Sequence record: PP069512
Direction: 5' to 3' (one strand)
Source of the DNA: Escherichia phage TR3
Length of the DNA stretch: 44,747 nt
Part shown: one piece after another, positions 1 to 44,747 of the stretch
How positions within the stretch are numbered: the first letter of the stretch is position 1
How the letters are laid out: each line of letters starts with the position of its first letter
Program-made: the position numbers and the translations under genes
Notes under the pieces: model-generated
What the model was told of the DNA's origin: nothing
The model's input: the letters and a program-made list of their open reading frames with translations, nothing else
Database searches by the model: none

Positions 1-1
1 A

Positions 2-322
2 GCTTCCGCTCGCCGTGTAATGCAGCGCCTTGTTGATAATACAACCCTGAGCTATGGCGAGTTGTTTACTCGTAACAACCCAGGTGTAACCCTGCGCTTT
101 ATGCAGGTCCTGGATAACTACGATGGTGCTGGCGGTAAAGCTGCGCTGGCGTTTGAAAAGGATCCGCTCAACATGAGCATCGAGATTCCGGAAGTTACAA
201 ACGTTTTACCTGGTCAGCCTCGTGATCTTCACTTCCGCTTCCCTGTAACCTCTAAGGCGACAGGTTTGATTTTATATCGCCCTCTTACAGTGGCAGCTAT
301 CAAAGGAATTACCTTTGCCTAA
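2..322 (+). CDS. major capsid protein, C-terminal segment (5' part lies at 44125..44747 if the genome is circular)
   Basis: Frame open from base 2 to TAA 320-322; leftover nt at window end (2) plus base 1 make one codon, so it joins in frame with the ORF starting at 44125; followed by a hairpin terminator. Confidence 0.55.
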   Translation, partial: ASARRVMQRLVDNTTLSYGELFTRNNPGVTLRFMQVLDNYDGAGGKAALAFEKDPLNMSIEIPEVTNVLPGQPRDLHFRFPVTSKATGLILYRPLTVAAIKGITFA

Positions 323-342
323 TAGCACTAAATGACAAAACA

Positions 343-368
343 ATACCACCGAAAGGTGGTATTTTTGT
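343..368 (+). terminator. intrinsic terminator after capsid gene
   Basis: Hairpin ATACCACC-GAAA-GGTGGTAT followed by TTTTTG. Confidence 0.6.
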
Positions 369-393
369 TTCCATCAAAACAATGGAGGCGAAA

Positions 394-990
394 ATGAAAA
401 TTGAAGAACTACTAACTCACGAAGAGCTAACATCAAGACTTGAATCAGATTCTGAAAGTCCCGTTATGACATGGAAAGTAAAGCCGGGAAATGATAGGTT
501 TACAAATGTATGGAATTCAAGGTACGCCGGAAAGGTTGCTGGAGGTGAATTCACTCCAAACCCAACATGCCCAGAAAGTAAGATGTGGAAGCTATGTATT
601 AAAGTTTCCGGGAAGAAGTTTCACGTTTCAATGCATAAGTTAAAGTGGTTTTATCATCACAGGAGTTGGCCGACAGGTGAGATAGATCACATTGATGGTA
701 ACTCATTAAACAATAGGGTGGAAAACCTAAGGGTTGTTACTCGAAGTGAGAACATGATGAATACGAGCCTATACAAAAGGAACAAGAGTGGATTTAAAGG
801 TGTTAGCTACGATAAATCAAGGGTGAAGTGGAAAGCCCAGATACAAAAGGATTGCGGAGATGTAAGGATGGCTAAAAGGTTTGACACAATTGAAGAGGCT
901 AAGGAGTGTTACGACAGTTGGTGTAAAGAAATATTCGGCGAGTACGGAAACGCCAATGGGGTTCACGAAGGCGATTGTTTAGTGCTATAA
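394..990 (+). CDS. HNH homing endonuclease with AP2-like DNA-binding domain
   Basis: HNH motif HIDGNSLNNRVENLRVVTRSEN; AP2-like segment SGFKGVSYDKSRVKWKAQI; RBS GGAGG 5 nt before ATG 394 (track ORF starts at 382, no RBS). Confidence 0.85.
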   Translation: MKIEELLTHEELTSRLESDSESPVMTWKVKPGNDRFTNVWNSRYAGKVAGGEFTPNPTCPESKMWKLCIKVSGKKFHVSMHKLKWFYHHRSWPTGEIDHIDGNSLNNRVENLRVVTRSENMMNTSLYKRNKSGFKGVSYDKSRVKWKAQIQKDCGDVRMAKRFDTIEEAKECYDSWCKEIFGEYGNANGVHEGDCLVL

Positions 991-1020
991 TCAATCATCA
1001 ATTAATAAAAGGAGCAAGTA

Positions 1021-1266
1021 ATGATTAAGTTAGAACACACTGGCGCGTGCATGATTGTTTATAAAGGTGCTAAATACTTACCTGGCGACACAATTGAAGC
1101 AAGTGAGCTTTGTGATGGACTGAAACGCCTGATTGCTGAAGGTAAACTCACCATTGAAGGTGACTACAAGGCAACTAAAGAAGTGGCGCAAGAAATCAAC
1201 AGTCAGAAAAAACGCAAAGAACCAAAGACCATCTCTGAAGCCGAGACTGGCAACGAGTACAAATAA
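1021..1266 (+). CDS. hypothetical protein (81 aa)
   Basis: RBS AAGGAG before ATG; followed by terminator. Confidence 0.6.
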   Translation: MIKLEHTGACMIVYKGAKYLPGDTIEASELCDGLKRLIAEGKLTIEGDYKATKEVAQEINSQKKRKEPKTISEAETGNEYK

Positions 1267-1272
1267 CAAAAT

Positions 1273-1296
1273 GGGCGCTTCGGCGTCCGTTTTTGT
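1273..1296 (+). terminator. intrinsic terminator
   Basis: GGGCGC-TTCG-GCGTCC hairpin (one G-U pair) then TTTTTGT. Confidence 0.55.
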
Positions 1297-1307
1297 ATGG
1301 AGGTAAT

Positions 1308-1703
1308 ATGAACGAACAAGCATTAGCATTCATGAGGTCATTAGTTCCTGCCCTTAAGAATGTTTCTGATGAAACACTTGACGTATGGCTTGAGCTAGCC
1401 AAGCTTTACATCTGTACCAGTAAGTTTGGTGATGATGCTTACAAGGCACTGGCACTGTACACTATGCACATTGCCTTTCTTGATGGTGCACTTAAGCAGA
1501 ATGAGTCTTTGGATGATTACGGTAAGAAGGTGGCAAGTTACTCACTGAGTGGTGAGTTCTCTATCAGCTATGAATCAACGTCTCAATCACAATCAGCACT
1601 GACTTCCACCCCGTGGGGTCGTCTGTACTGGAACCTTCTGCGTAAGAAAGGTGGTGGCTTTGGATTGGTTACGTCCGGTGGGCGTGGGTGCGGTTGCCGA
1701 TGA
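1308..1703 (+). CDS. putative head-tail connector protein
   Basis: ATG 1308 with RBS GGAGG (track start 1293 lacks RBS); first of four translationally coupled genes between capsid and major tail protein. Confidence 0.55.
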   Translation: MNEQALAFMRSLVPALKNVSDETLDVWLELAKLYICTSKFGDDAYKALALYTMHIAFLDGALKQNESLDDYGKKVASYSLSGEFSISYESTSQSQSALTSTPWGRLYWNLLRKKGGGFGLVTSGGRGCGCR

Positions 1704-2071
1704 ATTACTCTCAAATCGAATCATTAATGCGAACGGGAATCAATATCTTTAGTGATGGCGATGGTACGTTTACCATGGAAACTGGTAAAGGTGGGGTGGA
1801 GATTGTCGATGGTGTCGAGGTTCCTGTATCTGGCGGCACTGCATTAATCAAGGGGCTGGTGAGGGAGATTAAAACCAGAGATATTGATGGTGAGTATATT
1901 CAGTTTGGCGATAAGCGTGGAATCTTCACTTCCGAAGTCCCAATCTTACAGGGCTACAGGATTATTGTGGACGATGAAACTTACACTGTAGTCGACCCGA
2001 GACCAGTGAAACCAACAGGTACTGTAGTCGCATACAGGCCAATTCTGAGGAGGATTGCTGCTTATGGCTAA
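1700..2071 (+). CDS. putative head-tail joining protein
   Basis: ATG 1700 overlaps upstream stop (ATGA); track start at 1688 is GTG. Confidence 0.55.
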   Translation: MNYSQIESLMRTGINIFSDGDGTFTMETGKGGVEIVDGVEVPVSGGTALIKGLVREIKTRDIDGEYIQFGDKRGIFTSEVPILQGYRIIVDDETYTVVDPRPVKPTGTVVAYRPILRRIAAYG

Positions 2072-2501
2072 TAATGTTGGTGGCTTAGCTACATTCACGA
2101 ACTCTATCAATGACTGGATTTCAAGAGCTGATGATGGTTTTTCTGAAATTGTTTCAGGCACTGTAATTAAAGCAGCTAACGCCATTGTTGATTTATCTCC
2201 TGTTGATACTGGTAGGTTTAAGGCTAACTGGCAGATTACAGCAAACTCACCAGCAGTACAGTCGTTAAATGATTACGACAAGACTGGCGGTGATACAAAA
2301 AGGTACCTTGCAAGACAAGCCAGAGCAGTAGCTAACTCACCAGCAACAAAGGTTATCTACATAACCAACAGGCTAGATTATGCGTCAGATCTTGAATACG
2401 GTGCATCGCAGCAAGCGCCAGCAGGTGTACTTGGTGTAGTTAATATCAGACTTGGTCGATACTTTGAGGAAGCCGTTGCTGAAGCGAGGAGTAAACGATA
2501 A
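2064..2501 (+). CDS. putative neck / tail completion protein
   Basis: ATG 2064 preceded by RBS GAGGAGG; overlaps upstream stop. Confidence 0.55.
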   Translation: MANNVGGLATFTNSINDWISRADDGFSEIVSGTVIKAANAIVDLSPVDTGRFKANWQITANSPAVQSLNDYDKTGGDTKRYLARQARAVANSPATKVIYITNRLDYASDLEYGASQQAPAGVLGVVNIRLGRYFEEAVAEARSKR

Positions 2502-2899
2502 TGCAGTATGAGCTATCTTTAGCATCAAGGAGGTTTGTGACTGATTTGGTTAAAACGTTTCCAGTCAGGTATCCAATCTCCTACGAAAACGTAGCATTCT
2601 CTCCTCCAAGTAATGGCGGTATGTGGCTGAAGTACGACTACACTGAGGCCGATACCGTAACCTATAGCTTGAGTCGCAAGTGCAAATACTATGTCGGCAT
2701 GGTTCAGGTCTCTGTATTTTTCTCACCAGGTGATGGTGTTGATAGCGCAAGGAGGTTGGCGAATCAATTGGCAGAATCAATGCTTGATGGTACAATGCTT
2801 GACACAGGCTACATTTATGAGGGCGGAGTAGTTCACCCGGTAGTGAAGTCAAAATCTGGCTGGTTTATTCCAGTTCGTTTCTATGTTCGTCTTGACTAA
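2501..2899 (+). CDS. putative tail terminator / completion protein
   Basis: TAATG overlap with upstream gene; lies immediately before major tail protein gene. Confidence 0.55.
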   Translation: MQYELSLASRRFVTDLVKTFPVRYPISYENVAFSPPSNGGMWLKYDYTEADTVTYSLSRKCKYYVGMVQVSVFFSPGDGVDSARRLANQLAESMLDGTMLDTGYIYEGGVVHPVVKSKSGWFIPVRFYVRLD

Positions 2900-2910
2900 A
2901 AGGAAAATAT

Positions 2911-3570
2911 ATGGCCCATCTCAGCAATGGCACCCAGGTCTTCGTAGAGGGCACTAGGGGTAATACTATCGACGTAACAGCAATTACCAATGCTGTTGCT
3001 CCTGTTTTAACTTTGTCCGACGCCACAGGTATTGCGCGCGGGGATTACCTGCTGTTCACCAGCTCAGCTTCAACACTTCTGGCTGATAAGCAAGTTCGTG
3101 TCACTGCGGTATCTGGTTCGGACGTAACTGTTGAAGGTATTGATACCTCCAACAACACTAAGTTTCCAGCCGGTTTAACTGGTGAAGTAGTTAAGATTCT
3201 TAGCTGGTTTGAAGTTCCTTGTGTTCAGGATGTATCCACTGACGGCGGCGAACAGCAGTTCGTTAACTTCCAGTGTTTATCTGATGACCGCGAGCAAAAG
3301 ATTCCAACCTATAAGTCTGCGGTAACTAACACCTACACGTTCGCGCACGAATACACCAACCCGGTATATCCGATTCTGCGTAACTATGATGAGTCTGGTC
3401 AGGTTGTTGCTATCCGTCTGTTCGTGCCTCGCGCTAGTGAGATGCGACTTCAGTCTGGCACTATCTCTTTCAACGACACCCCGAGCATTGGTGTTAACGA
3501 AATCGAAACGGTATCCATCGCGGTATCCATCCGTGGTAGGCTGAGTTCTGTGGCTTCTGAGCTAGTATAA
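2911..3570 (+). CDS. major tail protein
   Basis: 219 aa; position between neck genes and tail chaperone; RBS AAGGA; followed by strong terminator. Confidence 0.7.
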   Translation: MAHLSNGTQVFVEGTRGNTIDVTAITNAVAPVLTLSDATGIARGDYLLFTSSASTLLADKQVRVTAVSGSDVTVEGIDTSNNTKFPAGLTGEVVKILSWFEVPCVQDVSTDGGEQQFVNFQCLSDDREQKIPTYKSAVTNTYTFAHEYTNPVYPILRNYDESGQVVAIRLFVPRASEMRLQSGTISFNDTPSIGVNEIETVSIAVSIRGRLSSVASELV

Positions 3571-3575
3571 AATTA

Positions 3576-3597
3576 ACCCTCTTCGGAGGGTTTTTTA
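3576..3597 (+). terminator. intrinsic terminator after major tail gene
   Basis: CCCTC-TTCG-GAGGG hairpin then TTTTTTATT. Confidence 0.7.
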
Positions 3598-3600
3598 TTG

Positions 3601-3644
3601 ATAGCACTTTTTGTTAAAGACGTGTGGCAGGGATTTGCTATTAT
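3601..3644 (+). promoter_or_regulatory. phage promoter box (ATAGCACTTT-TTGTTA, 22-bp spacer, TATTAT)
   Basis: Box at 3601-3616; -10-like TATTAT at 3639-3644; member of repeated motif family. Confidence 0.5.
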
Positions 3645-3683
3645 TACTTTATCGAAACGAGATGGATTATAGAGGTAAGCAAA

Positions 3684-3824
3684 ATGATTTTAATTGGTAT
3701 GCTGACCGCTTTTTTCTATTATGCTACAGGTCTAACCTTTTGGGTATCATTAGGTGCAGCCATAGGCACTTACTTCGTATCTGCTGTGCTTGCTTTAATT
3801 GTGATAGCGCTGCGTAATCGCTAA
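3684..3824 (+). CDS. small membrane protein (46 aa, two hydrophobic segments)
   Basis: ATG 3684 with RBS GAGGT 8 nt upstream; hydrophobic composition; track ORF 3624 has no RBS. Confidence 0.45.
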   Translation: MILIGMLTAFFYYATGLTFWVSLGAAIGTYFVSAVLALIVIALRNR

Positions 3825-3842
3825 AACGAGAGAGAAAACAAA

Positions 3843-4091
3843 ATGAACAACGTTAAAAATATCATCAAACTTACTGCTGCTCTTGGTGCTTTCTACCTGG
3901 CAATTCAGATTGTCAACCCAACTGGTGGCGCAACCGCAAACTCTGATGCAATAAAGTATGAACATGAATTTAATAGTGCATATTCGCATTGTGAAAAAGT
4001 AGCTGGCGATAAGACAAACCAGATTCTGCACTATGGTCGCGAAGTGTGCACCGAAGTTGCTCACAACATTGTAAAAAACGAATCAAAGTAA
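3843..4091 (+). CDS. small protein with N-terminal signal-peptide-like segment (82 aa)
   Basis: Hydrophobic N-terminus LTAALGAFYLAIQIV; two Cys; sits in an insertion between major tail and chaperone genes. Confidence 0.5.
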   Translation: MNNVKNIIKLTAALGAFYLAIQIVNPTGGATANSDAIKYEHEFNSAYSHCEKVAGDKTNQILHYGREVCTEVAHNIVKNESK

Positions 4092-4126
4092 TATAATCAT
4101 TCAACATAAACAAAGGAGATAACGAG

Positions 4127-4441
4127 ATGGCAAAATTCAAACTTTCACTTAAGGCGCTTCCTGACTTTAAACTTCCAGTTAAGTTTCAGCTTGCGAATGG
4201 AGAGGACGCAGAAGTAGTCTTAACAGTTAAGCACAAGAAATCATCTGAGTTACAGGAGATTCTTAATCGTGAAAACTTCAGCACTAAGGAATTGATTAGC
4301 GAAATCTGCTCTGACTGGGATTTAGAAGAACCATTTAACGATGAGAACGTCGATGAGTTTGCAAACCTTTTCCCTGGTGCAGTTCCATCGCTAATGGATA
4401 GCTACATGAAAGCACTTGCAGGGCAGCGAGTAAAAAACTAA
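4127..4441 (+). CDS. tail assembly chaperone (lambda gpG-like)
   Basis: Acidic 104-aa protein between major tail and tape measure genes; RBS AAGGAG; slippery site at its 3' end. Confidence 0.7.
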   Translation: MAKFKLSLKALPDFKLPVKFQLANGEDAEVVLTVKHKKSSELQEILNRENFSTKELISEICSDWDLEEPFNDENVDEFANLFPGAVPSLMDSYMKALAGQRVKN

Positions 4442-4755
4442 AACGCGCAGTATACTTACAATACCAGTCACCGCCAACGGATGCCGAACTCGAAGCTATC
4501 GGAATGAAACGTTCCGATTATGAAGGTGAGGAGCCTGAAGAGTTACACTTCGATGAAACAATGATGCAAAGCTGGGATGTGTACTGTGCTATGTCGACAC
4601 AATGGCGAGTAGGTGCTTGCGGTGCCACAGGCCTTGATTATAATTGCCTTCCATTCTTGTTCAAAGTCTATAAAATAGATGATGAAGAAATGGTACTTAA
4701 CGATATCAGAATACTTGAGGCTAAAGCCTTAGATATGATGAACGCCAAGAAATAG
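4127..4755 (+). CDS. tail assembly chaperone G-T fusion via programmed -1 frameshift (4127..4437 joined to 4438..4755)
   Basis: Heptamer A_AAA_AAC at 4432-4438 in the G frame; -1 frame open 4402..4755 with no RBS for ATG 4504. Confidence 0.6.
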
Positions 4756-4778
4756 CCATCCTTCGGGGTGGCTTTTTT
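4755..4778 (+). terminator. intrinsic terminator / attenuator before tape measure gene
   Basis: GCCATCC-TTCG-GGGTGGC hairpin then TTTTTTATT, abutting the tape measure RBS. Confidence 0.5.
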
Positions 4779-4792
4779 ATTATGGAGACAAT

Positions 4793-7765
4793 ATGGCAAC
4801 TAACGAAATTGCTGGTATCACGCTAGCCGTCGACGTCGCTCAGGTCGATAAGGGTACGCAATCATTACAGAAATTCAGGCAAGCAAACGAGCAAGCTGCA
4901 ACGGGAATCAATAGCTTCATCAACGCCGAGCTTGTAGCCAAGACTCAAGCAAGGGACACTGCAAGGCAGCTTGAGGAACAGCGCAAATCTTTCGCATCAC
5001 TTCAGAAAGCCATAGACCCAACTGCCGCTAAATTCCAGAAGTTGCAGAAGGCAGCAACTGAATTAGACAAAGCATTTGAATCTGGGATAGTTCCTGATGA
5101 AGAATTCTTCAGGCTTGGCTCTGTTATTGAAACTCAAATCAATAAGCTCAACAGGTCTAAAGCTGCTCTTAGCGAGGAAGGTCGGGCTGCACTCCAGGCA
5201 TCAATAGACAAAGAAAAGGCAACAGCAGCGGCGCAAAAGTTCATTCAATCTCTTGAGAACGAGGCGAATGCAGCAAGCCTTACAAGGACTGAACTGCTTC
5301 AGCTTAAGGCTGCTCAGCTAGGGGTTAGTGACCAAGCTGCGCCTATTATCGACAGGATTGGTAAGGCTGCCGAGGCATCTGCTATTCAGTTGCAGAAGCA
5401 GAGTTCCGCTTTTCTTAAGTCAGGTTTAAGCGCCGGTCAGTACAAGCAAGCGATTCGCCAGCTACCCGCTCAGATTACAGATATCGGAACTTCCCTTGCT
5501 AGCGGCATGCCAGTCTGGCTTGTTGCAATCCAACAGGGTGGGCAGATTAAGGATAGTTTTGGCGGTATTGGAAATACAGCAAGGTTTGCACTGGCAGCCA
5601 TTAACCCATTAACAGCAGTTGTTGGGACTCTAGGCCTGGCTCTTGGCGCTTTGGGTGTTGCGGCTTATCAGGCCGATAAGAATGCTCGAGGACTAGCATC
5701 TACGATAACGTTGGTTGGCAACTCAACTATCACGTCTACAGCGCAGATAAATCAGGTTGTTGATGGAATTGAGAGATCAACACTAGCTACTCGCGGACTT
5801 ATTCAGGAAATAGCCAATAGCCTTGTGGCAAACGGAAACCTAACTCTTACGCAGATAGACAAGATAACTAAGGCAACAGCGCAGTGGGCGGCAGTAACAT
5901 CAACCGATTCAAAGACCATTCTCGGGTACTTTGACCAAATTACAAAAGACCCTGTTAAAGGCCTTGCTGAGCTTGATAAGCAATTTAACTTCCTTCAAAG
6001 TGGGCAGTTAAAACACATAGAGAACTTAAGGAAGACAGCGGGAGAGACTGAGGCTGTAACAGCAGCTACTGAGTTATTTGCTAACGTTATGGAAAACAGG
6101 CTAGAAGATGTTGCACTAAGCCTCAATCCGCTAGAAAGTGCATGGAATAGCTTCAGGAAGTTTGTAAGTAATATTTGGGATGATATCGGCAAAAGGACAC
6201 TTGGTGCTCTTAACTTAATAACTGACGTTGTTGCTGGGACGATTGAGCAGATAAGGTCGTTCATAAACTCAGGCGACATTCTTCTTGGTGAATTTGCTAT
6301 CGCTGCAACCAAGACGCTTCAGTCAATCCCGGGACTTGGCGATTTAGGCAATGAAGCAATCGCTGAGCAGCAAAAGATTGTCGATGCTGCCAAGAAGCAA
6401 AACATTGAGTTAGCTAAAAGCATAGCTGAGCGAGACGCGAGAATCAGGAAGGGTGAGCTTGGTTATGTCGAGAGCAACAATAACACTAACCTGAGCGGGA
6501 ATAATGCATCAACAGATAAGGAGTTCGGAGCAAGGAAGAAAGCGCTAGCAGACGAGCTTGATGCAATAAAGAAATCGAGGAGCGAGAGGAATAAGGCAGT
6601 AAAAGAAGAAATGGATTTAACTTTATCTTATGAATCTGGTGTTCTTGCACTTCAGGCTCAGTTAAAGGCTTTGCAAGAGCATAGGACGATAAATGATGTA
6701 ATAAGTAACGAACGAAAGCAGCTATTCCAGGAAGAAGCTAAGTTTGCAATACTTGAACAAAGATATGCTGATGGTAGCCTGACTAAGTCTCAAGCCAAAC
6801 TGCTAGCGCAGAAGGATATCATTCTTGAGCAAGCTAAACAGAAGGCTGAACTTGGTGACCGAATCGTTCTTCAGGAGCGGTCAAACAAGTTACTTGATGA
6901 CAACCTTAAGAAGACAATACAGATTACCAATGAGGCGAAGAATGTTTCACTTGCTGCTGGTCTATCCGAAAGGGAGCGGCAAAGGGCAAGAGAACTTCAG
7001 GCGCTAGAGTCCAATCAGTTAAACAAAGGTGGATCTGTAGATGATGTTGATTTCCAGAATCTGCTGGAAGCAAGAAAAGAATACTACAGGCAGGAAGATA
7101 ACCTAAGGTCAGACTGGCAAGCTGGTGTAACTTCAACGCTTGCTGACTTAACTGAGAAGTACACTGACTTCAACCAAATTGCTAAGGATTTGACTGTCGC
7201 AGCTTTTGATGGAATTACCGACCAGATTACAAACCTTGTAACCACTGGTGAGACTAATTTCAGGGAGTTCACGGTAAGCATCCTCAAAATGATTGCGAAG
7301 ATTGCGACACAGCTTCTGATTGTTAAGGCTATTGAGTCAAGTTTGAGTAGCTTTGGTGGCACTGGCGGCGCAATTGGTTCAATTGGTAGTGCGCTTGGAT
7401 TTGCTGGCGGCGGCTACACTGGTGACGGTGGGAAGTATCAACCTGCTGGAACGGTGCACAAAGGTGAATTTGTTTTCACCAAAGAAGCAACCAACAGGAT
7501 TGGCGTTAAGAACCTGTACAAGCTGATGCGAGGTTATGCCAATGGTGGCGCTGTTGGTGGGCCTTCTGGCTATGCTAATGGTGGAGTTGTTGGCGGTACA
7601 AATGTTAATGTAAGCGGAATCACTGTTAACGTGAATTCTGGAATCGGTGGCGGTAATGATGCTAAGGCGATAGAATCTGGAGTCAAGGTTATCGTGGCTG
7701 AGGAAATCAGCAAGTCATTCCAGCAGGGTGGCAGGGCCTTTGCTTTCTTGCGAGGTTATAATTAA
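4793..7765 (+). CDS. tail tape measure protein
   Basis: 990 aa, Ala/Gln/Lys-rich coiled-coil character, Gly-rich C-terminus, position after G/GT chaperone. Confidence 0.9.
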   Translation: MATNEIAGITLAVDVAQVDKGTQSLQKFRQANEQAATGINSFINAELVAKTQARDTARQLEEQRKSFASLQKAIDPTAAKFQKLQKAATELDKAFESGIVPDEEFFRLGSVIETQINKLNRSKAALSEEGRAALQASIDKEKATAAAQKFIQSLENEANAASLTRTELLQLKAAQLGVSDQAAPIIDRIGKAAEASAIQLQKQSSAFLKSGLSAGQYKQAIRQLPAQITDIGTSLASGMPVWLVAIQQGGQIKDSFGGIGNTARFALAAINPLTAVVGTLGLALGALGVAAYQADKNARGLASTITLVGNSTITSTAQINQVVDGIERSTLATRGLIQEIANSLVANGNLTLTQIDKITKATAQWAAVTSTDSKTILGYFDQITKDPVKGLAELDKQFNFLQSGQLKHIENLRKTAGETEAVTAATELFANVMENRLEDVALSLNPLESAWNSFRKFVSNIWDDIGKRTLGALNLITDVVAGTIEQIRSFINSGDILLGEFAIAATKTLQSIPGLGDLGNEAIAEQQKIVDAAKKQNIELAKSIAERDARIRKGELGYVESNNNTNLSGNNASTDKEFGARKKALADELDAIKKSRSERNKAVKEEMDLTLSYESGVLALQAQLKALQEHRTINDVISNERKQLFQEEAKFAILEQRYADGSLTKSQAKLLAQKDIILEQAKQKAELGDRIVLQERSNKLLDDNLKKTIQITNEAKNVSLAAGLSERERQRARELQALESNQLNKGGSVDDVDFQNLLEARKEYYRQEDNLRSDWQAGVTSTLADLTEKYTDFNQIAKDLTVAAFDGITDQITNLVTTGETNFREFTVSILKMIAKIATQLLIVKAIESSLSSFGGTGGAIGSIGSALGFAGGGYTGDGGKYQPAGTVHKGEFVFTKEATNRIGVKNLYKLMRGYANGGAVGGPSGYANGGVVGGTNVNVSGITVNVNSGIGGGNDAKAIESGVKVIVAEEISKSFQQGGRAFAFLRGYN

Positions 7766-7796
7766 TTAATGTGGCTTCGGCCACTAAGGATTTTAA

Positions 7797-8147
7797 ATGG
7801 CATTGCAAACTTTTAACTGGTGCTTGAACGTTCTCAATGGCGGCTCTTCATTTACTAACGCCAACAATGTTAGGGTTGTCTCATTTGGGAATGGATTTCA
7901 GCAGCGTGGTACTGGAGGCTACAGAACGAATAAAAGGACGTATACGGTTAGCTACGTTGGTCGTGAGTGGGAAGCAGTAATGAACTTCTGCTTCGATCAC
8001 ATCGTAAAACCTTTCGCGTGGACTACGCCGCAGGGTGAGTTAAAACTGTTCGTTATTCAGCAGGATAGCATTAGCGTCTCGCCAAGCACGAAAGAAGTTC
8101 AGACTGTTAGTATGCAATTTACTGAAGTTTTCACCTCAATGAGTTAA
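7797..8147 (+). CDS. minor tail protein (lambda gpM-like)
   Basis: 116 aa directly after tape measure; RBS AAGGA; conserved lambda-like order M-L-K-I-J. Confidence 0.7.
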   Translation: MALQTFNWCLNVLNGGSSFTNANNVRVVSFGNGFQQRGTGGYRTNKRTYTVSYVGREWEAVMNFCFDHIVKPFAWTTPQGELKLFVIQQDSISVSPSTKEVQTVSMQFTEVFTSMS

Positions 8148-8151
8148 ACTA

Positions 8152-8174
8152 AGGCCCATAGAGGGCCTTTTTTA
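8152..8174 (+). terminator. intrinsic terminator / attenuator
   Basis: GGCCC-ATAGA-GGGCC hairpin then TTTTTTATTGGAG. Confidence 0.5.
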
Positions 8175-8185
8175 TTGGAGAGAGT

Positions 8186-8941
8186 ATGGCAAGTGTAAAG
8201 TTTGAAAACCAACTTCAATCACTTTTCCCTGGTGAAGTGGTTACGCTTATTGAGGTTGATGGCAGCAAGTTCGGCGCAAGGGTTTACAGGTTTCATGGGG
8301 AGAATATCTCATACACGCCTGAAGAAATCATGCAAGCCCAGGCATCTGGTCAGCCACTACCAGCCAAGACAATTACATTTCGTGGCGAAGAGTATGGAGC
8401 CAGACCTTTCGGCATTAGCGGCATCAACCTTACATCTGATGGAAAAGCAAACAAGCTCACGCTAACTTTATCAAACGTTGACCAGGCTGTTTCCTCGCTA
8501 ATCCGTCAGTACAATGGCATGGTTCAGGCGAAGGTAACAATCTGGGTTACTATCAGGGATAATATCAATGATGATGGCAGCATTGCAGATGGCGATTATC
8601 GTAAGATGGTTTACTTTATTGAGCGTCCAAAGCAGGTTGACTACAAGACTGCCTCTTTTGAGTTATCTAGCCCAATTGATATGGATGGTATCTATATTCC
8701 AGCGAGGCTAGTCCAGTCAGTATGTTACTTTGCTTCTCGTGGATGGTATCGCAGTGGCAACGGTTGCGATTATGCTGGGAATCGCTACTTCGACAAAGAC
8801 AATAATCCGGTTGATGACCCTGGGTTAGATTTTTGCGCCGGAACTGTTGATGCCTGTAAGTTGAGGTTTGGTGAAAACAACCAGCTATCATTTGGGGGGT
8901 GTGCCTCCGCAAGTTTACAAGCTAAGAATAATCAGAACTAA
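8186..8941 (+). CDS. minor tail protein (lambda gpL-like)
   Basis: 251 aa; C-terminal Cys cluster (C..C..C..C) as in Fe-S containing gpL; gene order. Confidence 0.75.
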   Translation: MASVKFENQLQSLFPGEVVTLIEVDGSKFGARVYRFHGENISYTPEEIMQAQASGQPLPAKTITFRGEEYGARPFGISGINLTSDGKANKLTLTLSNVDQAVSSLIRQYNGMVQAKVTIWVTIRDNINDDGSIADGDYRKMVYFIERPKQVDYKTASFELSSPIDMDGIYIPARLVQSVCYFASRGWYRSGNGCDYAGNRYFDKDNNPVDDPGLDFCAGTVDACKLRFGENNQLSFGGCASASLQAKNNQN

Positions 8942-8983
8942 TAGCATTTTTTGATAAATACAAACTGCCAGGGATGGTATATA
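8941..8983 (+). promoter_or_regulatory. phage promoter box, variant (ATAGCATTTT-TTGATA, about 21-bp spacer, TATATA)
   Basis: Box at 8941-8956 overlapping gpL stop; -10-like at 8978-8983. Confidence 0.4.
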
Positions 8984-9013
8984 GTTACTTTACACAAACG
9001 ATAGGATACAGAA

Positions 9014-9223
9014 ATGAAAAGTAAATTTATTGAATGCGTAAGATCTAGCGAATACTGGAATTTGACTATTGGTGATATCTACACTTTAAATCTCGATGGA
9101 GATGAGTCAGAATTATTCATAAAAGATGACATGGGAACAAAGCTACACCTTGAATACCTTCCTGAGTCATCAATGCTAAGCTTAATTGCGGACCATGATT
9201 GTATTTTTACTCATATCGATTAA
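9014..9223 (+). CDS. hypothetical protein (69 aa), moron-like insertion between gpL and gpK homologs
   Basis: AT-rich island with its own promoter box and terminator; RBS AGGA. Confidence 0.5.
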   Translation: MKSKFIECVRSSEYWNLTIGDIYTLNLDGDESELFIKDDMGTKLHLEYLPESSMLSLIADHDCIFTHID

Positions 9224-9248
9224 AACAAAGCAAGATTAGTGTTAAACT

Positions 9249-9276
9249 AGGTCAATCGAGAGATTGGCCTTTTTTA
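9249..9276 (+). terminator. intrinsic terminator / attenuator
   Basis: AGGTCAATC-GAGA-GATTGGCCT hairpin then TTTTTTATTGGAG. Confidence 0.5.
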
Positions 9277-9287
9277 TTGGAGACAAA

Positions 9288-10034
9288 ATGCTAACACCAA
9301 AAGTTAAATTAGAAATCATGCGCCACGCCAAAGAGGATTACCCTAATGAATGTTGCGGAGTAGTAACCCAAAAAGGTATGGCTCAGAAGTACCATCGAAT
9401 CACTAACACATCTAAAGACCCTGAGAATGAATTCATTCTTGATGCCAGTGGGTACATGAAGATTAGCGATGAGGAGCGAGTTGTGTACATTGTCCACTCA
9501 CACACTGGGGATGGGGCCACCACCAGACCTAGTCCAGCAGATATATGCAGTTGCAATGAGTGCGAGATTCCTTATGTAATTGTTAGTTACCCTGAGGGTG
9601 ATATGCGAATCCTTGAGCCAGAGGACATGCCGTTAGCAGGAAGGCCGTGGGGTTTGGGTAGCTTTGATTGCTGGGGGTTGATTATGGCATTCCACGCAAA
9701 ACACGGCGTCAAACTGGCTGACTACCGCGTTAATTACCCGTGGTGGAACAAGGAGTATGGTGAAAATATATATGATGACAATTGGATTAAGGAAGGATTT
9801 GAGCTACTAGAAACTGATGATATTCCTGTTGGCTCCATGATTATGATGCAGATTCAAAGTGAGACCACGAATCACGCAGGAATCTATATTGGCGATAACA
9901 AATTCTTGCACCATCTTTACGGGAAGATGAGTAAAGTTGATACCTATAGTGATTATTGGCGCGAGCGTACGGTTCGCATTGTTCGCCACAAAGATTTACC
10001 AGAAGGAGCAAACTACAATGCAGAGACTGATTAA
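9288..10034 (+). CDS. tail assembly protein (lambda gpK-like; JAB/MPN + NlpC/P60 domains)
   Basis: JAMM-like motif HSHTGDGATTRPSPAD; C-terminal Cys/His region DCWGL...H; ATG 9288 with RBS GGAG (track start 9264 is TTG inside the terminator). Confidence 0.8.
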   Translation: MLTPKVKLEIMRHAKEDYPNECCGVVTQKGMAQKYHRITNTSKDPENEFILDASGYMKISDEERVVYIVHSHTGDGATTRPSPADICSCNECEIPYVIVSYPEGDMRILEPEDMPLAGRPWGLGSFDCWGLIMAFHAKHGVKLADYRVNYPWWNKEYGENIYDDNWIKEGFELLETDDIPVGSMIMMQIQSETTNHAGIYIGDNKFLHHLYGKMSKVDTYSDYWRERTVRIVRHKDLPEGANYNAETD

Positions 10035-10593
10035 AATTAAATTGGGCTTATCTCTTGGCAGGAAGTACGGAAAGATTCATGAACTTTGCGTTGAGTCAGT
10101 CCCTGAGGCGTTAAGGGCATTATCTGTGAACATTCCAGCATTCAAAGAGTTTATGCAGAGCCATGTCGGGCAGAATACCAGGTTTGCAATCTTCGCGGAC
10201 GGCAAGAACCTTAACGAACATCGCATTAAAGACTTTAAGGCCGTAAAGGAGATTCGCATCATGCCAATCCCTCAGGGCCGAAAGAGTGGTGGGCTGTTCC
10301 AGACTGTTTTGGGGGCCGCACTAATTGGTGCTAGCTTCTTCTTTACTGGTGGTATTGCAACGGCTGTTCTTGGTGCTGGCATTTCACTTGCTGCTGGCGG
10401 TATTGCTCAGTTGCTTTCACCGCAGGCAACGGGACTTAGAAACCAGGAGTCCGCACAAAACAGGGCTTCATATGCATTTGGCTCTGCGGTTAACACCGTC
10501 GCGGCTGGTTATCCAGTATGCCTACCTTATGGCTACCGAAGCGTTGGCGGCTCTGTATTTAGCGCCGGCAGTTACGCTCAAGATATTGCATAA
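10018..10593 (+). CDS. tail assembly protein (lambda gpI-like)
   Basis: ATG 10018 with RBS AAGGAG; overlaps K-like gene as in lambda; Gly/Ala-rich hydrophobic C-terminus. Confidence 0.65.
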   Translation: MQRLIKIKLGLSLGRKYGKIHELCVESVPEALRALSVNIPAFKEFMQSHVGQNTRFAIFADGKNLNEHRIKDFKAVKEIRIMPIPQGRKSGGLFQTVLGAALIGASFFFTGGIATAVLGAGISLAAGGIAQLLSPQATGLRNQESAQNRASYAFGSAVNTVAAGYPVCLPYGYRSVGGSVFSAGSYAQDIA

Positions 10594-10600
10594 ATCAAAG

Positions 10601-10622
10601 CCCGCCTAGTGCGGGTTTTTTA
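10601..10622 (+). terminator. intrinsic terminator
   Basis: CCCGC-CTAGT-GCGGG hairpin then TTTTTTATTT. Confidence 0.65.
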
Positions 10623-10672
10623 TTTAGTGTAGAATGGCACAAACAGTCGAAAACAAAACAGGATAATGTGAT

Positions 10673-13600
10673 ATGGCGCAGGACATTAAAATTTACGGCA
10701 GTAAGGGCGGGCAACCGAAGCAGCACCAGCCTGTAGAGCAACCTGACAACCTAATATCTGTAAACAAGGTTAAGGTTTTACTGGCCGTTTCTGATGGCGA
10801 GGTCGATAATTCGTTCTCACTAAAGGATCTGTATCTCGCTGACGTTCCGGTTCAGAATCAGAATGGAACATACAACTACGAGGGTGTAACGGCAGAATTT
10901 CGCCCAGGCACACAGAGTCAGGACTACATTGCCGGGCTAGAGGGCGCGAACTCAGAGGTGCAGGTTAACAGGGAAATATCCAACTCAACACCTTACATCA
11001 TTGCCGTTAACAACACTCAGCTATCAGCAATCAGGGTTAAGCTGTTCTGGCCTCGATTAATTAAACAAGAGAACAATGGCGACCTGAACGGAACATCTTG
11101 CGAGTATGCGATTGACCTGTCCGTTGATGGCGCTACATACACTGAATACACTCGAGGCGTGGCTAATGGCAAGACAACCAGCGGATACGACAGGAGCATT
11201 AGGGTTAATCTTCCTGCTGAGTTCTCGAGTGCGTTGGTGAGGGTTCGTAAGATCACGGCAGATTCAGAAAGTTCGACGCTGGTTAACGACATGCAAATTA
11301 CGACCTATCAGGAAGTAATCGACGCCAAGTTCCGCTACCCACTTACAGCGCTGGTTTACGTTGAGTTTAGTTCTGACCTCTTCCCTAACGGAATCCCGAC
11401 GATTTCAATCAAGAAGAGGTGGAAGTTGATTCGCGTTCCGACCAACTACAACCCAGAGACAAGGACTTATAGCGGAACCTGGAACGGAACATTTAAGATG
11501 GCTTACTCCAACAACCCAGCCTGGGTTCTTTACGATCTGGTAACGAATCAGCGTTACGGTCTGGACCAGCGTGAGCTTGGTATCACGATTGATAAGTGGG
11601 GTCTGTATGAAGCTGCGCAGTTCTGTGACCAGATGGTTCCAGATGGCAAGGGTGGGATGGAGCCTAGATACCTGTGCGACGTTGTTATTCAGCAGAAGGT
11701 TGAAGCGTATCAGGTAATCCGTGACATTTGCTCTATCTTCCGTGGGTTAACCTTTTATGATGGCGAGCAGATAGGGATTGTTGTCGATAAGCCACGCCAG
11801 CCTTCATACGTCTTTACCAACGACAACGTTGTTGATGGTCTGTTTAACCGCACGTTTGGTAGCGACAAGTCACTGTACACAGTCGCTAACGTTCAGTTTG
11901 ATGACGTTGAAAACTCATACCAACAGGATGTTGAGCCAGTATTCGAACTGGAGGCAACAAGGCGTTTCGGTTACAACCCGGTTGACCTGACAGCCATTGG
12001 GTGCACTCGCAGGAGTGAAGCAAACCGCCGTGGTCGATGGCTGTTAAAGACAAACCTCCGCAGTGAGACAGTCAGCTTCACTACAGGTCTGGAAGGGATG
12101 ATACCTATGATTGGTGAGGTGATTGCGGTTAATGACCAGGCCTGGTCTAGCAACTACACCCTCAACCTCTCTGGTCGCATCGAGTCAGTGAGTGGGTTAC
12201 AGGTTTTTGTGCCGTTTAAAATTGATGCTGCTGCTGGCGACAGGATTCTAATTAACAAGCCTGACGGCATGCCTGAGTACAGGACAATTGCATCTGTATC
12301 TGAAGATGGAATGACGCTGCAACTTAACACAGCTTTTAGCTTTACTCCTCAGCCGGATACTGTGTTCGCGATTGATAAGGAAAATCTGGCGCTTCAGCAG
12401 TATGTTGTTACCGGGATTCAAAAAGCTGATAGCGATGGAGATGATGCTTTTGGCTACACGATTACGGCAGTTGAGTACGACCCGAACAAATACGACGAGA
12501 TTGATTACGGCGTAAACATTCAGGACAGACCAACGTCAATCGTTGAACCAGATACATTACTGGCGCCAGAGAATGTTCAGGTGAGCAGCTACAGCAAGGT
12601 TGTGCAGGGTTTATCAGTTGAAACAATGATAATCACCTGGGATAAGGTTCAATACGCTAAGACCTACACAGTCCAATGGAGAAAGGAGAATGGAAACTGG
12701 ATTAACGTACCGCGCACAGCGAATACAGAGATTGATATCGAAGGTATTTACGCAGGAATTTATGACGTTAGGGTTCGCAGCGTATCAGATACTGAAAACG
12801 TGTCTGCCTGGTCTGGTATTGTAACGGTATCGCTAACTGGCAAGATTGGTCGCCCATCGGCACCTACGGTTATCACGGCGTCAACTGATGAAGTATTTGG
12901 TATCCGTGTTAAATGGGGATTCCCTGAAGGCTCTGGCGATACTGCTTACACTGAGCTTCAGCAGGTTCCAGATAATGGTGATGGTACTTACAATCCTGAT
13001 AATGCAAGTTTGCTTACGTTACTTCCTTATCCTGCCTACGAATACTGGCATACGCCAATTCAGCCAGGTAAGGTGATTTGGTATCGCGCAAGATTGATTG
13101 ACAGAATCGGAAATACCTCTGATTGGTCTAATTTCGCAAGAGGCATGAGTACTGACGACGCAAACATTATCAATGATTTCATCAAGGTTGATATTGAAGG
13201 TTCAGAAGGATTCAAATACCTCGAGCAGAATGCGATTCAAAAGAATCAGGACATTCAGAATCAAGCTGAGGCAATTATCGAGAACGCACTGGCTAATGAT
13301 GGCGATGTTCGCAGAATGACAAAGGAGAACGGCAAGCGTAAGGCTGAATATGTTCAGGCTGTGAATCTCATAGCCGATGAAACTCAGGCGCGCGTAGAGG
13401 CTCTAACGGCCCTTAAGGCGCAGATAGATGATGAAGTTGTAGCATCGATTACAGAAGTTCAGACTGCATTAGCCACAGAGACAGAAGCAAGGACTACTGC
13501 AGACACGACTCTATCAGCAAGACTTGGTGAAAATGAGGCGGCTTTAAACCAGAAGCTGGACGCATTCTCTAATGCCACATCGACTGGTGTGCAGTACGGA

Positions 13601-13990
13601 ATTAGTCTTGGCCTGAAATACAATGGACAGACTTATTCATCCGGTATGAGCATGGAGCTTGTCGGCACTGGTGACAATGTTCGTAGTCAATTCATTTTTG
13701 ACGCAAACAGATTCGCTATCAGTAACGGCATTGGTTCCGGCTCCGGTCAGTGGCAACTCCCCTTCGTTGTCGAGAATGGAAACGTAATCATCAAGAGTGC
13801 AGTTATCGGCGATGGCTCAATCAGTAACGCGAAGATTGGTAACTTTATTCAGTCTAATGACTGGGGTACAAATTCAGGCTGGAGGCTAGATAAGGATGAT
13901 GGATTGACGCTTAGGGGTTCCGATCGTGGCAAGATGAGAGTCCTGGACCGGAATGGAGTGGTTAGGGTAAAATTAGGATACTTGGGTTAA
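10673..13990 (+). CDS. central tail fiber / host specificity protein (lambda gpJ-like)
   Basis: 1105 aa; follows M/L/K/I homologs; fibronectin-III-like middle region; C-terminal receptor-binding-type domain. Confidence 0.85.
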   Translation: MAQDIKIYGSKGGQPKQHQPVEQPDNLISVNKVKVLLAVSDGEVDNSFSLKDLYLADVPVQNQNGTYNYEGVTAEFRPGTQSQDYIAGLEGANSEVQVNREISNSTPYIIAVNNTQLSAIRVKLFWPRLIKQENNGDLNGTSCEYAIDLSVDGATYTEYTRGVANGKTTSGYDRSIRVNLPAEFSSALVRVRKITADSESSTLVNDMQITTYQEVIDAKFRYPLTALVYVEFSSDLFPNGIPTISIKKRWKLIRVPTNYNPETRTYSGTWNGTFKMAYSNNPAWVLYDLVTNQRYGLDQRELGITIDKWGLYEAAQFCDQMVPDGKGGMEPRYLCDVVIQQKVEAYQVIRDICSIFRGLTFYDGEQIGIVVDKPRQPSYVFTNDNVVDGLFNRTFGSDKSLYTVANVQFDDVENSYQQDVEPVFELEATRRFGYNPVDLTAIGCTRRSEANRRGRWLLKTNLRSETVSFTTGLEGMIPMIGEVIAVNDQAWSSNYTLNLSGRIESVSGLQVFVPFKIDAAAGDRILINKPDGMPEYRTIASVSEDGMTLQLNTAFSFTPQPDTVFAIDKENLALQQYVVTGIQKADSDGDDAFGYTITAVEYDPNKYDEIDYGVNIQDRPTSIVEPDTLLAPENVQVSSYSKVVQGLSVETMIITWDKVQYAKTYTVQWRKENGNWINVPRTANTEIDIEGIYAGIYDVRVRSVSDTENVSAWSGIVTVSLTGKIGRPSAPTVITASTDEVFGIRVKWGFPEGSGDTAYTELQQVPDNGDGTYNPDNASLLTLLPYPAYEYWHTPIQPGKVIWYRARLIDRIGNTSDWSNFARGMSTDDANIINDFIKVDIEGSEGFKYLEQNAIQKNQDIQNQAEAIIENALANDGDVRRMTKENGKRKAEYVQAVNLIADETQARVEALTALKAQIDDEVVASITEVQTALATETEARTTADTTLSARLGENEAALNQKLDAFSNATSTGVQYGISLGLKYNGQTYSSGMSMELVGTGDNVRSQFIFDANRFAISNGIGSGSGQWQLPFVVENGNVIIKSAVIGDGSISNAKIGNFIQSNDWGTNSGWRLDKDDGLTLRGSDRGKMRVLDRNGVVRVKLGYLG

Positions 13991-13999
13991 TAAATTATT

Positions 14000-14029
14000 G
14001 GCGGGTAAATCCCGCCTAAGGTTTTATTT
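14000..14029 (+). terminator. intrinsic terminator
   Basis: GGCGGG-TAAAT-CCCGCC hairpin then T-rich tract. Confidence 0.6.
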
Positions 14030-14031
14030 GT

Positions 14032-14403
14032 ATGACTGGTTTGTATGGTTGGGAGATGTACGATTCTGCGGGGCGGCTTGTAGCTGACAATAGCAGCATA
14101 ATGAGCAGGAGGCTATTCACTTATAGCGTGCCACTGATAAGGGCTTTATCTGCAAACATACCATGGGAAGTCTCATTTAATGTTAACTTCTCAAATGGAA
14201 CGCCTTATGCGCATTGCAATACCAGAACAGGGGTGGTGGTCCCTGCATCTACTAACTGGTATCCAGTATCACCTGATATAATAATATCTGGAAATGCAGT
14301 TACACTCAGGTATACAAACAGGCATGTTTCCTATCCGGACGATCTTGGGTACATACTTGCAGTTGGTGGTGTTGATGTTCACTTAGGAGTTTATAATAAA
14401 TGA
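14032..14403 (+). CDS. hypothetical protein (possible tail-fiber-associated)
   Basis: 123-aa ORF downstream of J in an AT-rich segment; no clear RBS, start uncertain. Confidence 0.4.
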   Translation: MTGLYGWEMYDSAGRLVADNSSIMSRRLFTYSVPLIRALSANIPWEVSFNVNFSNGTPYAHCNTRTGVVVPASTNWYPVSPDIIISGNAVTLRYTNRHVSYPDDLGYILAVGGVDVHLGVYNK

Positions 14404-15197
14404 GTGATTATGGTGTTGAACTAATAAATGACTATGGTTTAAAGGTTGCTGACGCAGAGGATGTAAATTACGTACTAAGAAGTTCTGGTACATTTAATGA
14501 TTCAAATTTCTACTCATATGCAAACTCCACATCTGCAATTAGCCTCATGACCACAGGAATGAATTCGCCTCTTCTATTTCTAAAGATGAACGAAAGTAGG
14601 TCAAGGATAAGCCAGAAGCCTGGAGTTAACAAAATATCACCTGATTTTGTTAACCCAAATACCACAATAACAAAGACAAGCATAGACCTATTCAAGTGGT
14701 GGAACATACCGCTAGGAACTGTAGAGTATTACATATTTGACAAGTGGATCCCGCCAGAAAGAAGTGATTATGGAATGCAGATATTTAATGAATCTGGTTC
14801 TATAATCTTTGATTCTGGCTGGTACTTCCTCAAACTTAGGGATGTGCTATGGCTTGATCCAAGTTATCCAAACCATTCAGATCAGGAAGGTGGTAGTAAC
14901 TGGACTAACGTCGGGAATATTGTCAACTCCGCGAACGTATCAAACTCAGCATTATCAATGCCTGTTGGTAGGGGGTGGGTTGAAACATCATTGCAGGGTG
15001 GGTACTACTATAATGAATGCTGTCACCTTGACTCATCCGGTAATCTATTTATATCCATAATACCTACAGGTATATACCTTGATGTTTCACCAACTGGCGG
15101 CTGGGTTGGCAATATGAGGACGCAAGTTATGGTTTGCGACACCTCGAGGCTGCCTCTTAATTACAATCCAGTTGAGATAAGAAAGGAAAACAAATAA
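14400..15197 (+). CDS. hypothetical protein (265 aa, possible receptor-binding accessory)
   Basis: ATGA overlap with upstream ORF; RBS AGGAG; AT-rich, Asn/Ser/Tyr-rich. Confidence 0.5.
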   Translation: MSDYGVELINDYGLKVADAEDVNYVLRSSGTFNDSNFYSYANSTSAISLMTTGMNSPLLFLKMNESRSRISQKPGVNKISPDFVNPNTTITKTSIDLFKWWNIPLGTVEYYIFDKWIPPERSDYGMQIFNESGSIIFDSGWYFLKLRDVLWLDPSYPNHSDQEGGSNWTNVGNIVNSANVSNSALSMPVGRGWVETSLQGGYYYNECCHLDSSGNLFISIIPTGIYLDVSPTGGWVGNMRTQVMVCDTSRLPLNYNPVEIRKENK

Positions 15198-15201
15198 AAA
15201 T

Positions 15202-15220
15202 AAGGCCCTTAATGGGCCTT
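15202..15220. terminator. bidirectional terminator between convergent genes
   Basis: AAGGCCC-TTAAT-GGGCCTT hairpin flanked by A-tract and T-tract; contains stop codon of lipoprotein gene. Confidence 0.6.
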
Positions 15221-15394
15221 CTTGTTAAAACAATATCCAGCTGGTAAAACCGAATAAAGATTTTGATTTACCTCTCCATTGCTGTATTCACAACCTCTAA
15301 TTGTAACTGAGTAGTCACTGATAAGAACTATAGTTCTTTCACCGCCTGAACAACCAGCTAAAATCATTGCAGTGATAACGATTAATTTTTTCAT
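15209..15394 (-). CDS. small lipoprotein (candidate Cor/Llp-like superinfection exclusion protein)
   Basis: Signal peptide with lipobox LAGC (MKKLIVITAMILAGCSGG); 3 further Cys in 46-aa mature part; next to receptor-binding genes. Confidence 0.6.
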   Translation of the reverse strand: MKKLIVITAMILAGCSGGERTIVLISDYSVTIRGCEYSNGEVNQNLYSVLPAGYCFNKKAH

Positions 15395-15395
15395 C

Positions 15396-15500
15396 TTAGA
15401 ACCCTTTAAAGTTGCTAGCCAGCATCAGAAGCCATACGAAGAAACCAGTAGCTGCTACACCGAAGATTGCAGAGATTACGTTAGTAGTTAAGTTAGTCAT
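15396..15500 (-). CDS. small single-pass membrane peptide (34 aa)
   Basis: Not in ORF track; MTNLTTNVISAIFGVAATGFFVWLLMLASNFKGF; RBS AAGGA 7 nt upstream; its stop abuts lipoprotein start. Confidence 0.45.
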   Translation of the reverse strand: MTNLTTNVISAIFGVAATGFFVWLLMLASNFKGF

Positions 15501-15583
15501 TTTGTATTCCTTAGTAAGTGTGTTTCGTTTCGATGGAAAGATAATACCGCATCCTTGCGATAAGTGTTTAGCAATTAGTGCTA

Positions 15584-15853
15584 TTAGTGAATATCCTCAC
15601 AGCCAGGAATGGACTTAACATTGTAATGCCGATAAGCGAATATCAAGTTAAGAGCCTGCTCGACCGTGCATTTAAGGGCGCCAGAGATAATAAATGAAGA
15701 CTCAGTGATGTGATTTATTAACTCATTTCTGACAGGGTCGTCATCTGCTAGTAACTCTGCGCGCTTAACAAAAAGAGCGTTGTTTACCAGGATTGTCACA
15801 ACCTTTTCATTGAGCTCTTTCTTCGCTTTTGCAATCTCTTTCTCGTAGTTCAT
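15584..15853 (-). CDS. hypothetical protein (89 aa), first gene of leftward lipoprotein cassette
   Basis: ORF with AAGGCGG-like RBS. Confidence 0.5.
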   Translation of the reverse strand: MNYEKEIAKAKKELNEKVVTILVNNALFVKRAELLADDDPVRNELINHITESSFIISGALKCTVEQALNLIFAYRHYNVKSIPGCEDIH

Positions 15854-15995
15854 CTTATACCGCCTTGTTTTCGATTTGCATTACGCTATTAACTGACATC
15901 ATAACATTCCGATTCTGCTGCTGAGTAGTGGTTACTACATGCTGCATTTTATTGCAGTCACTTTAAATGACCACATCTTATTGTGGTCATTAGTG

Positions 15996-16685
15996 CTACT
16001 TATCTTTAAGTAGCAACTTGATATCAATTCCTAGATTATTCTCAATCAATCCAGTCAGTGCACCTACCTTTTCCTTAAGTGCGAAGCACTGTGTTTCATA
16101 CTTGAATCTCAACTCCATCTCATCAGAGCGACTTGACCAGCACTGCCGAGCCTCGCACGCTAGCTCATCAATCTTCTTGTCAAGTTCCTTATCTGACAGG
16201 GTGATTTCAGTAATTCGCTGCTCAGCTACGATTCTCTGGATCAAGTGAGCATTCTGCGCTTGCAGGTATCCATTCTTCATTCTTTCCTCTTTAAGTTCAT
16301 CAATGCTTACCATCTGACTGATTACTTCCGCTTGCTTGTTGATGGTGCTTTGCATTTCTTTAAGCTTAGCAAGCACTGCGCGACGAACGAACTTTGATTC
16401 TCTCATCCCAATCAAAAGCATCTGTTCCATATTGAGCACTGGTGAGTTGATTGACTTTCTATAACCTCCTCTACCCTCACTCTTGATTACGAAACTTTCG
16501 TAGTCAAACTCAAACCCTTCAAGCTCATCCTCTATTCTCTCAACAAAGTCATTGTGTCGAACATTGGACTCCCCAGCGATCAACATCGCTGGGTTGATAA
16601 CTTCATTTAAAAACTGATAACTATTCATTTTTACGTCTTCATTAAGTAATGCTAAGTTCATTTTCGTCTCTCTTTTGTTTTTCAT
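15996..16685 (-). CDS. hypothetical regulatory-like protein with coiled-coil C-terminus (start may be 16661)
   Basis: 229-aa ORF downstream of promoter box at 16791-16810; function not recognisable. Confidence 0.55.
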   Translation of the reverse strand: MKNKRETKMNLALLNEDVKMNSYQFLNEVINPAMLIAGESNVRHNDFVERIEDELEGFEFDYESFVIKSEGRGGYRKSINSPVLNMEQMLLIGMRESKFVRRAVLAKLKEMQSTINKQAEVISQMVSIDELKEERMKNGYLQAQNAHLIQRIVAEQRITEITLSDKELDKKIDELACEARQCWSSRSDEMELRFKYETQCFALKEKVGALTGLIENNLGIDIKLLLKDK

Positions 16686-16765
16686 TCCTAAGATTTGAGG
16701 AGTTAACTAAGTTCTTTTCCTCAATTTGAGGAGGAGTTGACAGCACCATTGCCGCCACGCGCCTA

Positions 16766-16810
16766 AATATACCTAAAGATAGCCAGTTGTCTTTAGCAAA
16801 TCGTGCTATT
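16766..16810 (-). promoter_or_regulatory. phage promoter box (minus strand), 22-bp spacer, TATATT
   Basis: rc of 16791-16810 = AATAGCACGATTTGCTAAAG; -10-like rc of 16766-16771. Confidence 0.5.
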
Positions 16811-16839
16811 TATCGACAATTTCACCATAAATCACAGTT

Positions 16840-17001
16840 ACACGTAACCGATGTAACTCGATGTATACAATCTCATCCGCGGGAAATGATATACGCGCTG
16901 TTACGCCAATTTACGCATTGGTTACATTAAAATATCTATATATATCAACCTTTTACTCTTATTATTATTATTATATATATTACTGTGTATATCATGTAAC
17001 T
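16840..17001. repeat. non-coding control element, copy A (ACACGTAACCG box, GTTACGC repeats, (ATT)5(TA)4 microsatellite, TCATGTAACT)
   Basis: Paralogous to 34915..35070 with conserved spacing (152 vs 146 bp between the two anchor boxes). Confidence 0.6.
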
Positions 17002-17229
17002 ACTTCTATAGAGTGTTCCGGTTATAATTTTAATATCATGTGGATTTATACAGTATTGCGCGGCAGCTATACCAATGCACCCTCAGCGAGAAACGGCATA
17101 CACGATATACACGATGTTTACATTGAGCTATGGCTGGCTTGAGATGCCAAAAAGCGTAACTAGTGCCAATGCCTACACGAAATTACAAAGATTCACGCGT
17201 AAACTTAAATCAACGATTGGCAAAACCAA

Positions 17230-17257
17230 TTGGACTGGTTACGGTGCTGAATATATA
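17230..17257 (+). promoter_or_regulatory. candidate sigma70 promoter (TTGGAC-N16-TATATA)
   Basis: Canonical spacing; about 40 nt upstream of ATG 17297. Confidence 0.35.
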
Positions 17258-17296
17258 GTTACCTCATCGAAAGCAATCAACCAGAGAGATATATAA

Positions 17297-17491
17297 ATGA
17301 CCTACTACATTATCAAAGAGAAAAACAACGCACTGTTCGGCGACTGCTACTTTGGAGGAGAGGCCGGTTACACCACGGATAAGAACGAAGCAGACAGATT
17401 CGAGACCAAAGGAGAAGCCCGCGATGTACTGACCGGTTACTTCACTGAAGAAGATTTGAAGTCTGTTAAAGTAGTTAAGGTCAAGGGGTGA
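17297..17491 (+). CDS. hypothetical protein (64 aa)
   Basis: First ORF of rightward recombination operon. Confidence 0.5.
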   Translation: MTYYIIKEKNNALFGDCYFGGEAGYTTDKNEADRFETKGEARDVLTGYFTEEDLKSVKVVKVKG

Positions 17492-17494
17492 GTT

Positions 17495-18460
17495 ATGAGC
17501 TTTAAAGTTTTTACGCGAGAGGAGCTAAGCAACGAGGCTTACCACGCTGAAACTGAACACATCTCAGGTAGCTCGCTTGTCGAGATTATCCAGGGATCAC
17601 CAGCCAAGTGGAAGTTTAAGCAGCGCAACAATGATAGCAAGGCGCTTAAGTTCGGCACGCTAAGCCACACGATGATTTTAGAGCAAGATGTATTCGAAAA
17701 AGAATACCTTCGCGCAACAGACCTTGACTCGATTGAAGGCTTAATTACAAGTCAGTCTGGATTATCATCAGCACTTAAAAAAGTTGGTGTAGCTGGCACG
17801 TCAGGTAAGGGGTATAGCGAGCTTATAGAGATGATGTATCGATCTGGTGAGGATTGGCCCGTTGGATGGTTAATTGAGCAGCAGGAGAGCGCCCAGGCGC
17901 TTGCGGATGGTAAGGAGCTAGTTAGCGCAGTAGACTATGACAAGGTTGTAGCGATGCGTGAGGTCCTCTGCAACATTCCGGCGTATAATGCGATCGTGAA
18001 CAGTAAGACGGCGCAGAAAGAGTTATCGATCTTCGGTGAGATTCTAGGAGTCGGCGTTAAGATTCGAATTGACCACGTTGATGTTGTTGATGGAGCAGTT
18101 CGGATCACAGATTACAAAACGACAGCAGACGCAAGCCCGGAAGGATTCGGTAAGTCAGCATTCAACCACGGATACCTTGCAAAAATGGCACTTCAGCGTG
18201 ATCTGTTTGTGAAAGCATTCAACGAGAAGCGCAAGGTTGTTGTGGGGTTGCTGGCACAGGAGAAGGTGGAGCCATACTTACCAATGCTGTACACCCTAAC
18301 TGACGAACAGCTTCGCATTGGTCGTCTCCAGTATCTTGAGGCACTTGCCACTTACAAGAAGTGCAAGGAGCTAGATATCTGGCCTGGGTACTCGAACGGC
18401 ATAACAGAGCAAGAACTACTAGTCCCTGAGTGGGCTCTAAAGCAATACAAAGAAATCTAA
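17495..18460 (+). CDS. PD-(D/E)XK exonuclease (RecB/RecE-like)
   Basis: Motifs RIDHVD ... ITDYKTT (D...D/E-x-K); adjacent to Erf-type annealing protein. Confidence 0.7.
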   Translation: MSFKVFTREELSNEAYHAETEHISGSSLVEIIQGSPAKWKFKQRNNDSKALKFGTLSHTMILEQDVFEKEYLRATDLDSIEGLITSQSGLSSALKKVGVAGTSGKGYSELIEMMYRSGEDWPVGWLIEQQESAQALADGKELVSAVDYDKVVAMREVLCNIPAYNAIVNSKTAQKELSIFGEILGVGVKIRIDHVDVVDGAVRITDYKTTADASPEGFGKSAFNHGYLAKMALQRDLFVKAFNEKRKVVVGLLAQEKVEPYLPMLYTLTDEQLRIGRLQYLEALATYKKCKELDIWPGYSNGITEQELLVPEWALKQYKEI

Positions 18461-18504
18461 ACAGCACGAATTGCTAAAACAAAACGGGATGACTTAGGTA
18501 TAGT
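18461..18504 (+). promoter_or_regulatory. phage promoter box (ACAGCACGAATTGCTA, 22-bp spacer, TATAGT)
   Basis: Box 18461-18476; -10-like 18499-18504. Confidence 0.5.
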
Positions 18505-18533
18505 TATCCAATCAACAACGAACGAGGTTAAAG

Positions 18534-19184
18534 ATGCAAATTTCAGAATTATGCAAATCAATTTTAAAAGCGCTTCACACTGCTAAATCGCTATTTGCGA
18601 AGGCTGAAAAGTCTAAGCAGAACTCTCACTTAAAGAATAAATACGCTACCTTAGAAGACGTTTTGGCGGCTGTTGAGCCTGGTTTATATGAGTGTGGTTT
18701 GGTGATGTTCCAGAGTGTGATTGATGACGAACAAACAAATCGCATGAAGGTCGAGACAAAGCTGTTTCATGTTGAATCTGGAGAGTGGGTAAGCTTCTTA
18801 ATGATAGTCCCAATCAGCAAGAATGATGCACAAGGTTACGGATCAGCTTTAACATACGCTCGTCGCTACGGTATCACAGCTGCCTTGGGTCTTAGCCAGG
18901 CTGATGATGACGGAAATCTTGCAGCCAAAGGCGTTAAGGATTTCAAGCGAGAGCTAGAGAAATGCAATACTCTTGATGAACTTCGTAACGTCTGGAAAGA
19001 GGCTAAGCAGTCACTTGATGCGGCTGGATGGAAGGTGTTTGAGCCTTACATTATCGAGCGAAAAGCAGAGATTGAGGCAAATGCAGCAACTGGCTTCAAC
19101 CCAGCAACACCAAAGAAAGTTGCAGAAAAAAGTAGTACTACTGAAAAGATTGAAGTAGAATCACAACAAATCGACACATTCTAA
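18534..19184 (+). CDS. ERF-family single-strand annealing protein
   Basis: Motif GSALTYARRYG typical of Erf family; RBS GAGGT. Confidence 0.8.
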   Translation: MQISELCKSILKALHTAKSLFAKAEKSKQNSHLKNKYATLEDVLAAVEPGLYECGLVMFQSVIDDEQTNRMKVETKLFHVESGEWVSFLMIVPISKNDAQGYGSALTYARRYGITAALGLSQADDDGNLAAKGVKDFKRELEKCNTLDELRNVWKEAKQSLDAAGWKVFEPYIIERKAEIEANAATGFNPATPKKVAEKSSTTEKIEVESQQIDTF

Positions 19185-19227
19185 ATTAAGCGGGGATTCG
19201 TCCCCAACAAAACAGAGAGAGATAACA

Positions 19228-19647
19228 GTGCACGTAATTACTGGTCAGATTCGCAAAGCACCATTCACCAAAGAAGGCAGCAACAACAACGGACGTTGGA
19301 AAATGTACGCAGTAGAACTTTCTGAACGAATGAAGATTCGAAATCAGAATGGCGAGGATGAGACTGTTTACAGTAACTACCGCGCTACGTTCTTCGCAAA
19401 GGAAAATGTCATGGCATGGTATGACGAAGCGTTCCAGGAAGGTAAGGTGGTCTCTATTTCGTCCGATACGTTACACATTACGGCGCGTGATCATAACGGA
19501 ACTACATACACAACAGCGGAGCTTATCCGCCCTCAGTTGCAATTCAGCCAGCGCGAGCCAGCACAACAGCAGCCTCAGCAACAACAGCAGCAACCTCAGC
19601 GGTCACCGCAGCAGCAAAAACAATTCGATGACGACATTCCATTCTAA
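19228..19647 (+). CDS. ssb: single-stranded DNA-binding protein
   Basis: C-terminal acidic tail DDDIPF preceded by Gln/Pro-rich linker; GTG start (uncertain). Confidence 0.75.
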   Translation: MHVITGQIRKAPFTKEGSNNNGRWKMYAVELSERMKIRNQNGEDETVYSNYRATFFAKENVMAWYDEAFQEGKVVSISSDTLHITARDHNGTTYTTAELIRPQLQFSQREPAQQQPQQQQQQPQRSPQQQKQFDDDIPF

Positions 19648-19659
19648 TGATAAAACTAA

Positions 19660-19685
19660 CCCCGCCTCCGCGGGGTTTTTGTTTT
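19660..19685. terminator. bidirectional terminator
   Basis: CCCCGC-CTCC-GCGGGG hairpin then TTTTTGTTTT; tailspike stop lies in the T-tract. Confidence 0.7.
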
Positions 19686-22248
19686 ATATTGGATAATTAG
19701 ATACCTTGATGTCAGAAAAAATTGTTGTTCCGGTAAGCGCAGAATCAGCGTCAGATGCAGCTGCCGGAGCTAAAAGTATTTCAACCGCAGCACAATTCGC
19801 ATTAGTCACTGCATATATAAGAGACTTCAATTCCCATGACGAGTTAGGAACTAAAGGTCTGTAAGTATTAACCAGTGCAGCTCCAGATGAATCAAGTTCT
19901 CTGAATATCACAGAGGCGACACTCGAACTACCACTTAGAACATACAAATCAAGATAAACCCAACCTTTTGTCGACGCAAGAATTGTAGCAACACTAAGAG
20001 ACTGAATGCTGGCCCTATTTTTGTCGTTCAATGTAAACGCATATCCGGTTCCCAGGGGCCACGAAGCGCTATCGGTTTTTTCTGGATCAGTGCTTTTGAC
20101 ATTTTTTAACAGTCTGTCGTAATTTAAGTAATTTGGTTTTACTACAGAGTATGGTTTGTTCCCATGGTATGTTATTGAACTGCTAGATACCTTTGTTTTA
20201 CCGTTATTATTATTGACAACGCCTGATAATGTTACATTGTGGCCTGTAGCGACATTGAGGTCATAGGAGTTGTCGTACGACATAGCGGAACCTTGCGTGT
20301 TATCGGTAGGTACTATCTCAGCGAGCGTAGTACCGTCTATTCTACCGCGAACCAGTTCCCATGACACCGCCGCGCCGTTGCAAAACTTAGCCCACACACC
20401 ATCAACAGTGCAATGTGATGTATTTACTAACCTAATGGCACTGTTGTTAACTCGTTCAATACTCGCTGAAAGGATATTTATATAGAGACTTTGATGGTAA
20501 TTAGTTTCGCTTGGATACTTATAATCCGTCACGAAAAGACCTGCTTGACCTGCCCGTGAAGCAGGTGACGCACTGTATCGGAAGCCCTCAATTGTTATAT
20601 GCTCTCCCTGTACTTCCAGGTAGTTCTTTGTGGTCTGGGATGCCCCCGTCTGTACACCTTCGTTTGAAGAAGTGAATACCCCATAGCTAGAACCATCAGT
20701 ACTATGGTGGCAGTCATTCATATCGTATGTTTGACACCCATCAATAATCCAATGCTCACAACCACGCTTAAGATCTGCCAGGGTTCGGTGGCCATTGGCC
20801 GTACTATTACGACATACAATATTTTTAATTGTGTACGTTCCGTAAGGCCCTGGCGCGTCAATAGTTCCATTCATGCATTTGAATGCGTTGAATCCAATCG
20901 CAGTAACTGTTGGGTCTGTACCCTCAGACGAGCAGTTAATATAGCGTATACCGTCAATCTTCCCACCACCTGTGGTATAGCCTTCCCACGCCTCATGAGG
21001 GCAATTTTTAAAGTGACAACCGTTAGCCTCTATATCACGGATAATATTACCGACACCGTCACTGTGCCAGCAAAAAGCGCGAATCAGGTTTTCGGATGGA
21101 GTTGAATACCCACCCTGATACTGACCGTCAAATCCGATATTCTCCAGGCGCGCGAAGGTTAGCCCCGTGGCTGGGTTCTTTCTGGAAAACCAGGCATACA
21201 CACTACCATAGTTACCAGAATACGCAGCACCTAATGCAGTTCTCGTCAGGGTTAATGGTTTGATTGTAGTGTTGAACCTTCCGTTGGATTTCCAGTGGAA
21301 AAAATCTCCAACTCTGACCATACCAGAGAAAACAACCTCTTCAATGCCACTAAAATCTATTGGTAAGCGAAGTGACTCTGATAGATCCTGTATCTCTTGG
21401 ATTATAGAAGAACAATCAACCCCGCTAACAACACCGTATAGTTTTGCTGAAATCACGCCAGAAGAGGATGCGAAATTCCCTATGTGTAACGCTCCTTTTT
21501 CAGATGCAAGCTCACTTCTCAAAGCAGCATCGCCAACACTAACCCACGCCCCTAATTCAATCCCACCAGTGCTATCTGGGGTTGAACCACCTGGAAACGT
21601 CTTTGGCAATGATCCAGTCCATATATAAGACTTAACATCGCTTCCATTGACGTATAAAACCTGCTGATTTTTAGACTCTAGCGTTCCTCCATCTGAGAAG
21701 TTTAAAGTTAATGACCCAGACACAGAATTTGCCGCTGCCTCTGCTCTATCGGCGGCAGATGATGCATTGGTAGCGTTAATTTGTGATGATGATACATCAT
21801 TTGAAACCTGTGTTGCATCACTTGAAACCTGCGCACCAATAGAAACAACATCACCATGCTGAGTGTTTACCTGAGCTACCTTCGATTCAAAATCCGCAGA
21901 GTCAAAGTTGTTAAAAGCATCAACGGCATCTGCAACTTCTGTTTCTCGAGACTGATAATATCGAAGCGTTTCAGCAACATCCTGAGCCAAACCCTGAACG
22001 GTAATCCCATCGTGTGCAAGAATCGCGTAACCAGTTCCGGCAGGAACAGTTTCAGAATTAGGATTATAAACATTAACCTGAGTGTCGCTGATAATTTCTG
22101 AGATAGTGTAAATCTGTACTGGTTCAGTTTTGAAAACAATGGTAGCACCAATGCGAATCAGTGTAAGCGGCGCTTTCCATGTCGTTCCTACGCCAGTTAC
22201 CTCGCCATTCGCGGCTAGCGATGCTGTTCCTAAGTCATAAATTGCCAT
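19684..22248 (-). CDS. tailspike / tail fiber with probable beta-helix polysaccharide depolymerase domain
   Basis: 854 aa from ATG 22248 (RBS GGAGA); Gly/Asn/Thr/Ser-rich repetitive beta-type composition; N-terminal adaptor-like segment. Confidence 0.65.
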   Translation of the reverse strand: MAIYDLGTASLAANGEVTGVGTTWKAPLTLIRIGATIVFKTEPVQIYTISEIISDTQVNVYNPNSETVPAGTGYAILAHDGITVQGLAQDVAETLRYYQSRETEVADAVDAFNNFDSADFESKVAQVNTQHGDVVSIGAQVSSDATQVSNDVSSSQINATNASSAADRAEAAANSVSGSLTLNFSDGGTLESKNQQVLYVNGSDVKSYIWTGSLPKTFPGGSTPDSTGGIELGAWVSVGDAALRSELASEKGALHIGNFASSSGVISAKLYGVVSGVDCSSIIQEIQDLSESLRLPIDFSGIEEVVFSGMVRVGDFFHWKSNGRFNTTIKPLTLTRTALGAAYSGNYGSVYAWFSRKNPATGLTFARLENIGFDGQYQGGYSTPSENLIRAFCWHSDGVGNIIRDIEANGCHFKNCPHEAWEGYTTGGGKIDGIRYINCSSEGTDPTVTAIGFNAFKCMNGTIDAPGPYGTYTIKNIVCRNSTANGHRTLADLKRGCEHWIIDGCQTYDMNDCHHSTDGSSYGVFTSSNEGVQTGASQTTKNYLEVQGEHITIEGFRYSASPASRAGQAGLFVTDYKYPSETNYHQSLYINILSASIERVNNSAIRLVNTSHCTVDGVWAKFCNGAAVSWELVRGRIDGTTLAEIVPTDNTQGSAMSYDNSYDLNVATGHNVTLSGVVNNNNGKTKVSSSSITYHGNKPYSVVKPNYLNYDRLLKNVKSTDPEKTDSASWPLGTGYAFTLNDKNRASIQSLSVATILASTKGWVYLDLYVLSGSSSVASVIFRELDSSGAALVNTYRPLVPNSSWELKSLIYAVTNANCAAVEILLAPAAASDADSALTGTTIFSDIKVSNYPI

Positions 22249-22271
22249 TGTGTAAAGTCTCCATATGTAAA

Positions 22272-22317
22272 ATAGCACGAATTGCTAAAGTGGATTGTAG
22301 CATCTTTCAGGTATAAA
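22272..22317 (+). promoter_or_regulatory. orphan promoter box on + strand between two leftward genes
   Basis: ATAGCACGAATTGCTAAAG at 22272-22290; TATAAA at 22312-22317 (24-bp spacer); no downstream + strand gene. Confidence 0.35.
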
Positions 22318-22321
22318 AAAA

Positions 22322-22335
22322 CCTCCCGAAGGAGG
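22322..22335 (-). terminator. terminator of primase gene (minus strand)
   Basis: CCTCC-CGAA-GGAGG hairpin with A-tract on + strand; abuts primase stop. Confidence 0.55.
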
Positions 22336-23310
22336 TTAGCTGTTCAATAAATCACTTGCCTTATATATCTTCTTCCTGATTCCGCTCTTGAATGAGTATT
22401 CATCATTTGGTATTACCACATCAAGATTCCTCTCATCAGCAACGCAAAGCAATTCCCTATCAAGATAGCAAGCAACTCTTAACTTGAAATCTTTGAGTGC
22501 GTAAGCAACCATCTCCATGTTGTAGCTAGAGTGGCAAACAAGTACACATCGGTTGCCAGTAGCAAGATGAACACGAATACCATCAATCCAATTATCCACA
22601 AGATAAGCGTACTCATCACTTTTAAAGGAACCAATAACAGCAACTGACTGGCGTGTGTAATATTTTGCAGCATAACTAACATCTCCCTCCTCGTTAATAA
22701 ACATTACATTGCACATTTCTTCTGATATACCGTCACTATAAACCATAAAGCACGGTATTGCGTGTATTATTTCACCGGATTTTGTCCTGCCAACATCAAA
22801 ACCAAACTCGCTATAGATACCCTCGTATGTACTGAGCGGGGTTGATTCTACTCTTTCAGTCCTCTCCATTATCTCTAAGCATCTCTCGTGGTCAATTTGA
22901 GCGCCCATTTTGTAGAGCTTGGTTCTTGATGCTTGCTTGTTTGCCTTGTTAACAACCTCAACAGGGATAAGGCTTAACCACTCACCGAGAACATCGATAC
23001 ATTCACTAAATGACTCACCTCGCATTTTCTGGACCCAAACAACACCATCTCCTGAACCGCATTGGTTGCAGATAATTCCACCATCACCATCTTCGCTAAC
23101 CTTATTAGTCCATCTTGCGCGATCGTTGCCGCCGCAATAAATGCACGGCTGATGCTTTTTGGTCTGGAAAAACTTAGGGTCAGCGCCGCAGATGTTGATA
23201 AGTGCTTTATCCCACAGGCCGCGCATTCTTGGTATAACTTCTTTCTTATCGTAGTGCATATCAATCTGTCTCTTAACAAATAAAAAAAGGATGTACCGAT
23301 TATGGCACAT
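22336..23310 (-). CDS. DNA primase (zinc-ribbon type)
   Basis: Zinc-ribbon motif CIYCGGNDRARW...CNQCG near N-terminus; start may be internal Met at 23259. Confidence 0.65.
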   Translation of the reverse strand: MCHNRYILFLFVKRQIDMHYDKKEVIPRMRGLWDKALINICGADPKFFQTKKHQPCIYCGGNDRARWTNKVSEDGDGGIICNQCGSGDGVVWVQKMRGESFSECIDVLGEWLSLIPVEVVNKANKQASRTKLYKMGAQIDHERCLEIMERTERVESTPLSTYEGIYSEFGFDVGRTKSGEIIHAIPCFMVYSDGISEEMCNVMFINEEGDVSYAAKYYTRQSVAVIGSFKSDEYAYLVDNWIDGIRVHLATGNRCVLVCHSSYNMEMVAYALKDFKLRVACYLDRELLCVADERNLDVVIPNDEYSFKSGIRKKIYKASDLLNS

Positions 23311-23318
23311 CCCATTCT

Positions 23319-23792
23319 TTACTCTTTAGCTTTTCGTGCTGCCTCGTTGGCGGCCTTAATCTTACGCCATGATCGACACTCTGGCTTGGTGGCTAATTCA
23401 GCTTCGGTAACCACGCGCAGCATATGACGCTTTTTGCAACGTAGTGTAAGAGGCTTGCCGTTACCGTCGAATTGCAGGTCTGGTCGGCAGAATGTAGCTC
23501 GAAAACCTTCTCCGGTTCGTTTGTAGTAGTTGTGCGACAGCTGAGCACCACGCGCAGAAATCATACCACGATTGAACCATTCTTCTACAGTTTGGGGAGT
23601 TACCTTTAACTGCTTTGCGATGTTTGCCTTTGTTCCGAAGAAATCAAGGAGCATCTCAAGCCGTGCGCGTAACCCTGCCCTTACCTCGTCTTTTAAAACG
23701 TAGTAGCCTGAAGGTCGTTTCCGTTGTTTTTTGTCTTCAGTGCGGATGGTTCCGTTATTACCGTTAGTGGTTCGCTTGTCAACTGCACTCAT
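23319..23792 (-). CDS. basic HTH DNA-binding protein
   Basis: HTH-like segment TKANIAKQLKVTPQTVEEWF; ATG 23792 with RBS GAGGT (track start 23828 lacks RBS). Confidence 0.55.
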   Translation of the reverse strand: MSAVDKRTTNGNNGTIRTEDKKQRKRPSGYYVLKDEVRAGLRARLEMLLDFFGTKANIAKQLKVTPQTVEEWFNRGMISARGAQLSHNYYKRTGEGFRATFCRPDLQFDGNGKPLTLRCKKRHMLRVVTEAELATKPECRSWRKIKAANEAARKAKE

Positions 23793-23804
23793 TTTGTTAC
23801 CTCG

Positions 23805-23848
23805 ATAGCATTTTTTGTTAAAAGTCATTCTTATTTGATGGTAGTATT
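23805..23848 (+). promoter_or_regulatory. phage promoter box, variant (ATAGCATTTT-TTGTTA, about 21-bp spacer, TAGTAT)
   Basis: Box 23805-23820 in divergent region upstream of helicase gene. Confidence 0.4.
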
Positions 23849-23893
23849 GTACTCAATTAAACGCTACAAGACAATTTTTATAGGAATTTAGAT

Positions 23894-25888
23894 ATGTTGC
23901 CTATCGAGAAGCTGGTTGCCAACTTTGATAAAGAAAGAATCAAACAGATTCAGAAAGATTATCAGTTTGGCGAGATAACCCCTTACGAATTCCAGTGCGT
24001 AACATTTGATGCAATCGGAAAGTCTATTGGCAAGTACGAGGCACCATTTATCGCTGACCTTTCAGTATCCGCTGGTAAGACAATCATTCTTGCTATGATT
24101 GGAAAGCGTATGGAGCAGCTTGGGCTTCCTTATATGGTTCTTTCTCGCCAGTCAGAAATAATTAGCCAGAACTCAGAAGAGCTTCGTAATTTCGGCATCC
24201 GTAATAGCGTCTATTGCGCCGGACTTAACGTTAAATCAGTTTACTACCCAACCATAGTGGCTAGCGAGGGTACAGCAGCTAACGGCTTGTTTAAGGGGCT
24301 TGGTGACTATGTTCCTGCCGTTATAGCTATAGATGAGTGTCACATGGTGGACCACATGGATATTGTGGAAGCTGAAGAGAACGAGGAAACATTTGAGCAA
24401 ATGAGCACAAAGAAAGGCGAGATGGTTTTTAAGGGTGGCGTAAACACAGGATTGCTTGGCACTGGTCGTGCGCAGTACACGCTAATTATCACTGAAATGA
24501 AGCGCCGCTGCAAAGAGAAGTATGGTCGCGAGCTCCGTATATTCGGCTTGACTGGTAGCCCGTATCGTAACAACGACCACATTGTAGTTAGTAACCCAAA
24601 TATTCGTGGCTTCTGGCGCAAGACGGTAATGCAAGTTCCGACCAGTTACCTGGTTGATTTGGGATTCGTTGTTCCAACTGTTTACGGTGAGGTTGGTGAT
24701 TTGGGTTATGACCTTAGCGAGTTTGCACCTGATGGAAGTGATGGCGTTAAGGATTTCAGCAAAAAAGAAATGGATGCAATGGCTGCAAAGATTCACGAAA
24801 ACCAGACGATGACACAAAAGATAATGGGGTTCGTTATCAAAATACTTGAAACACGTAACGCCGCACTGGTAACTTGCGCTGGTAAAATGCACTGCGATGA
24901 AGCGGCTGCTGCTCTACCCGATGGTTATCCTTACGCGATAATCACTGATTCCACTGGTGAGAAGAAGAGAAGGGAAATTCTAGATGAATGCCAGACCGGA
25001 AAGTACAAGATTATTTTTCAGATTGGATGCTTAACCACAGGCGTTTCGGTGCCTCCGTGGGACACAAGTGTCATACTCCGCAAGATTGGAAGCCTGACAT
25101 TAATGATTCAGCTTCTTGGTCGTGGAATGCGAATTCTCAAGAAGAAACATATTGAAATTGGTATGAAAAAGGATGACCACTTAGTCCTGGACTTTGCTGG
25201 CGCACTTGATGATATGGCTGAACTTTACTTTGATCCAATAATTGAAGAGATTCAGGCCGAGAAGTTTAAGTCATCACGCAATGGTGATTCAGAGGTTCGA
25301 GTGTGCCCAATTTGCTCATACGAGAATTCGCCTTTTGCTCGTAGATGCGGAAATAAGATTGACGGAAAGAGATGTGAGCACTTCTTTACTTTTACAGTTT
25401 GTGAAGATATTACAGACCTGCAGACAAAGGCTATTATCAAAAAAGGGTGCGGGACTCGCAATGATATAGCAGCGAAGGTCTGTCGAGAGTGCGGAGAGAT
25501 GCTTAAAGACCCCAATGCTAACCTTACAGGTAAGATGTATCGTCGTGGTGATTACCTTCTTGTTTATGATTTTCAAGTTGGCTTAAGTAAGAATCAAACC
25601 GGAATTGTTGTTAAGTACAATATCATGGCTCATAACGGAGATCGGTTTAATGCATGGGAATTCTTCAACCCCGAGTCTGACCATCGAGTTTGCAGCGTGC
25701 TATGGAAGAACTTCTGCCTTGCTCATATAGAGAATCGCGCTGAAGCCACAAGAATTGGCAGACTTCGCAATGCGAGAATGATTATGGCGAACGTAGATAA
25801 GTTCCGCGCACCAGTGCAGGTTACACATAGAAAAAACGGCAAAGGTAAAGATATAATCGCTTTTAAGAATTTTGGAGAATTGTTATGA
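23894..25888 (+). CDS. SF2 (DEAD/DEAH-type) helicase
   Basis: Walker A SVSAGKT; motif II DECH; motif VI QLLGRGMR; C-terminal Cys-rich zinc-finger-like repeats. Confidence 0.8.
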   Translation: MLPIEKLVANFDKERIKQIQKDYQFGEITPYEFQCVTFDAIGKSIGKYEAPFIADLSVSAGKTIILAMIGKRMEQLGLPYMVLSRQSEIISQNSEELRNFGIRNSVYCAGLNVKSVYYPTIVASEGTAANGLFKGLGDYVPAVIAIDECHMVDHMDIVEAEENEETFEQMSTKKGEMVFKGGVNTGLLGTGRAQYTLIITEMKRRCKEKYGRELRIFGLTGSPYRNNDHIVVSNPNIRGFWRKTVMQVPTSYLVDLGFVVPTVYGEVGDLGYDLSEFAPDGSDGVKDFSKKEMDAMAAKIHENQTMTQKIMGFVIKILETRNAALVTCAGKMHCDEAAAALPDGYPYAIITDSTGEKKRREILDECQTGKYKIIFQIGCLTTGVSVPPWDTSVILRKIGSLTLMIQLLGRGMRILKKKHIEIGMKKDDHLVLDFAGALDDMAELYFDPIIEEIQAEKFKSSRNGDSEVRVCPICSYENSPFARRCGNKIDGKRCEHFFTFTVCEDITDLQTKAIIKKGCGTRNDIAAKVCRECGEMLKDPNANLTGKMYRRGDYLLVYDFQVGLSKNQTGIVVKYNIMAHNGDRFNAWEFFNPESDHRVCSVLWKNFCLAHIENRAEATRIGRLRNARMIMANVDKFRAPVQVTHRKNGKGKDIIAFKNFGELL

Positions 25889-26304
25889 AAGTTACAGACA
25901 AAACTGACTACCTCGAGTTCTATGGCGGCCCGGTGAAGTCATGCCCGAAGGAAGACGACGAACAAATCTTTTGCTCTGATTGGGTTAAGTATAACTATCC
26001 GCAGGTTGTTTACTGGCACACAGTTAATGAATCAATGAAGAGCATTGGTCAGGCAAGGAAAGACCAGGCTAAAGGACTTCTTAAAGGCGTATCAGACTGC
26101 CTATTTCTAATACCTGAGTCATTACGAGGAAGTTATCCATTTGGCGCAATAGAGCTAAAGAGGGCTGGGAAAACACAGGCTAGCCCAGTAAGTGATGAGC
26201 AAAAGTCATTCCTAAAAAGCGTAAGGGAATCAGGCGGTTTCGCAGGAGTTGCCTACGGCAGAGATGGTTTTCTTGCTGCATTCGCAGAGATGATTAGAAA
26301 ATAG
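25885..26304 (+). CDS. VRR-NUC domain nuclease
   Basis: PD-(D/E)XK-like motif VSDCLF...IELKRAGK; ATGA-coupled to helicase gene. Confidence 0.65.
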   Translation: MKVTDKTDYLEFYGGPVKSCPKEDDEQIFCSDWVKYNYPQVVYWHTVNESMKSIGQARKDQAKGLLKGVSDCLFLIPESLRGSYPFGAIELKRAGKTQASPVSDEQKSFLKSVRESGGFAGVAYGRDGFLAAFAEMIRK

Positions 26305-26344
26305 CACGAATTGCTAAAGACGAATTGATGAAGTGGTGTATTAT
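26301..26344 (+). promoter_or_regulatory. phage promoter box (ATAGCACGAATTGCTA, 22-bp spacer, TATTAT)
   Basis: TAG of box is the stop of the VRR-NUC gene; -10-like 26339-26344 in loop of 9-bp inverted repeat. Confidence 0.5.
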
Positions 26345-26382
26345 CACTTCATCGAAACGAAACACACGAAGAGAGAAAGAAA

Positions 26383-26583
26383 ATGGCTACTATCTATACT
26401 GGAAAATTCTACGAATCACGCAAGACCGGTTACCAATACTCACTTGCTATCACAGATGATGGTTATATTCTTATTGATGTTGAAGATGTTAACTACGCAT
26501 TTGAAGTCAGCCCAACTTACAAAGACGATTTAGAAACTGTTAAAAACGCGTTTGGCGAGAAATTTGATGAGGTATCTGAGTAA
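26383..26583 (+). CDS. hypothetical small acidic protein (66 aa)
   Basis: RBS-like purine tract; first of six coupled small genes. Confidence 0.5.
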   Translation: MATIYTGKFYESRKTGYQYSLAITDDGYILIDVEDVNYAFEVSPTYKDDLETVKNAFGEKFDEVSE

Positions 26584-26804
26584 TGGCGATTTTAACCTTT
26601 GACAAGCAGTGGGAGTTATTTCAGGCAATGGCATCGCAGGAGTTGCACAAGGCTGGATATAAAGGTGATGTTTGGGATTTGGCTCGTTGCCTGGATTATA
26701 GTTTTGAGGAAGATTACTTGCGAACTGATATCGAAACGTGGCGCGACCGAATGGTTGCAGACATTGCAGAGATGAAGAAAGATTGCCCAGAGGATTTTAA
26801 ATAA
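26583..26804 (+). CDS. hypothetical small acidic protein (73 aa)
   Basis: TAATG coupling. Confidence 0.5.
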   Translation: MAILTFDKQWELFQAMASQELHKAGYKGDVWDLARCLDYSFEEDYLRTDIETWRDRMVADIAEMKKDCPEDFK

Positions 26805-26929
26805 TGAAAATCTTAGATAAAGAGATGTTCGAGATTGCACAGGTTTATGCGATTGACGCTGTTAAGAATAATTCACAATGGTCATGGATGTGCGCTCGTG
26901 AATACCTGAAAATGGCATACGGCTTATGA
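26804..26929 (+). CDS. hypothetical small protein (41 aa)
   Basis: Not in track (<60 aa); TAATG coupling upstream and ATGA coupling downstream. Confidence 0.35.
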   Translation: MKILDKEMFEIAQVYAIDAVKNNSQWSWMCAREYLKMAYGL

Positions 26930-27168
26930 TAGTTGAAACAGGAAGGGCCGCGGTATGGACCCACTGCGCAGAGGCTGGGCTTCAGGATGACATTAAGATG
27001 ATATCTAAGTATTTTGATATAAAAGATATCAGCGTTATTTTCAACGGTAAATTTACGTACATGGATGAAAGGCCGCGCAAGTATGTCAGGGTTAAGCCTG
27101 GCGTAACGATAGACACAAATGAGTTCCTGAAAGAGCAGGGATTCAAATTTAAGATAACGAAGGGTTAG
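26926..27168 (+). CDS. hypothetical protein (80 aa)
   Basis: ATGA coupling. Confidence 0.5.
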   Translation: MIVETGRAAVWTHCAEAGLQDDIKMISKYFDIKDISVIFNGKFTYMDERPRKYVRVKPGVTIDTNEFLKEQGFKFKITKG

Positions 27169-27170
27169 TT

Positions 27171-27422
27171 ATGTTTGGATTAGATTTTCAGCCTGAGCAT
27201 TATGATTTGGTGAGTGGGAGTAGTGGTGCTAAGTTTAGGGCGATACCTATTGCTGATTGGTTTCCTCCTGACTATGCGGATGTTAATGCGAAGACGAAGG
27301 ATGGAAAGTGGGTTCAGATTTATTACTCGCCAGCGTGCGGCAATCTCTGCATGACTGACCTGGACGAGAAATTAGCAATTAGTGCGAATTTAATTGATTA
27401 CTGGCTGAAGGAGGTTGTATGA
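27171..27422 (+). CDS. hypothetical protein (83 aa)
   Basis: RBS AAGGG. Confidence 0.5.
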   Translation: MFGLDFQPEHYDLVSGSSGAKFRAIPIADWFPPDYADVNAKTKDGKWVQIYYSPACGNLCMTDLDEKLAISANLIDYWLKEVV

Positions 27423-27496
27423 AGTACGCCGCCCTAGTAGTATTAGTACCACTGTTTAGCTTTACTATCTTATATTTTATCGTGATGAACTAAGGA
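27419..27496 (+). CDS. hydrophobic micropeptide (25 aa)
   Basis: Not in track; MKYAALVVLVPLFSFTILYFIVMN; RBS GGAGG 7 nt upstream; ATGA coupling. Confidence 0.35.
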
Positions 27497-27503
27497 TTTG
27501 AAA

Positions 27504-28637
27504 ATGACAGTAGCAAAGATTACCAACGATCAGCTAATCGAAGAACTTAAAAACGGCATGACTAACAAGGCGATTGCGGAGAAGTACGACATGAACATTC
27601 GCAACGTTGAACTTCGTCGCAGTAAGTTAGCTAAGAGTGGTTTGTTTGGGCATGGCAATGATGGTATCAAGAAGTTAGTGCCGGACGGCTATTTAGTCAA
27701 GGGTACTTCAACCATGATTGATGCGGATGGGAATGAGAAGCTGCGCTGGGTTAAGACGAGCGTTGATAATGAACGCCTTGAAATTATGCTCGAGCAAGCG
27801 CGAGAGGCTTTCTGTTCTGAGTTGCCAAAGTGTGAGGAAGTTAAGCATTCAGGCAAAGATACAAACCCTGACCTAATGACACTGTATCCAATTTTCGACA
27901 TACATATTGGAATGATGGCCCATCGCCACGAGTCTGGTGAAAATTATGACACGGCAACGGCAGAAAAACTAATGGGCTCATACTTTGACCATGCAATATC
28001 AGTTTCGCCAGCTTCAGAAAAGGCAGTCATCCTTGTTGGCGGTGATTATCTCCACTCAGATGGTCTTGAGGCGGTAACTCCAGCTAGTGGCCACTGCCTT
28101 GACCAAGATAGCCGTTACGCTAAGTTAGTCTACATCGCAATTAGATCAATTCGTGGCGCTGTAGAAAAGATGCTTAAAAAGCATAAAAGTGTTGACATTC
28201 AAATTATCGAGGGAAATCATGACCAAAGCGGCATGATCTGGCTTCGGGCTGCGATGGCTGCATTTTATGAAAATGAGAGTCGTGTCTTTGTTGATGTAAG
28301 CCCTGCGATTATGCACAAGACAAGATTTGGCTCAACACTACTTGGCTACACTCATGGTCACACAATGAAGAAAGCGGAAGGTAGACTTGCAGCTATGGCA
28401 ACTGATTACAGGAAAGACTTTGGTGAATGCGAGTTCGTTTATTGCCATTCCGGGCATTTTCACCACGCAACAGTAACAGAGTGCACTCTTGGTATTGACG
28501 AAGTACATCCAGCACTAGCAAGCAAGGATGCGTATGCAGCACGAGGGGGGTGGCGCTCATATCGTCAGGCTGCCGCGATTGTTTATCACAAAGAGTTTGG
28601 CGAGGTTGGTCGTCATATCTATCGACCTGGAATGTAA
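27504..28637 (+). CDS. HTH domain fused to calcineurin-like metallophosphoesterase
   Basis: N-terminal sigma-region-4-like HTH (MTNKAIAEKYDMNIRNVELRRSKL); phosphoesterase motifs DIHIG, GGDYLHSDG, GNHD, GHTH, HSGHFHH; ATG 27504 with RBS AAGGA. Confidence 0.7.
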   Translation: MTVAKITNDQLIEELKNGMTNKAIAEKYDMNIRNVELRRSKLAKSGLFGHGNDGIKKLVPDGYLVKGTSTMIDADGNEKLRWVKTSVDNERLEIMLEQAREAFCSELPKCEEVKHSGKDTNPDLMTLYPIFDIHIGMMAHRHESGENYDTATAEKLMGSYFDHAISVSPASEKAVILVGGDYLHSDGLEAVTPASGHCLDQDSRYAKLVYIAIRSIRGAVEKMLKKHKSVDIQIIEGNHDQSGMIWLRAAMAAFYENESRVFVDVSPAIMHKTRFGSTLLGYTHGHTMKKAEGRLAAMATDYRKDFGECEFVYCHSGHFHHATVTECTLGIDEVHPALASKDAYAARGGWRSYRQAAAIVYHKEFGEVGRHIYRPGM

Positions 28638-28640
28638 TAA

Positions 28641-28684
28641 ATAGCACTTTTTGTTAAGAAATCCCAGAGAAATCTGGGTATATT
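28641..28684 (+). promoter_or_regulatory. phage promoter box (ATAGCACTTT-TTGTTA, 22-bp spacer, TATATT)
   Basis: Spacer holds hairpin CCCAGA-GAAA-TCTGGG. Confidence 0.5.
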
Positions 28685-28714
28685 AATCAAACACAAACGA
28701 GATGGTAAACAAAA

Positions 28715-29263
28715 ATGAAACAACTATATTCAATGATAAAAAAATCAATTAACAATGACTTCAAAGGTAAGCCAGTTTATATTTTTGATTATGACGGAAC
28801 GCTTTCTGACGGGGCTCACAGACTTGATAAGCTCCCAAAAACTGACCCTCACCTTACCGAGTCGTGGATTGAGTTTAACTCACTAAGCAGATTTGATTCT
28901 CCATTTAATGATACGATAAGCGTAATGAATTCGATTTATGATAGCGGCGCATACATAATCATTTTAACAGGAAGGTCTGATCATGTTCTAGATGAGTCAC
29001 TTGATTGGCTTACTAAAAATGGATGCAAATACAACGTAATGGTAATGCGATCAGCTTCGGACAACAGGAAGGATACGATAATTAAAGAGGAATTCTTAAA
29101 TTCAATTGGGATTGAAAGAATTACGGCGGCCTGGGATGATAGCCCGAATGTAATAAATCACTTTAGGTCTCTAGGGATAACCACTTATCAGGTTTGTGAT
29201 TATGGTTATAATGTTCACAGCGGCCTTAAATCTCATGGTGTAGAAAATCTGAATTCTAAATAA
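28715..29263 (+). CDS. HAD-superfamily phosphatase
   Basis: Motif I FDYDGTL; motif II TGR; motif III K...WDDS. Confidence 0.65.
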   Translation: MKQLYSMIKKSINNDFKGKPVYIFDYDGTLSDGAHRLDKLPKTDPHLTESWIEFNSLSRFDSPFNDTISVMNSIYDSGAYIIILTGRSDHVLDESLDWLTKNGCKYNVMVMRSASDNRKDTIIKEEFLNSIGIERITAAWDDSPNVINHFRSLGITTYQVCDYGYNVHSGLKSHGVENLNSK

Positions 29264-29312
29264 ATAAAATCAATGGGGTTTTAAATGGCCCCATTAAAAT
29301 TGAGTAAATAAA

Positions 29313-29867
29313 ATGAAAAAGTTAATCATCCTTAATGGACCCCCAGGTGCTGGAAAAGATACAGTTGCAGATATCATTGTTAAACTTGGAATTTGCAGGG
29401 ATAAGGTTTCTTTCAAATCACCTATGTTTAATGTGGCTAAGAGCATGCTATCAAGCGATGAGTTTGATGGATTTATTAAGAATTACGATGATCGAGAGTA
29501 CAAAGAATCACCACATGAATTTCTTGGTGGAATGACTGTTCGTCAATTTATGATTTGGATTAGCGAATCAGTGATGAAGCCAGTTTTTGGTGATGAAGTT
29601 TTCGGTAAAAGGCTAGCTCAGTCTCTTGGCAATGGTTGCCACATCTGTTCAGATGGTGGATTTGCAAGTGAAATTGAGCCACTAATTGAAAGTGGTGTTG
29701 AGGTTACATTGGTTAGGCTTCATAGACCTGGTTACACTTTCGAAGGAGATAGTAGGTCATACATTAGCGGCCTCTGCGCAAGGGAAATTGATATTGATGT
29801 TATTGAAGGTGATATTAAAATAACTACAGAAAAAGTGATTGATGCAATAAATAGCACGAATCGCTAA
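29313..29867 (+). CDS. P-loop nucleoside-monophosphate-kinase-like protein
   Basis: N-terminal Walker A NGPPGAGKDT, adenylate/dNMP kinase-like. Confidence 0.65.
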   Translation: MKKLIILNGPPGAGKDTVADIIVKLGICRDKVSFKSPMFNVAKSMLSSDEFDGFIKNYDDREYKESPHEFLGGMTVRQFMIWISESVMKPVFGDEVFGKRLAQSLGNGCHICSDGGFASEIEPLIESGVEVTLVRLHRPGYTFEGDSRSYISGLCAREIDIDVIEGDIKITTEKVIDAINSTNR

Positions 29868-29894
29868 ACAATCGCCACAGCAATTAGGTATAAT
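29851..29894 (+). promoter_or_regulatory. phage promoter box (ATAGCACGAATCGCTA, 22-bp spacer, TATAAT)
   Basis: Box overlaps last codons and TAA stop of kinase gene. Confidence 0.5.
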
Positions 29895-29925
29895 CACCAA
29901 ATCGAAAACAACAGAGGATTCAAAA

Positions 29926-30099
29926 ATGACTAAACTATACTGCGTGAAAAACAACTCAAAGACGCTTCCGTTTACTGAGAATCAGCCATACAGCGGCGAG
30001 CATCTTGGTAGCGGTTACTACAAGATTTATGGCGACGATATGACTCACATCCTTGCGCCGATTGATGGCTCTTTGGTGGAATTTATTATCGCAGATTAA
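29926..30099 (+). CDS. hypothetical protein (57 aa)
   Basis: Not in track; RBS AGAGGA 8 nt upstream; followed by strong terminator. Confidence 0.45.
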   Translation: MTKLYCVKNNSKTLPFTENQPYSGEHLGSGYYKIYGDDMTHILAPIDGSLVEFIIAD

Positions 30100-30125
30100 C
30101 ACATCAAAAACATAGTTTTACAAGT

Positions 30126-30151
30126 GGGGGGCCTTTTGGCTCCCCTTTTTT
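30126..30151 (+). terminator. intrinsic terminator
   Basis: GGGGGGCC-TTTT-GGCTCCCC hairpin then TTTTTTGT. Confidence 0.7.
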
Positions 30152-30227
30152 GTGCTTACAATCCGAACTGGCCTACTGTATTATATTTACACTATCTATT
30201 GACAAATTAGGATTTAAAGGTGATCAC

Positions 30228-30443
30228 ATGAGGGAAGTACTTAACGCCGCCACGGCATCAACTGGCGGGGCTGCTGTAACTGGCGCCGCAACTGGTCAAA
30301 TCACAGTCGCAATAATCAGCCTTGTAGCTCTTATCGTTTTTGGGTTATGGGGGTCTTACTGGAAGTTTAAGGATAGCCAGGCGATTCGACGAGCACTTGA
30401 ATCAGGAGACTTAAAAACAGCAATCAAGATAAGGAGTAAGTAA
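30228..30443 (+). CDS. holin (pinholin-like)
   Basis: 71 aa; Ala/Gly-rich weak first TMD plus strong TMD ITVAIISLVALIVFGLWGSYW; basic C-terminus; RBS AAGGTG; track start TTG 30150 lies in terminator. Confidence 0.6.
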   Translation: MREVLNAATASTGGAAVTGAATGQITVAIISLVALIVFGLWGSYWKFKDSQAIRRALESGDLKTAIKIRSK

Positions 30444-30928
30444 TGAAGCAAAGGCTGATAATTAGTGCAGCGACGGCAGCGGCAATATACATCGCAGCGC
30501 CGGTTATTGAGCTTGTTGAGGGTGTAGAGTACAGGCCATATATGGATATTGCTGGCATACCTACGGTTTGTTCTGGTGTGACTGGCCCAGATGTTATTGT
30601 TGGTAAAGTATACGGCGCAAGGGAGTGCCGTAACTTGCTGGAGAGGCACATTAAGATTCATGGTAAGTATGTGCAGGATGCAGTTACCTATCCAATTTCA
30701 CCAGAAACAAGGGCGGCGTTAATCAGCTTTAGTTATAACGTTGGCGGTTCTGCAATGAGGAAGTCAACGGCTGTACGGCTGATTAACCAGGGTAAAGTTG
30801 AGCAGGGTTGCAAGGCTCTCGGGATGTGGAACAAGGCTCGAATAAATGGCAAGCTGAAGGTAGTCAAGGGTCTCGTAAACAGGCGTAACGAGGAGATTAA
30901 ATTGTGCTTAAGCGGGGTTGGTAAATGA
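30443..30928 (+). CDS. SAR endolysin (T4-lysozyme-like muramidase)
   Basis: N-terminal signal-anchor-release segment LIISAATAAAIYIAAPVIELV; catalytic E-x8-D-x5-T; RBS AAGGAG. Confidence 0.8.
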   Translation: MKQRLIISAATAAAIYIAAPVIELVEGVEYRPYMDIAGIPTVCSGVTGPDVIVGKVYGARECRNLLERHIKIHGKYVQDAVTYPISPETRAALISFSYNVGGSAMRKSTAVRLINQGKVEQGCKALGMWNKARINGKLKVVKGLVNRRNEEIKLCLSGVGK

Positions 30929-31311
30929 AGACTGTATTAATTGCTGCGGCAATTCTTCTTTCTGGTTGTTCGGCAACATCAGCACTGACCGGATTGATTG
31001 GCAGTAAGCCAGAGATTAGCGCCCAGGCTGGAGCGGAGAACAATAAGGTTGGCGTAGGTCTGACAAACAAGGTTGATTCAAGTTCCAATGCAAAGGCTGA
31101 GTTGAAGAACTCTAATGTTGACACTCTTGATAGCTCAAGCGGTAAGAAGACTTCTGATAACTCAATCAAAGCGTCAACAATCACAGCTGAGAAGATTGAA
31201 ATCACAAACAATGATTCTTCTGCAATCCCGTGGGTTGGAAGTGGAATTATGTTGTGCATCATCATCATTCTGCTTTTGGTAATATTCAGGAAAAACAAAA
31301 AAGCCCCGTAA
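30925..31311 (+). CDS. unimolecular spanin (u-spanin)
   Basis: N-terminal lipoprotein signal with lipobox LSGC; Ser/Asn-rich periplasmic region; C-terminal TMD IMLCIIIILLLVIF; ATGA-coupled to endolysin. Confidence 0.75.
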   Translation: MKTVLIAAAILLSGCSATSALTGLIGSKPEISAQAGAENNKVGVGLTNKVDSSSNAKAELKNSNVDTLDSSSGKKTSDNSIKASTITAEKIEITNNDSSAIPWVGSGIMLCIIIILLLVIFRKNKKAP

Positions 31312-31325
31312 TGGGGCTATTTTTA
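31302..31325. terminator. bidirectional terminator
   Basis: GCCCC-GTAAT-GGGGC hairpin with A-tract upstream and T-tract downstream. Confidence 0.65.
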
Positions 31326-31658
31326 TGCAAACAATTCTTCGTCACTCATGGTTGCTATATTCATCATCTCATTAACATAAGCACTAGACTTACCTTCAAG
31401 GCTCATAAACTCAAACTGGAATGGCCTCTTGCCTGAACCCTTTGACCAGTACACGCCATTAACTCCATCAAGATAACCAGCCGTAAGCATTCTCGCCATA
31501 AACTCCTTCGAGCAACTAGATGCAAAATACCTTTCATCAACTCCAGCGGCCTTAGCCATCCTTGCACAATCCTTGTGCTTGTAGATGAATCTTGCCAGGT
31601 GCTGGCGGTTGAAGTTCCTGTATCCTTCGCAGAACTTGTATACGTCGAGTAGAAACAT
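31323..31658 (-). CDS. hypothetical protein (111 aa)
   Basis: Closely coupled downstream of P-loop NTPase gene. Confidence 0.5.
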   Translation of the reverse strand: MFLLDVYKFCEGYRNFNRQHLARFIYKHKDCARMAKAAGVDERYFASSCSKEFMARMLTAGYLDGVNGVYWSKGSGKRPFQFEFMSLEGKSSAYVNEMMNIATMSDEELFA

Positions 31659-31661
31659 CTA

Positions 31662-33245
31662 TCACCCCAACAATCGCGGATTAATGTAAATCTTATCACC
31701 AATCAGGCATGTATAGTTTTTCTCATCAAGCATAGGAACCAAGTGGTCCTTGATGCGAGTCATTACGCCAGCCTGTCCTTCAAAAGGTTTAACTTTGCGT
31801 GCTGCTTCATACAGTGAGCGAACGCCAACAACACCCTTCCCATTCTTACCTTGCTTAATCAGGATATCAACCAGCTTATTCATTTCAGCATTATCACCAG
31901 CATGACCAGCAGCACTAGCGGACGACAAATAAGTCTTGCTTAACTCGTGGAAAATCATAACCGCTTCTTGCATTGTTTCAAGCTCAATCTCTCTTGATTT
32001 CTGCGGACTCGACCCTGCCGGTGCGAACCAGTTGCGAATAACGTGCAATACTGAGGCAATACGGATTGCTTGCTTATCAAATTTACCAAGAGCACCACGT
32101 AACATCGTGTGGGAATATTTACCGCCATCACCAAGATGCGGTTCCATTTCCTGGCGAGCTCGGTTAAGGTAGCGCATGGATGACGCACTTACTGTCAGTT
32201 TCACTTCAACTTCATTCATAATTTCATGAACGAGACGGAAATAGTCTGCTTTAAGACCATCATCAATAGCCTCGTATGTTGAATCGCCATTCTCATCAAC
32301 AAACACGCGGTCTCCAAGAAATGACTTTTCACGCACCAGAAGGAAACGCTCGGAAACACCAATACCACGCGCACCAGCATTCATAATCGCATTGATTGTT
32401 TCATCCTGAGCAATTACAGAGATGCACCCCATTGCCACGAAACTCATGTTGTTTTCTGCGTTAGCGCGGGCAATAGATACGTTACCAGCATCCCACGCTT
32501 TAAGTACAAGCTCGCTGTTCGTTTTCTTGGAACCATCACCGTATGTCATGCCCAATAATGAGTTGACGCTTGTTGCCTCATCCGAGATGACCGCAAAGTT
32601 ACCCTGGCGGTTGTTGATTCGTGCAAGACCTTCTGGCGTAGTATCTGAGACCGGGAATACGATATCGCACAGCTTCTCGAGCTTTTCCTCTAAATCTTCC
32701 TTCTCCTCAAACAGTGAAGCCATCTCAGATGGTGACTTCTCCTGTTTCATTTCTTTTGCTAGCGCAGACAGCTTAGCCATAATCTTTTTGCGGTCACGTT
32801 TACGCACCTCGTTCAAACGCTCAGTCTCAGCAATCATTGGCGCAATTGACAGAGAGTTAATGGCTGACTTACCAGTAGATGGCGGCTGGCTAGTTACCAC
32901 GTAAAGCGATGTTGGCTGCTGGGTTCCGTGATACTCAACAGTAAAGCGCCCTAGCATCGCAGCGGACACACAACCCAAAAAGTGCATGTATGCTGATGAC
33001 TCTGGGAACTGAACTGAGCGAGCAATATTTGCCGAGAGCTTACCAACAACATCAATGTCATTGCCTAGAGATATTACAGGGTACTTGTCATTACCTGCGT
33101 CAATCTCCATAGGTGTTTTCCAGAATGATTGAGACTGCCGATAGCCATTTGCATTAATGGCAACGCGAAGCGGTGGGAGGTTGTCGGTCGCGGCAATCGC
33201 CATAACTTGTTCAACAGATAGTTTATCTTCGTTGAAATCAAACAT
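31662..33245 (-). CDS. P-loop NTPase of unknown role (possible replication/helicase-like)
   Basis: Walker A-like SQPPSTGKSA; 527 aa; RBS GGAGAG; own promoter box. Confidence 0.55.
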   Translation of the reverse strand: MFDFNEDKLSVEQVMAIAATDNLPPLRVAINANGYRQSQSFWKTPMEIDAGNDKYPVISLGNDIDVVGKLSANIARSVQFPESSAYMHFLGCVSAAMLGRFTVEYHGTQQPTSLYVVTSQPPSTGKSAINSLSIAPMIAETERLNEVRKRDRKKIMAKLSALAKEMKQEKSPSEMASLFEEKEDLEEKLEKLCDIVFPVSDTTPEGLARINNRQGNFAVISDEATSVNSLLGMTYGDGSKKTNSELVLKAWDAGNVSIARANAENNMSFVAMGCISVIAQDETINAIMNAGARGIGVSERFLLVREKSFLGDRVFVDENGDSTYEAIDDGLKADYFRLVHEIMNEVEVKLTVSASSMRYLNRARQEMEPHLGDGGKYSHTMLRGALGKFDKQAIRIASVLHVIRNWFAPAGSSPQKSREIELETMQEAVMIFHELSKTYLSSASAAGHAGDNAEMNKLVDILIKQGKNGKGVVGVRSLYEAARKVKPFEGQAGVMTRIKDHLVPMLDEKNYTCLIGDKIYINPRLLG

Positions 33246-33275
33246 TACTTCTCTCCGTATTGTTTCTGAGCGGCC

Positions 33276-33323
33276 ATTATATCAACAGCCGCTTATAATG
33301 CATTATCAATTCGTGCTGCTATT
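33276..33323 (-). promoter_or_regulatory. phage promoter box (minus strand), 22-bp spacer, TATAAT
   Basis: rc of 33304-33322 = ATAGCAGCACGAATTGATA; -10 rc of 33276-33281; TAG of box is stop of upstream gene. Confidence 0.5.
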
Positions 33324-33672
33324 TGTAAGATGATTCAAATAGGTAAGTCTGGCAAAGAGTGTAGAAACCAACATCTTCGCTTCGATATAGCTGCCATGCA
33401 TTACCATCTTCGTCGTAAATGTAACCAGCAGACTGACCCATCCCGCTATGCATTAGCACCTGGTATCTCTTTCCTTCTTTGAAATACTTCTTAACGCCAG
33501 ATTTGTGGTTAACATGTGTCACGTAAAGCGTTCTGGTCTTAATGTATTTACCACGTTCTTCCAGATTAACCCATTTGCCATCTTTCTTGATTTGCTCGAC
33601 ACCATCTTTAACGCGAGCTTTAAACAGTTGGTTGTCTTTGCTAATGAAATTTTTAGTTATGGTAGTAGTCAT
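33319..33672 (-). CDS. hypothetical protein (117 aa)
   Basis: ORF; TAATG-coupled to upstream small ORF. Confidence 0.5.
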   Translation of the reverse strand: MTTTITKNFISKDNQLFKARVKDGVEQIKKDGKWVNLEERGKYIKTRTLYVTHVNHKSGVKKYFKEGKRYQVLMHSGMGQSAGYIYDEDGNAWQLYRSEDVGFYTLCQTYLFESSYK

Positions 33673-33836
33673 TATTCAGCCCTCTCTTTTGTAGTCCACA
33701 TGAATTTGTTTGGTACTGATTTGCGCACGATACGCACAACAATCTTATCAACTTTCTGAACTAAACCGTAAATCTTTCCATCAAGCGAGGCCCTGAAAAC
33801 TGCCTCTTCCATCGCGTCGTAAAAGTTGTCAAACAT
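33672..33836 (-). CDS. hypothetical small protein (54 aa)
   Basis: Not in track; MFDNFYDAMEEAVFRASLDGK...; weak RBS. Confidence 0.3.
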   Translation of the reverse strand: MFDNFYDAMEEAVFRASLDGKIYGLVQKVDKIVVRIVRKSVPNKFMWTTKERAE

Positions 33837-33868
33837 GATTACTTGTTCTCTTTCGTTTCGATGAGGAA

Positions 33869-33914
33869 ACTATACAACAAAAGCCCCGAAGGGCTTTAGC
33901 AATTCGTGCTATTT
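33869..33914 (-). promoter_or_regulatory. phage promoter box (minus strand), 22-bp spacer, TATAGT
   Basis: rc of 33895-33914 = AAATAGCACGAATTGCTAAA; spacer contains hairpin AAAGCCC-TTCG-GGGCTTT. Confidence 0.5.
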
Positions 33915-34057
33915 CTCGCCTTCTCAATCGCCTTAAGCATAATCTCGTGAGATTCAAGCAAGTCCTCGTTGAACCATTCCCCGCAAGGCCAGCCCTTGCC
34001 GCTGTAAGAACTAATAACTTCCAGATCAAAATAGTTAATCTCAGATGGTAATAGCAT
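33896..34057 (-). CDS. hypothetical small protein (53 aa, ends NSTNC inside promoter box)
   Basis: Not in track; TAATG-coupled to upstream gene; preferred over track ORF 33829..34029, which reads through the box and hairpin. Confidence 0.4.
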   Translation of the reverse strand: MLLPSEINYFDLEVISSYSGKGWPCGEWFNEDLLESHEIMLKAIEKARNSTNC

Positions 34058-34260
34058 TATTCAATCACCTTAAAAGTTGCGATTCCTGGGATGACGACGT
34101 AATCAAGGCATTTAAGAGCCTGAAACGTGTCGTGATGCTTATGTGGACGCTCTCCGGTAACAAGGCACATGTCATCTTTGAAATCGGTAGCGTTGTATTC
34201 AGAGCCCTTATTGAACGCGTCGTTAAAGTCTTTAATGATATTGGTGCAAAGTAGTTTCAT
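34057..34260 (-). CDS. hypothetical small protein (67 aa)
   Basis: RBS GAAGG; coupled. Confidence 0.45.
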   Translation of the reverse strand: MKLLCTNIIKDFNDAFNKGSEYNATDFKDDMCLVTGERPHKHHDTFQALKCLDYVVIPGIATFKVIE

Positions 34261-34261
34261 G

Positions 34262-34456
34262 CTAACCTTCTACTGTTTCAAAAATAAGCCTATTTTTAAT
34301 TGCTGCAATGACACGTCCATCATCAATGTAGCAGTAAACTGGTTTGAAGTTGTCACCAACTACGTAACCATAAATTTCATCATAAATGTAATGCTTTCCG
34401 TTTCTAAATTCCCAGGTTCCATCATTAAGATTATTTAAGCACTTAACTTTCATCAT
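34262..34456 (-). CDS. hypothetical small protein (64 aa)
   Basis: Start chosen at Met overlapping upstream stop (ATGA). Confidence 0.45.
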   Translation of the reverse strand: MMKVKCLNNLNDGTWEFRNGKHYIYDEIYGYVVGDNFKPVYCYIDDGRVIAAIKNRLIFETVEG

Positions 34457-34650
34457 CTCATTCCTTGCCAGGGTAAACATTCGTCACAGCCCAAGCCATC
34501 ACAACATAGATACTCATCATCTGACTGGAATTGCTTAGCGAGGTCAATATCAATCTTGCCGCGCAAAACCATATCGCTGTACATCTCGTTCAACCCAATC
34601 AGAGCGCATTCCTGCTTTAGCTGCTCATACGCTTCGTCTTTAAGTTTCAT
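34453..34650 (-). CDS. hypothetical small Cys-rich protein (65 aa)
   Basis: RBS AGGAGAGAG; motif CCDGLGCDEC. Confidence 0.5.
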   Translation of the reverse strand: MKLKDEAYEQLKQECALIGLNEMYSDMVLRGKIDIDLAKQFQSDDEYLCCDGLGCDECLPWQGMR

Positions 34651-34677
34651 ATCTCTCTCCTCGTTGTTGATGGATTC

Positions 34678-34722
34678 ATTATGGTCTCGTTACCAATGTT
34701 TGTCATTAGCAAAAAGTGCTAT
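34678..34722 (-). promoter_or_regulatory. phage promoter box, variant (minus strand), about 23-bp spacer
   Basis: rc of 34707-34722 = ATAGCACTTTTTGCTA; CATAAT-like -10. Confidence 0.4.
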
Positions 34723-34741
34723 TCGTTGGGTTTATGTATTA

Positions 34742-34832
34742 TTGCAGTTATTGCAATGATTCATCTCATTATTGCACATATAGCAATATTGCATCTGATG
34801 CAATGATTTTTTTGATTGTTGCAGAATTTGCA
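34742..34832. repeat. iteron-like array of 7-8 TTGCA boxes
   Basis: TTGCA at 34742, 34751, 34772, 34789, 34819, 34828 and TGCAA at 34799; pairs about 9-10 bp apart, pair-to-pair about 30 bp. Confidence 0.6.
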
Positions 34833-34914
34833 ATTATTGATGTGAGGGTGAATGAATGGTGGATGGACTACCATACAAGTTGATTTTTATTCTGGCCGAG
34901 CCATTTTGCCGCAT

Positions 34915-35070
34915 ACACGTAACCGGCGTAGCGCGATGTAAGCCAACCACTATCGTTACGCGAGTTACGCGAAGCTACGCCTAGACTTACACTATAAGTA
35001 CTTAATATATATATATATCTTCTTTCTATTATTATTATTATTATTATTATTATTGTATGTAAGTCATGTA
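34915..35070. repeat. non-coding control element, copy B (ACACGTAACCG box, GTTACGC repeats, (TA)7 and (ATT)8 microsatellites, TCATGTAACT)
   Basis: Paralogous to 16840..17001. Confidence 0.6.
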
Positions 35071-35324
35071 ACTGGTGCTCTTCTGCTATATATATGTTTT
35101 TTCCTATCAGAGTACATATCTGCAATTTTATGGAAGAAATAGCCAGTATTGGGCAACCCCACCCAATTTATGCGTTACAGGCGTTACCACAAACTACATT
35201 TAGCTATAGCTTGGCTAGGATGCCATTTCGCGTAACCACACCTAAAAGTTACCAAAAATTACACTTGATTACGTGTGTAAGTCGATATATGATGGATTCA
35301 ACCTAAACGAGAGGAGTGATAAAC

Positions 35325-35804
35325 ATGAATGAGAAAGCAACATTGGGTCAAGTGATTCGCGAGATGGTAAAACAGGCTCTAAAATCTGAAGATAAGCAAT
35401 TCAGCGTTTCACTAAGGAAAATTGAAAGCATTATTGGCAGTGAAGATGGTTCCATTAAGAAGCTTAAGAGCTCATACATCTACAACACAACAGCTCGCAT
35501 GCCTGAGTTGAGAGACGCAGGTATGAAGGCGACTCACTACTATGATGAAGATAGCGGCAAAAGCCAATTCGGCGTGACAGAGCTATCAGATGGCAAGAGG
35601 CTGGTTATCAAACTGATCCCTGGAACTGCCAACATTGGTATCAGGAAGAAGACCAATGACGCAATCAAGGTGGAGGCAATAACTGAATTCAAGGCTAAGA
35701 TATCGAAAGTCATGCCAGACCTATCGGAGTATGAAGGTGAAGCGCTCGCAGCAGCAATGAAAGCAATTAAAGATTATCGTTTGATTATTGAGGAGATTAA
35801 ATAA
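35325..35804 (+). CDS. hypothetical protein (159 aa)
   Basis: ATG 35325 with RBS GAGGAG (track start 35316 is GTG). Confidence 0.55.
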   Translation: MNEKATLGQVIREMVKQALKSEDKQFSVSLRKIESIIGSEDGSIKKLKSSYIYNTTARMPELRDAGMKATHYYDEDSGKSQFGVTELSDGKRLVIKLIPGTANIGIRKKTNDAIKVEAITEFKAKISKVMPDLSEYEGEALAAAMKAIKDYRLIIEEIK

Positions 35805-35845
35805 TGTTTAACTTTAACGATGACAAACTAACAGCATAGCAGGTA

Positions 35846-36328
35846 ATGAATATCGCCAGGCAAGATGGACTTTCGCCAGTCAGAATCGTAATAAATGCAA
35901 ATGGGTATCGTCAGTCAACGCCATTCTGGGGTTCGATTGATACGTCAGATGTGTACTCAGGTGATGAGCTTGGTGTGCTAATTAAAATCATCAGGAAGAT
36001 GGGAGTTAACGGGAAAGGAGTGGTTGGTGTCAGGTCTGTATATGAAGGAGCTCGAAAGGTTAAGCCTTTTGTTGGGCGTAATGGAGTGATGTTGCTCATC
36101 AAGGACAAGCTAATCCCAGAGCTCGACAAGATGAATGTTACATGTCTAATTGGCGATAAGGTTTATGTTCACCCCGCAATACTCAATGAGTGTTGGGAGC
36201 CTAACTTCAAGGTCTACGAAGGTAAGCATCCTAGTAGACTACCATACCACTTGCGGTACAGCGAGGAAGAGGTTGAGGCGGCGATGGAGTTTTATCGGGA
36301 AGCTAAATTACTCCTGAATGGACAATAG
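35846..36328 (+). CDS. truncated paralog of the P-loop NTPase (N- and C-terminal regions only; amber-interrupted leader at 35804..35839)
   Basis: Residues VINANGYRQS and GKGVVGVRS..KVKPF..CLIGDK match ends of the 31662..33245 protein; upstream in-frame MFNFNDDKLTA-TAG matches that protein's N-terminus MFDFNEDKLSVE. Confidence 0.55.
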   Translation: MNIARQDGLSPVRIVINANGYRQSTPFWGSIDTSDVYSGDELGVLIKIIRKMGVNGKGVVGVRSVYEGARKVKPFVGRNGVMLLIKDKLIPELDKMNVTCLIGDKVYVHPAILNECWEPNFKVYEGKHPSRLPYHLRYSEEEVEAAMEFYREAKLLLNGQ

Positions 36329-36368
36329 CACGAATTGCTAAACAATCGCCGGAGAAATCCGGCATAAT
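36326..36368 (+). promoter_or_regulatory. phage promoter box (ATAGCACGAATTGCTA, 22-bp spacer, CATAAT)
   Basis: TAG of box is stop of upstream gene; spacer holds hairpin GCCGGA-GAAA-TCCGGC. Confidence 0.5.
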
Positions 36369-36399
36369 TACCACATCGACAACACGATGGAGTATAGAG

Positions 36400-36609
36400 A
36401 TGAGAATAAAGATTATTGAAGTTGACATTGCTGATGGTGACGAACTTAGCCTTGCTGATTGCGGTTTCCAGGTTGGTGATATTGTTGATGTTTCCGGTAA
36501 GTATAAAGATGGTAGCTTATCAGTTCAGGCGATTCGTGATACTGATTTAGTAACAATCGGCAACGAGATTAGTTTGCAAGAAGGCGAATACGAGGTAATT
36601 GAAGAATGA
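36400..36609 (+). CDS. hypothetical small highly acidic protein (69 aa)
   Basis: RBS GGAG; Asp/Glu-rich. Confidence 0.5.
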   Translation: MRIKIIEVDIADGDELSLADCGFQVGDIVDVSGKYKDGSLSVQAIRDTDLVTIGNEISLQEGEYEVIEE

Positions 36610-36785
36610 GATTCCGACAATCAGAACCAAAACTTCAGGCTAACCACTCCGACGGCTACGCAACATTCATCATTGCTCAGGCTTGCGGAATGCGTGACGA
36701 ACCTCAAGTTCACACCATCCACTTAACAGAAGAGCAAGCTAGAGAACTGGCTTACGAAATTCTTGAGCAATTGAACAAGATTTAA
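36606..36785 (+). CDS. hypothetical small protein (59 aa)
   Basis: Not in track; ATGA coupling. Confidence 0.4.
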   Translation: MRFRQSEPKLQANHSDGYATFIIAQACGMRDEPQVHTIHLTEEQARELAYEILEQLNKI

Positions 36786-36795
36786 GGAAAACAAG

Positions 36796-36930
36796 ATGCA
36801 CACGGAACTTATGATTGACGAGGTTTTAGTTGAGGCTTTACCATGGTTGTTGTGGTCTCTGGGCTTCGCGATTATTTACATTATTTCGGCAGCCGTAGAC
36901 GATGCTAAAACGCATTCTAACGAACTATAA
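36796..36930 (+). CDS. small membrane peptide (44 aa)
   Basis: Not in track; RBS AAGGAAA; hydrophobic core LPWLLWSLGFAIIYIISAAV. Confidence 0.4.
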   Translation: MHTELMIDEVLVEALPWLLWSLGFAIIYIISAAVDDAKTHSNEL

Positions 36931-36948
36931 TTTAAGGCATGCGATTAG

Positions 36949-37107
36949 ATGGATAACTACGAAAAACCAAGCCAGTGGGCTAAGAGAATGATGGATGATG
37001 CTGAGACTGGCGAGATTGCCATGATGTACTTTGAGTTAATGAATATCTGGAAAGAGCGTGAGGAAAAGCGTGGTCTAAATAAGGGCGAGGATAAGAAAAA
37101 TGCTTAA
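36949..37107 (+). CDS. hypothetical small protein (52 aa)
   Basis: Not in track; weak RBS. Confidence 0.3.
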   Translation: MDNYEKPSQWAKRMMDDAETGEIAMMYFELMNIWKEREEKRGLNKGEDKKNA

Positions 37108-37258
37108 CACATGTTTATTCCCGAAATGTGATGAATTTGTTGAGGATTTAATCTACTTCAATGAGAAATACGGTGACACGTTTGAGTGCGATGGCGATAC
37201 AGACGAAGTATTAGCAACTTTTGATAGAGGGCCAGATGTAGACAGCACGAATAGCTAA
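37100..37258 (+). CDS. hypothetical small protein (52 aa, ends DSTNS inside promoter box)
   Basis: Not in track; overlaps previous ORF by 8 nt. Confidence 0.35.
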   Translation: MLNTCLFPKCDEFVEDLIYFNEKYGDTFECDGDTDEVLATFDRGPDVDSTNS

Positions 37259-37285
37259 ACGTGACAGGCATTGATGCCATATAAT
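37242..37285 (+). promoter_or_regulatory. phage promoter box (ACAGCACGAATAGCTA, 22-bp spacer, TATAAT)
   Basis: Spacer holds palindrome GGCATTGATGCC. Confidence 0.5.
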
Positions 37286-37314
37286 CAACCAATCAAACAA
37301 CGAGAGGGCAGAAA

Positions 37315-37551
37315 ATGTTTGGATTAGAAGATGCATACTTCAACGCAGTTAAGCACCAGGCTGACAAGCTGAACGACGAGTACGGAAAGTTGGGCGCAAA
37401 GAAGAAAGACGATAAAGTTGTCGCAGCACTGATTACTCAGGTTTGGGGTCCTGTGTCTACGCTAATTGCGAGGGATAAATTTGTGTGGATAGCTGGGTAT
37501 AGAAAAGGTCGCGTTGACCACGATGAGAATGGGAATAGCCTTTATGAATAA
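37315..37551 (+). CDS. hypothetical protein (78 aa)
   Basis: RBS GAGAGGG. Confidence 0.5.
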   Translation: MFGLEDAYFNAVKHQADKLNDEYGKLGAKKKDDKVVAALITQVWGPVSTLIARDKFVWIAGYRKGRVDHDENGNSLYE

Positions 37552-37780
37552 GATCAAGTCACTAATGTTTAAGGTCGGAATTCTACATAAGCATAAATAT
37601 AGATTATTCCGACGCATAAGTTGGTTTGAGGATTCGTATCAGGATGGGTGTAGGACAAAGCTAATCTGTACAGTTTGCGGGAAGATTGTTAACTCAAATG
37701 TTGACCTAATGGTTTGTAAAAGCACGCTGGATTTCGTTAGGTATGAAAAAGAGATTGCATCACTGACAGGAAAGTATTAG
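37544..37780 (+). CDS. hypothetical protein with zinc-ribbon-like Cys pairs (78 aa)
   Basis: C..CTVCGK...C pattern; start chosen at Met overlapping upstream stop. Confidence 0.45.
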   Translation: MNKIKSLMFKVGILHKHKYRLFRRISWFEDSYQDGCRTKLICTVCGKIVNSNVDLMVCKSTLDFVRYEKEIASLTGKY

Positions 37781-37979
37781 TATTTATCTCGTAGGCATAC
37801 GAGCTAGCCAAGCTAGAACGGCGCACGGAGCGCAACACAAAGTCCATTGCTAATTAAGTAGCGTACATGGCAAGTTGGCCAAAGAGGATAAGGCGCAAAC
37901 CTCAATAACCGGTCGAGAAACTCGACGCTGGAGGCGTAACCAGCAATCTTTAAATAGCGCAATCGCTACTTAAATATTT

Positions 37980-38055
37980 GTTCTGCTGGCGTAACAGGAT
38001 AACGCAAAGACCTCCTAAGTCTTAGTTGCTGGTTCGAGTCCAGCGCGGAACACCA
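37980..38055 (+). tRNA. tRNA-Arg (anticodon CCU), CCA encoded
   Basis: Hand-folded cloverleaf: acceptor GTTCTGC/GCGGAAC (one G-U), D stem GCGT/ACGC, anticodon stem AAGAC/GTCTT with loop CU-CCU-AA, T stem GCTGG/CCAGC with loop TTCGAGT, discriminator A + CCA. Confidence 0.85.
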
Positions 38056-38071
38056 ATAAAGGAGATTCATT

Positions 38072-38254
38072 ATGTGGGATGTTAAGCTTTCAATCCGCTT
38101 AATGGGTCGAAGCTGTAAGAATTGTCAGCAAGAATTTATCGCGTCGGTTACCGCTGAGTCCTCAGAGGAAGCGGTAGCGAAAGTAAAGGTAATGTCTGGT
38201 GCCGACCCGGATTACCACAAATTCCTAGTAACTTACGTTCGTGAGCGAAAGTAA
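38072..38254 (+). CDS. hypothetical small protein (60 aa)
   Basis: RBS AAAGGAG; Cys pair C..C; followed by terminator. Confidence 0.55.
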   Translation: MWDVKLSIRLMGRSCKNCQQEFIASVTAESSEEAVAKVKVMSGADPDYHKFLVTYVRERK

Positions 38255-38307
38255 AAGAAGTTCTACTCTCTGGTTGTTTCATCTCTCTCGTTGTTGTTCG
38301 ATAATTC

Positions 38308-38330
38308 GCCCTCTTCTTGAGGGCTTTTTT
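38308..38330 (+). terminator. intrinsic terminator
   Basis: GCCCTC-TTCTTG-AGGGC hairpin then TTTTTT. Confidence 0.7.
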
Positions 38331-38342
38331 ACGTCTGTAATA

Positions 38343-38351
38343 TGGTATAAT
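38343..38351 (+). promoter_or_regulatory. extended -10 promoter (TGGTATAAT) for packaging operon
   Basis: TGnTATAAT about 25 nt upstream of TerS ATG. Confidence 0.5.
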
Positions 38352-38376
38352 CTTACATCAACAAAGGAGGTCACAA

Positions 38377-38901
38377 ATGAAAGACGAAAACTTCACCAGC
38401 CAGGCGCAAGAAAAGATTCGCTCTGGCAACTTCAAAGCCATGTACAACAAAAAGTATTCTGACATTACAACTCTGTCCAAAAACCGAATAATGACCCCAG
38501 AGCAGCTATTCGACCTGGCCGTGAAATACTTCTCATGGGCTGAGAGCCAGGCAATCAAGGCAATTGAGACAGCCAGCTTCCAGGGTGTCGTAACCGAGAA
38601 TCTGGTGCACAAGCCACGAGTCTTCACACTAACAGGATTCTGCCTTTACTGCGGTGTTACCCATAGCGCAATAGAGAAATGGAGGAAGTCGGAGGGTTAT
38701 GACGAGGTAATTGCATTCATTGATTCCGTGATTCGCGAGCAGAAGTATCAGCTGGCAGCGTCTGGCATTGTTAACCCTGGCATGATTTCCAAAGAACTTG
38801 GCATCGATAAGCCGCAGGAGATTACTATAAGCAATAACTCTTCAGCTAACGACGTTGGCACGATGAAGGAAGCGCTGGAGTCTGTGATTAGTAAGCTGTA
38901 G
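38377..38901 (+). CDS. terminase small subunit (putative)
   Basis: 174 aa immediately upstream of HNH and terminase large subunit; RBS AAAGGAGG. Confidence 0.55.
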   Translation: MKDENFTSQAQEKIRSGNFKAMYNKKYSDITTLSKNRIMTPEQLFDLAVKYFSWAESQAIKAIETASFQGVVTENLVHKPRVFTLTGFCLYCGVTHSAIEKWRKSEGYDEVIAFIDSVIREQKYQLAASGIVNPGMISKELGIDKPQEITISNNSSANDVGTMKEALESVISKL

Positions 38902-38941
38902 CACTTTTTGTTAAAAGAAGAGGCCCAATCAATGAGATAAT
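38899..38941 (+). promoter_or_regulatory. phage promoter box (TAGCACTTT-TTGTTA, 22-bp spacer, GATAAT)
   Basis: TAG of box is TerS stop; -10-like sits in loop of GGCCCA/TGGGCC inverted repeat. Confidence 0.5.
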
Positions 38942-38969
38942 GGGCCCAACAAACTAGCGAGGTGATCAT

Positions 38970-39476
38970 ATGAATTGGCATGATATTTTTGAATATAGAG
39001 ACGGGCTTTTAATAAGAAAGGTAAAAGTAGCAAATGTATCAAAGGTTGGAGAGGTGGCCGGAAGAGTTGATAAATTTGGCTATGTGATACTAAAGTATAG
39101 ACAAAAAGCATACAGGTGTCACAGGGTGGTGTGGGAGATGCACAATGGAGCAATCCCTAAAGGCATGCACATAGATCACATAAACCAAAATAGAAGTGAC
39201 AATAGAATAGAGAACTTAAGGTTAGTAAGCAATAAAGAGAACTCAAATAACAGATCACTATCATCAAGAAATAAAAGCGGAATAAACGGTGTAAGCTGGT
39301 GCAAAAGAGAGAATAGATGGCTTGTTCAGGCTAGAGAGTTTGGTAAAACAGTCTTCATATGCTACAAGGACACTATAGAGGAGGCTGCATTGGCAAGGTC
39401 GCAGTATGACAAATTGAACGGATATCATGAAAATCATGGCTCTGAAAATAAAGGCTACCTAAATACGAGAGCGTAA
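38970..39476 (+). CDS. HNH homing endonuclease with AP2-like domain (paralog of 394..990)
   Basis: HNH motif HIDHINQNRSDNRIENLRLVSNKEN; AP2-like SGINGVSWCKRENRWLVQ; shared DTIEEA segment with 394..990; RBS GAGGTG. Confidence 0.85.
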   Translation: MNWHDIFEYRDGLLIRKVKVANVSKVGEVAGRVDKFGYVILKYRQKAYRCHRVVWEMHNGAIPKGMHIDHINQNRSDNRIENLRLVSNKENSNNRSLSSRNKSGINGVSWCKRENRWLVQAREFGKTVFICYKDTIEEAALARSQYDKLNGYHENHGSENKGYLNTRA

Positions 39477-39478
39477 CA

Positions 39479-41050
39479 ATGAGTGAATTAATAGTCTGGG
39501 ATGAACTGACTCACGCTGAAAAGATGGCTATAAAGGCAATCTCTGAGCATAGTTTCGAAGGGTTCTTGCGGTGCTTCTTTCAGATAACGCAAGGCGAGAG
39601 ATTCAAAATGAATTGGCATGCTAAATACCTTTGTCGTGTCATAGATGAGATTCTTGATGGTAAGAGAAAGGATACCATCATAAACGTAGCTCCTGGATCA
39701 GCCAAAACCGAGCTCTTTAGTATACATTTCCCTGTATATAGCATGATCAAGATTAAGAAGGTTAGAAATCTTAGTTTGTCGTTCTCTGACTCATTGGTTA
39801 AGCGTAACTCAAAGCGTGTGCGCGACCTGATTAAGTCAAAGGAGTTTCAGGAACTTTGGCCTTGCTCATTTGGGACTTGCAGGGATGATGAGATTCAGGT
39901 TCTAGATGAAGATGGAAAGGTGAGGTTTGAATCGATATCTAAGGCAATGGCTGGACAGGTGACTGGTTCGCGTGGTGGTTACATGACCGATGATTACAGT
40001 GGATGCATAATGCTTGATGACCCGCTGAAGCCAGATGATGCGCTTAGTAATGTAAGGAGGGAGGCTGTTAATATGCTTCTCAAGAACACAATTCGCTCAC
40101 GAAGGGCGAGTTCAGTTAAGGGAAAAGAGACTCCAATATTAGCCGTTCAGCAAAGGCTTCATGTTCTTGACACTAGTCACTTCATGGAGTCCGGGCAGAT
40201 GGGGATAAAATTCGACGTAGTTAAAATTCCAGCAATAGTCACGGAAGAATACGCCGACACGCTTCCTGAATGGATTAGGCAGCAGTTTATAGATGACGTT
40301 CTTTCTTCGCCATTTGTAGAGCGCGATGGGGTTAAGTATTACAGCTACTTCCCAGCAAAGGAATCAATAGAAGACTTGATAGCCATGCGTGATGCTGATC
40401 CTTACACATTCCTTAGTCAATATGCTCAGGAGCCTGTAGCTCTAGGTGGCAACCTGATTAACGTAGACTGGCTCCAGCGCATTAGTGACACCCTGCGACC
40501 GCCAGCTAAGTACGATTACAGGTTCATGACGCTTGATACCGCGATGACCACTAAAAGCTACAGTGACTTTAGTGTACTGCAACTCTGGGGCTATAAGGAT
40601 GGCAAGATTTACCTGTTAGACCAGCGACGTGGTAAATGGGAGGCGCCAGAGCTAGAGGCAGAGCTATTAGACTTCGAGAGGATGGCAAGGGCATCCAATC
40701 AGACAGATGGTATCCTTCGTAAAATCATCATCGAGAAGAAAGCATCTGGTATAGGTCTGATTCAATCAGCAGGAAGGGTTATGCGAACGCCTATCGAGCC
40801 ATACGTGCCAGATAACGACAAGCTGACTCGCGTAATGAGTGCACTTCCTCAGATTAAGGCTGGCAACGTTATCCTGCCGGAGTCAGCAAATTGGCTTAAC
40901 GGATTGCTAACAGAGATTGCAGCATTTACGGCAGATGATTCTCACTCGCACGATGACCAGATAGACTGTTTGACGATGGCTGTCAACCTGGTACTGAACA
41001 TCGCAGAAGACCCTAAAGCGAGAATGATGCGATTAGCAGGAATTAAATAA
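39479..41050 (+). CDS. terminase large subunit
   Basis: 523 aa; ATPase-type N-terminal region (VAPGSAKTE) and C-terminal nuclease-type region; position before portal. Confidence 0.8.
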   Translation: MSELIVWDELTHAEKMAIKAISEHSFEGFLRCFFQITQGERFKMNWHAKYLCRVIDEILDGKRKDTIINVAPGSAKTELFSIHFPVYSMIKIKKVRNLSLSFSDSLVKRNSKRVRDLIKSKEFQELWPCSFGTCRDDEIQVLDEDGKVRFESISKAMAGQVTGSRGGYMTDDYSGCIMLDDPLKPDDALSNVRREAVNMLLKNTIRSRRASSVKGKETPILAVQQRLHVLDTSHFMESGQMGIKFDVVKIPAIVTEEYADTLPEWIRQQFIDDVLSSPFVERDGVKYYSYFPAKESIEDLIAMRDADPYTFLSQYAQEPVALGGNLINVDWLQRISDTLRPPAKYDYRFMTLDTAMTTKSYSDFSVLQLWGYKDGKIYLLDQRRGKWEAPELEAELLDFERMARASNQTDGILRKIIIEKKASGIGLIQSAGRVMRTPIEPYVPDNDKLTRVMSALPQIKAGNVILPESANWLNGLLTEIAAFTADDSHSHDDQIDCLTMAVNLVLNIAEDPKARMMRLAGIK

Positions 41051-41062
41051 GCGTGATAAACT

Positions 41063-41086
41063 AGCCTCTTAAATGGGGCTTTTTTA
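41063..41086 (+). terminator. intrinsic terminator / attenuator
   Basis: AGCCTC-TTAAAT-GGGGCT hairpin then TTTTTTATTGGAG. Confidence 0.5.
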
Positions 41087-41099
41087 TTGGAGCAAGAAA

Positions 41100-42374
41100 A
41101 TGGTAAAAGCAGATTCATACGCCACGCAGTTCCTGGGTGGAACTAGTGATGGTAGCGAGATTTACGGGCAATTCGGCAACACTTACCTTGCGCCACCATT
41201 CGCCGATTCACTTTACGTGTCTAACTCACTGGTTCGCCGCATCGTCGATACCATCCCAGAGACAGCAATCGCCGCAGGTTTCCATATTGATGGCATTGAT
41301 AACGAGGGTGAATTCTGGTCAAGGTGGGATTACCTAAAGGTCAACGAGTCAATCTCTGACGCATGGTCATGGGCGAGGTTGTTCGGCGGCTCAGCTATTG
41401 TGGCTATCGTTAAGGATAATCGTGCGCTAACTAGTCCGGTACGTGAAGGTGCTGAACTTGAATCGCTTCGAGTATACGATCGCAGTCAGGTGAGGGTGCA
41501 AGCGAAGGAGGAGAATCCTCGCAATGTTCGATTTGGAAAACCACTAACGTACCGCATAACACCTGAAGGTAGCTCCACGTTTTATGATGTGCATTACTCT
41601 CGAGTTCACATTATGGATGGAGAGAAGATTCCTAGCTCATTGCGTCTCGGCAATGATGGGTGGGGTGCTAGCGTTCTGGTTCCTGACCTACTGGAGGCAA
41701 TCAAGGATTATCAGACGTGCGAGAAACTGGCAACCCAGTTATTGCGCCGTAAGCAACAGGCGGTATGGAAGGCGAAGGGGCTTGCTGAATTGTGTGACGA
41801 CGCAGAAGGTTTTGGTGCGGCAAGGTTAAGGCTGGCTCAGGTTGATGATAATTCCGGCGTTGGTCGCGCGATTGGTATTGATGCAGAGTCTGAAGAGTAC
41901 AGTGTTCTGAACTCGGATATTGGTGGGATTGATGGATTCCTGGATAAGAAATTCGACAGGATTGTTGCTCTGAGTGGTATTCATGAAATCATCCTCAAAG
42001 GCCGTAACGTTGGTGGTTTGTCATCAAGCCAAAACACAGCATTGGAGACATTCCATAAACTAATCGACCGCAAGAGAAATGAAGAATTACTCCCTGTTCT
42101 TGTTTTTTTAATCCCGTTCATCACAACCGAGCAGGAATGGTCAGTTGAGTTTAATCCGCTAGCTCAGGAATCGAAGAAGGACCGCGCTGAAATACTGAAG
42201 AATAACGTTGATTCAATCGCCACTCTCATCACTAACGGAGTAATGGACGCAGATGAAGCACGAGATACCTTGCGCGCATTAGCCCCTGAGGTTAAGATTG
42301 GTGAAGGTTCGATTGTAACTGAGCAGCCCGCACAAGAAGAATCACCAAAAGAGGAGATTGTAATTGAAAGCTAA
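41100..42374 (+). CDS. portal protein
   Basis: 424 aa directly after terminase; ATG 41100 with RBS GGAG (track start 41073 lies inside terminator hairpin). Confidence 0.75.
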   Translation: MVKADSYATQFLGGTSDGSEIYGQFGNTYLAPPFADSLYVSNSLVRRIVDTIPETAIAAGFHIDGIDNEGEFWSRWDYLKVNESISDAWSWARLFGGSAIVAIVKDNRALTSPVREGAELESLRVYDRSQVRVQAKEENPRNVRFGKPLTYRITPEGSSTFYDVHYSRVHIMDGEKIPSSLRLGNDGWGASVLVPDLLEAIKDYQTCEKLATQLLRRKQQAVWKAKGLAELCDDAEGFGAARLRLAQVDDNSGVGRAIGIDAESEEYSVLNSDIGGIDGFLDKKFDRIVALSGIHEIILKGRNVGGLSSSQNTALETFHKLIDRKRNEELLPVLVFLIPFITTEQEWSVEFNPLAQESKKDRAEILKNNVDSIATLITNGVMDADEARDTLRALAPEVKIGEGSIVTEQPAQEESPKEEIVIES

Positions 42375-43476
42375 AATTCGTTATGACAGTGCAAAAGTTA
42401 AAGCGCGATTTGACGAAAACGGATTCCTGGTAGATACACCTGTGGTTGCTCGCGTAGGCGTGCAATCATACTACCTGCCAGATGGCTCGGAACGACGCGA
42501 ATTTAGGCCAGCTTCAGAGGTCTTTAAAGCTGATTCTCTTGCAAGTTATCAGGGCAAGCCGATTACCTTAGGCCACGTGTTTGTTAACGTTGATAATGCC
42601 AAGCAGGTAGTTGTAGGCTCAGTGTCTGGCTCAGCAATGCGTCAGGATTCGAACGTGGTAGTTCCACTAACCGTTTACGACAAGGAATCAATCGAGAAAG
42701 CTAAATCTGGCATTGCCGCCGAGTTATCTGTAGGCTACTCGACTGTTGATGTTGAGTCTCCAGGTTGGGGGAGTAATGAGACTGGTGAATACAAGTTGGA
42801 TGGTGATTACGAGTCCCAAGATGAAATTCCACCTGACTGGGTTCGTTTTGATGCACTGCAAACTAACATTATTGTTAATCACGTTGCAATGGTATACAAA
42901 GGTCGCGCAGGTGTTGCAAAATTGAATATGGACGCAGAACAGGAAAACCCGTATACTGACAGCGTTGATTCTATTAAAGAGGATGTTAAAGAAATGGTTA
43001 AGATTAAACTGGATGGCGCCCAGGAGTTCGAAATCGCTCCAGAAGTTGCCGCACACATTGAAGCTATTAAAAAAGATGCAGTTGACGCTAAAACCAAAGC
43101 CGACTGCATTGAAGCTGAGCGTGATGCGCTGAAGGCTAAAGTAGACGCGATGCCTGCTGAAATCGAGAAAGCCGTTAAAGCTGCTAAAGCCGACGCTGAA
43201 GCACTTGCCGCTCTGGTTACTGTAGCCGCAGAGGTTGGAATTAAGACTGATGGTCTGGATGCTAAAGGCATCAAAGTAGCTTACGTTAAAGAAGTTTCCG
43301 GCCTTGATGTTGCTGATAAATCCGACGCATACATCGACGCAGCGTTCGACATTGCCAAGGATTCTGATAAAATGGCTGAAGTTCGTAAAGCTACCGTAGC
43401 TTCCGACAAATCTGACAAAGCTGACGAACCTAAGAAATTAGACCCACGTGCTCGTCTGGCTAAAATTAAAAAGTAA
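42364..43476 (+). CDS. putative head maturation protease / scaffolding protein
   Basis: TTG start with strong RBS AAAGAGGAG 7 nt upstream, overlapping portal end; Ala/Lys/Glu/Asp-rich coiled-coil C-terminal half. Confidence 0.5.
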   Translation: MKAKIRYDSAKVKARFDENGFLVDTPVVARVGVQSYYLPDGSERREFRPASEVFKADSLASYQGKPITLGHVFVNVDNAKQVVVGSVSGSAMRQDSNVVVPLTVYDKESIEKAKSGIAAELSVGYSTVDVESPGWGSNETGEYKLDGDYESQDEIPPDWVRFDALQTNIIVNHVAMVYKGRAGVAKLNMDAEQENPYTDSVDSIKEDVKEMVKIKLDGAQEFEIAPEVAAHIEAIKKDAVDAKTKADCIEAERDALKAKVDAMPAEIEKAVKAAKADAEALAALVTVAAEVGIKTDGLDAKGIKVAYVKEVSGLDVADKSDAYIDAAFDIAKDSDKMAEVRKATVASDKSDKADEPKKLDPRARLAKIKK

Positions 43477-43487
43477 GGAGATAGATA

Positions 43488-43982
43488 ATGGCAATTCGTT
43501 CTGTAGCTCTGGCAGGTATGGTAGCTGATACTTCCCTGTATAATATCGATGGTGCTTGTGTGGTTGGTGGTACTGCTGCCACTAGAATCCCGGTTGGAAC
43601 ATTCGTAGGTGTTAGCACCGCTCAGCCAGTAGATGGTCACAAGGTTGTTGCCCTTCCGGCTATATCAGGAACTGCAATTAAACCTTACGGCGTTGTTGTT
43701 AAATCTCATTATGAGACTCCAGATGGTCAGGCTCGCGGCCTTGAGGCAGTTAACGTAATGACTTCTGGTCGTATTTGGGTTCGCACTACTCTTGCAGCTG
43801 CTCCGGCATTTGGTGACAAGGTTTTCGTAAATGAAAGTGGCGTTGTTGCCGCTAAAGTGGGACGTTCTACCTGGGGAACTGGTTTCACATTTGCTGGTGG
43901 CTATGTATCAGCTAGTGAAAGCGTTGATGGCGCACTGGTTGAAGTTCAGCTGATTCAATCCGCAGACTCAACTGTGGCTTAA
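43488..43982 (+). CDS. putative head decoration / accessory capsid protein
   Basis: 164 aa with strong RBS AAGGAG between scaffold and capsid genes; followed by terminator. Confidence 0.45.
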   Translation: MAIRSVALAGMVADTSLYNIDGACVVGGTAATRIPVGTFVGVSTAQPVDGHKVVALPAISGTAIKPYGVVVKSHYETPDGQARGLEAVNVMTSGRIWVRTTLAAAPAFGDKVFVNESGVVAAKVGRSTWGTGFTFAGGYVSASESVDGALVEVQLIQSADSTVA

Positions 43983-44006
43983 CAAAATCTGAATGCACAA
44001 ATAAAC

Positions 44007-44030
44007 AACCTCCTTCGGGAGGTTTTTTTA
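44007..44030 (+). terminator. intrinsic terminator
   Basis: AACCTCC-TTCG-GGAGGTT hairpin then TTTTTTTAT. Confidence 0.7.
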
Positions 44031-44058
44031 TACCTTCCGCTTGGTCATGATAGAATCA

Positions 44059-44086
44059 TTGCGCGGTCCTCAAACTAGTGTATAAT
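44059..44086 (+). promoter_or_regulatory. candidate sigma70 promoter for capsid gene (TTGCGC-N16-TATAAT)
   Basis: Canonical spacing; about 40 nt upstream of capsid ATG. Confidence 0.45.
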
Positions 44087-44124
44087 TGACTCGTACATAC
44101 CTAACTGAAAAGGAATAAACAAGA

Positions 44125-44747
44125 ATGGCCATTAAATTTGATGCAGAACAAGCAAAAATCACCGCTCACCTAGAGCAAATGGGCGTAGATAAGGCTGATG
44201 CTGCTGGTATCTGGACCGTTAAGCAGTTAACCGCATCACTGAATCGCGCTTACGAAAAAGAATACGCAGACAACTCAGTTGTCAACATCTTCCCAGTAAC
44301 CAACGAAATCCCTGGTCACGCGAAATACTTCGAATACAATGAGTTCGATGGTGTTGGTATTGCTCAGATCATCGCTGATTACTCTGACGACCTGCCGATG
44401 GTTGATGCTTTCATGACCGAGAAGCAGGGTAAAGTATTCCGCTTCGGTAATGCGTTTATGATCTCAGTTGATGAGATTAAAGTTGGCGCTGCTACTGGTC
44501 AGTCACTGTCCGCTCGCAAACAGGCTTTGGCTTTTGAAGCTCACGACAACCTGCTTGATAAACTGGTATGGTCTGGCTCTGCACCTCACGGCATCGTAAG
44601 CGTATTTAACCAGCCGAACATCAACAACGTTGTTGCAACTCCAAACTGGAGCAATCCAATTAACGCGGTTAACGACGTTACCGCAATGATTGATGCTGTA
44701 GAAACCAGCACACAGGGCTTCCACCATGTAACTGACATTCTGCTGCC
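44125..44747 (+). CDS. major capsid protein, N-terminal part (3' end beyond window edge; continues in 2..322)
   Basis: Open frame from ATG 44125 to window end (207 codons); RBS AAAAGGAA; not in ORF track because no stop is reached. Confidence 0.6.
   Translation, partial: MAIKFDAEQAKITAHLEQMGVDKADAAGIWTVKQLTASLNRAYEKEYADNSVVNIFPVTNEIPGHAKYFEYNEFDGVGIAQIIADYSDDLPMVDAFMTEKQGKVFRFGNAFMISVDEIKVGAATGQSLSARKQALAFEAHDNLLDKLVWSGSAPHGIVSVFNQPNINNVVATPNWSNPINAVNDVTAMIDAVETSTQGFHHVTDILL

What the first reader, a model, noticed from the sequence alone, without database searches (positions are those of the whole stretch)
394..990. Two paralogous HNH-AP2 homing endonucleases flanking the packaging and capsid module
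Genes 394..990 and 38970..39476 share the same architecture (HNH motif followed by an AP2-like domain) and a near-identical DTIEEA segment. One is inserted between TerS and TerL, the other directly after the capsid gene. These are typical free-standing homing endonuclease insertion points, and HNH proteins next to terminase can also assist DNA packaging.
Basis: partly seen in the sequence, partly recalled or inferred. Interest (0 to 1): 0.45.

Follow-up and report, generated by a model that had tools for sequence, protein, structure and literature searches.

The report
Two free-standing HNH-AP2 homing endonuclease genes
A T1-like E. coli phage carries two selfish "homing endonuclease" gene cassettes, one between the two terminase genes and one after the capsid gene; they are ordinary members of a well-known family of mobile nuclease genes and are not needed for DNA packaging.

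Summary
ORFs 394..990 and 38970..39476 both encode an I-HmuI-like HNH nuclease domain followed by an AP2 DNA-binding domain. One lies between TerS and TerL, the other directly after the major capsid gene, which wraps around the window ends.

The window is a complete, circularly permuted genome of a Drexlerviridae (Christensenvirus) coliphage, about 99.9% identical to phage Rao1 over the regions compared. GenBank already annotates both genes there as "HNH homing endonuclease".

Comparative evidence supports mobile, free-standing homing endonuclease genes:
- Both sites have precise empty alleles in relatives.
- Occupancy is patchy.
- Orthologues at the same sites in divergent phages are more conserved than the flanking capsid or TerL genes.
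- Catalytic residues are intact, and the capsid-site gene shows purifying selection.
- The GC content of both genes is below that of their neighbours.
- A mosaic breakpoint lies about 120 nt from the capsid-site insertion.

The two genes are only about 35% identical, so they were acquired independently and are not a recent duplication. "DTIEEA" is the conserved AP2 helix motif of the whole family.

A packaging role is not supported. The phage packages by headful, the genes are unrelated to HK97 gp74, viable relatives lack the terminase-site gene, and one near-identical genome carries a nonsense allele. No nuclease activity was tested. Interest is low.

The parts
394..990 (+). HEG-A: HNH_3 + AP2 homing endonuclease ORF (198 aa)
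325..973 (+). HEG-A cassette: sequence present here but absent from the empty alleles of phages TR1 and IME542, where about 45 nt holding the capsid terminator GCCCTCTTCGGAGGGCTTTTTT sit instead
   Evidence: Alignment A1 and junction sequences. The left junction is right after the capsid stop (TAATA|G). The right junction is at ATTGTT, 974..979. The last 5 codons and the stop of HEG-A are read from the pre-existing promoter region of the downstream gene.
323..365 (+). Degenerate copy of the T1-like intergenic repeat (TAGCAC...), a hairpin at 342..363, and a -10-like TATTTT at 360..365. It lies 71 nt upstream of ATG 394.
   Evidence: The repeat family is described for phage TLS in PMC11447400.
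962..991 (+). Sigma-70-like promoter (TTCACG, 18-nt spacer, TG-TATAAT) for the downstream DUF7444 gene. It overlaps the 3' end of HEG-A.
   Evidence: 10 of 12 matches with a TG extension. The -10 element is shared with the empty alleles.
1..322 (+). 3' part of the major capsid gene. The gene wraps the window ends; its 5' part is 44125..44747.
   Evidence: Pfam Major_capside. The joined ORF is 945 nt / 315 aa.
44125..44747 (+). 5' part of the major capsid gene
   Evidence: Matches the TR2 and TR1 capsid annotation.
1021..1266 (+). DUF7444 gene. In empty-site relatives it directly follows the capsid gene.
   Evidence: Pfam DUF7444 E 2.2e-19.
38970..39476 (+). HEG-B: HNH_3 + AP2 homing endonuclease ORF (168 aa)
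38901..39460 (+). HEG-B cassette: sequence inserted into the 16-nt TerS-TerL spacer seen in phages SU57 and IMM-001
   Evidence: Alignment A2. The TerS stop is TAG in the five occupied genomes aligned and TAA in the two empty ones. The native spacer (A[A/T]ACGAG.G..TAACA) is kept just before the TerL ATG and supplies the last codons and the stop of HEG-B.
38899..38946 (+). Perfect copy of the T1-like repeat TAGCACTTTTTGTTAA, a hairpin GGCCCA/TGGGCC (38922..38946), and a -10-like GATAAT (38936..38941). It lies 71 nt upstream of ATG 38970.
   Evidence: The element is conserved, with the hairpin maintained, in the divergent orthologous locus L015.
38377..38901 (+). Small terminase subunit (P22 gp3 type)
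   Evidence: Pfam GP3_package E 1.7e-12
39479..41050 (+). Large terminase subunit. The true start is 2 nt after the HEG-B stop.
   Evidence: Pfam Terminase_6C. The N-terminus aligns with SU57, IMM-001 and BEK2 TerL starts.
17495..19184 (+). Phage recombination genes (PDDEXK exonuclease 17495..18460; ERF-family annealing protein 18534..19184) that could repair endonuclease-made breaks
   Evidence: Pfam DUF3799 E 3.5e-21 and ERF E 5e-27. Their role in homing is inferred.

Best explanation
Both genes are free-standing homing endonuclease genes (HEGs) of the HNH-AP2 family. Each is a self-contained cassette made of the phage group's standard intergenic repeat/promoter-leader plus the ORF. The two cassettes were acquired independently at two intergenic sites next to essential, conserved genes.

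Inferred mechanism:
1. When a phage carrying the gene and a related phage lacking it infect the same cell, the AP2 domain and the I-HmuI-like N-terminal region bind a long target in or near the empty site.
2. The HNH (beta-beta-alpha-metal) site nicks or cuts the DNA there.
3. The phage's own exonuclease, ERF annealing protein and SSB repair the break from the HEG-carrying genome. This copies the cassette and some flanking sequence into the recipient.
4. The carrier genome is immune because the insertion splits or alters the target.

Shown here: domain architecture, intact catalytic residues, exact insertion boundaries, presence/absence polymorphism, greater conservation of the HEG than of its flanks across divergent phages, purifying selection on HEG-A, and dispensability of HEG-B.

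Inferred only: cleavage, target position, nick versus double-strand cut, and current homing activity.
For: Architecture:
- HNH_3 is significant for both proteins.
- The D-H...N...N catalytic set is invariant or near-invariant across 59 homologues in each alignment.
- Both match PHROG 99 'HNH endonuclease'.

Empty sites:
- Capsid is followed directly by DUF7444 in TR1 and IME542. Of the 60 best-matching records of 227, 57 have an empty-length capsid-to-DUF7444 span; only TR2, Rao1 and CY1 are occupied.
- TerS abuts TerL in SU57, DTL and IMM-001. By my count from the spans, about 21 records are occupied, about 29 empty and about 10 hold a small unrelated ORF.

Variable HEG load in the genus: by GenBank annotation TR1 has 6 HNH genes, TR2 has 4 and Rao1 has 3; two were found in this window.

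Horizontal spread:
- In metagenome contig L011 the HEG-A orthologue (91% aa) sits at the same site. Its cassette is about 88% nt identical to the window, against about 75% for the capsid flank and about 60% downstream.
- In contig L015 the HEG-B orthologue is 68% aa identical, while the adjacent TerL N-terminus is only 52%.

Selection: HEG-A and its L011 orthologue differ at 50 synonymous and 18 non-synonymous codons.

Composition: GC is 40.7% and 38.1% for the two ORFs, against 45-48% for their neighbours and 43.8% for the genome.

Mosaic boundary: TR1 is about 100% identical to the window from about 36300 to about 200. It then switches to IME542-like sequence for the last 120 nt or so of the capsid gene, next to the HEG-A site.

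Not intron-encoded: Rfam finds no intron in the window.

Literature: HNH-AP2 is a described HEG family that clusters near terminase and capsid genes and marks recombination boundaries (PMC10448857).
Against: - No enzymatic or genetic test exists for these proteins.
- The target sites are unknown.
- No near-isogenic occupied/empty pair exists for the terminase site.
- TR1, the closest empty allele for the capsid site, is not a simple product of homing. Sequence downstream of the site stays about 75% identical for many kilobases, so the breakpoint could be an ordinary module boundary. By my rough estimate the chance of such a coincidence is about 0.04.
- One lineage has a nonsense allele of HEG-B, so at least that copy is decaying.
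Confidence: 0.8

Rival explanations
1. The terminase-adjacent gene (38970..39476) is a packaging cofactor like HK97 gp74, stimulating terminase cleavage of concatemers.
For: The gene sits inside the packaging module, and its stop codon is 2 nt before the TerL start. HNH proteins next to terminase genes help cos cleavage in HK97-like phages (summarised in PMC10448857, and PMC3592412). Several Drexlerviridae carry an HNH gene at this position.
Against: - HK97 gp74 belongs to a different Pfam family (PF01844) and has no detectable similarity to this protein (E 17).
- The CxxC/CxxH zinc site that defines that group is absent; cysteines are C50, C111 and C131 only (sequence).
- TerS is the P22 gp3 type, and TR1 was typed as a headful packager, so there is no cos site to cut.
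- About 29 related phage records have TerS directly followed by TerL.
- The site holds at least two HNH lineages only 44% identical to each other.
- A 43.9-kb near-identical genome has Gly60 changed to a stop codon in this gene, with TerS and TerL intact.
Confidence: 0.04
2. The genes are domesticated. They are retained because the nuclease or the AP2 DNA-binding activity benefits the phage, for example by excluding co-infecting relatives, degrading competitor or host DNA, or regulating transcription, and they no longer home.
For: HEG-A is under purifying selection. Both cassettes use the phage's own repeat/leader module at the canonical distance. The HEG-A insertion rebuilt the terminator and promoter between the capsid and DUF7444 genes. 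Domestication of HEG domains is documented in other phages (PMC10448857).
Against: Occupancy is patchy and each site has empty alleles in viable relatives, so neither gene is required. A nonsense allele of HEG-B exists. HEG-A is found in only 3 of 50,697 GenBank phage records at 60% identity or more. The presence of the same cassette in divergent backgrounds is what active spread predicts. Marker exclusion is in any case a by-product of homing.
Confidence: 0.1
3. The genes are inactive relics of past invasions, with no current nuclease activity.
For: The HEG life cycle predicts decay after fixation. One lineage shows a nonsense mutation in HEG-B. No activity data exist.
Against: In this window both ORFs are full length with all catalytic residues intact. 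HEG-A has 50 synonymous against 18 non-synonymous codon differences from its orthologue. Both models fold confidently.
Confidence: 0.06

Closest known systems
HNH-AP2 homing endonuclease family (Magnani et al. 2004, cited from my own knowledge; 'IPA-HNH' HEGs of Vibrio phage ICP1, Barth et al. 2023, PMC10448857)
   Same: N-terminal HNH plus C-terminal AP2 domain. Free-standing genes found near terminase and capsid genes, variably present among related phages, and located at boundaries of genetic exchange.
   Different: The ICP1 genes are too divergent for the Pfam HNH_3 profile, whereas these two match HNH_3 strongly. The host here is a T1-like coliphage. Nothing else differs in kind.
I-HmuI (Bacillus phage SPO1; PDB 1U3E)
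   Different: From my own knowledge of the structure, I-HmuI is encoded inside a group I intron and ends in a helical/HTH DNA-binding region. These genes are intergenic (no intron) and end in an AP2 domain.
Free-standing HEGs of phage T4 (Seg and Mob proteins; from my own knowledge)
   Same: Intergenic cassettes between essential genes, with their own expression signals. They are absent from close relatives and cause localized marker co-conversion in mixed infection.
   Different: The Seg proteins are GIY-YIG enzymes. MobA-E are HNH enzymes without an AP2 domain. Homing has been shown experimentally for several T4 genes but not for these two.
HK97 gp74-type packaging HNH proteins
   Same: A small phage HNH protein encoded next to terminase genes.
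   Different: Different HNH family (PF01844 with a zinc site), placed upstream of TerS beside a cos site, and described as a conserved part of the packaging module. All three features were tested here and none is met.

Membership tests
HNH-AP2 free-standing homing endonucleases | HNH (beta-beta-alpha-metal) nuclease domain with intact catalytic residues | tested here: met
   Pfam HNH_3 E 3e-13 and 2.3e-22. D98, H99, N107, N111 are invariant and N120 near-invariant in HEG-A. D69, H70, N82 are invariant and N78, N91 near-invariant in HEG-B.
HNH-AP2 free-standing homing endonucleases | C-terminal AP2/ERF-fold DNA-binding domain | tested here: met
HNH-AP2 free-standing homing endonucleases | Presence/absence polymorphism at a fixed site, with precise empty alleles in relatives | tested here: met
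HNH-AP2 free-standing homing endonucleases | Evidence of horizontal spread: the element is more conserved than its flanks in divergent genomes | tested here: met
   L011: cassette about 88% nt against flanks of about 75% and about 60%. L015: HEG 68% aa against TerL 52% aa.
HNH-AP2 free-standing homing endonucleases | Site-specific cleavage of the empty allele and super-Mendelian inheritance in crosses | not testable with these tools
   Needs enzyme assays and mixed infections.
I-HmuI-type intron-encoded HNH endonucleases | Gene located inside a self-splicing group I intron | tested here: not met
   Rfam finds only a tRNA in the window. Both genes are intergenic, and the flanking ORFs are intact.
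I-HmuI-type intron-encoded HNH endonucleases | N-terminal DNA-binding sheet plus HNH core resembling I-HmuI | tested here: met
HK97 gp74-type packaging HNH proteins | PF01844-type HNH domain with a CxxC/CxxH zinc site | tested here: not met
   gp74 matches PF01844. There is no similarity to HEG-B. Neither protein has a CxxC motif (sequences). The feature is defined in PMC3592412.
HK97 gp74-type packaging HNH proteins | cos-type packaging, with the gene beside the cos site upstream of TerS | tested here: not met
   The gene lies between TerS and TerL. TerS is the P22 gp3 type. The close relative TR1 was typed as a headful packager (PMC10450929).
HK97 gp74-type packaging HNH proteins | Conserved in related phages and required for growth | tested here: not met
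   Empty alleles in SU57, DTL, IMM-001 and others. Nonsense allele in GCA_050604465.1. Viability of that last phage is inferred, not shown.

The most novel reading that the evidence does not exclude
Recombination between HNH-AP2 paralogues at their conserved HNH motif may create hybrid endonucleases and rearrange T1-like phage genomes. Two metagenome contigs join TerS and the first 85 codons or so of HEG-B to the 3' half of a different HNH gene, followed by primase and a colinear replication module. This is the junction expected from an inversion between the oppositely oriented terminase-site and primase-site HEGs. If real, the HEG load of these phages (2 to 6 copies per genome) would drive gene-order change as well as local gene conversion.
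Probability: 0.15. Interest if true: 0.45.

Novelty: new member of a known kind. Interest (0 to 1): 0.2.

Why it matters
The practical value is limited.

- Genome comparison: these two cassettes explain part of the length and mosaic differences among otherwise near-identical coliphages (TR1, TR2, Rao1, CY1) that contaminate industrial E. coli fermentations. Gene content around the terminase and capsid genes should not be used naively for typing.
- Annotation: an HNH gene next to the terminase genes is not automatically a packaging factor.
- Experimental system: this phage and TR1 share an essentially identical head module (100% identity in most 100-nt bins) and differ in the capsid-site cassette. 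That gives a convenient natural pair for measuring homing and co-conversion by an HNH-AP2 enzyme. From my own knowledge, no member of this family has a mapped target in T1-like phages.

Tried and rejected
- Recent duplication: rejected. Global identity is 35%, and each gene is closer to orthologues elsewhere. In the HEG-A alignment, HEG-B is among the most distant members (31%).
- More copies in the window: phmmer with both proteins against all six-frame ORFs of 60 aa or more found only these two. The site of Rao1's third HEG is empty here (10587/10592).
- NCBIfam: no match.
- The roughly 100-nt extra sequence at the TerS-TerL junction of JulesPiccard and Sd1 as a scar of HEG loss: rejected. 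It encodes an unrelated small hydrophobic ORF of 31-37 aa.
- The shared TAGCAC at both left junctions as a transposon-like end or target: it is the 5' end of the known T1-like intergenic repeat (PMC11447400), present 14 times in the window. The empty alleles of both sites lack it, so it travels with the cassette and does not mark a landing pad.
- Locating the cleavage targets from occupied/empty sequence differences: too few independent occupied lineages to say anything.

Full report
**What the window is**

- The window is a complete, circularly permuted genome of an E. coli siphophage of Drexlerviridae, Braunvirinae, genus Christensenvirus.
- It is 99.9% identical to phage Rao1 over the regions compared. 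It is 100% identical to phage TR2 over window 38377..44747 (TerS to the window end) and over positions 1..1800.
- The major capsid gene runs across the window ends (44125..44747 + 1..322).
- In GenBank, Rao1 gp12 and gp18 are the same two genes and are already labelled "HNH homing endonuclease".

**The observation**

- Both ORFs are present at the stated coordinates.
- Pfam finds HNH_3 in both (E 3e-13 and 2.3e-22). It finds AP2 only below the gathering score (31.3 and 16 bits against 33.3).
- I built alignments of 59 homologues for each protein. AlphaFold2 models from them had pLDDT 88.3 and 90.1.
- The shared architecture is therefore confirmed: an I-HmuI-like HNH region followed by an AP2 domain.
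- The catalytic D-H...N...N residues are invariant or nearly so across homologues and are intact in both proteins.
- The two proteins align at 40% identity over 113 residues (E 8e-19).
- DTIEEA is shared exactly. It falls in the family consensus FxTxEEAxxAY, so it is a family motif and not evidence of recent duplication.

**Not a duplication**

- In a matrix of 13 HNH genes from this phage group (11 intact HNH-AP2-type genes from genomes and contigs of Christensenvirus and related T1-like phages, plus the two here), HEG-A and HEG-B are 35% identical globally. That is as low as any pair.
- Each has a same-site orthologue elsewhere: 91% for HEG-A (contig L011) and 68% for HEG-B (contig L015).
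- The family is very large. More than 2,700 phage records match each protein at E <= 1e-5, and both match PHROG 99.
- HEG-A is a rare lineage. Only three GenBank phage records carry it at 60% identity or more, and the next best match is 38.7%.

**Insertion sites**

Capsid site:
- In TR1 and IME542 the capsid stop is followed by a terminator (GCCCTCTTCGGAGGGCTTTTTT), a promoter, and the DUF7444 gene.
- In the window about 650 nt (325..973) replace the roughly 45 nt that hold that terminator.
- The last five codons and the stop of HEG-A are read from the old promoter region.
- Of the 60 best-matching records (of 227), 57 have an empty-length span. Only TR2, Rao1 and CY1 are occupied.

Terminase site:
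- In SU57 and IMM-001, TerS and TerL are 16 nt apart.
- In the window about 560 nt (38901..39460) are inserted right after the TerS stop codon.
- The native spacer is kept in front of the TerL ATG and supplies the end of the HEG-B ORF.
- By my count of spans, about 21 records are occupied, about 29 are empty, and about 10 carry a small hydrophobic ORF there instead.
- Occupied genomes hold at least two HNH-AP2 lineages that are only 44% identical to each other.
- By GenBank annotation, TR1 carries six HNH genes, TR2 four and Rao1 three. Two were found in the window.

**Evidence for mobility and function**

- In contig L011 the HEG-A cassette is about 88% nt identical to the window. The capsid flank is about 75% identical and the downstream flank about 60%.
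- In contig L015 the HEG-B orthologue is 68% aa identical, while the first 327 residues of TerL are 52% identical. An element that is more conserved than the essential genes beside it is what horizontal spread predicts.
- HEG-A differs from its L011 orthologue at 50 synonymous and 18 non-synonymous codons, which indicates purifying selection.
- Both ORFs have lower GC (40.7% and 38.1%) than their neighbours (45-48%).
- The phage encodes a PDDEXK exonuclease and an ERF annealing protein that could repair endonuclease-made breaks.
- No intron is detected.

**Mosaic boundary**

- TR1 is about 100% identical to the window from about 36300 through the whole head module to about position 200.
- It then becomes IME542-like for the last 120 nt or so of the capsid gene and lacks HEG-A. 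Downstream it is about 75% identical to the window.
- A recombination breakpoint this close to a HEG site fits the published pattern that nuclease genes mark boundaries of exchange between phages (PMC10448857).
- It is a single case, and TR1 is not a simple product of homing, so I treat it as suggestive only.

**Expression signals**

- Both cassettes begin, immediately after the upstream stop codon, with a copy of the T1-like intergenic repeat (aaATAGCACnnnTTGnTAAAA). The copy before HEG-B is a perfect match to the search pattern; the one before HEG-A is degenerate (three mismatches) and is not among the 14 matches counted below.
- The window has 14 matches to this pattern against 0.06 expected by chance.
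- The repeat lies 71-75 nt upstream of the start codon for most of these genes, and exactly 71 nt for both HEGs.
- The repeat was described for phage TLS, with unknown function (PMC11447400).
- The empty alleles lack it, so each HEG brings its own copy.

**Packaging hypothesis**

- HK97 gp74 belongs to PF01844 and has no similarity to HEG-B.
- The zinc-site motif of that group (PMC3592412) is absent from both proteins.
- TerS is of the P22 gp3 type, and TR1 was typed as a headful packager (PMC10450929).
- Many viable relatives lack the gene.
- A 43.9-kb contig in assembly GCA_050604465.1 is near-identical over the TerS-HEG-B stretch aligned and carries Gly60 changed to TGA in HEG-B, with TerS and TerL intact.
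- I rate a packaging role at about 4%.

**Verdict**

These are ordinary, already-annotated members of the HNH-AP2 homing endonuclease family. The comparative evidence for mobility is good, but there is no biochemical evidence. Novelty: new members of a known kind. Interest: 0.2.

Noticed in passing
window 3602, 15583(-), 16808(-), 18462, 22273, 23806, 26302, 27387(-), 28642, 29852, 33911(-), 34721(-), 36326, 38899; degenerate copy at 323: Intergenic repeat TAGCAC-N3-TTG-N-TAA (palindrome TAGCA-N5-TGCTA), with 14 matches against 0.06 expected. In most copies inspected a -10-like hexamer follows about 31 nt after TAGCAC, and some also have CATCGAAA. For most copies it lies 71-75 nt upstream of a start codon. 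The spacer often holds a GAAA-loop hairpin. It matches the 'direct repeat' reported for phage TLS (PMC11447400), whose function is unknown. Both HEG cassettes, and several HNH cassettes in TR1 and TR2, start with it.
   Followed up: partly
L013, L014, L018 (metagenome contigs ERZ27279256 k141_210142 and SRR11880839_236953), positions 31-2035: TerS is followed by an HNH gene whose first 85 codons or so match HEG-B (first 60 residues identical; the DNA including TerS is about 90% identical). Its 3' half is a different allele. Primase and a colinear replication/recombination module follow. This is either an inversion between oppositely oriented HEG paralogues or an assembly chimera at the conserved HNH motif.
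   Followed up: partly
L019 (GCA_050604465.1 contig JBOCVU010000031.1, labelled Streptomyces lividans); corresponds to window 39147 and 39168: A 43.9-kb contig in a Streptomyces assembly matches this coliphage closely over the TerS-HEG-B-TerL region fetched, so it is probably contamination. HEG-B carries G60 changed to a stop codon (GGA>TGA) plus H67Y, a natural knock-out allele.
   Followed up: partly
L016 526-621 (JulesPiccard); L017 597-710 (Sd1); equivalent to the window junction 38901/39479: In about 10 related phage records the TerS-TerL junction holds a small hydrophobic ORF of 31-37 aa in place of an HNH gene. The junction is therefore a general hot spot for insertions.
   Followed up: partly
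window 39479..39607: TerL is annotated 129 nt (43 codons) too short in Rao1, TR1, TR2 and FP (1443 nt). The ORF starts at 39479, 2 nt after the HEG-B stop. This N-terminus aligns with the TerL starts of SU57, IMM-001 and BEK2.
   Followed up: partly
window 10587..10592; also L008 (TR1) and L009 (TR2): The window is an empty site for a third HNH gene that Rao1 carries between tail-assembly protein I and the J-like tail fibre gene (Rao1 gp34). TR1 and TR2 have further HNH genes next to the primase, exonuclease, SSB and tape-measure genes.
   Followed up: yes
window about 200 (capsid gene) and about 36300: TR1 shares an essentially identical block with the window from about 36300 to about 200 (small genes upstream of TerS through most of the capsid gene; 100% in most 100-nt bins) and is 65-80% identical just beyond the capsid end of the block. 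TR1 is a mosaic whose right breakpoint lies about 120 nt from the HEG-A site.
   Followed up: partly
window 37980..38052: A single tRNA gene (Rfam 59.3 bits), annotated as tRNA-Arg(CCT) in TR1 and TR2.
   Followed up: no
L003 4161-4493 (SU57); L007 2728-3111 (BEK2); equivalent to window about 41050..41073: SU57 and BEK2 carry an extra small gene between TerL and the portal gene that the window lacks. This is another variable intergenic site in the head module.
   Followed up: no

Follow-up and report, generated by a model that had tools for sequence, protein, structure and literature searches.

The two islands of the tail operon

The DNA analysed here (the window, 44,747 nucleotides; Escherichia phage TR3, record PP069512) is a near-complete genome of a Christensenvirus (Drexlerviridae, Braunvirinae), with an identity of about 98% to phage TR2. 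T1-like phages are virulent, and they are known as model coliphages, as notorious contaminants of laboratories and fermentations and as therapy candidates; to our knowledge, no function has been assigned to about half of their small ORFs. No integrase is found among the annotated products of phage TR2. An earlier note, made from the letters of the sequence, had described two moron-like insertions in the tail operon of this genome, each with its own promoter box, and had added that small envelope-targeted proteins of morons often mediate exclusion or host modification. The first of them, island 1, occupies a position that is referred to here as slot 1:

2911-3570, + strand: major tail (tube) protein gene, left flank of slot 1 (PF08813, E=7.7e-67; phrog_584)
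3575-3597, + strand: intrinsic terminator after the major tail gene, a stem with a UUCG tetraloop followed by a T-run (-11.1 kcal/mol, z -2.8)
3601-3619, + strand: promoter box of slot 1, ATAGCACTTTTTGTTAAAG, a family-wide motif of 19 nt at about -50 to -32 of the putative promoter
3636-3644, + strand: predicted extended -10, TGnTATTAT (TGC-TATTAT); a TAnnnT-type hexamer stands there at every box copy
3651-3664, + strand: leader ATCGAAACGAGATG, conserved and present 3' of many box promoters
3684-3824, + strand: orf46, 46 aa, a predicted hydrophobic inner-membrane peptide, containing the motif GAAIG and, at its C-terminus, RNR
3843-4091, + strand: orf82, 82 aa, a predicted secreted or membrane-anchored periplasmic protein (phrog_22925, E=2.4e-28, a family of unknown function)
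4069-4097, + strand: sigma-70-like promoter match, TTGTAA-17-TATAAT, overlapping the end of orf82
4127-4441, + strand: tail assembly chaperone gene (G-like), right flank of slot 1 (PF08748, E=1.3e-32)

The tape-measure gene follows downstream of slot 1, and the receptor-binding genes, at 14032-15197, are about 10 kb away from the slot. The second island, in slot 2, has the following layout:

8186-8941, + strand: L-like minor tail protein gene, left flank of slot 2 (PF05100, E=4.8e-44)
8941-8959, + strand: promoter box of slot 2, ATAGCATTTTTTGATAAAT, its first base being the last base of the L stop codon
8980-8985, + strand: -10 hexamer, TATAGT
9014-9223, + strand: orf69, 69 aa, a predicted acidic cytoplasmic ORFan
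9249-9276, + strand: intrinsic terminator (-14.3 kcal/mol, z -4.7)
9288-10034, + strand: K-like tail tip protein gene with JAB and NlpC/P60 domains, right flank of slot 2 (PF14464, PF00877)

The elements that had been read from the sequence are recovered at these positions, namely a box, a 46-aa hydrophobic ORF and an 82-aa ORF with a signal-peptide-like start between the major tail and chaperone genes, and a box, a 69-aa ORF in DNA of 33-35% GC and a terminator between the L-like and K-like genes. According to an alignment with phage ES, the K-like gene most likely starts at the ATG at 9288 and not at the mechanically assigned TTG at 9264. The GC content of island 1 is 37.5-40.5%, against 45-50% in the major tail gene, while the downstream chaperone gene is similar to the island; that of island 2 contrasts with 41-49% in its flanks. 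An Rfam scan found no RNA family in either island, its sole match being one tRNA at 37980-38052. Two further reading frames were considered and rejected as genes: a minus-strand ORF of 89 aa over orf82, whose frame is broken in relatives, and the +1 frame over orf46, which is open in the window and in phiA2-1 but whose start is not conserved.

Conservation and content of the two slots

T1, AHS24, NJR15 and damhaus have the major tail and chaperone genes side by side, and slot 1 stands empty across four other Drexlerviridae subfamilies whose tails are homologous, T1's among them. The L and K genes overlap in T1 and are 13 nt apart in ES, where the indel falls exactly between the stop and start codons. 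Since the flanking tail genes are adjacent in T1 and in three other Drexlerviridae subfamilies, both islands are additions, and the claim that they interrupt a conserved gene order holds. The synteny comparison that the earlier note had proposed also shows that the island contents vary among close relatives, and the genes are not core tail components in all of them. Both islands are small accessory-gene cassettes in swap-prone slots of the tail operon.

Island 1 is a composite of an old orf82 and a recently added orf46. The orf82 family comprises 81 phage records with the gene in the same slot and 4 divergent records of the ACG-M12 type, and it occupies slot 1 in about 85 of some 90 Braunvirinae records, as would be expected of an old and near-ubiquitous gene of this subfamily. 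In contrast, tblastn finds orf46 in slot 1 of TR2, Rao1 and CY1 only, with a further copy at another locus of phiA2-1; ES, IMM-001 and over 80 further relatives lack it, and it forms one cluster, in the same context, among 5.8 billion proteins. It is a real gene and a recent insertion, which is unannotated in the GenBank records of TR2, CY1 and Rao1. The description as a moron-like insertion thus suits orf46, but not orf82, whose occurrence in the slot is anything but sporadic. Within the Braunvirinae, slot 1 is never empty and its cargo is always periplasm-directed. Rtp34-type lipoproteins with an LLAGC lipobox fill it in 5 records, including Rtp, and in TR1 a different lipoprotein, with an LTGC lipobox, takes the place of orf82. 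The frame of terminator, box and leader is conserved around these cargoes in ES, IMM-001, phiA2-1, Rtp, TR1 and ACG-M12, and the terminator at 3575-3597 is conserved in every Braunvirinae relative examined. In the window, the spacer that separates the box from the -10 agrees with neither ES nor phiA2-1, so that the left junction of the insertion in slot 1 cannot be drawn sharply.

In slot 2, orf69 is found only in TR2, CY1 and one Logan contig (77% aa identity), and it accounts for 2 clusters among 5.8 billion proteins. Homologues with about 40% identity are small hypothetical genes in the non-structural region of Kagunavirus-type phages. The frame of this slot recurs around other genes: in ACG-M12 and AugustePiccard, the box and a near-identical terminator enclose unrelated cargo of 117 aa and 105 aa, respectively, and in Rtp the box stands at the same place and is followed by an HNH endonuclease gene. 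The terminator at 9249-9276 is therefore a part of the conserved slot 2 frame and not specific to orf69. Rao1 carries a Rha-type gene on the opposite strand in this slot. The ACG-M12 cargo is annotated as 'virion structural protein' by similarity to phiEB49 gp37; a kinship between it and orf69 was rejected, as BLASTP gave no alignment.

The small proteins

The sequence comparisons show that orf46, orf82 and orf69 are real genes under purifying selection, with dN/dS values of 0.19-0.31 across the three (0.23 for orf46, 0.20-0.31 for orf82 and 0.19 for orf69). Real as they are, they also look fairly ordinary, 'moron-like' genes. None of them matches a function-known family in Pfam, PHROGs, NCBIfam or PADLOC, where the slot 1 cargo of Rtp and TR1 likewise matched only PHROGs of unknown function, and no paralogues of the three genes are present elsewhere in the window or in T1.

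The product of orf46 is almost entirely hydrophobic (GRAVY 1.53) and has no cysteine; its ATG is preceded by a GAGG ribosome-binding site 8 nt upstream, and it matches phrog_16572 weakly (E=1.2e-4). The copies in CY1 and Rao1 differ by two amino acids each, all of these changes being non-synonymous, and one of them replaces Ile by Arg inside the hydrophobic segment.

The N-terminus of orf82 has the pattern of a Sec-type signal peptide, for which cleavage is predicted. By inspection of the alignment of relatives, it consists of an n-region (MNNVKNIIK, charge +2), an h-region with a hydrophobic core of 15 aa, LTAALGAFYLAIQIV, and a c-region, NPTGGATA, in which NPTG would act as the helix breaker and positions -3 to -1 read A-T-A or A-D-A; the A32/N33 junction is invariant in the alignment. 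The mature protein would have about 50 aa, with two invariant cysteines, the first of which does not occur before residue 50, so there is no lipobox. The N-terminus has an omega of 0.06, at a saturated dS, and the mature part, with a dN of 0.56 against 0.21 in the adjacent chaperone, is fast-evolving. An AF2 model of orf82 (helices 2-24, 30-54 and 57-81; pLDDT 67.6) had no match at E<=0.001 in a viral structure library, a helical hairpin at pLDDT 68 being uninformative in such a search, and when a profile was run against 1.84 billion representatives, the protein's own 50% cluster was the only match.

For orf69 (pI 4.4, net charge -9), neither a transmembrane segment nor a signal peptide was found. 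The envelope targeting that the earlier note had brought up for such small proteins can thus be maintained for orf46 and orf82 but not for orf69, and the argument for an envelope or exclusion function does not apply to this soluble acidic protein. In Pfam, PHROGs, NCBIfam and PADLOC it hits no family at all. Its AF2 model reached a pLDDT of only 57 and was therefore unfit for a fold search. The possibility that orf69 is a divergent DUF7244/SH3 protein was rejected (hhalign probability 0.9%, and DUF7244 not among the Pfam matches).

The promoter box and transcription of the islands

With up to 3 mismatches allowed, the window contains 7 copies of the 19-nt box, against 0.04 expected; T1 contains 11, against 0.01 expected. 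The box is a resident motif that recurs throughout Drexlerviridae genomes. Each island is preceded by a box, as had been reported, but the box is not borne by the islands: it is a family-wide motif within a frame that is conserved in the Braunvirinae. All 7 copies in the window have the orientation of the downstream gene. The TTGNTA of the box lies 21-23 nt, mostly 22 nt, from the -10 hexamer, which is too far for it to serve as a -35, and a generic sigma-70 scan missed the box promoters because they have no canonical -35. The architecture of box, -10 and leader nonetheless points to promoter activity. In the gap between the major tail and chaperone genes of T1 and damhaus, the box is inverted, so it may be a regulator-binding site or an antisense promoter rather than a simple forward promoter. 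Inverted boxes of T1 lie at 15086 and 18850. The phage has a C2-like regulator, and the box might act as an UP element or as an activator site. No paper containing a match to the box sequence was found, and keyword searches on Drexlerviridae promoters or transcriptomes returned nothing relevant.

No terminator or hairpin is predicted between orf82 and the chaperone gene (0 kcal/mol), and for this reason island 1 is not a closed transcription unit. We infer that both orf46 and orf82 would be transcribed from the box promoter, with a transcript that runs on into the chaperone and tape-measure genes. The promoter match at 4069-4097 is possibly a second promoter for the latter genes; phage CEB_EC3a has an annotated promoter at the equivalent place. 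Conversely, orf69 would form a closed promoter-ORF-terminator unit in slot 2.

Probable exchange of cargo within conserved frames

The reading that we favour, with a probability of roughly 0.55 for the whole of it, including a role at the envelope, is that the two islands represent slots for cargo within the tail operon of this virulent, T1-like phage, each with a frame built around the 19-nt box, within which unrelated small genes would be swapped. In slot 1 the frame would run from the major-tail terminator to the box and the leader, and in slot 2 from the box through the cargo to the terminator. The repeated box and leader most likely provide the homology for recombination. Such an exchange is suggested by shared junction sequences. 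Indels and replacements map to boxes at three slots, i.e. major tail/chaperone, L/K and downstream of the SbcD-like gene. At the last of these, the window has PNK and ATPase genes behind a box, versus orf46 and DUF7244 genes in phiA2-1, whose orf46 homologue (89% aa identity) stands behind this other box, directly after the SbcD-like gene. The sequence that the orf46 loci of the window and phiA2-1 have in common extends from the -10/leader region through ATGAACAACGTTAAA, which is at once the first 15 nt of orf82 and of the gene next after orf46 in phiA2-1.

The closest parallel is offered by the PeSL promoter/stem-loop cassettes, which mediate ORF shuffling in T4-type phages (Arbiol 2010, PMC2839356; PMC4122927). 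As in those cassettes, a conserved promoter motif is repeated and stem-loop terminators surround small ORFan genes, with the terminator at 3575-3597 directly upstream of island 1 and that at 9249-9276 closing the cassette of island 2; close relatives differ by insertion, deletion or replacement exactly at the motif elements, and orf46 is a cargo gene that follows one copy of the motif in the window and a different one in phiA2-1. However, the motif has another sequence and belongs to another phage family, the slots lie in an essential tail operon and not in hyperplastic early-gene regions, some box copies in T1 are inverted relative to the operon, and the activity of the motif is a prediction here.

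Morons, as defined by Hendrix and Juhala, are extra DNA between adjacent genes, with their own promoter and terminator, a deviating composition and an expression from the prophage that benefits the lysogen (PMC3594210). Both islands are extra DNA between genes that are adjacent in relatives, and their base composition deviates, in island 1 only from that of the major tail gene. A box and a -10 precede both islands, yet the same box frames other cargo in relatives; island 1 has no terminator, and that of island 2 is common to unrelated cargo elsewhere. The logic of a benefit to the prophage does not apply, as the phage is virulent. That the islands are classical autonomous morons, self-contained promoter-ORF-terminator imports encoding proteins for envelope exclusion or host modification, is accordingly unlikely. 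Island 2, with a promoter, one ORF and a terminator at low GC, its absence from ES as a clean stop-to-start indel, the orf69 homologues in an unrelated phage genus and the lack of orf46 in more than 80 relatives would agree with it, but the shared frames around different cargo in other Braunvirinae, found so far only in Drexlerviridae, the resident nature of the box, the open end of island 1, the near-ubiquity of orf82 and the cytoplasmic character of orf69 would not. It also seems improbable that the ORFs are effectively neutral or selfish passengers moved by recombination at the repeated boxes. The extreme rarity of orf46 and orf69, their absence from close relatives with no obvious consequence and the exclusively non-synonymous changes of orf46 in CY1 and Rao1, including the Ile-to-Arg change, are what a passenger would lead one to expect; against this stand the purifying selection on all three genes, the retention of orf82 with its invariant cysteines and signal peptide over deep divergence, and a slot 1 that is never empty in the Braunvirinae.

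The fixed position of orf82 in nearly all Braunvirinae, its probable co-transcription with the chaperone and tape-measure genes and the annotation of the ACG-M12 slot 2 cargo could also be taken to mean that the small ORFs are tail-assembly or virion components, and that the gene order is not truly interrupted. This is very improbable, given that cytoplasmic tail assembly would not use exported proteins such as one with a Sec signal peptide and a membrane peptide, that slot 1 is empty in four other subfamilies with homologous tails and filled by unrelated lipoproteins in Rtp and TR1, and that orf69 is missing in most relatives and unrelated to the ACG-M12 cargo. A different role is hinted at by the neighbourhood of orf46 in phiA2-1, its sole copy outside the tail operon, which is directly upstream of two DUF7244 (SH3) genes and a holin-endolysin-spanin cassette; a study with a collection of 522 Drexlerviridae genomes put DUF7244 forward as an auxiliary component of lysis (PMC13164509). 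In this case orf46, and possibly orf82, would be lysis-timing regulators (antiholin or holin-modulating), similar to T4 RI, acting on a pinholin/SAR-endolysin/u-spanin system. The N-terminal segment of orf82, Ala/Gly-rich and moderately hydrophobic (15-residue Kyte-Doolittle mean 1.9), is indeed loosely SAR-like. Nevertheless, in the window the two genes belong to the tail operon and are separated from the lysis genes by about 26 kb, no likeness to a known holin or antiholin is seen in either, the lysis role of DUF7244 is itself only a hypothesis, and the canonical AxA cleavage motif of orf82 suggests secretion and not a releasable anchor, which leaves this option with a slim chance.

Possible functions of the cargo

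For cargo exchanged within conserved frames, the products of slot 1 would act at the inner membrane or in the periplasm of the infected cell, most likely by hindering the entry of incoming phage DNA, in the manner of HK97 gp15 or T4 Imm and Sp, and orf69 most likely acts on a cytoplasmic target of the host or of its defences. Superinfection exclusion through blocked DNA entry by the island 1 proteins is put forward tentatively, by analogy. No link of orf82 or orf46 to exclusion emerged from the family searches (Pfam, PHROGs, NCBIfam, PADLOC) or, for the orf82 fold, from the search of viral structures.

In T4, also a virulent phage, the small proteins Imm and Sp, which reside in the inner membrane or are exposed to the periplasm, shield the infected cell from secondary DNA injection. 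The slot 1 proteins are likewise small membrane or periplasmic products of a virulent phage, but no sequence or fold similarity to Imm or Sp is detectable, and these are early genes in T4 and tail-operon genes here. HK97 gene 15, a moron (Juhala 2000, Cumby 2012), codes for a small protein of the inner membrane, which blocks DNA entry (PMC3594210). It is similarly a small accessory gene of lower GC that is missing in relatives, and it sits among the tail genes of a siphophage, next to those for the chaperone and the tape measure; its product is likewise a small envelope protein, whose N-terminal hydrophobic segment is conserved and whose C-terminus diverges. The differences are considerable: orf46 and orf82 have no sequence similarity to gp15 or YebO (no Pfam match at E<=1, YebO included), orf82 looks cleaved and secreted rather than membrane-anchored, island 1 lacks its own terminator and has a promoter that is a resident family motif, there is no expression from a prophage in this virulent phage, and exclusion would be an extrapolation here.

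The superinfection-exclusion lipoproteins of T1, T5 and Rtp, i.e. Cor, Llp and Rtp45 (PMC12685063, PMC9586334, PMC13164509), are small, periplasm-facing, disulfide-containing and envelope-acting proteins from the same phage family, to which the slot 1 proteins may be comparable, and the alternative slot 1 cargo of Rtp and TR1 consists of lipoproteins. However, orf82 and orf46 have no lipobox and do not lie beside the receptor-binding genes downstream of gpJ. The window holds a separate candidate at that location:

15209-15394, - strand: candidate receptor-blocking lipoprotein gene with an ILAGC lipobox, convergent with the receptor-binding genes

The receptor-blocking role that is typical of the family is more plausibly assigned to this gene than to island 1, and a block of DNA entry by the slot 1 proteins would complement such a lipoprotein at the outer membrane. 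LptD serves as the receptor of Bas01 as well as of Bas02 (PMC8594841), and their slot 1 cargo is of the Rtp34 and orf82 type, respectively. The type of cargo thus does not track the outer-membrane receptor, and a correlation between the two was discarded on these very few data points.

A more speculative and rather doubtful extension is that slot 1 holds a class of periplasmic effectors that has gone unrecognised, with which exclusion or DNA-entry protection would gain a second layer after adsorption, and that the box is a PeSL-like mobile element of the Drexlerviridae as a whole. This class would include the two-cysteine secreted proteins of the orf82 type, the lipoproteins of the Rtp34 and TR1 types and the mobile 46-aa membrane peptide, which would be co-expressed with the chaperone and tape-measure genes and matched to the phage's own ejection machinery. 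The box would then both drive the slot genes and shuffle their cargo, even inside an essential tail operon.

If the proteins are functional, they would add a layer of phage-phage competition beyond the receptor blockers Cor, Llp and Rtp45; if they are not, the islands would reflect ordinary accessory-gene flux. A repeated promoter box that frames exchangeable slots within the tail operon would be a concrete and testable mechanism of mosaicism for this family. The orf82 protein and its lipoprotein alternatives are cheap candidates for new envelope-level functions in exclusion or lysis control, and orf46 adds a real, so far unannotated gene for a 46-aa membrane peptide.

Genome context and tail module

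The window spans nearly all of the genome of a virulent T1-like siphophage. Positions 2900-4800 are 100% identical to Escherichia phage TR2 and 99.7-99.8% identical to CY1 and Rao1 (megablast); TR2 and CY1 are classified in Drexlerviridae, Braunvirinae, Christensenvirus, while the lineage in the record of Rao1 stops at Viruses. In a whole-window BLAST, identity to TR2 is 98-100% except in the block 13857-23322, which is replaced or only ~80% identical and runs from the last part of the J-like gene through the receptor-binding locus into part of the recombination/replication region. Because this block covers the receptor-binding locus yet diverges, receptor specificity probably differs between the two phages. 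A single tRNA gene (37980-38052, +) is the sole Rfam match in the window, and in TR2 the block aligning to this part of the window has an annotated tRNA-Arg(CCT).

Both islands lie within a lambda-like tail module, laid out as follows.

Tail module and islands in the window
2911-3570, +: major tail protein gene (PF08813)
3575-3597, +: predicted slot 1 terminator, UUCG loop
3601-3619, +: slot 1 box, ATAGCACTTTTTGTTAAAG, 19 nt
3636-3644, +: slot 1 extended -10, TGC-TATTAT
3651-3664, +: slot 1 conserved leader, ATCGAAACGAGATG
3684-3824, +: orf46, GAGG ribosome-binding site
3843-4091, +: orf82
4127-4441, +: chaperone, G-part (PF08748), followed by its T-part (DUF1799)
4793-7765: tape-measure gene, followed by the M-like gene
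8186-8941, +: L-like gene (PF05100)
8941-8959, +: slot 2 box, beginning on the final base of the L stop codon
8980-8985, +: slot 2 -10, TATAGT
9014-9223, +: orf69
9249-9276, +: predicted slot 2 terminator, strong (-14.3 kcal/mol, z -4.7)
9288: most likely start (ATG) of the K-like gene (JAB and NlpC/P60)
End of module: I-like and J-like genes

Every feature that an earlier note had reported for island 1 was found on inspection. GC content is 33-35% in island 2, compared with 41-49% on either side of it. Island 1 has 37.5-40.5%, below the 45-50% of the major tail gene but close to the value of the chaperone gene. Folding of the stretch from orf82 to the chaperone gene predicted no hairpin (0 kcal/mol), so transcripts from the box would run on into the chaperone and tape-measure genes, with which the slot 1 cargo would be co-transcribed. 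The last part of orf82 is overlapped by another sigma-70-like match, TTGTAA-17-TATAAT at 4069-4097, and phage CEB_EC3a has a promoter annotated at the equivalent place. The 'TfmS' ORF annotated in relatives (4504-4755, DUF1799) belongs to a -1 frame open from 4402 in the window; this ORF, 4402-4755, overlaps the chaperone gene end at an AAAAAAC heptamer (slippery site 4432-4438) and reads as the usual G/GT programmed-frameshift arrangement, not as a separate gene.

The three small ORFs are genes. By the Nei-Gojobori method, dN/dS is 0.23 for orf46 (window against phiA2-1), 0.20-0.31 for several pairs of orf82 and 0.19 for orf69 (window against a metagenomic homologue of 77% identity), with 0.07 for the major tail protein and 0.01 for the chaperone. 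A minus-strand ORF over orf82 was rejected as broken in relatives, and an alternative frame over orf46 as having no conserved start.

A family-wide putative promoter box

The window holds seven copies of the box against 0.04 expected (3601, 8941, 16809(-), 23805, 28641, 34722(-) and 38898), all seven oriented with the downstream gene, and T1 holds 11 against 0.01 expected. Among the matches listed in an exact-match scan of viral contigs, most were contigs of ~40-53 kb, often with several copies per genome. The box is a real, Drexlerviridae-wide motif, and a literature search found no paper containing its sequence. Nearly every copy has a TAnnnT-type hexamer 19-20 nt downstream, frequently with a TG ahead of it, and at many copies a leader, AAACGAGA(G/T)G, follows ~12 nt past the hexamer. 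These putative promoters have a good, often extended, -10 and no canonical -35: the distance from the TTGNTA of the box to the -10 is 21-23 nt, mostly 22, which is too long for a -35 and would place the box near -50 to -32, where an UP element or activator site would be expected. The two copies in the structural operon of T1, 15086(-) and 18850(-), are inverted relative to the genes, one of them in the major-tail/chaperone gap; damhaus shows the same inversion. These could be antisense promoters or regulator sites.

Exchange of cargo within conserved frames

Both islands do interrupt the tail gene order, as had been proposed, since the flanking pairs are adjacent in T1, AHS24, damhaus and NJR15 for slot 1 and in T1 and ES for slot 2. 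In T1 (Tunavirinae), AHS24 (Rogunavirinae), damhaus (Tempevirinae) and NJR15 (Webervirus), the major-tail/chaperone gap is 75-110 nt and regulatory only. In Braunvirinae it is filled in every case: the orf82 family occupies it in 81 records, plus 4 divergent ACG-M12-type records, and ~89 records carry a chaperone at >=60% identity. Rtp34, a 128-aa lipoprotein with an LLAGC lipobox, replaces orf82 in Rtp, AugustePiccard, MM01 and RobRod40 (5 records, Rtp being deposited twice), and TR1, a Christensenvirus like the window, has a different 126-aa lipoprotein (LTGC lipobox). The Rtp and TR1 proteins (rtp34, 3139-3525 of Rtp sequence L006; 2284-2664 of TR1 sequence L005) have two further conserved cysteines and only 32% mutual identity, and neither matched a family of known function. 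With Rtp34, Rtp has a second lipoprotein, so far uncharacterised, in addition to Rtp45, its known exclusion protein. From this distribution, orf82 is an old, nearly subfamily-wide accessory gene, and all Braunvirinae slot 1 cargo is predicted to be exported to the periplasm or membrane.

At slot 2, L and K overlap in T1; ES has a 13-nt spacer, which the 347-nt insert of the window replaces exactly. The slot is empty in IME542, TR1 and others. It holds an opposite-strand Rha-type gene with its own TTGACA-17-TATATT promoter in Rao1, IME253 and phiA2-1, an HNH endonuclease in Rtp and DTL, and unrelated 105-117-aa ORFs in AugustePiccard and ACG-M12. orf69 is unrelated to the latter type of cargo; besides the window, TR2, CY1 and a single metagenomic contig are the only sequences found with it in slot 2. 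Homologues of ~40% identity occur in the non-structural region of Kagunavirus-type phages, among its small hypothetical genes.

The regulatory frame persists around this varied cargo. At slot 1, terminator, box and leader are kept across orf82-, Rtp34- and TR1-type cargo; at slot 2, ACG-M12, AugustePiccard and Rtp have the box ahead of their cargo, and a near-identical terminator (…GTGTTAAACTAGGTCAATCGA.AG.TTGGCCTTTTTTATTGGAGA…) ends the cassette in the window, ACG-M12 and AugustePiccard. The view that each island brought its own promoter is therefore not supported: the predicted promoter would be part of the slot rather than of the gene it precedes. Sequence comparison thus gives good support to an architecture in which the slots would be cargo sites inside conserved regulatory DNA, with exchange occurring at the frames. 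Similar promoter/stem-loop (PeSL) cassettes shuffle ORFans in T4-type phages (PMC2839356).

Origin of orf46

Within slot 1, orf46 is confined to the window, TR2, CY1, Rao1 and two Logan contigs of the same context; it is left unannotated in the TR2, CY1 and Rao1 records. In the closest relatives lacking it, ES and IMM-001, the box promoter directly precedes orf82; orf46 is a recent insertion. The copies in CY1 (L001, 6785-6925) and Rao1 (L002, 6785-6925), whose genomes are otherwise near-identical, each carry two non-synonymous and no synonymous changes; one in CY1, Ile41Arg, falls inside the hydrophobic segment, a sample too small to interpret.

The sole other homologue is GP45 of phage phiA2-1 (89% amino acid identity), which sits behind another box copy, right after an SbcD-like gene, and is followed by two DUF7244 (SH3-clan) genes and a holin-endolysin-spanin cassette. 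At the equivalent box, the window has a polynucleotide kinase and an ATPase. The two orf46 loci share sequence from the -10/leader region to ATGAACAACGTTAAA, the first 15 nt both of orf82 and of the gene after the phiA2-1 homologue. These shared junctions point to transfer by recombination, in either direction, between box/leader on the left and ATGAACAACGTTAAA on the right.

A third box-framed cargo slot is seen after the SbcD-like gene (window 28641-29867; phiA2-1 sequence L007, 2923-3340), which in phiA2-1 is occupied by the homologue of orf46 together with an additional DUF7244 (SH3) paralogue. The window has a standalone DUF7244 (SH3-clan) gene at 29926-30099, upstream of a holin-endolysin-u-spanin cassette, in line with a recent description of T1-like phages (PMC13164509).

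Encoded proteins and possible function

By inspection, orf82 has a textbook Sec signal peptide, with a basic n-region (MNNVKNIIK), a 15-residue h-region, an NPTG helix breaker and an A-x-A motif; the A32/N33 junction is invariant, as are Cys50 and Cys69 in the mature part of ~50 aa. In the AF2 model, of moderate confidence (pLDDT 67.6), residues 2-24 form a helix and residues 30-81 a helical hairpin. Protein-level constraint on the N-terminus is strong (omega 0.06, dS saturated) and the mature part diverges fast (dN 0.56 vs 0.21 for the chaperone), a combination that would be characteristic of secreted effectors exposed to diversifying pressure. The 46 residues of orf46 are nearly all hydrophobic and include a GAAIG motif and, at the C-terminus, RNR; the peptide may be a two-helix hairpin or may span the membrane once, with its N-terminus out. 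The orf69 product is soluble and acidic (pI 4.4, charge -9), and its AF2 model is unusably poor (pLDDT 57). In scans against Pfam, PHROGs, NCBIfam and PADLOC, none of the three matched any family with a known function; a profile search with orf82 against 1.84 billion representatives recovered its own cluster only, and a viral fold search gave nothing significant.

Envelope targeting, which the earlier note had suggested for the small proteins, fits island 1, with its signal peptide and hydrophobic peptide, and fails for island 2. The moron label suits island 2 in form; island 1 combines a resident regulatory junction with an old accessory gene of the subfamily and a single recent insertion. 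Together the islands are a fresh instance of a known accessory-gene organisation, that of morons and PeSL-type shuffling, of modest interest for the unannotated orf46, the family-wide box and the consistently periplasmic slot 1 cargo.

The closest functional analogue of that cargo is the HK97 gene 15 moron, located between the chaperone and tape-measure genes, with a small inner-membrane product and a tail-dependent block of DNA entry (PMC3594210). The classical role in this family is that of receptor-blocking lipoproteins encoded beside receptor-binding genes, such as Rtp45, acting on LptDE (PMC12685063), and Cor (PMC13164509). LptD is the receptor of both Bas01 and Bas02 (PMC8594841), so slot 1 cargo type would not follow the receptor, and this independence favours a post-adsorption role for orf82 and orf46. 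Action at the periplasm or inner membrane is accordingly proposed only tentatively, with a probability of roughly 0.3. The main rival, a role in lysis timing, draws on the position of the orf46 homologue in phiA2-1, which adjoins the DUF7244 genes and the lysis cassette, and seems improbable next to the post-adsorption reading.

A candidate lipoprotein gene of the classical kind lies elsewhere in the window. The 61-aa product of 15209-15394 (-) has an ILAGC lipobox and further cysteines, and its gene is convergent with two receptor-binding-type genes (14032-15197, +) downstream of the J-like gene; it is likely the Cor/Llp/Rtp45-type superinfection-exclusion lipoprotein of this phage.

What the first reader, a model, noticed from the sequence alone, without database searches (positions are those of the whole stretch)
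4432..4438. Programmed -1 ribosomal frameshift site in the tail assembly chaperone
The heptamer A_AAA_AAC sits at the last codons of the gpG-like gene (4127..4441). The -1 frame is open from 4402 to 4755, and the downstream ATG 4504 has no RBS. This matches the lambda G/GT arrangement, giving a fusion 4127..4437 + 4438..4755.
Basis: partly seen in the sequence, partly recalled or inferred. Interest (0 to 1): 0.6.

Follow-up and report, generated by a model that had tools for sequence, protein, structure and literature searches.

The report
Tail chaperone -1 frameshift site
This is a real but ordinary example of the well-known ribosomal frameshift that lets tailed phages make a short and a long form of their tail assembly chaperone; it is simply missing from the annotation of this T1-like coliphage.

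Summary
A_AAA_AAC (4432..4438) lies in the X_XXY_YYZ phase of a 104-codon chaperone gene (4127..4441, Pfam Phage_TAC_4). It directly abuts the UAA stop, and the -1 frame is open 4402..4755 (DUF1799). The genes sit between the tail tube gene and the tape measure gene.

Comparative evidence is decisive. In 61 unique junctions from related phages the A_AAR core is invariant while neighbouring synonymous sites vary freely. The phase of variable sites switches from the zero frame to the -1 frame exactly at the heptamer. ATG 4504 is ATG in only 14 of 61, and its Shine-Dalgarno pairing is no better than that of a random ATG. In 74 of 78 prophage junctions the same place holds A_AAA_AAC or G_GGA_AAC. 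The conceptual 209-aa fusion matches phrog_17368 end to end (E 1.6e-87).

The same frameshift is already annotated or reported in the T1-like phages Skenny and Stevie, so the kind is known. The closest record (phage TR2) lists two separate genes.

The join should be 4127..4438 + 4438..4755 (junction VKN-LKR), or 4127..4435 + 4435..4755 (VKK-LKR). A tryptic digest gives no usable junction peptide.

No stimulatory RNA structure is conserved.

The parts
2911..3570 (+). Major tail (tube) protein gene; upstream context that defines the chaperone position
   Evidence: PF08813 Phage_tail_3, E 7.7e-67; phrog_584 major tail protein. The TR2 record mislabels it 'major capsid protein'.
4113..4118 (+). 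Shine-Dalgarno sequence AAGGAG of the chaperone gene, 8 nt before ATG 4127
   Evidence: Read from the sequence. Duplex with the 16S 3' end is -8.7 kcal/mol.
4127..4441 (+). G-like tail assembly (tape measure) chaperone ORF, 104 aa, 11.8 kDa; product of standard decoding
   Evidence: PF08748 Phage_TAC_4, E 1.3e-32, full length. Annotated 'tail assembly chaperone' in TR2. Mass.
4432..4438 (+). Slippery heptamer A_AAA_AAC, the -1 shift site; the A_AAR core at 4432..4435 is the universally conserved part
   Evidence: Phase confirmed. A4432 is invariant in 61 of 61 unique relatives while neighbouring third positions use all four bases. The same site is present in T1, EP23 and pAEv1818 and is replaced by G_GGA_AAC in PS-1, and 74 of 78 prophage junctions carry A_AAA_AAC or G_GGA_AAC.
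4439..4441 (+). Zero-frame stop UAA directly abutting the heptamer; possible pause element (inferred)
   Evidence: The stop directly follows the codon after AAR in 61 of 61 phage junctions (TAA 59, TGA 2). In prophages it follows directly in 54 of 74 junctions and one codon later in 18.
4438..4755 (+). -1 frame extension (T-like domain, 105 codons plus stop), read after the shift; together with 4127..4438 it gives a 209-aa, 23.9 kDa fusion
   Evidence: PF08809 DUF1799, E 2e-14. phrog_17368 positions 109-211 and phrog_680 from profile position 2, which lies upstream of the Met. The fusion matches phrog_17368 over 1-208 to 1-211 of 213, E 1.6e-87. The peptide L[KR]RAVYL... is conserved from the first -1 codon.
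4504..4506 (+). ATG used as the start of the separately annotated 'TfmS' gene; most likely an internal Met of the fusion
   Evidence: SD energy -2.6 against a window median of -2.8. The homologous codon is ATG in 14 of 61 unique relatives; the others are TTA 31, CTT 7, TTG 3, TTC 3, CTA 2 and CTC 1. It lies in the stem of a local hairpin 4498..4518 in this sequence only.
4754..4780 (+). Intrinsic-terminator-like hairpin and T-run between the T-ORF stop and the tape measure gene
   Evidence: A terminator is annotated at the same place in T1 and Skenny.
4793..7765 (+). Tape measure protein gene (990 aa); downstream context and presumed client of the chaperone
   Evidence: PF06791 TMP_2, E 1.4e-50, and PF09718; phrog_24.

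Best explanation
Ribosomes translating the chaperone gene (4127..4441) mostly terminate at UAA 4439 and release the 104-aa G-like chaperone. A small fraction slip back one nucleotide on A_AAA_AAC (4432..4438). In that slip tRNA-Lys re-pairs from AAA 4433-4435 to AAA 4432-4434. In the tandem version tRNA-Asn also re-pairs, from AAC 4436-4438 to AAA 4435-4437. Decoding then continues with CUA 4438-4440 in the -1 frame to 4755.

The product is a 209-aa fusion with the G domain at the N-terminus and a DUF1799 'T' domain at the C-terminus. By analogy with lambda gpG/gpGT, many copies of the short form coat the tape measure protein. The rare long form would add a domain that recruits the tail tube protein, and neither form would be expected in the virion.

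Shown here: the sequence anatomy, the absence of an independent start, purifying selection on the -1 frame from the first codon after the heptamer, and conservation of a slippery site at this position across a very wide family.

Inferred: that the shift happens, its efficiency, and the protein-protein roles. Efficiency is probably low, because A_AAA_AAC alone gave 0.16% in E. coli reporters.
For: Anatomy. Gene order and families.

Fusion family: phrog_17368 matches the G part at profile positions 1-107 and the -1 part at 109-211. The conceptual fusion matches in one stretch, E 1.6e-87.

Selection: mean entropy peaks at zero-frame codon position 3 upstream (1.60) and at -1-frame position 3 downstream of the site (1.38), and A4432 is invariant. 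The peptide LKRAVYLQYQ... is conserved with synonymous changes.

No own start for the second ORF.

Wider family: EP23 and pAEv1818 carry A_AAA_AAC and PS-1 carries G_GGA_AAC, each 7 nt before the stop. 74 of 78 unique prophage junctions carry one of these two heptamers. In EP23, pAEv1818 and several prophages the -1 frame opens only at the heptamer (10-nt overlap), which pins the shift site.

Precedent: Skenny carries a joined 'frameshift product' CDS and both Skenny and Stevie papers report the shift (PMC6763657; PMC4319613). Lambda G/GT biology is summarised in PMC5009743.
Against: There is no experimental detection of the fusion for this phage or, as far as I found, for any T1-like phage.

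A_AAA_AAC is a weak shifter in E. coli: 0.163% alone and 0.739% with a strong pseudoknot (PMC4066793 supplement).

I found no stimulator. The downstream fold has z = -0.45. The fold spanning the site has z = +1.06. The alignment fold predicts 0 pairs. The upstream AGGG is not conserved. There is no Rfam match.

The yield could therefore be far below lambda's roughly 1:30. All deposited records of this clade list two separate genes.
Confidence: 0.92

Rival explanations
1. The two ORFs are separate genes, as annotated in TR2, CY1 and IMM-001. On this view the 83-aa 'TfmS' protein is initiated independently at ATG 4504 and the heptamer is incidental.
For: ATG 4504 exists, and gene callers and depositors chose it. 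Pfam DUF1799 starts near this Met.
Against: SD pairing is no better than for a random ATG. The codon is ATG in only 14 of 61 relatives, and mostly TTA or CTT, which cannot initiate. The 22 codons upstream are under -1-frame purifying selection. phrog_680 and phrog_17368 profiles extend upstream of the Met. In T1 the annotated second gene has to start at a Met 50 codons into the conserved domain.
Confidence: 0.03
2. The fusion is made by transcriptional slippage. RNA polymerase would add one A in the A6 run (4432..4437), and the A7 mRNA would be read normally as ...VKK-LKRAV...
For: An A6 homopolymer is present. Transcriptional slippage is known in phage and IS genes (review PMC5009743).
Against: Orthologous sites have no slippage-prone run. 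Examples are GCA AAA GTT (A4) in Weberviruses and GCA AAG GTC in Sf12-like phages. G_GGA_AAC occurs in PS-1 and in 42 of 78 prophage junctions. What is conserved is tRNA re-pairing potential, not homopolymer length. From general knowledge, efficient slippage by bacterial RNA polymerase usually needs runs longer than six.
Confidence: 0.03
3. The heptamer and the open -1 frame are coincidental, and no fusion of biological consequence is made.
For: An in-frame heptamer in a 13-codon overlap has about a 3.7% chance expectation. Another in-frame AAAAAAC at 4073 is clearly meaningless. The motif is intrinsically weak in E. coli.
Against: Position-specific conservation across 61 phage and 74 of 78 prophage junctions, with heptamer swaps that keep slipperiness. 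The codon-phase switch falls exactly at the site.
Confidence: 0.01

Closest known systems
Bacteriophage lambda gpG / gpGT (Levin, Hendrix & Casjens 1993; Xu, Hendrix & Duda 2004, 2013, 2014; summarised in PMC5009743)
   Same: Two ORFs lie between the tail tube gene and the tape measure gene. The second ORF is in the -1 frame with no start of its own. A slippery heptamer sits near the end of the first ORF, and no required downstream structure is known. The result is a short abundant form and a rare long form.
   Different: There is no detectable sequence similarity: BLASTP finds nothing for T and only a 26-residue match at E 0.015 for G. The Pfam families differ (PF08748 and PF08809 here). The heptamer is A_AAA_AAC rather than G_GGA_AAG, which is one of the most shift-prone heptamers in E. 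coli reporters. The stop follows immediately here but is 15 nt away in lambda. The proteins are smaller (104/209 aa against 140 aa for lambda G plus a 144-codon T ORF).
Tape measure chaperone frameshift annotated in T1-like phages (Klebsiella phage Skenny MK931444; Citrobacter phage Stevie)
   Same: The genes are orthologous (40-55% identity) in the same position, with the same terminator after the T ORF. Skenny carries a joined 'frameshift product' CDS. T1 itself has the identical GCA AAA AAC TAA.
   Different: Skenny and other Weberviruses have only the tetramer-type site GCA AAA GTT TAA. The TR2 clade has never been annotated with the fusion.
IS1 insA-insB' -1 frameshift on A_AAA_AAC
   Same: It uses the same heptamer in an E. 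coli host. It is a proven low-level frameshift with no established stimulator, and the low yield is functionally appropriate (PMC4066793).
   Different: It produces a transposase rather than a virion assembly chaperone, and the proteins are unrelated.
g-t frameshift of haloarchaeal tailed virus HCTV-2 (A_AAA_AAC) and HCTV-1 (G_GGA_AAC)
   Same: The same two heptamers are used for the same tail chaperone purpose (PMC5009743).
   Different: The hosts are archaeal and no homology was tested.

Membership tests
G/GT-type tail assembly chaperone pair with programmed -1 frameshift (Xu, Hendrix & Duda 2004 class) | Two consecutive ORFs located between the major tail protein gene and the tape measure gene | tested here: met
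   Order is 2911..3570 PF08813, 4127..4441 PF08748, 4438..4755 PF08809, 4793..7765 PF06791. One small extra ORF (3843..4091) intervenes upstream.
G/GT-type tail assembly chaperone pair with programmed -1 frameshift (Xu, Hendrix & Duda 2004 class) | Second ORF overlaps the end of the first in the -1 frame | tested here: met
   The -1 frame is open 4402..4755, giving a 40-nt overlap; the +1 frame is closed.
G/GT-type tail assembly chaperone pair with programmed -1 frameshift (Xu, Hendrix & Duda 2004 class) | Slippery sequence in the correct phase inside the overlap | tested here: met
   A_AAA_AAC at 4432..4438 is the only in-frame heptamer in the overlap.
G/GT-type tail assembly chaperone pair with programmed -1 frameshift (Xu, Hendrix & Duda 2004 class) | Second ORF lacks its own translation start | tested here: met
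   SD energy is -2.6 against a random median of -2.8. The ATG is conserved in only 14 of 61 relatives.
G/GT-type tail assembly chaperone pair with programmed -1 frameshift (Xu, Hendrix & Duda 2004 class) | Arrangement and slippery site conserved among diverged relatives | tested here: met
   61 of 61 unique phage junctions keep A_AAR. Distant phages do too, as do 74 of 78 prophage junctions.
G/GT-type tail assembly chaperone pair with programmed -1 frameshift (Xu, Hendrix & Duda 2004 class) | Fusion protein actually produced at a low fixed ratio and required for tail assembly | not testable with these tools
   This needs a western blot, mass spectrometry, reporter assays and genetics. I found no such data for T1-like phages in the searched literature.
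Lambda gpG (PF06894) / gpT (PF06223) protein families | Sequence homology to lambda G and T | tested here: not met
   The Pfam hits are PF08748 and PF08809 only. BLASTP against lambda G gives E 0.015 over 26 residues and against lambda T gives no alignment. The system is functionally analogous but not demonstrably homologous.
Pfam PF08748 Phage_TAC_4 + PF08809 DUF1799; PHROG 17368 (fused form) | Profile match above the curated threshold, full length | tested here: met
   113 bits against a cut-off of 21.1, and 54 bits against 26. The fusion matches phrog_17368 at 293.7 bits over 1-208 to 1-211 of 213.
Stimulated bacterial -1 frameshift signals (dnaX / IS3 / IS911 type) | Upstream Shine-Dalgarno-like element and/or downstream hairpin or pseudoknot 5-9 nt after the heptamer | tested here: not met
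   Downstream fold z = -0.45 and fold spanning the site z = +1.06. RNAalifold on 21 diverse relatives gives 0 pairs. The upstream AGGG is not conserved. No Rfam family matches.
Transcriptional slippage recoding sites | Long homopolymer run conserved as a run | tested here: not met
   Only A6 is present here. Orthologous sites have A4, A3 or GGGAAAC.
Tail assembly chaperone fold (solved TAC structures) | Structural similarity of the G domain to solved chaperones | tested here: inconclusive
   No PDB sequence match at E up to 1. The single-sequence AlphaFold2 model has pLDDT 59.9 and pTM 0.37, too poor for a fold search.

The most novel reading that the evidence does not exclude
The whole PF08748/DUF1799 chaperone family, from T1-like phages to Pseudomonas, Yersinia and Betaproteobacteria prophages, uses a distinct stripped-down signal. 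It is a heptamer of the X_XXA_AAC type, which is weak in E. coli, and the zero-frame stop codon follows directly or one codon later. On this reading slow termination at the stop, rather than an RNA structure, is the pause that sets the G:GT ratio, and the ratio is much lower than lambda's 30:1.
Probability: 0.3. Interest if true: 0.35.

Novelty: already known. Interest (0 to 1): 0.15.

Why it matters
The main consequence is for annotation. In the closest record (phage TR2) and in its relatives TR1, CY1, IMM-001 and ES, the long chaperone form is missing. An artificial 83-aa gene ('TfmS', or 'DUF1799 domain-containing protein') stands in its place. The same is true of the T1 reference record. 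Correct annotation gives join(4127..4438,4438..4755).

Biologically it adds one more confirmed-by-conservation instance of the G/GT strategy. It also shows that this chaperone family consistently uses heptamers that are weak in E. coli, placed against the stop codon. That raises a modest, testable question about how little GT a siphophage needs.

Tried and rejected
1. The protein database search with the conceptual fusion returned only two T-like ORFs and no useful spread.
3. A literature search for 'TfmS' gave only unrelated hits.
4. Looking for a downstream stimulatory structure found nothing. Single-sequence folds were no better than shuffles and the alignment fold of 21 relatives predicted no pairs.
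5. The hairpin 4498..4518 that buries ATG 4504 is 60 nt from the site and is not conserved.
6. An upstream Shine-Dalgarno-like AGGG (4420..4423) was rejected because its third-position bases vary freely.
7. The Rfam scan gave only sub-threshold chance hits overlapping the terminator.
8. The single-sequence AlphaFold2 model of the G protein was too poor for a fold search, and there was no PDB sequence match.
9. Alignments that included all diverged G or T proteins were too variable for the locus scan. A four-sequence T alignment worked.
10. L052, which seemed to place T in another frame, turned out to carry homopolymer deletions.
11. A second long -1 extension, found on the minus strand at about 42879..43274, lies antisense to the prohead protease gene and is spurious.

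Full report
**What the window is.** Positions 2900..8000 are 100% identical to Escherichia phage TR2 (OP251154.1; Drexlerviridae, Braunvirinae, Christensenvirus). The whole window is a circular permutation of a TR2-like genome. It is 98-100% identical to TR2 except for a divergent block at 13858..23321.

The region is the tail module. The genes in order are:
- tail tube protein, 2911..3570 (PF08813);
- a small ORF of unknown function, 3843..4091;
- a 104-aa Phage_TAC_4 chaperone, 4127..4441 (PF08748, E 1.3e-32);
- a DUF1799 ORF ending at 4755 (PF08809);
- a terminator-like hairpin;
- the 990-aa tape measure protein, 4793..7765.

**Check of the observation.** The sequence reads ...CAG CGA GTA AAA AAC TAA AAC GCG..., with GTA at 4430-4432 and TAA at 4439-4441. 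AAAAAAC therefore occupies 4432..4438 in the X_XXY_YYZ phase. The -1 frame has its last upstream stop at 4399..4401 and is open from 4402 to the stop at 4753..4755. The +1 frame is closed.

ATG 4504 has no ribosome binding site. Its best pairing with the 16S 3' end is -2.6 kcal/mol. The median of all 906 ATGs in the window is -2.8, the chaperone start scores -8.7 and the tape measure start -6.4.

An in-frame heptamer in a 13-codon overlap is expected by chance about 3.7% of the time. Of the 45 in-frame heptamers in ORFs of at least 80 aa, only this one sits in a plausible gene and is followed by a long -1 extension, 104 codons beyond the stop. The only other case is an ORF antisense to the prohead protease gene.

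The stretch '4127..4437 + 4438..4755' is contiguous and cannot represent a -1 shift. The junction 'VKK-L' is only one of two possibilities.

**Comparative evidence.** Eight Rtp-like loci and then 80 IMG/VR loci (40-72% protein identity) were collected. After removing duplicates and one error-ridden assembly, 61 unique junction segments remained. They show the following.
- The base at 4432, third position of a Val or Ala codon, is A in all 61.
- Positions 4433-4434 are invariant, and 4435 is A in 56 and G in 5.
- The three preceding four-fold degenerate codons (Gly, Gln/His, Arg) use all possible third bases.
- Upstream of the site, mean column entropy peaks at zero-frame codon position 3: 1.60, against 0.71 and 0.38 at positions 1 and 2.
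- Between 4441 and 4503 it peaks at -1-frame position 3: 1.38, against 0.61 and 0.56.

The reading frame under purifying selection therefore changes exactly at the heptamer. The encoded peptide L-[KR]-R-A-V-Y-L... is conserved from the very first -1 codon, through synonymous changes such as AAA CGC GCA GTA to AAG AGG GCG GTG. The codon homologous to ATG 4504 is ATG in only 14 of 61. In the rest it is TTA, CTT, TTG, TTC, CTA or CTC. In T1 the annotated second gene has to start 50 codons into the conserved domain.

**Variants of the site.** Three forms occupy the same position:
- GYA AAA AAC TAA, found in most lineages including T1;
- GCA AAA GTY TAA, found in Weberviruses such as Skenny;
- GCA AAG GTC TAA, found in Sf12-like phages.

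The common denominator is A_AAR, which allows re-pairing of tRNA-Lys.

Much more distant relatives (about 28-30% identity) keep a heptamer 7 nt before the stop. EP23 and pAEv1818 have A_AAA_AAC, and their -1 frame opens only at the heptamer, a 10-nt overlap. Pseudomonas phage PS-1 has G_GGA_AAC.

A scan of bacterial genomes with a T-domain alignment gave 78 unique prophage junctions in Pseudomonas, Serratia, Yersinia, Erwinia, Xenorhabdus, Janthinobacterium and others. Of these, 74 carry G_GGA_AAC (42) or A_AAA_AAC (32) in frame. The zero-frame stop follows directly in 54 and one codon later in 18. A swap between different slippery heptamers at a fixed position is what selection for slipperiness predicts. 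It also excludes transcriptional slippage as the general mechanism, because GGGAAAC and A3-A4 runs are not slippage-prone.

**Link to known fusions.** The PHROG family phrog_17368 (213 positions) matches the G part at positions 1-107 and the -1 part at 109-211. The conceptual fusion (...QRVKN-LKRAV...) matches it in one stretch, residues 1-208 to profile 1-211, with E 1.6e-87. Klebsiella phage Skenny carries a joined CDS labelled 'tail assembly chaperone frameshift product'. Its paper and the paper on Citrobacter phage Stevie both state that T1-like phages have the conserved chaperone frameshift (PMC6763657; PMC4319613).

By contrast, neither junction version of the fusion from this clade exists in a 15-billion-protein collection. 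Only the 104-aa and 83-aa ('TfmS' or DUF1799) proteins are deposited.

**Mechanism.** I commit to programmed -1 ribosomal frameshifting on A_AAA_AAC, giving an 11.8 kDa G-like protein and a 23.9 kDa G-T fusion.

No stimulator was found:
- downstream fold z = -0.45, and fold spanning the site z = +1.06;
- no conserved pairs in 21 diverse relatives;
- no conserved upstream Shine-Dalgarno-like element;
- no Rfam match.

In E. coli reporters A_AAA_AAC alone shifts 0.163%, and 0.739% with a strong pseudoknot. A_AAA_AAG gives 0.29% alone and 39% with the pseudoknot (PMC4066793 supplement). The yield is therefore probably low, perhaps below lambda's roughly 1:30 (PMC5009743).

The nearly universal placement of the zero-frame stop right after the heptamer is striking. 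In SEA-PHAGES chaperone frameshifts the mean distance is 26 nt (PMC10274946). It suggests that slow termination may serve as the pause, but this is inference. The first -1 codon is a conserved Leu (CUA, CUG or UUA), which partly explains the stop by itself.

The functional roles are taken from lambda, not tested: the G domain would bind the tape measure protein and the T domain would recruit the tail tube protein.

**Comparison with lambda.** The arrangement is the same, but the proteins show no detectable sequence similarity and belong to different Pfam families. Lambda's G_GGA_AAG lies 15 nt before the G stop. The system works like lambda G/GT and belongs to the Xu-Hendrix-Duda class by every sequence-level criterion I could test. 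Homology to gpG and gpT themselves is not shown.

**Verdict.** Its value lies in correcting an annotation gap. A secondary point is that this chaperone family consistently uses heptamers that are weak in E. coli and sit against the stop codon. Interest is low.

Noticed in passing
window 4754..4780: A strong terminator-like hairpin (AGCCATCC-TTCG-GGGTGGCT plus a T-run) sits between the T-ORF stop and the tape measure start. A terminator is annotated at the same place in T1 and Skenny, so transcription may be attenuated between the chaperone genes and the tape measure gene.
   Followed up: partly
window 2911..3570: The closest public record (TR2, OP251154.1) labels this gene 'major capsid protein'. 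It is a tail tube protein (PF08813, E 7.7e-67; phrog_584).
   Followed up: yes
window 3843..4091 (and promoter-like site 4069..4097): An 82-aa ORF of unknown function (phrog_22925) lies between the tail tube gene and the chaperone gene in this clade but not in T1 or Skenny. It has its own in-frame AAAAAAC at 4073 with only 5 codons of -1 frame, a chance heptamer. A 10/12 sigma-70-like match overlaps its 3' end just before the chaperone gene.
   Followed up: partly
window 4498..4518: A 9-bp hairpin (AUCGGAAUG/CGUUCCGAU) buries ATG 4504 in its stem in this sequence. It is not conserved in relatives, and it is too far (60 nt) from the heptamer to act as a frameshift stimulator.
   Followed up: partly
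L052 1500..1760 (IMG/VR UViG_2974632794): This relative has A5 instead of A6 at the shift site, a T4 for T5 loss further on, and a missing T C-terminus. These are most likely homopolymer and assembly errors rather than a different frame arrangement.
   Followed up: yes
protein clusters of window 4127..4438 and 4504..4752: Proteins at least 90% identical are deposited as Nitratidesulfovibrio liaohensis proteins (WP_167124356.1, WP_167124354.1; longest contig on which they were seen 46,669 nt) and as a Staphylococcus aureus protein (WP_337136264.1; longest contig 387 nt). This is probably contamination of those assemblies by a T1-like coliphage.
   Followed up: no
window 13858..23321: The window is a circular permutation of a TR2-like genome at 98-100% identity. 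This roughly 9.5 kb block aligns to TR2 only in pieces at about 80% identity, which suggests a mosaic replacement.
   Followed up: no
L102..L181 (prophage loci in Proteobacteria): 74 of 78 unique DUF1799 junctions carry G_GGA_AAC or A_AAA_AAC in frame. The stop follows directly in 54 and one codon later in 18. L133 has GGG AAA ATC TAG, with no canonical heptamer in phase.
   Followed up: partly
L096 873..1507 (phage T1, NC_005833) and L099 1201..1877 (EP23, NC_016566): The reference records also lack the fusion. T1 lists ST40 and a truncated 55-aa ST39, both named 'tail length tape measure protein'. EP23 leaves the whole T ORF unannotated.
   Followed up: yes

What the first reader, a model, noticed from the sequence alone, without database searches (positions are those of the whole stretch)
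15209..15853. Leftward three-gene cassette ending in a small lipoprotein next to receptor-binding genes (candidate superinfection exclusion)
The cassette is an 89-aa protein, an unannotated 34-aa membrane peptide, and a 61-aa lipoprotein with lipobox LAGC and three more Cys in its 46-aa mature part. It is transcribed opposite to and immediately downstream of the J-like and fiber-associated genes. Position and architecture resemble the Cor/Llp lipoproteins that block the phage receptor in T1-like and T5-like phages.
Basis: partly seen in the sequence, partly recalled or inferred. Interest (0 to 1): 0.6.

Follow-up and report, generated by a model that had tools for sequence, protein, structure and literature searches.

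The report
Receptor-blocking lipoprotein of a T1-like phage
Next to its receptor-binding genes, this FepA-using T1-like coliphage carries a small outer-membrane lipoprotein that most likely shuts off the phage's own receptor after infection; this kind of gene is already known, although this copy has no recognisable relatives and is untested.

Summary
The three leftward ORFs exist exactly as described: 89 aa, 34 aa and a 61-aa lipoprotein precursor. One detail is wrong: the lipoprotein has two further Cys, not three.

The window is an Rtp-like Drexlerviridae phage. This region is 99.9% identical to phage IME253, whose receptor was shown experimentally to be FepA, with TonB dependence.

The ORFs are not one cassette.
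- **Conserved unit:** the 34-aa membrane peptide plus the lipoprotein. It has its own stereotyped promoter and leader, a 1-nt stop/start gap, and a strong terminator shared with the convergent receptor-binding genes.
- **89-aa gene:** a soluble three-helix bundle that belongs to the upstream anti-repressor unit. It occurs with three different lipoprotein types and is missing from phage Rao1, which has the same lipoprotein.

The mature lipoprotein lies inside the recombination block that also carries the end of gpJ and both receptor-binding genes, so it is probably their cognate FepA blocker, acting like Cor or Llp. It is a sequence orphan. It fails NCBI's curated Cor model and lacks the Cor/Llp cysteine positions, so it is an analogue rather than a proven family member.

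The idea that these loci carry exclusion factors is already published. The 34-aa peptide is conserved in about 159 phage records and is often unannotated. It is not tied to any receptor type and its function is unknown.

The parts
10673..13990 (+). GpJ-like central tail tip protein (1105 aa). About the last 100-135 nt belong to the receptor-specific swapped block.
   Evidence: Pfam FNIII-A_GpJ, Phage-tail_3 and Phage_Tail_Tip. Other Rtp-like phages align only up to about 13854-13898.
14032..14403 (+). 123-aa protein of the receptor-binding locus, first gene after gpJ.
   Evidence: ORF. It co-occurs with the 265-aa protein in every relative found (tblastn, loci). Its position corresponds to T1 gp32.
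14400..15197 (+). 265-aa candidate receptor-binding protein, FepA type.
   Evidence: phrog_4062 at 3e-53 and a weak hit to phrog_425, the T1 gp31-like 'membrane associated protein'. It is 100% identical in IME253, whose receptor is FepA (PMC6499177).
15202..15220 (.). GC-rich hairpin with a U-run on the minus strand. It serves as the terminator of the leftward operon and probably of the convergent receptor-binding genes too.
   Evidence: Terminator scan. Folding gives -13.2 and -12.7 kcal/mol, z -2.4 and -3.0.
15209..15394 (-). 61-aa lipoprotein precursor with signal MKKLIVITAMILAG|C and a 47-aa mature form carrying Cys35 and Cys55. Candidate FepA-blocking exclusion lipoprotein.
   Evidence: Named 'Lipoprotein' by UniRef and BFVD. 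phrog_1119 (Cor) at 7e-5. No NCBIfam Cor hit. Orphan in two large protein searches.
15396..15500 (-). 34-aa single-pass hydrophobic peptide. Its stop codon lies 1 nt before the lipoprotein start codon.
   Evidence: Matches in 159 phage records, mostly full length. Length, start and stop are conserved, with shared motif FGV.ATGF..W...LA..F(K/N)GF.
15501..15584 (-). Promoter and leader of the 34-aa/lipoprotein operon. Elements: inverted-repeat motif ATAGCACTAATTGCTAAACA (15565-15584, its last six bases the -35-like TAAACA), -10 TATTAT (15541-15546), conserved leader CCATCGAAACGAAACA (15521-15536), and ribosome-binding site AAGGA (15508-15512).
   Evidence: Hexamers and leader are conserved in five phages while the spacer varies (alignment A1). 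The motif occurs 7-9 times in the window against 0 expected. The leader recurs at two other copies at the same 48-nt offset.
15584..15853 (-). 89-aa soluble three-helix-bundle protein. An accessory gene of the upstream unit, not part of the receptor or exclusion module.
   Evidence: AF2 pLDDT 88, helices 3-33, 40-60 and 64-77. No family or fold match. Distribution.
15996..16685 (-). 229-aa KilA/anti-repressor-like protein, first gene of the upstream leftward unit.
   Evidence: phrog_8235 anti-repressor at 1.3e-82. Annotated as KilA or anti-repressor in IME253 and phiA2-1.
16790..16809 (-). Second copy of the inverted-repeat promoter motif, upstream of the KilA-like and 89-aa genes.

Best explanation
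The 61-aa ORF most likely encodes an outer-membrane lipoprotein that works like T1 Cor and T5 Llp, but against FepA, the receptor of this phage.

Proposed mechanism:
1. Early in infection, host RNA polymerase transcribes a short leftward operon of about 335 nt. It runs from a phage-stereotyped promoter at about 15541-15584 to the terminator at 15202-15220.
2. The 34-aa peptide is translated first. The lipoprotein follows by coupling, because only 1 nt separates the stop and start codons.
3. The precursor is exported, lipidated at Cys15 and cleaved by signal peptidase II. With Ser at +2, the Lol pathway sorts it to the inner leaflet of the outer membrane.
4. By analogy with the FhuA-Llp crystal structure, the 47-aa beta-rich mature domain binds the periplasmic face or plug of FepA and locks the extracellular loops in a state the phage's receptor-binding protein cannot bind.
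5. This prevents superinfection and stops progeny being lost on cell debris. It should also block other FepA users, such as phage H8, colicins B and D, and ferric enterobactin.

What is shown: the ORFs, the signals, the operon anatomy, the mosaic linkage to the receptor-binding genes, and FepA use by the near-identical phage.

What is inferred: lipidation, the target and the mechanism.

The 34-aa peptide is a separate, widely conserved small membrane protein that is co-expressed but not receptor-specific. The 89-aa protein is an unrelated cytoplasmic accessory gene.
For: - **Lipoprotein signal.** It is canonical, carries an outer-membrane-type +2 residue, and is rare in the window.
- **Position.** It matches that of cor in T1, Sd1, JulesPiccard, RobRod40 and MM01: leftward and directly abutting the receptor-binding genes after gpJ.
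- **Recombination boundaries.** LptD-type Rtp-like phages align up to about 13854-13898, inside the 3' end of gpJ. Cor-type phages such as Sd1 and Opt-79 resume at 15354, which is the lipobox. The mature lipoprotein, both receptor-binding genes and the gpJ C-terminal end therefore travel as one block of about 1.45 kb.
- **Receptor.** The 265-aa protein is 100% identical to that of IME253. The IME253 receptor is FepA, shown by knockout plus complementation, and infection needs TonB (PMC6499177).
[quoted passage not shown] BASEL places cognate exclusion proteins in these loci (PMC8594841; PMC11990801).
- **Weak similarity to Cor.** phrog_1119 at 7e-5. BLASTP against T1 Cor gives 42% identity over 65 columns. 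For the mature part alone, p is about 0.008 by shuffling, with collinear motifs ERT, (D/E)YSV and VL.AGY.F.
- **Expression signals.** Own promoter and leader conserved across phages, a strong terminator, and a ribosome-binding site.
- **Not a spanin.** A complete lysis cassette with its own spanin-like lipoprotein lies at 30150-31311.
Against: - No experiment on this protein was found in the papers searched, and none can be run here.
- It is a sequence orphan. Only identical copies turned up among 5.8 billion clustered proteins, 1.84 billion cluster representatives and 50,697 phage records. There is no evolutionary signal of constraint on the mature domain.
- The curated Cor model NF047972 does not hit it, while T1 Cor scores 55.8 bits. 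A profile comparison on the mature part gives only 14% probability.
- Its Cys residues, at mature positions 21 and 41, are not where the Cor/Llp disulfide lies.
- The single-sequence AF2 model is weak (pLDDT 62), and fold searches found neither Llp nor Cor.
- Relatives of the receptor-binding pair have no lipoprotein within 2.5 kb. These are Klebsiella VAC2 and VLCpiS8a, Brenneria BREN6, and IMG/VR loci at 43-75% identity. The pairing is therefore not universal.
- FepA-dependent T5-like phage H8 encodes nothing similar.
Confidence: 0.6

Rival explanations
1. The lipoprotein is a diverged Cor that still targets FhuA or another non-cognate transporter. It would exclude competitor phages such as T1, T5 and phi80, rather than protect against phages that use FepA.
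For: - Its signal peptide, and the DNA upstream, are about 84% identical to Cor-type phages.
- The mature part shows weak, collinear similarity to Cor, with p about 0.008.
- Published hints of decoupling between receptor-binding protein and Llp/Cor type exist in some phages (PMC12980165; a BtuB phage carrying Cor in PMC13164509).
Against: - The mature domain lies inside the block exchanged together with the FepA-type receptor-binding genes.
- The curated Cor model does not hit it.
- The invariant Cor residues C25, C73, M20/P21 and the C-terminal SF.YVSE..F..H.C are absent.
Confidence: 0.1
2. One reading: the 89-aa, 34-aa and 61-aa genes form one three-gene functional cassette for exclusion.
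For: - The three genes share strand and order in the window, IME253, phiA2-1 and ZL19.
- The same order recurs in metagenomic contigs L020-L022, but there with a FhuA-type Cor.
- No strong terminator separates them; the hairpin at 15545-15562 has z = -0.8. Read-through is therefore possible.
Against: - Rao1 has the identical 34-aa and lipoprotein genes but no 89-aa gene.
- The 89-aa gene occurs with LptD-type (Rtp45-like) and FhuA-type lipoproteins, always directly after a Rha/KilA-like gene.
- Sd1, JulesPiccard, RobRod40 and Rtp lack it.
- It has no signal peptide or membrane segment and is predicted to be a soluble helical bundle.
- A separate promoter copy sits between it and the 34-aa gene.
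Confidence: 0.05
3. The lipoprotein has an envelope role unrelated to the receptor. Examples are a lysis or spanin accessory, a modifier of the outer membrane or lipopolysaccharide, or a general moron. Its position next to the receptor-binding genes would then be a by-product of that site being a recombination hot spot.
For: - Weak hit to a spanin family, phrog_6073, at 1e-4, and tblastn hits to o-spanins at E 4-9.
- The region between the early promoters and gpJ clearly collects accessory genes such as KilA-like, Dcm and the 89-aa gene.
- Relatives of the receptor-binding pair lack the lipoprotein.
Against: - A complete holin, endolysin and spanin cassette lies elsewhere.
- The mature part has one Pro, is predicted to be beta-rich, and has no i-spanin partner. 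The 34-aa peptide has no periplasmic domain.
- The spanin hits cover mostly the signal peptide.
- Every characterised lipoprotein at this position in T1-like, T5-like and lambdoid phages is a receptor blocker (PMC9586334, PMC13164509).
Confidence: 0.15
4. The 61-aa ORF is not expressed, or it is a decaying remnant.
For: All five known copies are 100% identical because the host phages are near-identical in this region. There is therefore no independent evidence of purifying selection. phiA2-1 does not annotate it.
Against: It has an intact canonical signal peptide and lipobox, a ribosome-binding site, coupling to a conserved upstream gene, a conserved promoter and a strong terminator. It is annotated in IME253, ZL19 and Rao1.
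Confidence: 0.05

Closest known systems
Cor, the exclusion lipoprotein of phages T1, phi80, N15 and HK022 (NCBIfam NF047972, phrog_1119)
   Same: - Small outer-membrane lipoprotein precursor with a Cys-Ser start to the mature form.
- Leftward gene directly abutting the two receptor-binding genes after gpJ.
- In several Drexlerviridae (Sd1, JulesPiccard, RobRod40, MM01) it is preceded by the same 34-aa peptide gene and the same promoter and leader.
- Weak collinear motifs ERT, (D/E)YSV and VL.AGY.F.
   Different: - Mature part of 47 aa against about 57 aa.
- Does not reach the NCBIfam Cor model.
- Lacks the invariant Cys pair and the conserved C-terminal half.
- The phage uses FepA, not FhuA, so the predicted target differs.
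Llp of phage T5 (PDB 8A60, FhuA-Llp complex)
   Same: Same kind of protein and the same genomic logic: a lipoprotein gene next to the receptor-binding protein gene. Llp's target FhuA is a TonB-dependent transporter, the same class as FepA. The mechanism proposed here is borrowed from the Llp structure.
   Different: No detectable sequence similarity. The Cor profile, by contrast, does find Llp at E 0.004. The fold comparison was uninformative. The Llp Cys11-Cys58 disulfide positions are not matched.
Rtp45-type phage lipoprotein (Pfam PF24052) of the LptD-dependent relatives Rtp and AugustePiccard
   Same: Occupies the equivalent slot in the closest relatives of this phage. It uses the same promoter, leader and even the first four codons (MTNL) that here start the 34-aa peptide.
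   Different: No homology: there is no PF24052 hit for the window protein, against 1.3e-37 for Rtp45, and the Smith-Waterman shuffle test gives p 0.21. In Rtp the receptor-binding gene is also leftward and there is no 34-aa gene.
Small integral membrane protein of Webervirus (for example Klebsiella phage Sanco gp056), as comparator for the 34-aa peptide
   Same: Same length of 34 aa and the same motif FGV.ATGF..W...LA..FKGF.
   Different: It is encoded between the VRR-NUC and Dam genes, not next to a lipoprotein. In SRT8 the homologue lies upstream of the holin region. No function is known for any member.

Membership tests
Cor exclusion lipoprotein (NF047972 / phrog_1119) | Signal peptidase II signal with a lipobox, and a non-Asp +2 residue for outer-membrane sorting | tested here: met
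   MKKLIVITAMILAG|CS. Only 3 such signals occur among all start positions of the window's 274 ORFs of at least 40 aa.
Cor exclusion lipoprotein (NF047972 / phrog_1119) | Score above the cut-off of the curated family model | tested here: not met
   NCBIfam NF047972 gives no hit at E<=1 for the window protein. T1 Cor, as positive control, scores 55.8 bits against a cut-off of 31.
Cor exclusion lipoprotein (NF047972 / phrog_1119) | Detectable homology of the mature domain | tested here: inconclusive
   phrog_1119 at 7e-5 and 24 bits, including the signal peptide. hhalign of the Cor profile against the mature 47 aa gives probability 14% and E 0.002 over 25 columns. Shuffle tests: 40 of 5000 for the HMM and 15 of 2000 for Smith-Waterman.
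Cor exclusion lipoprotein (NF047972 / phrog_1119) | Invariant Cys pair near the N- and C-termini of the mature protein (shared with the Llp Cys11-Cys58 disulfide) | tested here: not met
   Cor alignment A2 has invariant C25 and C73. The Llp disulfide is described in PMC9586334. The window protein has Cys35 and Cys55, mature positions 21 and 41.
Cor exclusion lipoprotein (NF047972 / phrog_1119) | Gene located directly after the receptor-binding genes downstream of gpJ, on the opposite strand | tested here: met
Cor exclusion lipoprotein (NF047972 / phrog_1119) | Blocks the phage receptor when expressed (exclusion phenotype) | not testable with these tools
   This needs expression in E. coli followed by plating and adsorption assays.
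T5 Llp | Sequence or fold similarity to Llp (8A60 chain B) | tested here: inconclusive
   phmmer against PDB sequences finds no Llp hit. Foldseek of a low-confidence model (pLDDT 62) gives no significant match.
Rtp45-type phage lipoprotein (PF24052) | Match to Pfam PF24052 | tested here: not met
   No hit for the window protein. Rtp45 scores 1.3e-37.
o-spanin (Rz1-like) | Lipoprotein paired with an i-spanin within the lysis cassette | tested here: not met
   Holin, endolysin and a spanin-like lipoprotein lie at 30150-31311. There is no i-spanin next to 15209-15394, and the 34-aa peptide has no periplasmic domain.
   The 89-aa gene is absent from Rao1 and present with other lipoprotein types. 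The 34-aa gene occurs without any lipoprotein in Webervirus and SRT8.

The most novel reading that the evidence does not exclude
The conserved, often unannotated 34-aa single-pass peptide is a second, receptor-independent component of exclusion. It is co-transcribed and translationally coupled with whichever receptor-blocking lipoprotein the phage carries. It would act at the inner membrane, for example by interfering with TonB-ExbBD energisation or with DNA passage. On this reading, T1-like phages would use a two-layer block made of an outer-membrane lipoprotein plus an inner-membrane micropeptide.
Probability: 0.1. Interest if true: 0.6.

Novelty: new member of a known kind. Interest (0 to 1): 0.3.

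Why it matters
If confirmed, this would be a receptor-blocking lipoprotein aimed at FepA in a T1-like phage. I found no report of one, and this copy has a mature domain unrelated by sequence to Cor, Llp or Rtp45.

That would support the published proposal that small phage lipoproteins can jam many TonB-dependent transporters. It would also give a compact 47-residue FepA inhibitor, of use for studies of enterobactin uptake and colicins B and D, and for designing phage cocktails that avoid cross-exclusion.

The practical annotation lessons are modest:
- The lipoprotein gene is missing from one of the five records and is called hypothetical in the others.
- The 34-aa gene is missing from most records.

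The general concept is already in the literature, so this fills a gap rather than coming as a surprise.

Tried and rejected
- **Homologue searches for the lipoprotein.** The word-indexed search of 5.8 billion proteins, exhaustive phmmer against 1.84 billion representatives and tblastn against 50,697 phage records found only identical copies. Two phmmer hits were a eukaryotic protein with 16 CUB repeats and another repeat protein; I judged both spurious.
- **Family libraries.** Pfam, NCBIfam and PADLOC gave nothing meaningful for any of the three proteins. Rfam found nothing in 14900-17300.
- **Structure of the lipoprotein.** Single-sequence AF2 gave pLDDT 62 and a three-stranded beta meander. 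Foldseek against the PDB and BFVD returned only the protein itself. I did not fold it with a Cor alignment, because that would be circular.
- **Structure of the 89-aa protein.** The three-helix bundle is confident, but it has no significant fold match.
- **Divergent lipoprotein copies by synteny.** Relatives of the 265-aa and 123-aa pair in GenBank phages and IMG/VR carry no lipoprotein nearby.
- **Comparison with FepA-dependent T5-like phage H8.** The record is an unannotated draft. No similar ORF and no clear Llp were found.
- **YncD-type phage IME347.** The analogous slot holds a protein with a Sec-type signal, not a lipoprotein.
- **Terminator between the 89-aa and 34-aa genes.** The hairpin at 15545-15562 is not better than shuffled sequence (z -0.8), so I do not claim it.
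- The 34-aa peptide was too short for the search for homologous proteins. The Rtp genome paper (Wietzorrek 2006) is not held, so statements about it rest on my memory and on its citation in PMC13164509.
Full report
**1. What the window is**

The region 14000-17000 is 99.9% identical to Escherichia phages vB_EcoS-IME253 (Drexlerviridae, Braunvirinae, Rtpvirus) and phiA2-1, which was isolated on an E. coli fhuA deletion strain. It is 99% identical to ZL19 and Rao1 over the parts they share. Further left, in gpJ, identity to IME253 falls: it is 93.1% over 11500-15700. The window is therefore a mosaic relative, not the same isolate.

IME253 was shown to need FepA, by spontaneous mutants, a clean deletion and complementation, and to need TonB (PMC6499177). 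The BASEL paper cites this result (PMC8594841).

**2. The observation**

The three minus-strand ORFs are there as stated.

*The 61-aa product* starts MKKLIVITAMILAG|CSGG. This is a textbook signal peptidase II signal with Ser at +2, which predicts Lol-dependent sorting to the outer membrane. A relaxed lipoprotein pattern hits only three start positions in the six-frame ORF set of the window. One of the others is the spanin-like lipoprotein of the lysis cassette.
- UniRef and BFVD already call the identical ZL19 and IME253 protein 'Lipoprotein'.
Cys are at 15, 35 and 55, so there are two besides the lipidated one.

*The 34-aa product*, MTNLTTNVISAIFGVAATGFFVWLLMLASNFKGF, is one hydrophobic helix.

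*The 89-aa product* has no signal peptide or membrane segment.

Convergent with these are gpJ (Pfam GpJ domains) and two genes of 123 and 265 aa. A stable hairpin followed by a U-run sits between the two directions, overlapping the lipoprotein stop codon.

**3. Transcription units**

An alignment of the region upstream of the 34-aa gene from the window, Rao1, Sd1, JulesPiccard and Rtp shows the typical signature of a real promoter. The spacer between the hexamers varies, while these elements are conserved:
- a block ATAGCAC.AAT.GCTAAA(C/G)A, whose end is a -35-like TAAACA;
- a -10 (TATTAT, TACTAT or TATAGT) 18 nt further on;
- a nearly invariant leader, CCATCGAAACGAAACA..ACTTA.T.AGGAATACAAA-ATG.

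The first block contains a perfect inverted repeat, TAGCA-N5-TGCTA. It occurs 7 times in the window at up to 3 mismatches, against 0 in 100 shuffles, and 9 times at up to 4 mismatches. Each copy lies in front of a non-structural gene or gene group. Three copies share the leader at the same 48-nt offset. One copy (15565-15584) serves the 34-aa and lipoprotein genes. Another (16790-16809) serves the KilA-like gene and, behind it, the 89-aa gene.

From memory, phage Rtp was reported to have about ten conserved inverted repeats, proposed as operators of the regulator Rtp52. These are very likely the same elements. I could not read that paper.

The stop codon of the 34-aa ORF is 1 nt from the lipoprotein ATG (TAA-G-ATG), and an AAGGG lies inside the end of the peptide gene, so translational coupling is likely.

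**4. The three genes do not belong together**

*The 89-aa gene.*
- It is missing from Rao1, which has identical 34-aa and lipoprotein genes.
- It is present at 91% identity in AugustePiccard, an LptD-dependent phage with an Rtp45-type lipoprotein, and in a 49-kb metagenomic phage contig of the same type.
- In three metagenomic contigs it precedes a 34-aa gene and a FhuA-type Cor.
- In those other contexts it starts 1 nt after a Rha- or KilA-like DNA-binding gene.
- AF2 predicts a confident three-helix bundle (pLDDT 88) with no informative fold match.
- It is an accessory cytoplasmic protein of unknown function, independent of receptor type.

*The 34-aa gene.*
- It is real and conserved. It matches 159 phage records, mostly full length.
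- It keeps exactly 34 codons with start and stop across sequences that differ at up to 47 of 102 nt, with conservative replacements and the shared motif FGV.ATGF..W...LA..F(K/N)GF.
- In E. coli and Shigella phages of Braunvirinae and Rogunavirinae (Sd1, Sf12, JulesPiccard, RobRod40, MM01, Opt-79) it sits directly upstream of a FhuA-type cor.
- In Klebsiella Webervirus it lies between the VRR-NUC and Dam genes. In SRT8 it lies upstream of the holin region. T1 has none next to cor.
- In Rtp the lipoprotein Rtp45 itself starts with the peptide's first four codons, MTNL, behind the same leader.
- The peptide is therefore co-expressed with the lipoprotein here, but it is neither receptor-specific nor obligatorily linked to a lipoprotein.

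**5. The lipoprotein and its link to the receptor-binding genes**

LptD-type Rtp-like phages align with the window up to about 13854-13898, roughly 100-135 nt before the end of gpJ. Cor-type phages align again from 15354, which is exactly the lipobox. Rtp-type phages resume at the MTNL start.

The block between these points holds the C-terminal end of gpJ, the 123-aa and 265-aa proteins, the terminator and the mature lipoprotein. It is thus a single exchangeable module of about 1.45 kb. This is the best evidence here that the mature lipoprotein is functionally tied to the FepA-type receptor-binding proteins.

The pairing is not universal. Relatives of the receptor-binding pair have no lipoprotein within 2.5 kb. 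These are Klebsiella VAC2 and VLCpiS8a at 47-49% identity, Brenneria BREN6 at 30%, and five IMG/VR loci at 43-75%.

**6. Is it a Cor or Llp family member?**

The protein is a sequence orphan: only identical copies were found in three very large searches.

| Test | Result |
|---|---|
| phrog_1119 (Cor) | E 7e-5, 24 bits, includes the signal peptide |
| BLASTP against T1 Cor | 42% identity over 65 columns |
| hhalign, Cor profile against mature 47 aa | probability 14% |
| Shuffle tests on the mature part | p about 0.008 |
| NCBIfam Cor model NF047972 | no hit; T1 Cor scores 55.8 bits |
| Cor profile against PDB sequences | finds T5 Llp at E 0.004 |
| Window protein against PDB sequences | no Llp hit |
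| Pfam PF24052 (Rtp45 type) | no hit |

Much of the PHROG and BLASTP similarity is in the signal peptide, which is shared through recombination. The invariant Cor Cys pair and the C-terminal half are absent.

The AF2 model is weak (pLDDT 62, three beta strands) and finds nothing by fold.

Conclusion: the protein has the anatomy and genomic position of a Cor/Llp-type protein and may be a very diverged Cor, but membership is not established.

**7. Rivals considered**

- A spanin role is unlikely, because holin, endolysin and a spanin-like lipoprotein form a complete cassette at 30150-31311.
- A diverged Cor still aimed at FhuA cannot be excluded, but it fits the module boundaries poorly.
- A spurious ORF is unlikely given the signal peptide, ribosome-binding site, coupling, promoter and terminator.

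**8. Mechanism proposed**

Shown here:
- the anatomy of a short leftward operon with its own promoter and terminator;
- a lipoprotein precursor with an outer-membrane sorting residue;
- physical linkage to the receptor-binding genes;
- FepA and TonB dependence of the near-identical phage (from the literature).

Inferred: after lipidation and Lol transport, the 47-residue domain binds the periplasmic side of FepA and, as Llp does with FhuA (PMC9586334), holds the transporter in a state whose surface loops no longer accept the phage. This would prevent superinfection and loss of progeny on debris. I give this 0.6.

**9. Novelty**

Several things are already published:
- that these loci in small siphoviruses carry cognate exclusion factors (PMC8594841, PMC11990801);
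- a dedicated analysis of cor cassettes in Drexlerviridae (PMC13164509);
- Llp analogues in FepA-dependent T5-like phages (PMC12980165).

This is therefore a new, sequence-unrelated member of a known kind, and it is untested.

The more original by-products are the widespread, mostly unannotated 34-aa membrane peptide gene and the clear split of the 'cassette' into two units. Interest is modest, at 0.3.

Noticed in passing
window 15565-15584(-), 16790-16809(-), 18461(+), 22272(+), 26301(+), 29851(+), 33893-33912(-), 36325(+), 37242(+): A stereotyped promoter family. The motif aATAGCACGAATTGCTAAAcA contains a perfect inverted repeat, TAGCA-N5-TGCTA. It is followed about 18 nt later by a -10-like hexamer. 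At three sites (15584, 26301, 33912) it is also followed by the leader (C/T)CATCGAAACGAAA(C/G)A, exactly 48 nt from the motif start. There are 7 copies at up to 3 mismatches against 0 expected. These are probably the operators proposed for the Rtp52-type regulator. Its presumed homologue here is 23319..23828(-), which has a weak P22_Cro helix-turn-helix hit.
   Followed up: partly
window 33880-33895(-) and 36345-36362(+), inside promoter spacers: Several promoters of that family carry a GC-rich hairpin between the -35 and -10 elements. Examples are GCCCTTCGGGGCTTTTGTTG at the 33912 copy, where a T-run follows, and CGCCGGAGAAATCCGGC at the 36325 copy. They look like terminators embedded in the next promoter. 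The analogous hairpin at 15545-15562 is not significant.
   Followed up: no
window 11500-14000 compared with 14000-17000: Identity to IME253 and phiA2-1 is 99.9% over 14000-17000 but only 93.1% over 11500-15700. The gpJ body of this phage therefore has a different origin from its receptor module, which makes the genome mosaic.
   Followed up: no
window 17075..17296(+) and 17297..17491(+): Two adjacent ORFs of 73 and 64 aa match the N- and C-terminal halves of one PHROG family, phrog_35664. In Rtp (rtp46) and JulesPiccard the same sequence is a single ORF of 122-138 aa. The gene is either split here or fused there.
   Followed up: no
L024-L027 (IMG/VR UViGs), match at 2133-3286 of each locus: The closest relatives of the FepA-type receptor-binding pair outside the IME253 group (65% and 75% identity) lie in IMG/VR contigs. 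There they are followed by a 700-aa fibre gene on the same strand, with no lipoprotein nearby. Host and receptor are unknown.
   Followed up: partly
L029 (phage IME347, YncD receptor) 29715..30053(-): At the position equivalent to cor, the YncD-dependent phage encodes a 112-aa protein with what looks like a signal peptidase I signal (MKKIIAAIMFTASFNAMA|F) rather than a lipobox. If it is the exclusion factor, it would be a soluble periplasmic one.
   Followed up: no
L007 (phage Rtp) 1688..1966(-): The Rtp45 lipoprotein starts with MTNL behind the same leader and ribosome-binding site that start the 34-aa peptide in other phages. It appears that a recombination junction lies inside the first codons, and that the peptide gene was replaced.
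   Followed up: partly
L030 (phage SRT8) 1501-1593(+); L031 (MM01) 2001-2102(+); L003 (Sd1) 4052-4156(-): Homologues of the 34-aa peptide are present but unannotated in several GenBank records. In SRT8 the gene lies just upstream of the holin region, a third genomic context for this small gene.
   Followed up: partly
window 15209..15394(-), phmmer hits P0002 and P0003: The exhaustive protein search returned a 1996-aa protein with 16 CUB domains (15 weak matched stretches, summed E 1.6e-17) and a 612-aa repeat protein. I judged both to be artefacts of repeats, not homologues.
   Followed up: yes

What the first reader, a model, noticed from the sequence alone, without database searches (positions are those of the whole stretch)
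27504..29867. Contiguous HTH-metallophosphoesterase, HAD phosphatase and NMP-kinase-like genes
Three enzymes acting on phosphate esters sit in a row, each with its own promoter box: a calcineurin-like phosphoesterase with an N-terminal sigma-region-4-like HTH (an unusual fusion), a HAD phosphatase (DYDGT motif), and a P-loop kinase (GPPGAGKDT). Possible roles are nucleotide pool conversion, nucleic acid end healing (kinase plus phosphatase as in polynucleotide kinase systems), or degradation of signalling nucleotides from host defence. The sequence alone cannot discriminate.
Basis: partly seen in the sequence, partly recalled or inferred. Interest (0 to 1): 0.6.

Follow-up and report, generated by a model that had tools for sequence, protein, structure and literature searches.

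The report
T1-like phage nuclease–phosphatase–dNMP kinase module
Three neighbouring genes of a T1-like coliphage encode a DNA-binding metallo-nuclease-like enzyme, a 3'-phosphatase and a nucleotide kinase; this set is common and already described in these phages, and it most likely recycles DNA into building blocks for phage replication.

Summary
The three ORFs are real and sit at the stated coordinates. The window matches Escherichia phage TR2 (Drexlerviridae) at 100% identity over the region searched (27400-29900).

- **Gene 1 (27504-28637)** is an HTH fused to a binuclear metallophosphoesterase. All catalytic motifs are invariant. Its nearest folds are DNA exonucleases (PolD DP1, SbcD/Mre11), not protein phosphatases. 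The fusion is not unusual: the family has more than 4,600 cluster representatives.
- **Gene 2 (28715-29263)** is a stand-alone T4 Pnkp-type HAD 3'-phosphatase with every catalytic residue conserved and no kinase domain. The usual "polynucleotide kinase" label is a misnomer.
- **Gene 3 (29313-29867)** is a T4 gp1-type dNMP kinase by fold and PHROG, not a polynucleotide kinase.

The order MPE-HAD-kinase recurs in Drexlerviridae and, with overlapping genes, in Kagunavirus. HAD-kinase is the tighter pair (76 of 80 loci).

"A promoter box for each gene" holds for only one gene: the known Drexlerviridae 21-nt repeat precedes the HAD gene and follows the kinase gene.

The likeliest role is DNA breakdown and nucleotide salvage. 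A 2026 paper already describes this locus and proposes nucleotide supply. End healing is a weaker rival, and degradation of signalling nucleotides has no support. Ordinary finding, low interest.

The parts
26300..26316 (+). Copy of the Drexlerviridae 21-nt repeat (AATAGCACgaaTTGCTA, palindrome TAGCA-N5-TGCTA) at the end of the VRR-NUC gene. It is the nearest upstream box for the small ORFs 26383-27422 and the MPE gene.
   Evidence: The consensus matches the TLS repeat aaATAGCACnnnTTGnTAAAA (PMC11447400).
27504..28637 (+). HTH-metallophosphoesterase, 377 aa. Layout: HTH at aa 8-44, disordered linker at 50-57, beta-hairpin plus helix at 63-104, MPE core at about 121-377. Predicted DNA nuclease.
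28640..28684 (+). Repeat box (AATAGCACtttttGTTAA; palindrome with one mismatch at 28642-28656), a small hairpin at 28663-28678 and a -10-like TATATT at 28679-28684. Probable regulatory or promoter module for HAD plus kinase.
   Evidence: Hairpin dG -9.5 kcal/mol, z -2.65. A homologous single box sits in JulesPiccard, where HAD and kinase are absent from this site.
28715..29263 (+). Stand-alone Pnkp-type HAD (DxDxT) 3'-phosphatase, 182 aa, with no kinase domain.
   Evidence: PF25109 HAD_PNKP at 61.1 bits against a cutoff of 27.6. phrog_415 at 2.5e-59. BLASTP aligns it to T4 Pnkp residues 141-297, E 9e-9. D25, D27, T29, R36, T85, R87, D120, K124, D141, D142 correspond to T4 D165, D167, T169, R176, S211, R213, D254, K258, D277, D278 and are invariant or nearly so in 73 homologues.
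29272..29295 (+). Stem-loop (9 bp, 6-nt loop) in the 49-nt spacer between HAD and kinase. It has no T-run on the + strand and no repeat box. Role unknown.
   Evidence: Fold dG -12.8 kcal/mol, z -2.41.
29313..29867 (+). T4 gp1-type (deoxy)nucleoside monophosphate kinase, 184 aa, P-loop GPPGAGKDT.
29850..29894 (+). Second copy of the repeat box (AATAGCACgaatCGCTAA, 29850-29866) with -35-like TAAACA and -10 TATAAT (29889-29894). It sits at the 3' end of the kinase gene and is a promoter-like module for the downstream DUF7244/SH3 gene.
   Evidence: Conserved in SU57, ES and JulesPiccard. A BPROM promoter is annotated at the equivalent site in SU57.
29926..30099 (+). DUF7244 standalone SH3 protein, 57 aa. 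It is a neighbour and belongs to the lysis-module context, not to the trio.
   Evidence: PF23896 at 7.9e-27. PMC13164509.
30126..30145 (+). Intrinsic terminator closing this transcription block ahead of the holin gene.
   Evidence: Fold dG -17.9 kcal/mol, z -3.4.

Best explanation
The three genes form a DNA-turnover and nucleotide-salvage module of a T1-like phage. The phage has no DNA polymerase of its own, and its relatives are known to destroy the host chromosome.

1. The HTH-metallophosphoesterase is a stand-alone, DNA-tethered, binuclear-metal nuclease that cuts or resects DNA. The target is most plausibly host DNA, possibly also replication or recombination intermediates.
2. The Pnkp-type HAD enzyme removes 3'-phosphates from DNA ends, 3'-(d)NMPs or 3',5'-bisphosphates. 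Such groups would otherwise block further exonucleolysis, priming or reuse.
3. The gp1-type kinase converts the resulting 5'-dNMPs into dNDPs. Host nucleoside diphosphate kinase and DNA polymerase III then use these for phage DNA synthesis.

**Shown here:** family and fold assignments, intact catalytic residues, conserved gene order and linkage. I put the family assignments at about 0.9.

**Inferred:** the substrates, the direction of flux, and that the three enzymes act in one pathway.

HAD plus kinase is the tighter unit. In this phage it is bounded by two copies of the Drexlerviridae 21-nt repeat and is probably co-transcribed. The MPE is a persistent core gene that is physically joined to the pair only in some lineages.
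For: **MPE**
- All five metallophosphoesterase motifs are invariant across 69 diverse homologues.
- The weak profile-to-PDB hits in the MPE region are all DNA nucleases: SbcD, Mre11 and P. putida MPE.
- N-terminal HTH domains occur family-wide, and longer members carry extra HTH or winged-HTH domains.

**HAD**
- PF25109 above threshold.
- All T4 Pnkp phosphatase catalytic residues are conserved. Residue roles come from PMC3592404, which also shows activity on 3'-TMP.

**Kinase**
- Best fold match is T4 gp1, and it falls in the same PHROG as gp1.

**Linkage**
- HAD and kinase are linked in 76 of 80 loci, and the trio is contiguous in 25 of 80.
- The same order occurs in Webervirus (HAD and kinase overlap by 4 nt), in SU57 and ES, and in Kagunavirus K1ind3 as an overlapping three-gene island between tail genes.

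**Biology and precedents**
- T1 and TLS degrade host DNA and reuse the nucleotides, and the genes responsible are unidentified (PMC11447400; bioRxiv 10.64898/2026.03.01.708804).
- In T5, the predicted metallo-phosphatase A1 is necessary and sufficient for host DNA degradation. [quoted passage not shown]
- P. putida MPE nuclease leaves a mixture of 3'-PO4 and 3'-OH ends, which gives a reason to pair an MPE nuclease with a 3'-phosphatase (PMC7826289).
- From own knowledge: T4 uses the Mre11/Rad50-like gp46/47 nuclease plus the gp1 kinase for host-DNA reuse.
- PMC13164509 independently proposes a nucleotide-supply role for the PNK and dNMP-kinase genes at this locus.
Against: - No biochemical or genetic data exist for any of the three proteins in this phage group.
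- The MPE is not detectably homologous to T5 A1 (hhalign probability 14%), so T5 is only an analogy.
- In T1 and most Tunavirinae the HAD-kinase pair lies far from the MPE (51 of 80 loci), so a three-enzyme pathway is not obligatory.
- A 3'-phosphatase is not obviously needed if the nuclease yields only 5'-dNMPs with 3'-OH ends.
- E. coli already has dNMP kinases.
- The kinase is only 18% identical to gp1, and hhalign aligns just the first 37 residues, so its substrate is unproven.
Confidence: 0.5

Rival explanations
1. Nucleic-acid end processing and healing. The MPE trims or opens damaged or blocked DNA (or RNA) ends. The HAD enzyme removes 3'-phosphate or 2',3'-cyclic phosphate. The P-loop protein phosphorylates 5'-OH ends. 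Together they would act as a Pnkp split over separate polypeptides, with a host ligase (LigA or RtcB) sealing the break. The purpose would be to support recombination-dependent replication or to repair damage inflicted by host nucleases.
For: - The HAD is a bona fide Pnkp-type phosphatase with all catalytic residues.
- HAD and a P-loop kinase are almost always adjacent, which mirrors the two Pnkp activities.
- Clostridium thermocellum Pnkp uses a metallophosphoesterase for end healing (PMC2190708, listed).
- The MPE lies next to helicase, VRR-NUC and recombination genes.
- Its nearest folds, Mre11 and SbcD, are end-processing nucleases.
Against: - Similarity to the T4 Pnkp kinase domain is limited to the Walker A motif.
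- No ligase was found in the annotated records or among the ten large non-structural ORFs scanned against Pfam.
- RtcB needs a 3'-P or cyclic-phosphate end, which the phosphatase would destroy (own knowledge).
Confidence: 0.2
2. The trio is an accident of modular genome architecture, not a pathway. The MPE is a core replication or recombination nuclease sited at the end of the early region. HAD-kinase is an independent, mobile nucleotide-metabolism cassette. In this lineage the cassette landed between the MPE gene and the lysis genes by recombination at the repeated 21-nt box.
For: - Copies of the box flank HAD-kinase at 28640 and 29850. JulesPiccard has MPE, a single box and then DUF7244, without the pair.
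- T1-type genomes keep the pair elsewhere, also bounded by boxes (L074).
- Strong mosaicism: in SU57 the MPE is 91% identical, the HAD 41% and the kinase 76%.
- The MPE is persistent in 508 of 522 Drexlerviridae, whereas the position of the kinases varies (PMC13164509).
Against: - In Kagunavirus, which lacks the box, the three genes overlap and form an isolated island among tail genes. That is hard to explain without selection for co-expression.
- The three genes co-occur genome-wide in Drexlerviridae even when they are not adjacent.
Confidence: 0.15
3. Counter-defence. The MPE (possibly with the HAD enzyme) hydrolyses cyclic nucleotide or oligonucleotide alarm signals of host systems such as CBASS, Pycsar or type III CRISPR.
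Against: - Nucleases outrank phosphodiesterases.
- DNA-binding HTH domains are conserved family-wide.
- The gene is a persistent core gene in a fixed position, unlike variable accessory anti-defence genes.
- None of the three had a hit to characterised anti-defence families in the PHROG, Pfam or NCBIfam scans.
Confidence: 0.05
4. The MPE is a lambda-phosphatase-like protein phosphatase, or mainly a transcription regulator acting through its HTH. In that case it would be unrelated to nucleic-acid cleavage.
For: - It belongs to the calcineurin-like superfamily.
- It has a LuxR/sigma-70 region 4-type HTH.
- TR2 annotates it as a "DNA binding protein".
Against: - The catalytic motifs are strictly invariant, so the enzyme function is under selection.
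- The 21-nt palindromic box does not track with the MPE: Kagunavirus-type loci have the MPE but no box.
Confidence: 0.03

Closest known systems
Drexlerviridae locus 'DNA repair exonuclease - PNK - dNMP kinase - (SH3) - pinholin' (PMC13164509, 2026; also TLS Gp09, Gp14 and gp66 in PMC11447400)
   Same: Same genes, same order and same genomic position upstream of the lysis cassette. Those authors propose the same nucleotide-supply hypothesis for the two kinase-labelled genes.
   Different: - Those papers rely on automatic labels.
- Here the "PNK" is shown to be phosphatase-only.
- The "exonuclease" is shown to be an HTH fusion lacking an SbcC/Rad50 partner.
- This window is one of the rare arrangements that has both the kinases and the SH3 gene (7 instances reported among 522 phages).
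Bacteriophage T4 polynucleotide kinase-phosphatase (Pnkp, PseT), C-terminal DxDxT phosphatase domain
   Same: The HAD protein aligns with T4 Pnkp residues 141-297. The nucleophile, general acid, phosphate-binding and Mg2+-binding residues are all conserved. It passes Pfam HAD_PNKP.
   Different: It has no N-terminal polynucleotide kinase domain and no partner RNA ligase. It is 24% identical. Its substrate (DNA end, RNA end or mononucleotide) is untested.
Bacteriophage T4 gp1 deoxynucleoside monophosphate kinase (PDB 1DEK)
   Different: It is 184 aa against 241 aa and 18% identical. Profile alignment is confident only over the first 37 residues. Substrate range is unknown.
Mre11/SbcD nucleases and the archaeal PolD DP1 proofreading exonuclease
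   Different: - No Rad50/SbcC ATPase and no polymerase partner are encoded.
- There is no room for a C-terminal capping domain.
- It has an N-terminal HTH instead.
- Sequence similarity is not significant.
Bacteriophage T5 pre-early operon dmp - A1 - A2
   Same: A phage metallo-phosphatase with nuclease-like and proofreading-like structural neighbours, a DxDGT-type nucleotide phosphatase and a DNA-binding function are encoded together. A1 drives host-chromosome degradation.
   Different: - There is no detectable homology. A1 shares only a GNHD-like motif, and Dmp shares only the DxDGT motif.
- T5 disposes of host nucleotides, whereas T1-like phages reuse them and encode a kinase.
- The DNA-binding unit is a separate protein (A2) in T5 and is fused here.
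Pseudomonas putida MPE (PdeM), the ligase-associated DNA-damage-response endonuclease
   Same: A monomeric MPE nuclease without a capping domain. It generates 3'-PO4 as well as 3'-OH ends, which explains why a 3'-phosphatase might accompany such an enzyme. It is the only MPE model hit in NCBIfam.
   Different: The hit is far below threshold (16.9 bits against 150). PdeM has no HTH and sits in a different operon context (Lhr-Core helicase, Exo, ligase).

Membership tests
Binuclear metallophosphoesterase (calcineurin-like) superfamily | Five metal-binding and catalytic motifs: DxH, GD, GNH(D/E), H, GHxH | tested here: met
   D132-x-H134, G180-D181, N238-H239, H284 and G317-H318-x-H320 are invariant or nearly so in 69 homologues.
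Binuclear metallophosphoesterase (calcineurin-like) superfamily | MPE beta-sandwich fold | tested here: met
Binuclear metallophosphoesterase (calcineurin-like) superfamily | Score above the Pfam gathering threshold (Metallophos or Metallophos_2) | tested here: not met
   16.4 bits against a cutoff of 27 for Metallophos_2. Only 12-13 of 69 homologues reach E<0.01. The clade is too divergent for the Pfam models, so membership rests on motifs and fold.
Mre11/SbcD nuclease family | Partner SMC-like ATPase (Rad50/SbcC) encoded with it | tested here: not met
   None appears in the TR2 or Rao1 annotation or in the Pfam scan of the window's large ORFs.
Mre11/SbcD nuclease family | C-terminal capping domain following the phosphoesterase core | tested here: not met
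Mre11/SbcD nuclease family | Mn2+-dependent DNA exo- and endonuclease activity | not testable with these tools
   Needs enzymology.
Archaeal PolD DP1 proofreading subunit | Works with a DP2 catalytic polymerase subunit | tested here: not met
   No DNA polymerase was found in the annotated records or among the ORFs scanned. T1 and TLS also lack polymerase genes (PMC11447400).
T4 Pnkp-type HAD 3'-phosphatase domain (Pfam PF25109 HAD_PNKP) | Score above the curated threshold | tested here: met
   61.1 bits against a cutoff of 27.6, E 1.7e-16.
T4 Pnkp-type HAD 3'-phosphatase domain (Pfam PF25109 HAD_PNKP) | DxDxT nucleophile and general acid, Ser/Thr and Lys phosphate contacts, Asp Mg2+ ligands, and the two Arg plus Asp254 | tested here: met
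   D25, D27, T29, R36, T85, R87, D120, K124, D141 and D142 align with T4 D165, D167, T169, R176, S211, R213, D254, K258, D277 and D278. They are conserved in 72-73 of 73 homologues. Roles of D165, D167, S211, K258 and D278 come from PMC3592404. The essentiality of R176, R213, D254 and D277 is recalled from memory of the Shuman-lab mutagenesis papers and was not verified in the library.
Bifunctional polynucleotide kinase-phosphatase (T4 Pnkp as a whole) | N-terminal P-loop polynucleotide 5'-kinase domain in the same polypeptide | tested here: not met
   The protein is 182 aa and aligns only with T4 residues 141-297. It hits phrog_415, which the T4 phosphatase domain alone also hits. The "polynucleotide kinase" annotation is therefore a misnomer.
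Polynucleotide 5'-kinase (T4 Pnkp kinase domain) for the P-loop protein | Similarity beyond the Walker A motif, and a fold closest to polynucleotide kinases | tested here: not met
T4 gp1-type dNMP kinase (PHROG 139) | Same remote-homology family as T4 gp1 | tested here: met
   The window kinase hits phrog_139 at E 2.1e-44 over profile positions 82-256. T4 gp1 hits phrog_139 at E 1.8e-65 over profile positions 83-261.
T4 gp1-type dNMP kinase (PHROG 139) | Fold closest to gp1 over the whole length | tested here: met
T4 gp1-type dNMP kinase (PHROG 139) | Direct profile-sequence alignment across the NMP-binding and lid regions | tested here: inconclusive
   hhalign gives probability 42% and aligns only residues 3-40.
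T4 gp1-type dNMP kinase (PHROG 139) | Phosphorylation of dNMPs | not testable with these tools
   Needs enzymology.
T5 A1 host-DNA-degradation metallo-phosphatase | Detectable homology to A1 | tested here: not met
   hhalign probability 14%, with 19 columns around the GNHD motif.
PdeM / P. putida MPE endonuclease (TIGR04123) | Score above the curated threshold | tested here: not met
   16.9 bits against a cutoff of 150.
Drexlerviridae 21-nt direct repeat (TLS 'DR', aaATAGCACnnnTTGnTAAAA) | Consensus sequence, orientation with transcription, intergenic position about 76 nt upstream of start codons | tested here: met
   There are 10 exact AATAGCAC copies against 1.9 expected, all co-oriented with the local genes. 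28640 to the ATG at 28715 is 75 nt, and 29850 to the ATG at 29926 is 76 nt. The consensus is from PMC11447400.

The most novel reading that the evidence does not exclude
The HTH-metallophosphoesterase is the long-unidentified nuclease that destroys the host chromosome in T1-like phages. It would be a functional analogue of T5 A1 with its DNA-binding partner fused on. Together with the Pnkp-type 3'-phosphatase and the gp1-type kinase it would form a self-contained three-enzyme "DNA to dNDP" salvage operon, portable between siphophage lineages (Drexlerviridae and Guernseyvirinae).
Probability: 0.3. Interest if true: 0.55.

Novelty: already known. Interest (0 to 1): 0.25.

Why it matters
As it stands this is routine phage gene content. 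The sequence is identical to deposited phages, the genes are annotated in hundreds of genomes, and the arrangement and a nucleotide-supply hypothesis are already published.

Three things still have value:

1. **Annotation.** The gene widely labelled "polynucleotide kinase" in T1-like phages lacks a kinase domain and should be called a Pnkp-type 3'-phosphatase. In the phage records looked at, the neighbouring gene carries mixed labels ("ATPase", "dNMP kinase", "phosphomevalonate kinase", "hypothetical protein") and is a gp1-type NMP kinase.
2. **A testable candidate.** Which genes let T1-like phages degrade and recycle the host chromosome is an old open question, and the MPE is a concrete candidate.
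3. **A possible shuffling mechanism.** The Drexlerviridae 21-nt repeat bounds the HAD-kinase cassette, which suggests it may serve as a recombination junction for module shuffling.

Tried and rejected
- **Direct sequence search of the MPE against PDB chains.** No hit at E<=1. The profile version gave only sub-significant hits, so classification had to rest on the predicted fold.
- **Homology between the window MPE and T5 A1, and between the HAD and T5 Dmp.** Only single motifs are shared. Orthology rejected; the analogy is kept.
- **Kinase as the missing Pnkp kinase half.** Rejected on fold ranking and because the match is limited to the P-loop.
- **The MPE's HTH as the binder of the palindromic 21-nt box.** Not supported. 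Kagunavirus-type loci keep the HTH-MPE but lack the box. It remains untested in Drexlerviridae.
- **Sigma-70 promoter directly upstream of each gene.** The scan gives 24 sites against 15.5 +/- 4.3 expected across 7.5 kb. None is convincing in the spacer upstream of the MPE. SU57's BPROM annotation has none inside the trio.
- **The search for related loci with the MPE alignment.** Failed because there was no sufficiently conserved 7-10-column stretch, so MPE-centred synteny was not sampled independently.
- **Domain fusions in longer MPE homologues.** Only extra HTH or winged-HTH domains turned up, with no enzymatic fusion partner.
- **Literature on classical T1 genetics.** A link between the T1 host-degradation mutants ("gene 2.5", from my memory) and a sequenced gene was not found in the library.
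- **Literature check of Arg176, Arg213 and Asp254 essentiality.** Not found.
- **BFVD viral fold search.** It returned many unnamed phage MPEs, several auto-labelled "DNA polymerase II small subunit". T5 A1 could not be identified among them.


Full report
**What the window is.** The region 27400-29900 is 100% identical to Escherichia phage TR2 and 99.7-99.9% identical to phages Rao1, CY1 and TR1. TR2 belongs to Drexlerviridae, Braunvirinae, Christensenvirus, a group of T1-like siphoviruses. In the deposited records they are annotated as "DNA binding protein" or hypothetical, "polynucleotide kinase", and "ATPase" or hypothetical. Upstream lie a helicase, a VRR-NUC nuclease and small ORFs. Downstream lie a 57-aa DUF7244 protein, a terminator, and then the holin, endolysin and spanin genes.

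**Gene 1, the HTH-metallophosphoesterase.**
- Pfam sees it only weakly (Metallophos_2, 16.4 bits against a cutoff of 27). It matches PHROG 704, "DNA repair exonuclease", at E 2e-147.
- The family is very large: 2,673 hits in the word-indexed search, 4,649 cluster representatives at 50% identity with 1,061 below 1e-30, and 2,030 phage records by tblastn.
- In an alignment of 69 diverse members at 30-58% identity, the invariant positions are exactly the metallophosphoesterase motifs: D132-x-H134, G180-D181, N238-H239, H284 and G317-H-x-H320. D200 is also invariant, and H184 and D186 are nearly so. The enzyme is therefore under selection as an active catalyst.
- Members hit many HTH models at the N-terminus, including HTH_8, Sigma70_r4_2, GerE and HTH_1. 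Longer members add further HTH or winged-HTH domains.
- The AlphaFold model is confident (pLDDT 91.6). It shows a three-helix HTH at residues 8-44, a disordered linker, a beta-hairpin plus helix at 63-104, and an MPE core from about residue 121 to the C-terminus.
- Profile-to-PDB sequence hits are all sub-significant, but in the MPE region they are exclusively DNA nucleases: SbcD, Mre11 and P. putida MPE. The only MPE model in NCBIfam that registers is PdeM, far below its cutoff.
- No Rad50/SbcC-type ATPase, DNA polymerase or ligase turned up. The TR2 and Rao1 annotations list none, and a Pfam scan of ten large non-structural ORFs found none.
- I conclude it is a divergent, HTH-tethered, stand-alone member of the nuclease-like part of the MPE superfamily. 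It is not a member of the Mre11/SbcD or DP1 families proper.

**Gene 2, the HAD protein.**
- It passes Pfam HAD_PNKP (61.1 bits against 27.6) and PHROG 415.
- Its best solved relatives by sequence are the Pnkp1 and T4 Pnkp phosphatase domains.
- BLASTP aligns residues 2-161 with T4 Pnkp residues 141-297, which is the phosphatase domain only (E 9e-9).
- In a family-aware alignment of 73 homologues plus T4, the T4 residues D165, D167, T169, R176, S211, R213, D254, K258, D277 and D278 correspond to D25, D27, T29, R36, T85, R87, D120, K124, D141 and D142. All are conserved in 72-73 of 73 sequences.
- PMC3592404 defines D165 as the nucleophile, D167 as the general acid-base, S211 and K258 as phosphate contacts and D278 as a Mg2+ ligand. 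It also notes activity on the mononucleotide 3'-TMP. The essentiality of R176, R213, D254 and D277 is from my memory of the Shuman-lab mutagenesis papers, and I could not verify it in the library.
- The protein has no kinase domain. The T4 phosphatase domain by itself also hits PHROG 415. The widespread annotation "polynucleotide kinase" is therefore wrong for this gene: it is a Pnkp-type 3'-phosphatase.

**Gene 3, the P-loop protein.**
- Pfam gives only P-loop noise. PHROG 139, "deoxynucleoside monophosphate kinase", matches at 2.1e-44. T4 gp1 falls in the same PHROG over the same profile span.
- Against the T4 Pnkp kinase domain only 19 residues of the Walker A region match.
- Direct profile alignment with gp1 is confident only for the first 37 residues, so the substrate cannot be read from the sequence.
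- It is a gp1-type nucleotide kinase by family and fold, and not a polynucleotide kinase.

**Is the row of three more than chance?**
- Among 80 kinase-centred loci from IMG/VR, the HAD gene lies upstream on the same strand in 76. The full MPE-HAD-kinase trio is contiguous in 25. In 51 loci, including T1 itself, the HAD-kinase pair lies away from the MPE.
- The same order is found in Klebsiella Webervirus IMGroot, where HAD and kinase overlap by 4 nt. It is also found in SU57, with a 2-nt gap, and in phage ES, where the HAD gene is present but unannotated.
- Most tellingly, it is found in Kagunavirus K1ind3 of the Guernseyvirinae. There the three genes overlap each other and form a plus-strand island between minus-strand tail genes.
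- The trio is mosaic: in SU57 the MPE is 91% identical, the HAD 41% and the kinase 76%, yet the order is kept.
- The trio is therefore a recurrent module. HAD-kinase is its tight core, and the MPE is a persistent Drexlerviridae gene (508 of 522 genomes, PMC13164509).

**The "promoter boxes".**
- A generic sigma-70 scan gives 24 sites in 7.5 kb against 15.5 +/- 4.3 expected. Directly upstream of the three genes it gives only weak matches.
- There is nonetheless a real repeated element. AATAGCAC occurs 10 times in the window against 1.9 +/- 1.3 expected. Its palindromic core TAGCA-N5-TGCTA occurs 16 times with at most one mismatch against 2.05 expected.
- All 10 exact copies point in the direction of the local genes. 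In most of them the box is followed by about 22 nt, often containing a small hairpin, then a -10-like hexamer and a conserved leader.
- This is the 21-nt direct repeat aaATAGCACnnnTTGnTAAAA already described for phage TLS. That repeat lies about 76 nt upstream of start codons and has no known function (PMC11447400).
- In the finding's region it occurs at 26300 (ahead of the small ORFs and the MPE), at 28640 (75 nt before the HAD start) and at 29850 (76 nt before the DUF7244 start). It does not occur in the spacers upstream of the MPE or the kinase.
- The likely transcription units are therefore box, small ORFs, MPE; then box, HAD, kinase; then box, DUF7244, terminator.
- JulesPiccard has MPE, a single box and DUF7244 with no HAD-kinase at that site. 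In T1 the pair is also bounded by boxes. The HAD-kinase pair looks like a box-bounded cassette.

**What it most likely does.**
- T1-like phages encode no DNA polymerase. They degrade the host chromosome and reuse its nucleotides, and the genes responsible are unidentified (PMC11447400). Host degradation by T1 has been reconfirmed by sequencing.
- In T5, the predicted metallo-phosphatase A1 is necessary and sufficient for host-DNA degradation. Its authors describe it as resembling double-strand-break repair nucleases and polymerase proofreading subunits, the same structural neighbours found here. It sits in an operon with the dNMP phosphatase Dmp and the DNA-binding protein A2. There is no detectable homology between the T5 and T1-type proteins, so this is an analogy only.
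- In T4 (own knowledge) the Mre11/Rad50-like gp46/47 nuclease and gp1 kinase serve host-DNA reuse.
- An MPE-type nuclease can leave 3'-phosphate ends (P. putida MPE, PMC7826289), which would give the 3'-phosphatase a job.
- The best-supported reading is a DNA-breakdown and nucleotide-salvage module running nuclease, then 3'-phosphatase, then dNMP kinase. I give the pathway 0.5 and the family assignments about 0.9.
- Rivals are end healing and repair (0.2), mere modular adjacency of independent functions (0.15), hydrolysis of immune signalling nucleotides (0.05), and protein phosphatase or regulator (0.03).

**Novelty and verdict.**
- The sequence is in GenBank and the three families are annotated in hundreds to thousands of phages.
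- A 2026 paper explicitly reports that PNK and dNMP kinase genes most often follow the "DNA repair exonuclease" in Drexlerviridae lacking the SH3 gene, and proposes that they extend the replication module by improving nucleotide supply (PMC13164509).
- The finding is therefore already known and ordinary. This analysis adds four things:
  - a corrected identity for the "PNK";
  - structural placement of the MPE next to DNA exonucleases;
  - evidence that the trio is a portable module in two phage lineages;
  - the observation that the known 21-nt repeat brackets the HAD-kinase cassette.
- The only reading with real interest is that the HTH-MPE is the missing T1 host-DNA-degrading nuclease. That is plausible and untested.

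Noticed in passing
window 321, 15578, 16803, 22271, 26300, 28640, 29850, 33906, 34716, 36324 (exact AATAGCAC copies); palindrome-only matches with one mismatch at 3602, 8942, 18462, 23806, 27373, 37212, 38899: An over-represented 21-nt repeat with palindromic core TAGCA-N5-TGCTA. The exact copies are always co-oriented with the local genes, and most are followed after about 22 nt (often with a small hairpin) by a -10-like hexamer and a conserved leader CATCGAAACGA. It is the TLS "direct repeat" (PMC11447400), whose function is unknown. The palindrome suggests an operator for a dimeric DNA-binding protein.
   Followed up: partly
window 28640-28660 and 29850-29868; L089 (JulesPiccard) 3738-3822; L074 (T1) 4865 and 6532: Two copies of the repeat bracket the HAD-kinase pair. 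A relative that lacks the pair at this site has a single copy between the MPE and DUF7244 genes. T1 also has boxes on both sides of its HAD-kinase unit. This suggests the repeat acts as a recombination junction for cassette shuffling, reminiscent of the T4 PeSL promoter stem-loop cassettes (own knowledge).
   Followed up: partly
L090 (Escherichia phage ES, OR466728) 2815-3279: A complete HAD/Pnkp-type phosphatase gene (40% identical to the window's) is unannotated in the deposited record. Only a 64-aa ORF is called inside it.
   Followed up: yes
window 28715-29263 and its homologues in the phage records sampled: Systematic misannotation. The phosphatase-only gene is labelled "polynucleotide kinase" or "3'-phosphatase, 5'-polynucleotide kinase". 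The neighbouring gp1-type kinase is variously labelled "ATPase", "phosphomevalonate kinase" or hypothetical.
   Followed up: yes
window 29926-30099: The DUF7244 standalone SH3 gene is present together with the HAD-kinase pair. PMC13164509 reports this combination in only seven instances among 522 Drexlerviridae.
   Followed up: partly
window 29272-29295: A stable 9-bp hairpin (dG -12.8 kcal/mol) between HAD and kinase. On the minus strand it is followed by a T-rich tract, so it looks like a terminator for the strand that carries no genes here. Its role on the + strand (processing site or attenuator) is unknown.
   Followed up: partly
L088 (SU57) compared with window 27504-29867: Sharp mosaic boundaries inside the trio: the MPE is 91% identical, the HAD 41% and the kinase 76%. 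In ES the figures are 66%, 40% and 89%. Two very different HAD alleles circulate within the same gene order.
   Followed up: partly
window 37980-38055 (+): A single tRNA-Arg (anticodon CCT) gene.
   Followed up: no
window 19684-22278 (-): An 864-aa ORF with a Tail_spike_N domain. TR2 annotates a 499-aa lateral tail protein, apparently the corresponding gene, so the window seems to differ from TR2 in its receptor-binding region despite being identical over the finding.
   Followed up: no
L091 (Kagunavirus K1ind3) 1889-4055: The MPE-HAD-kinase trio forms an isolated plus-strand island of overlapping genes. It is inserted between minus-strand tail genes (tape measure on one side, a tail protein on the other), which is an unusual location for replication or nucleotide-metabolism genes.
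   Followed up: partly
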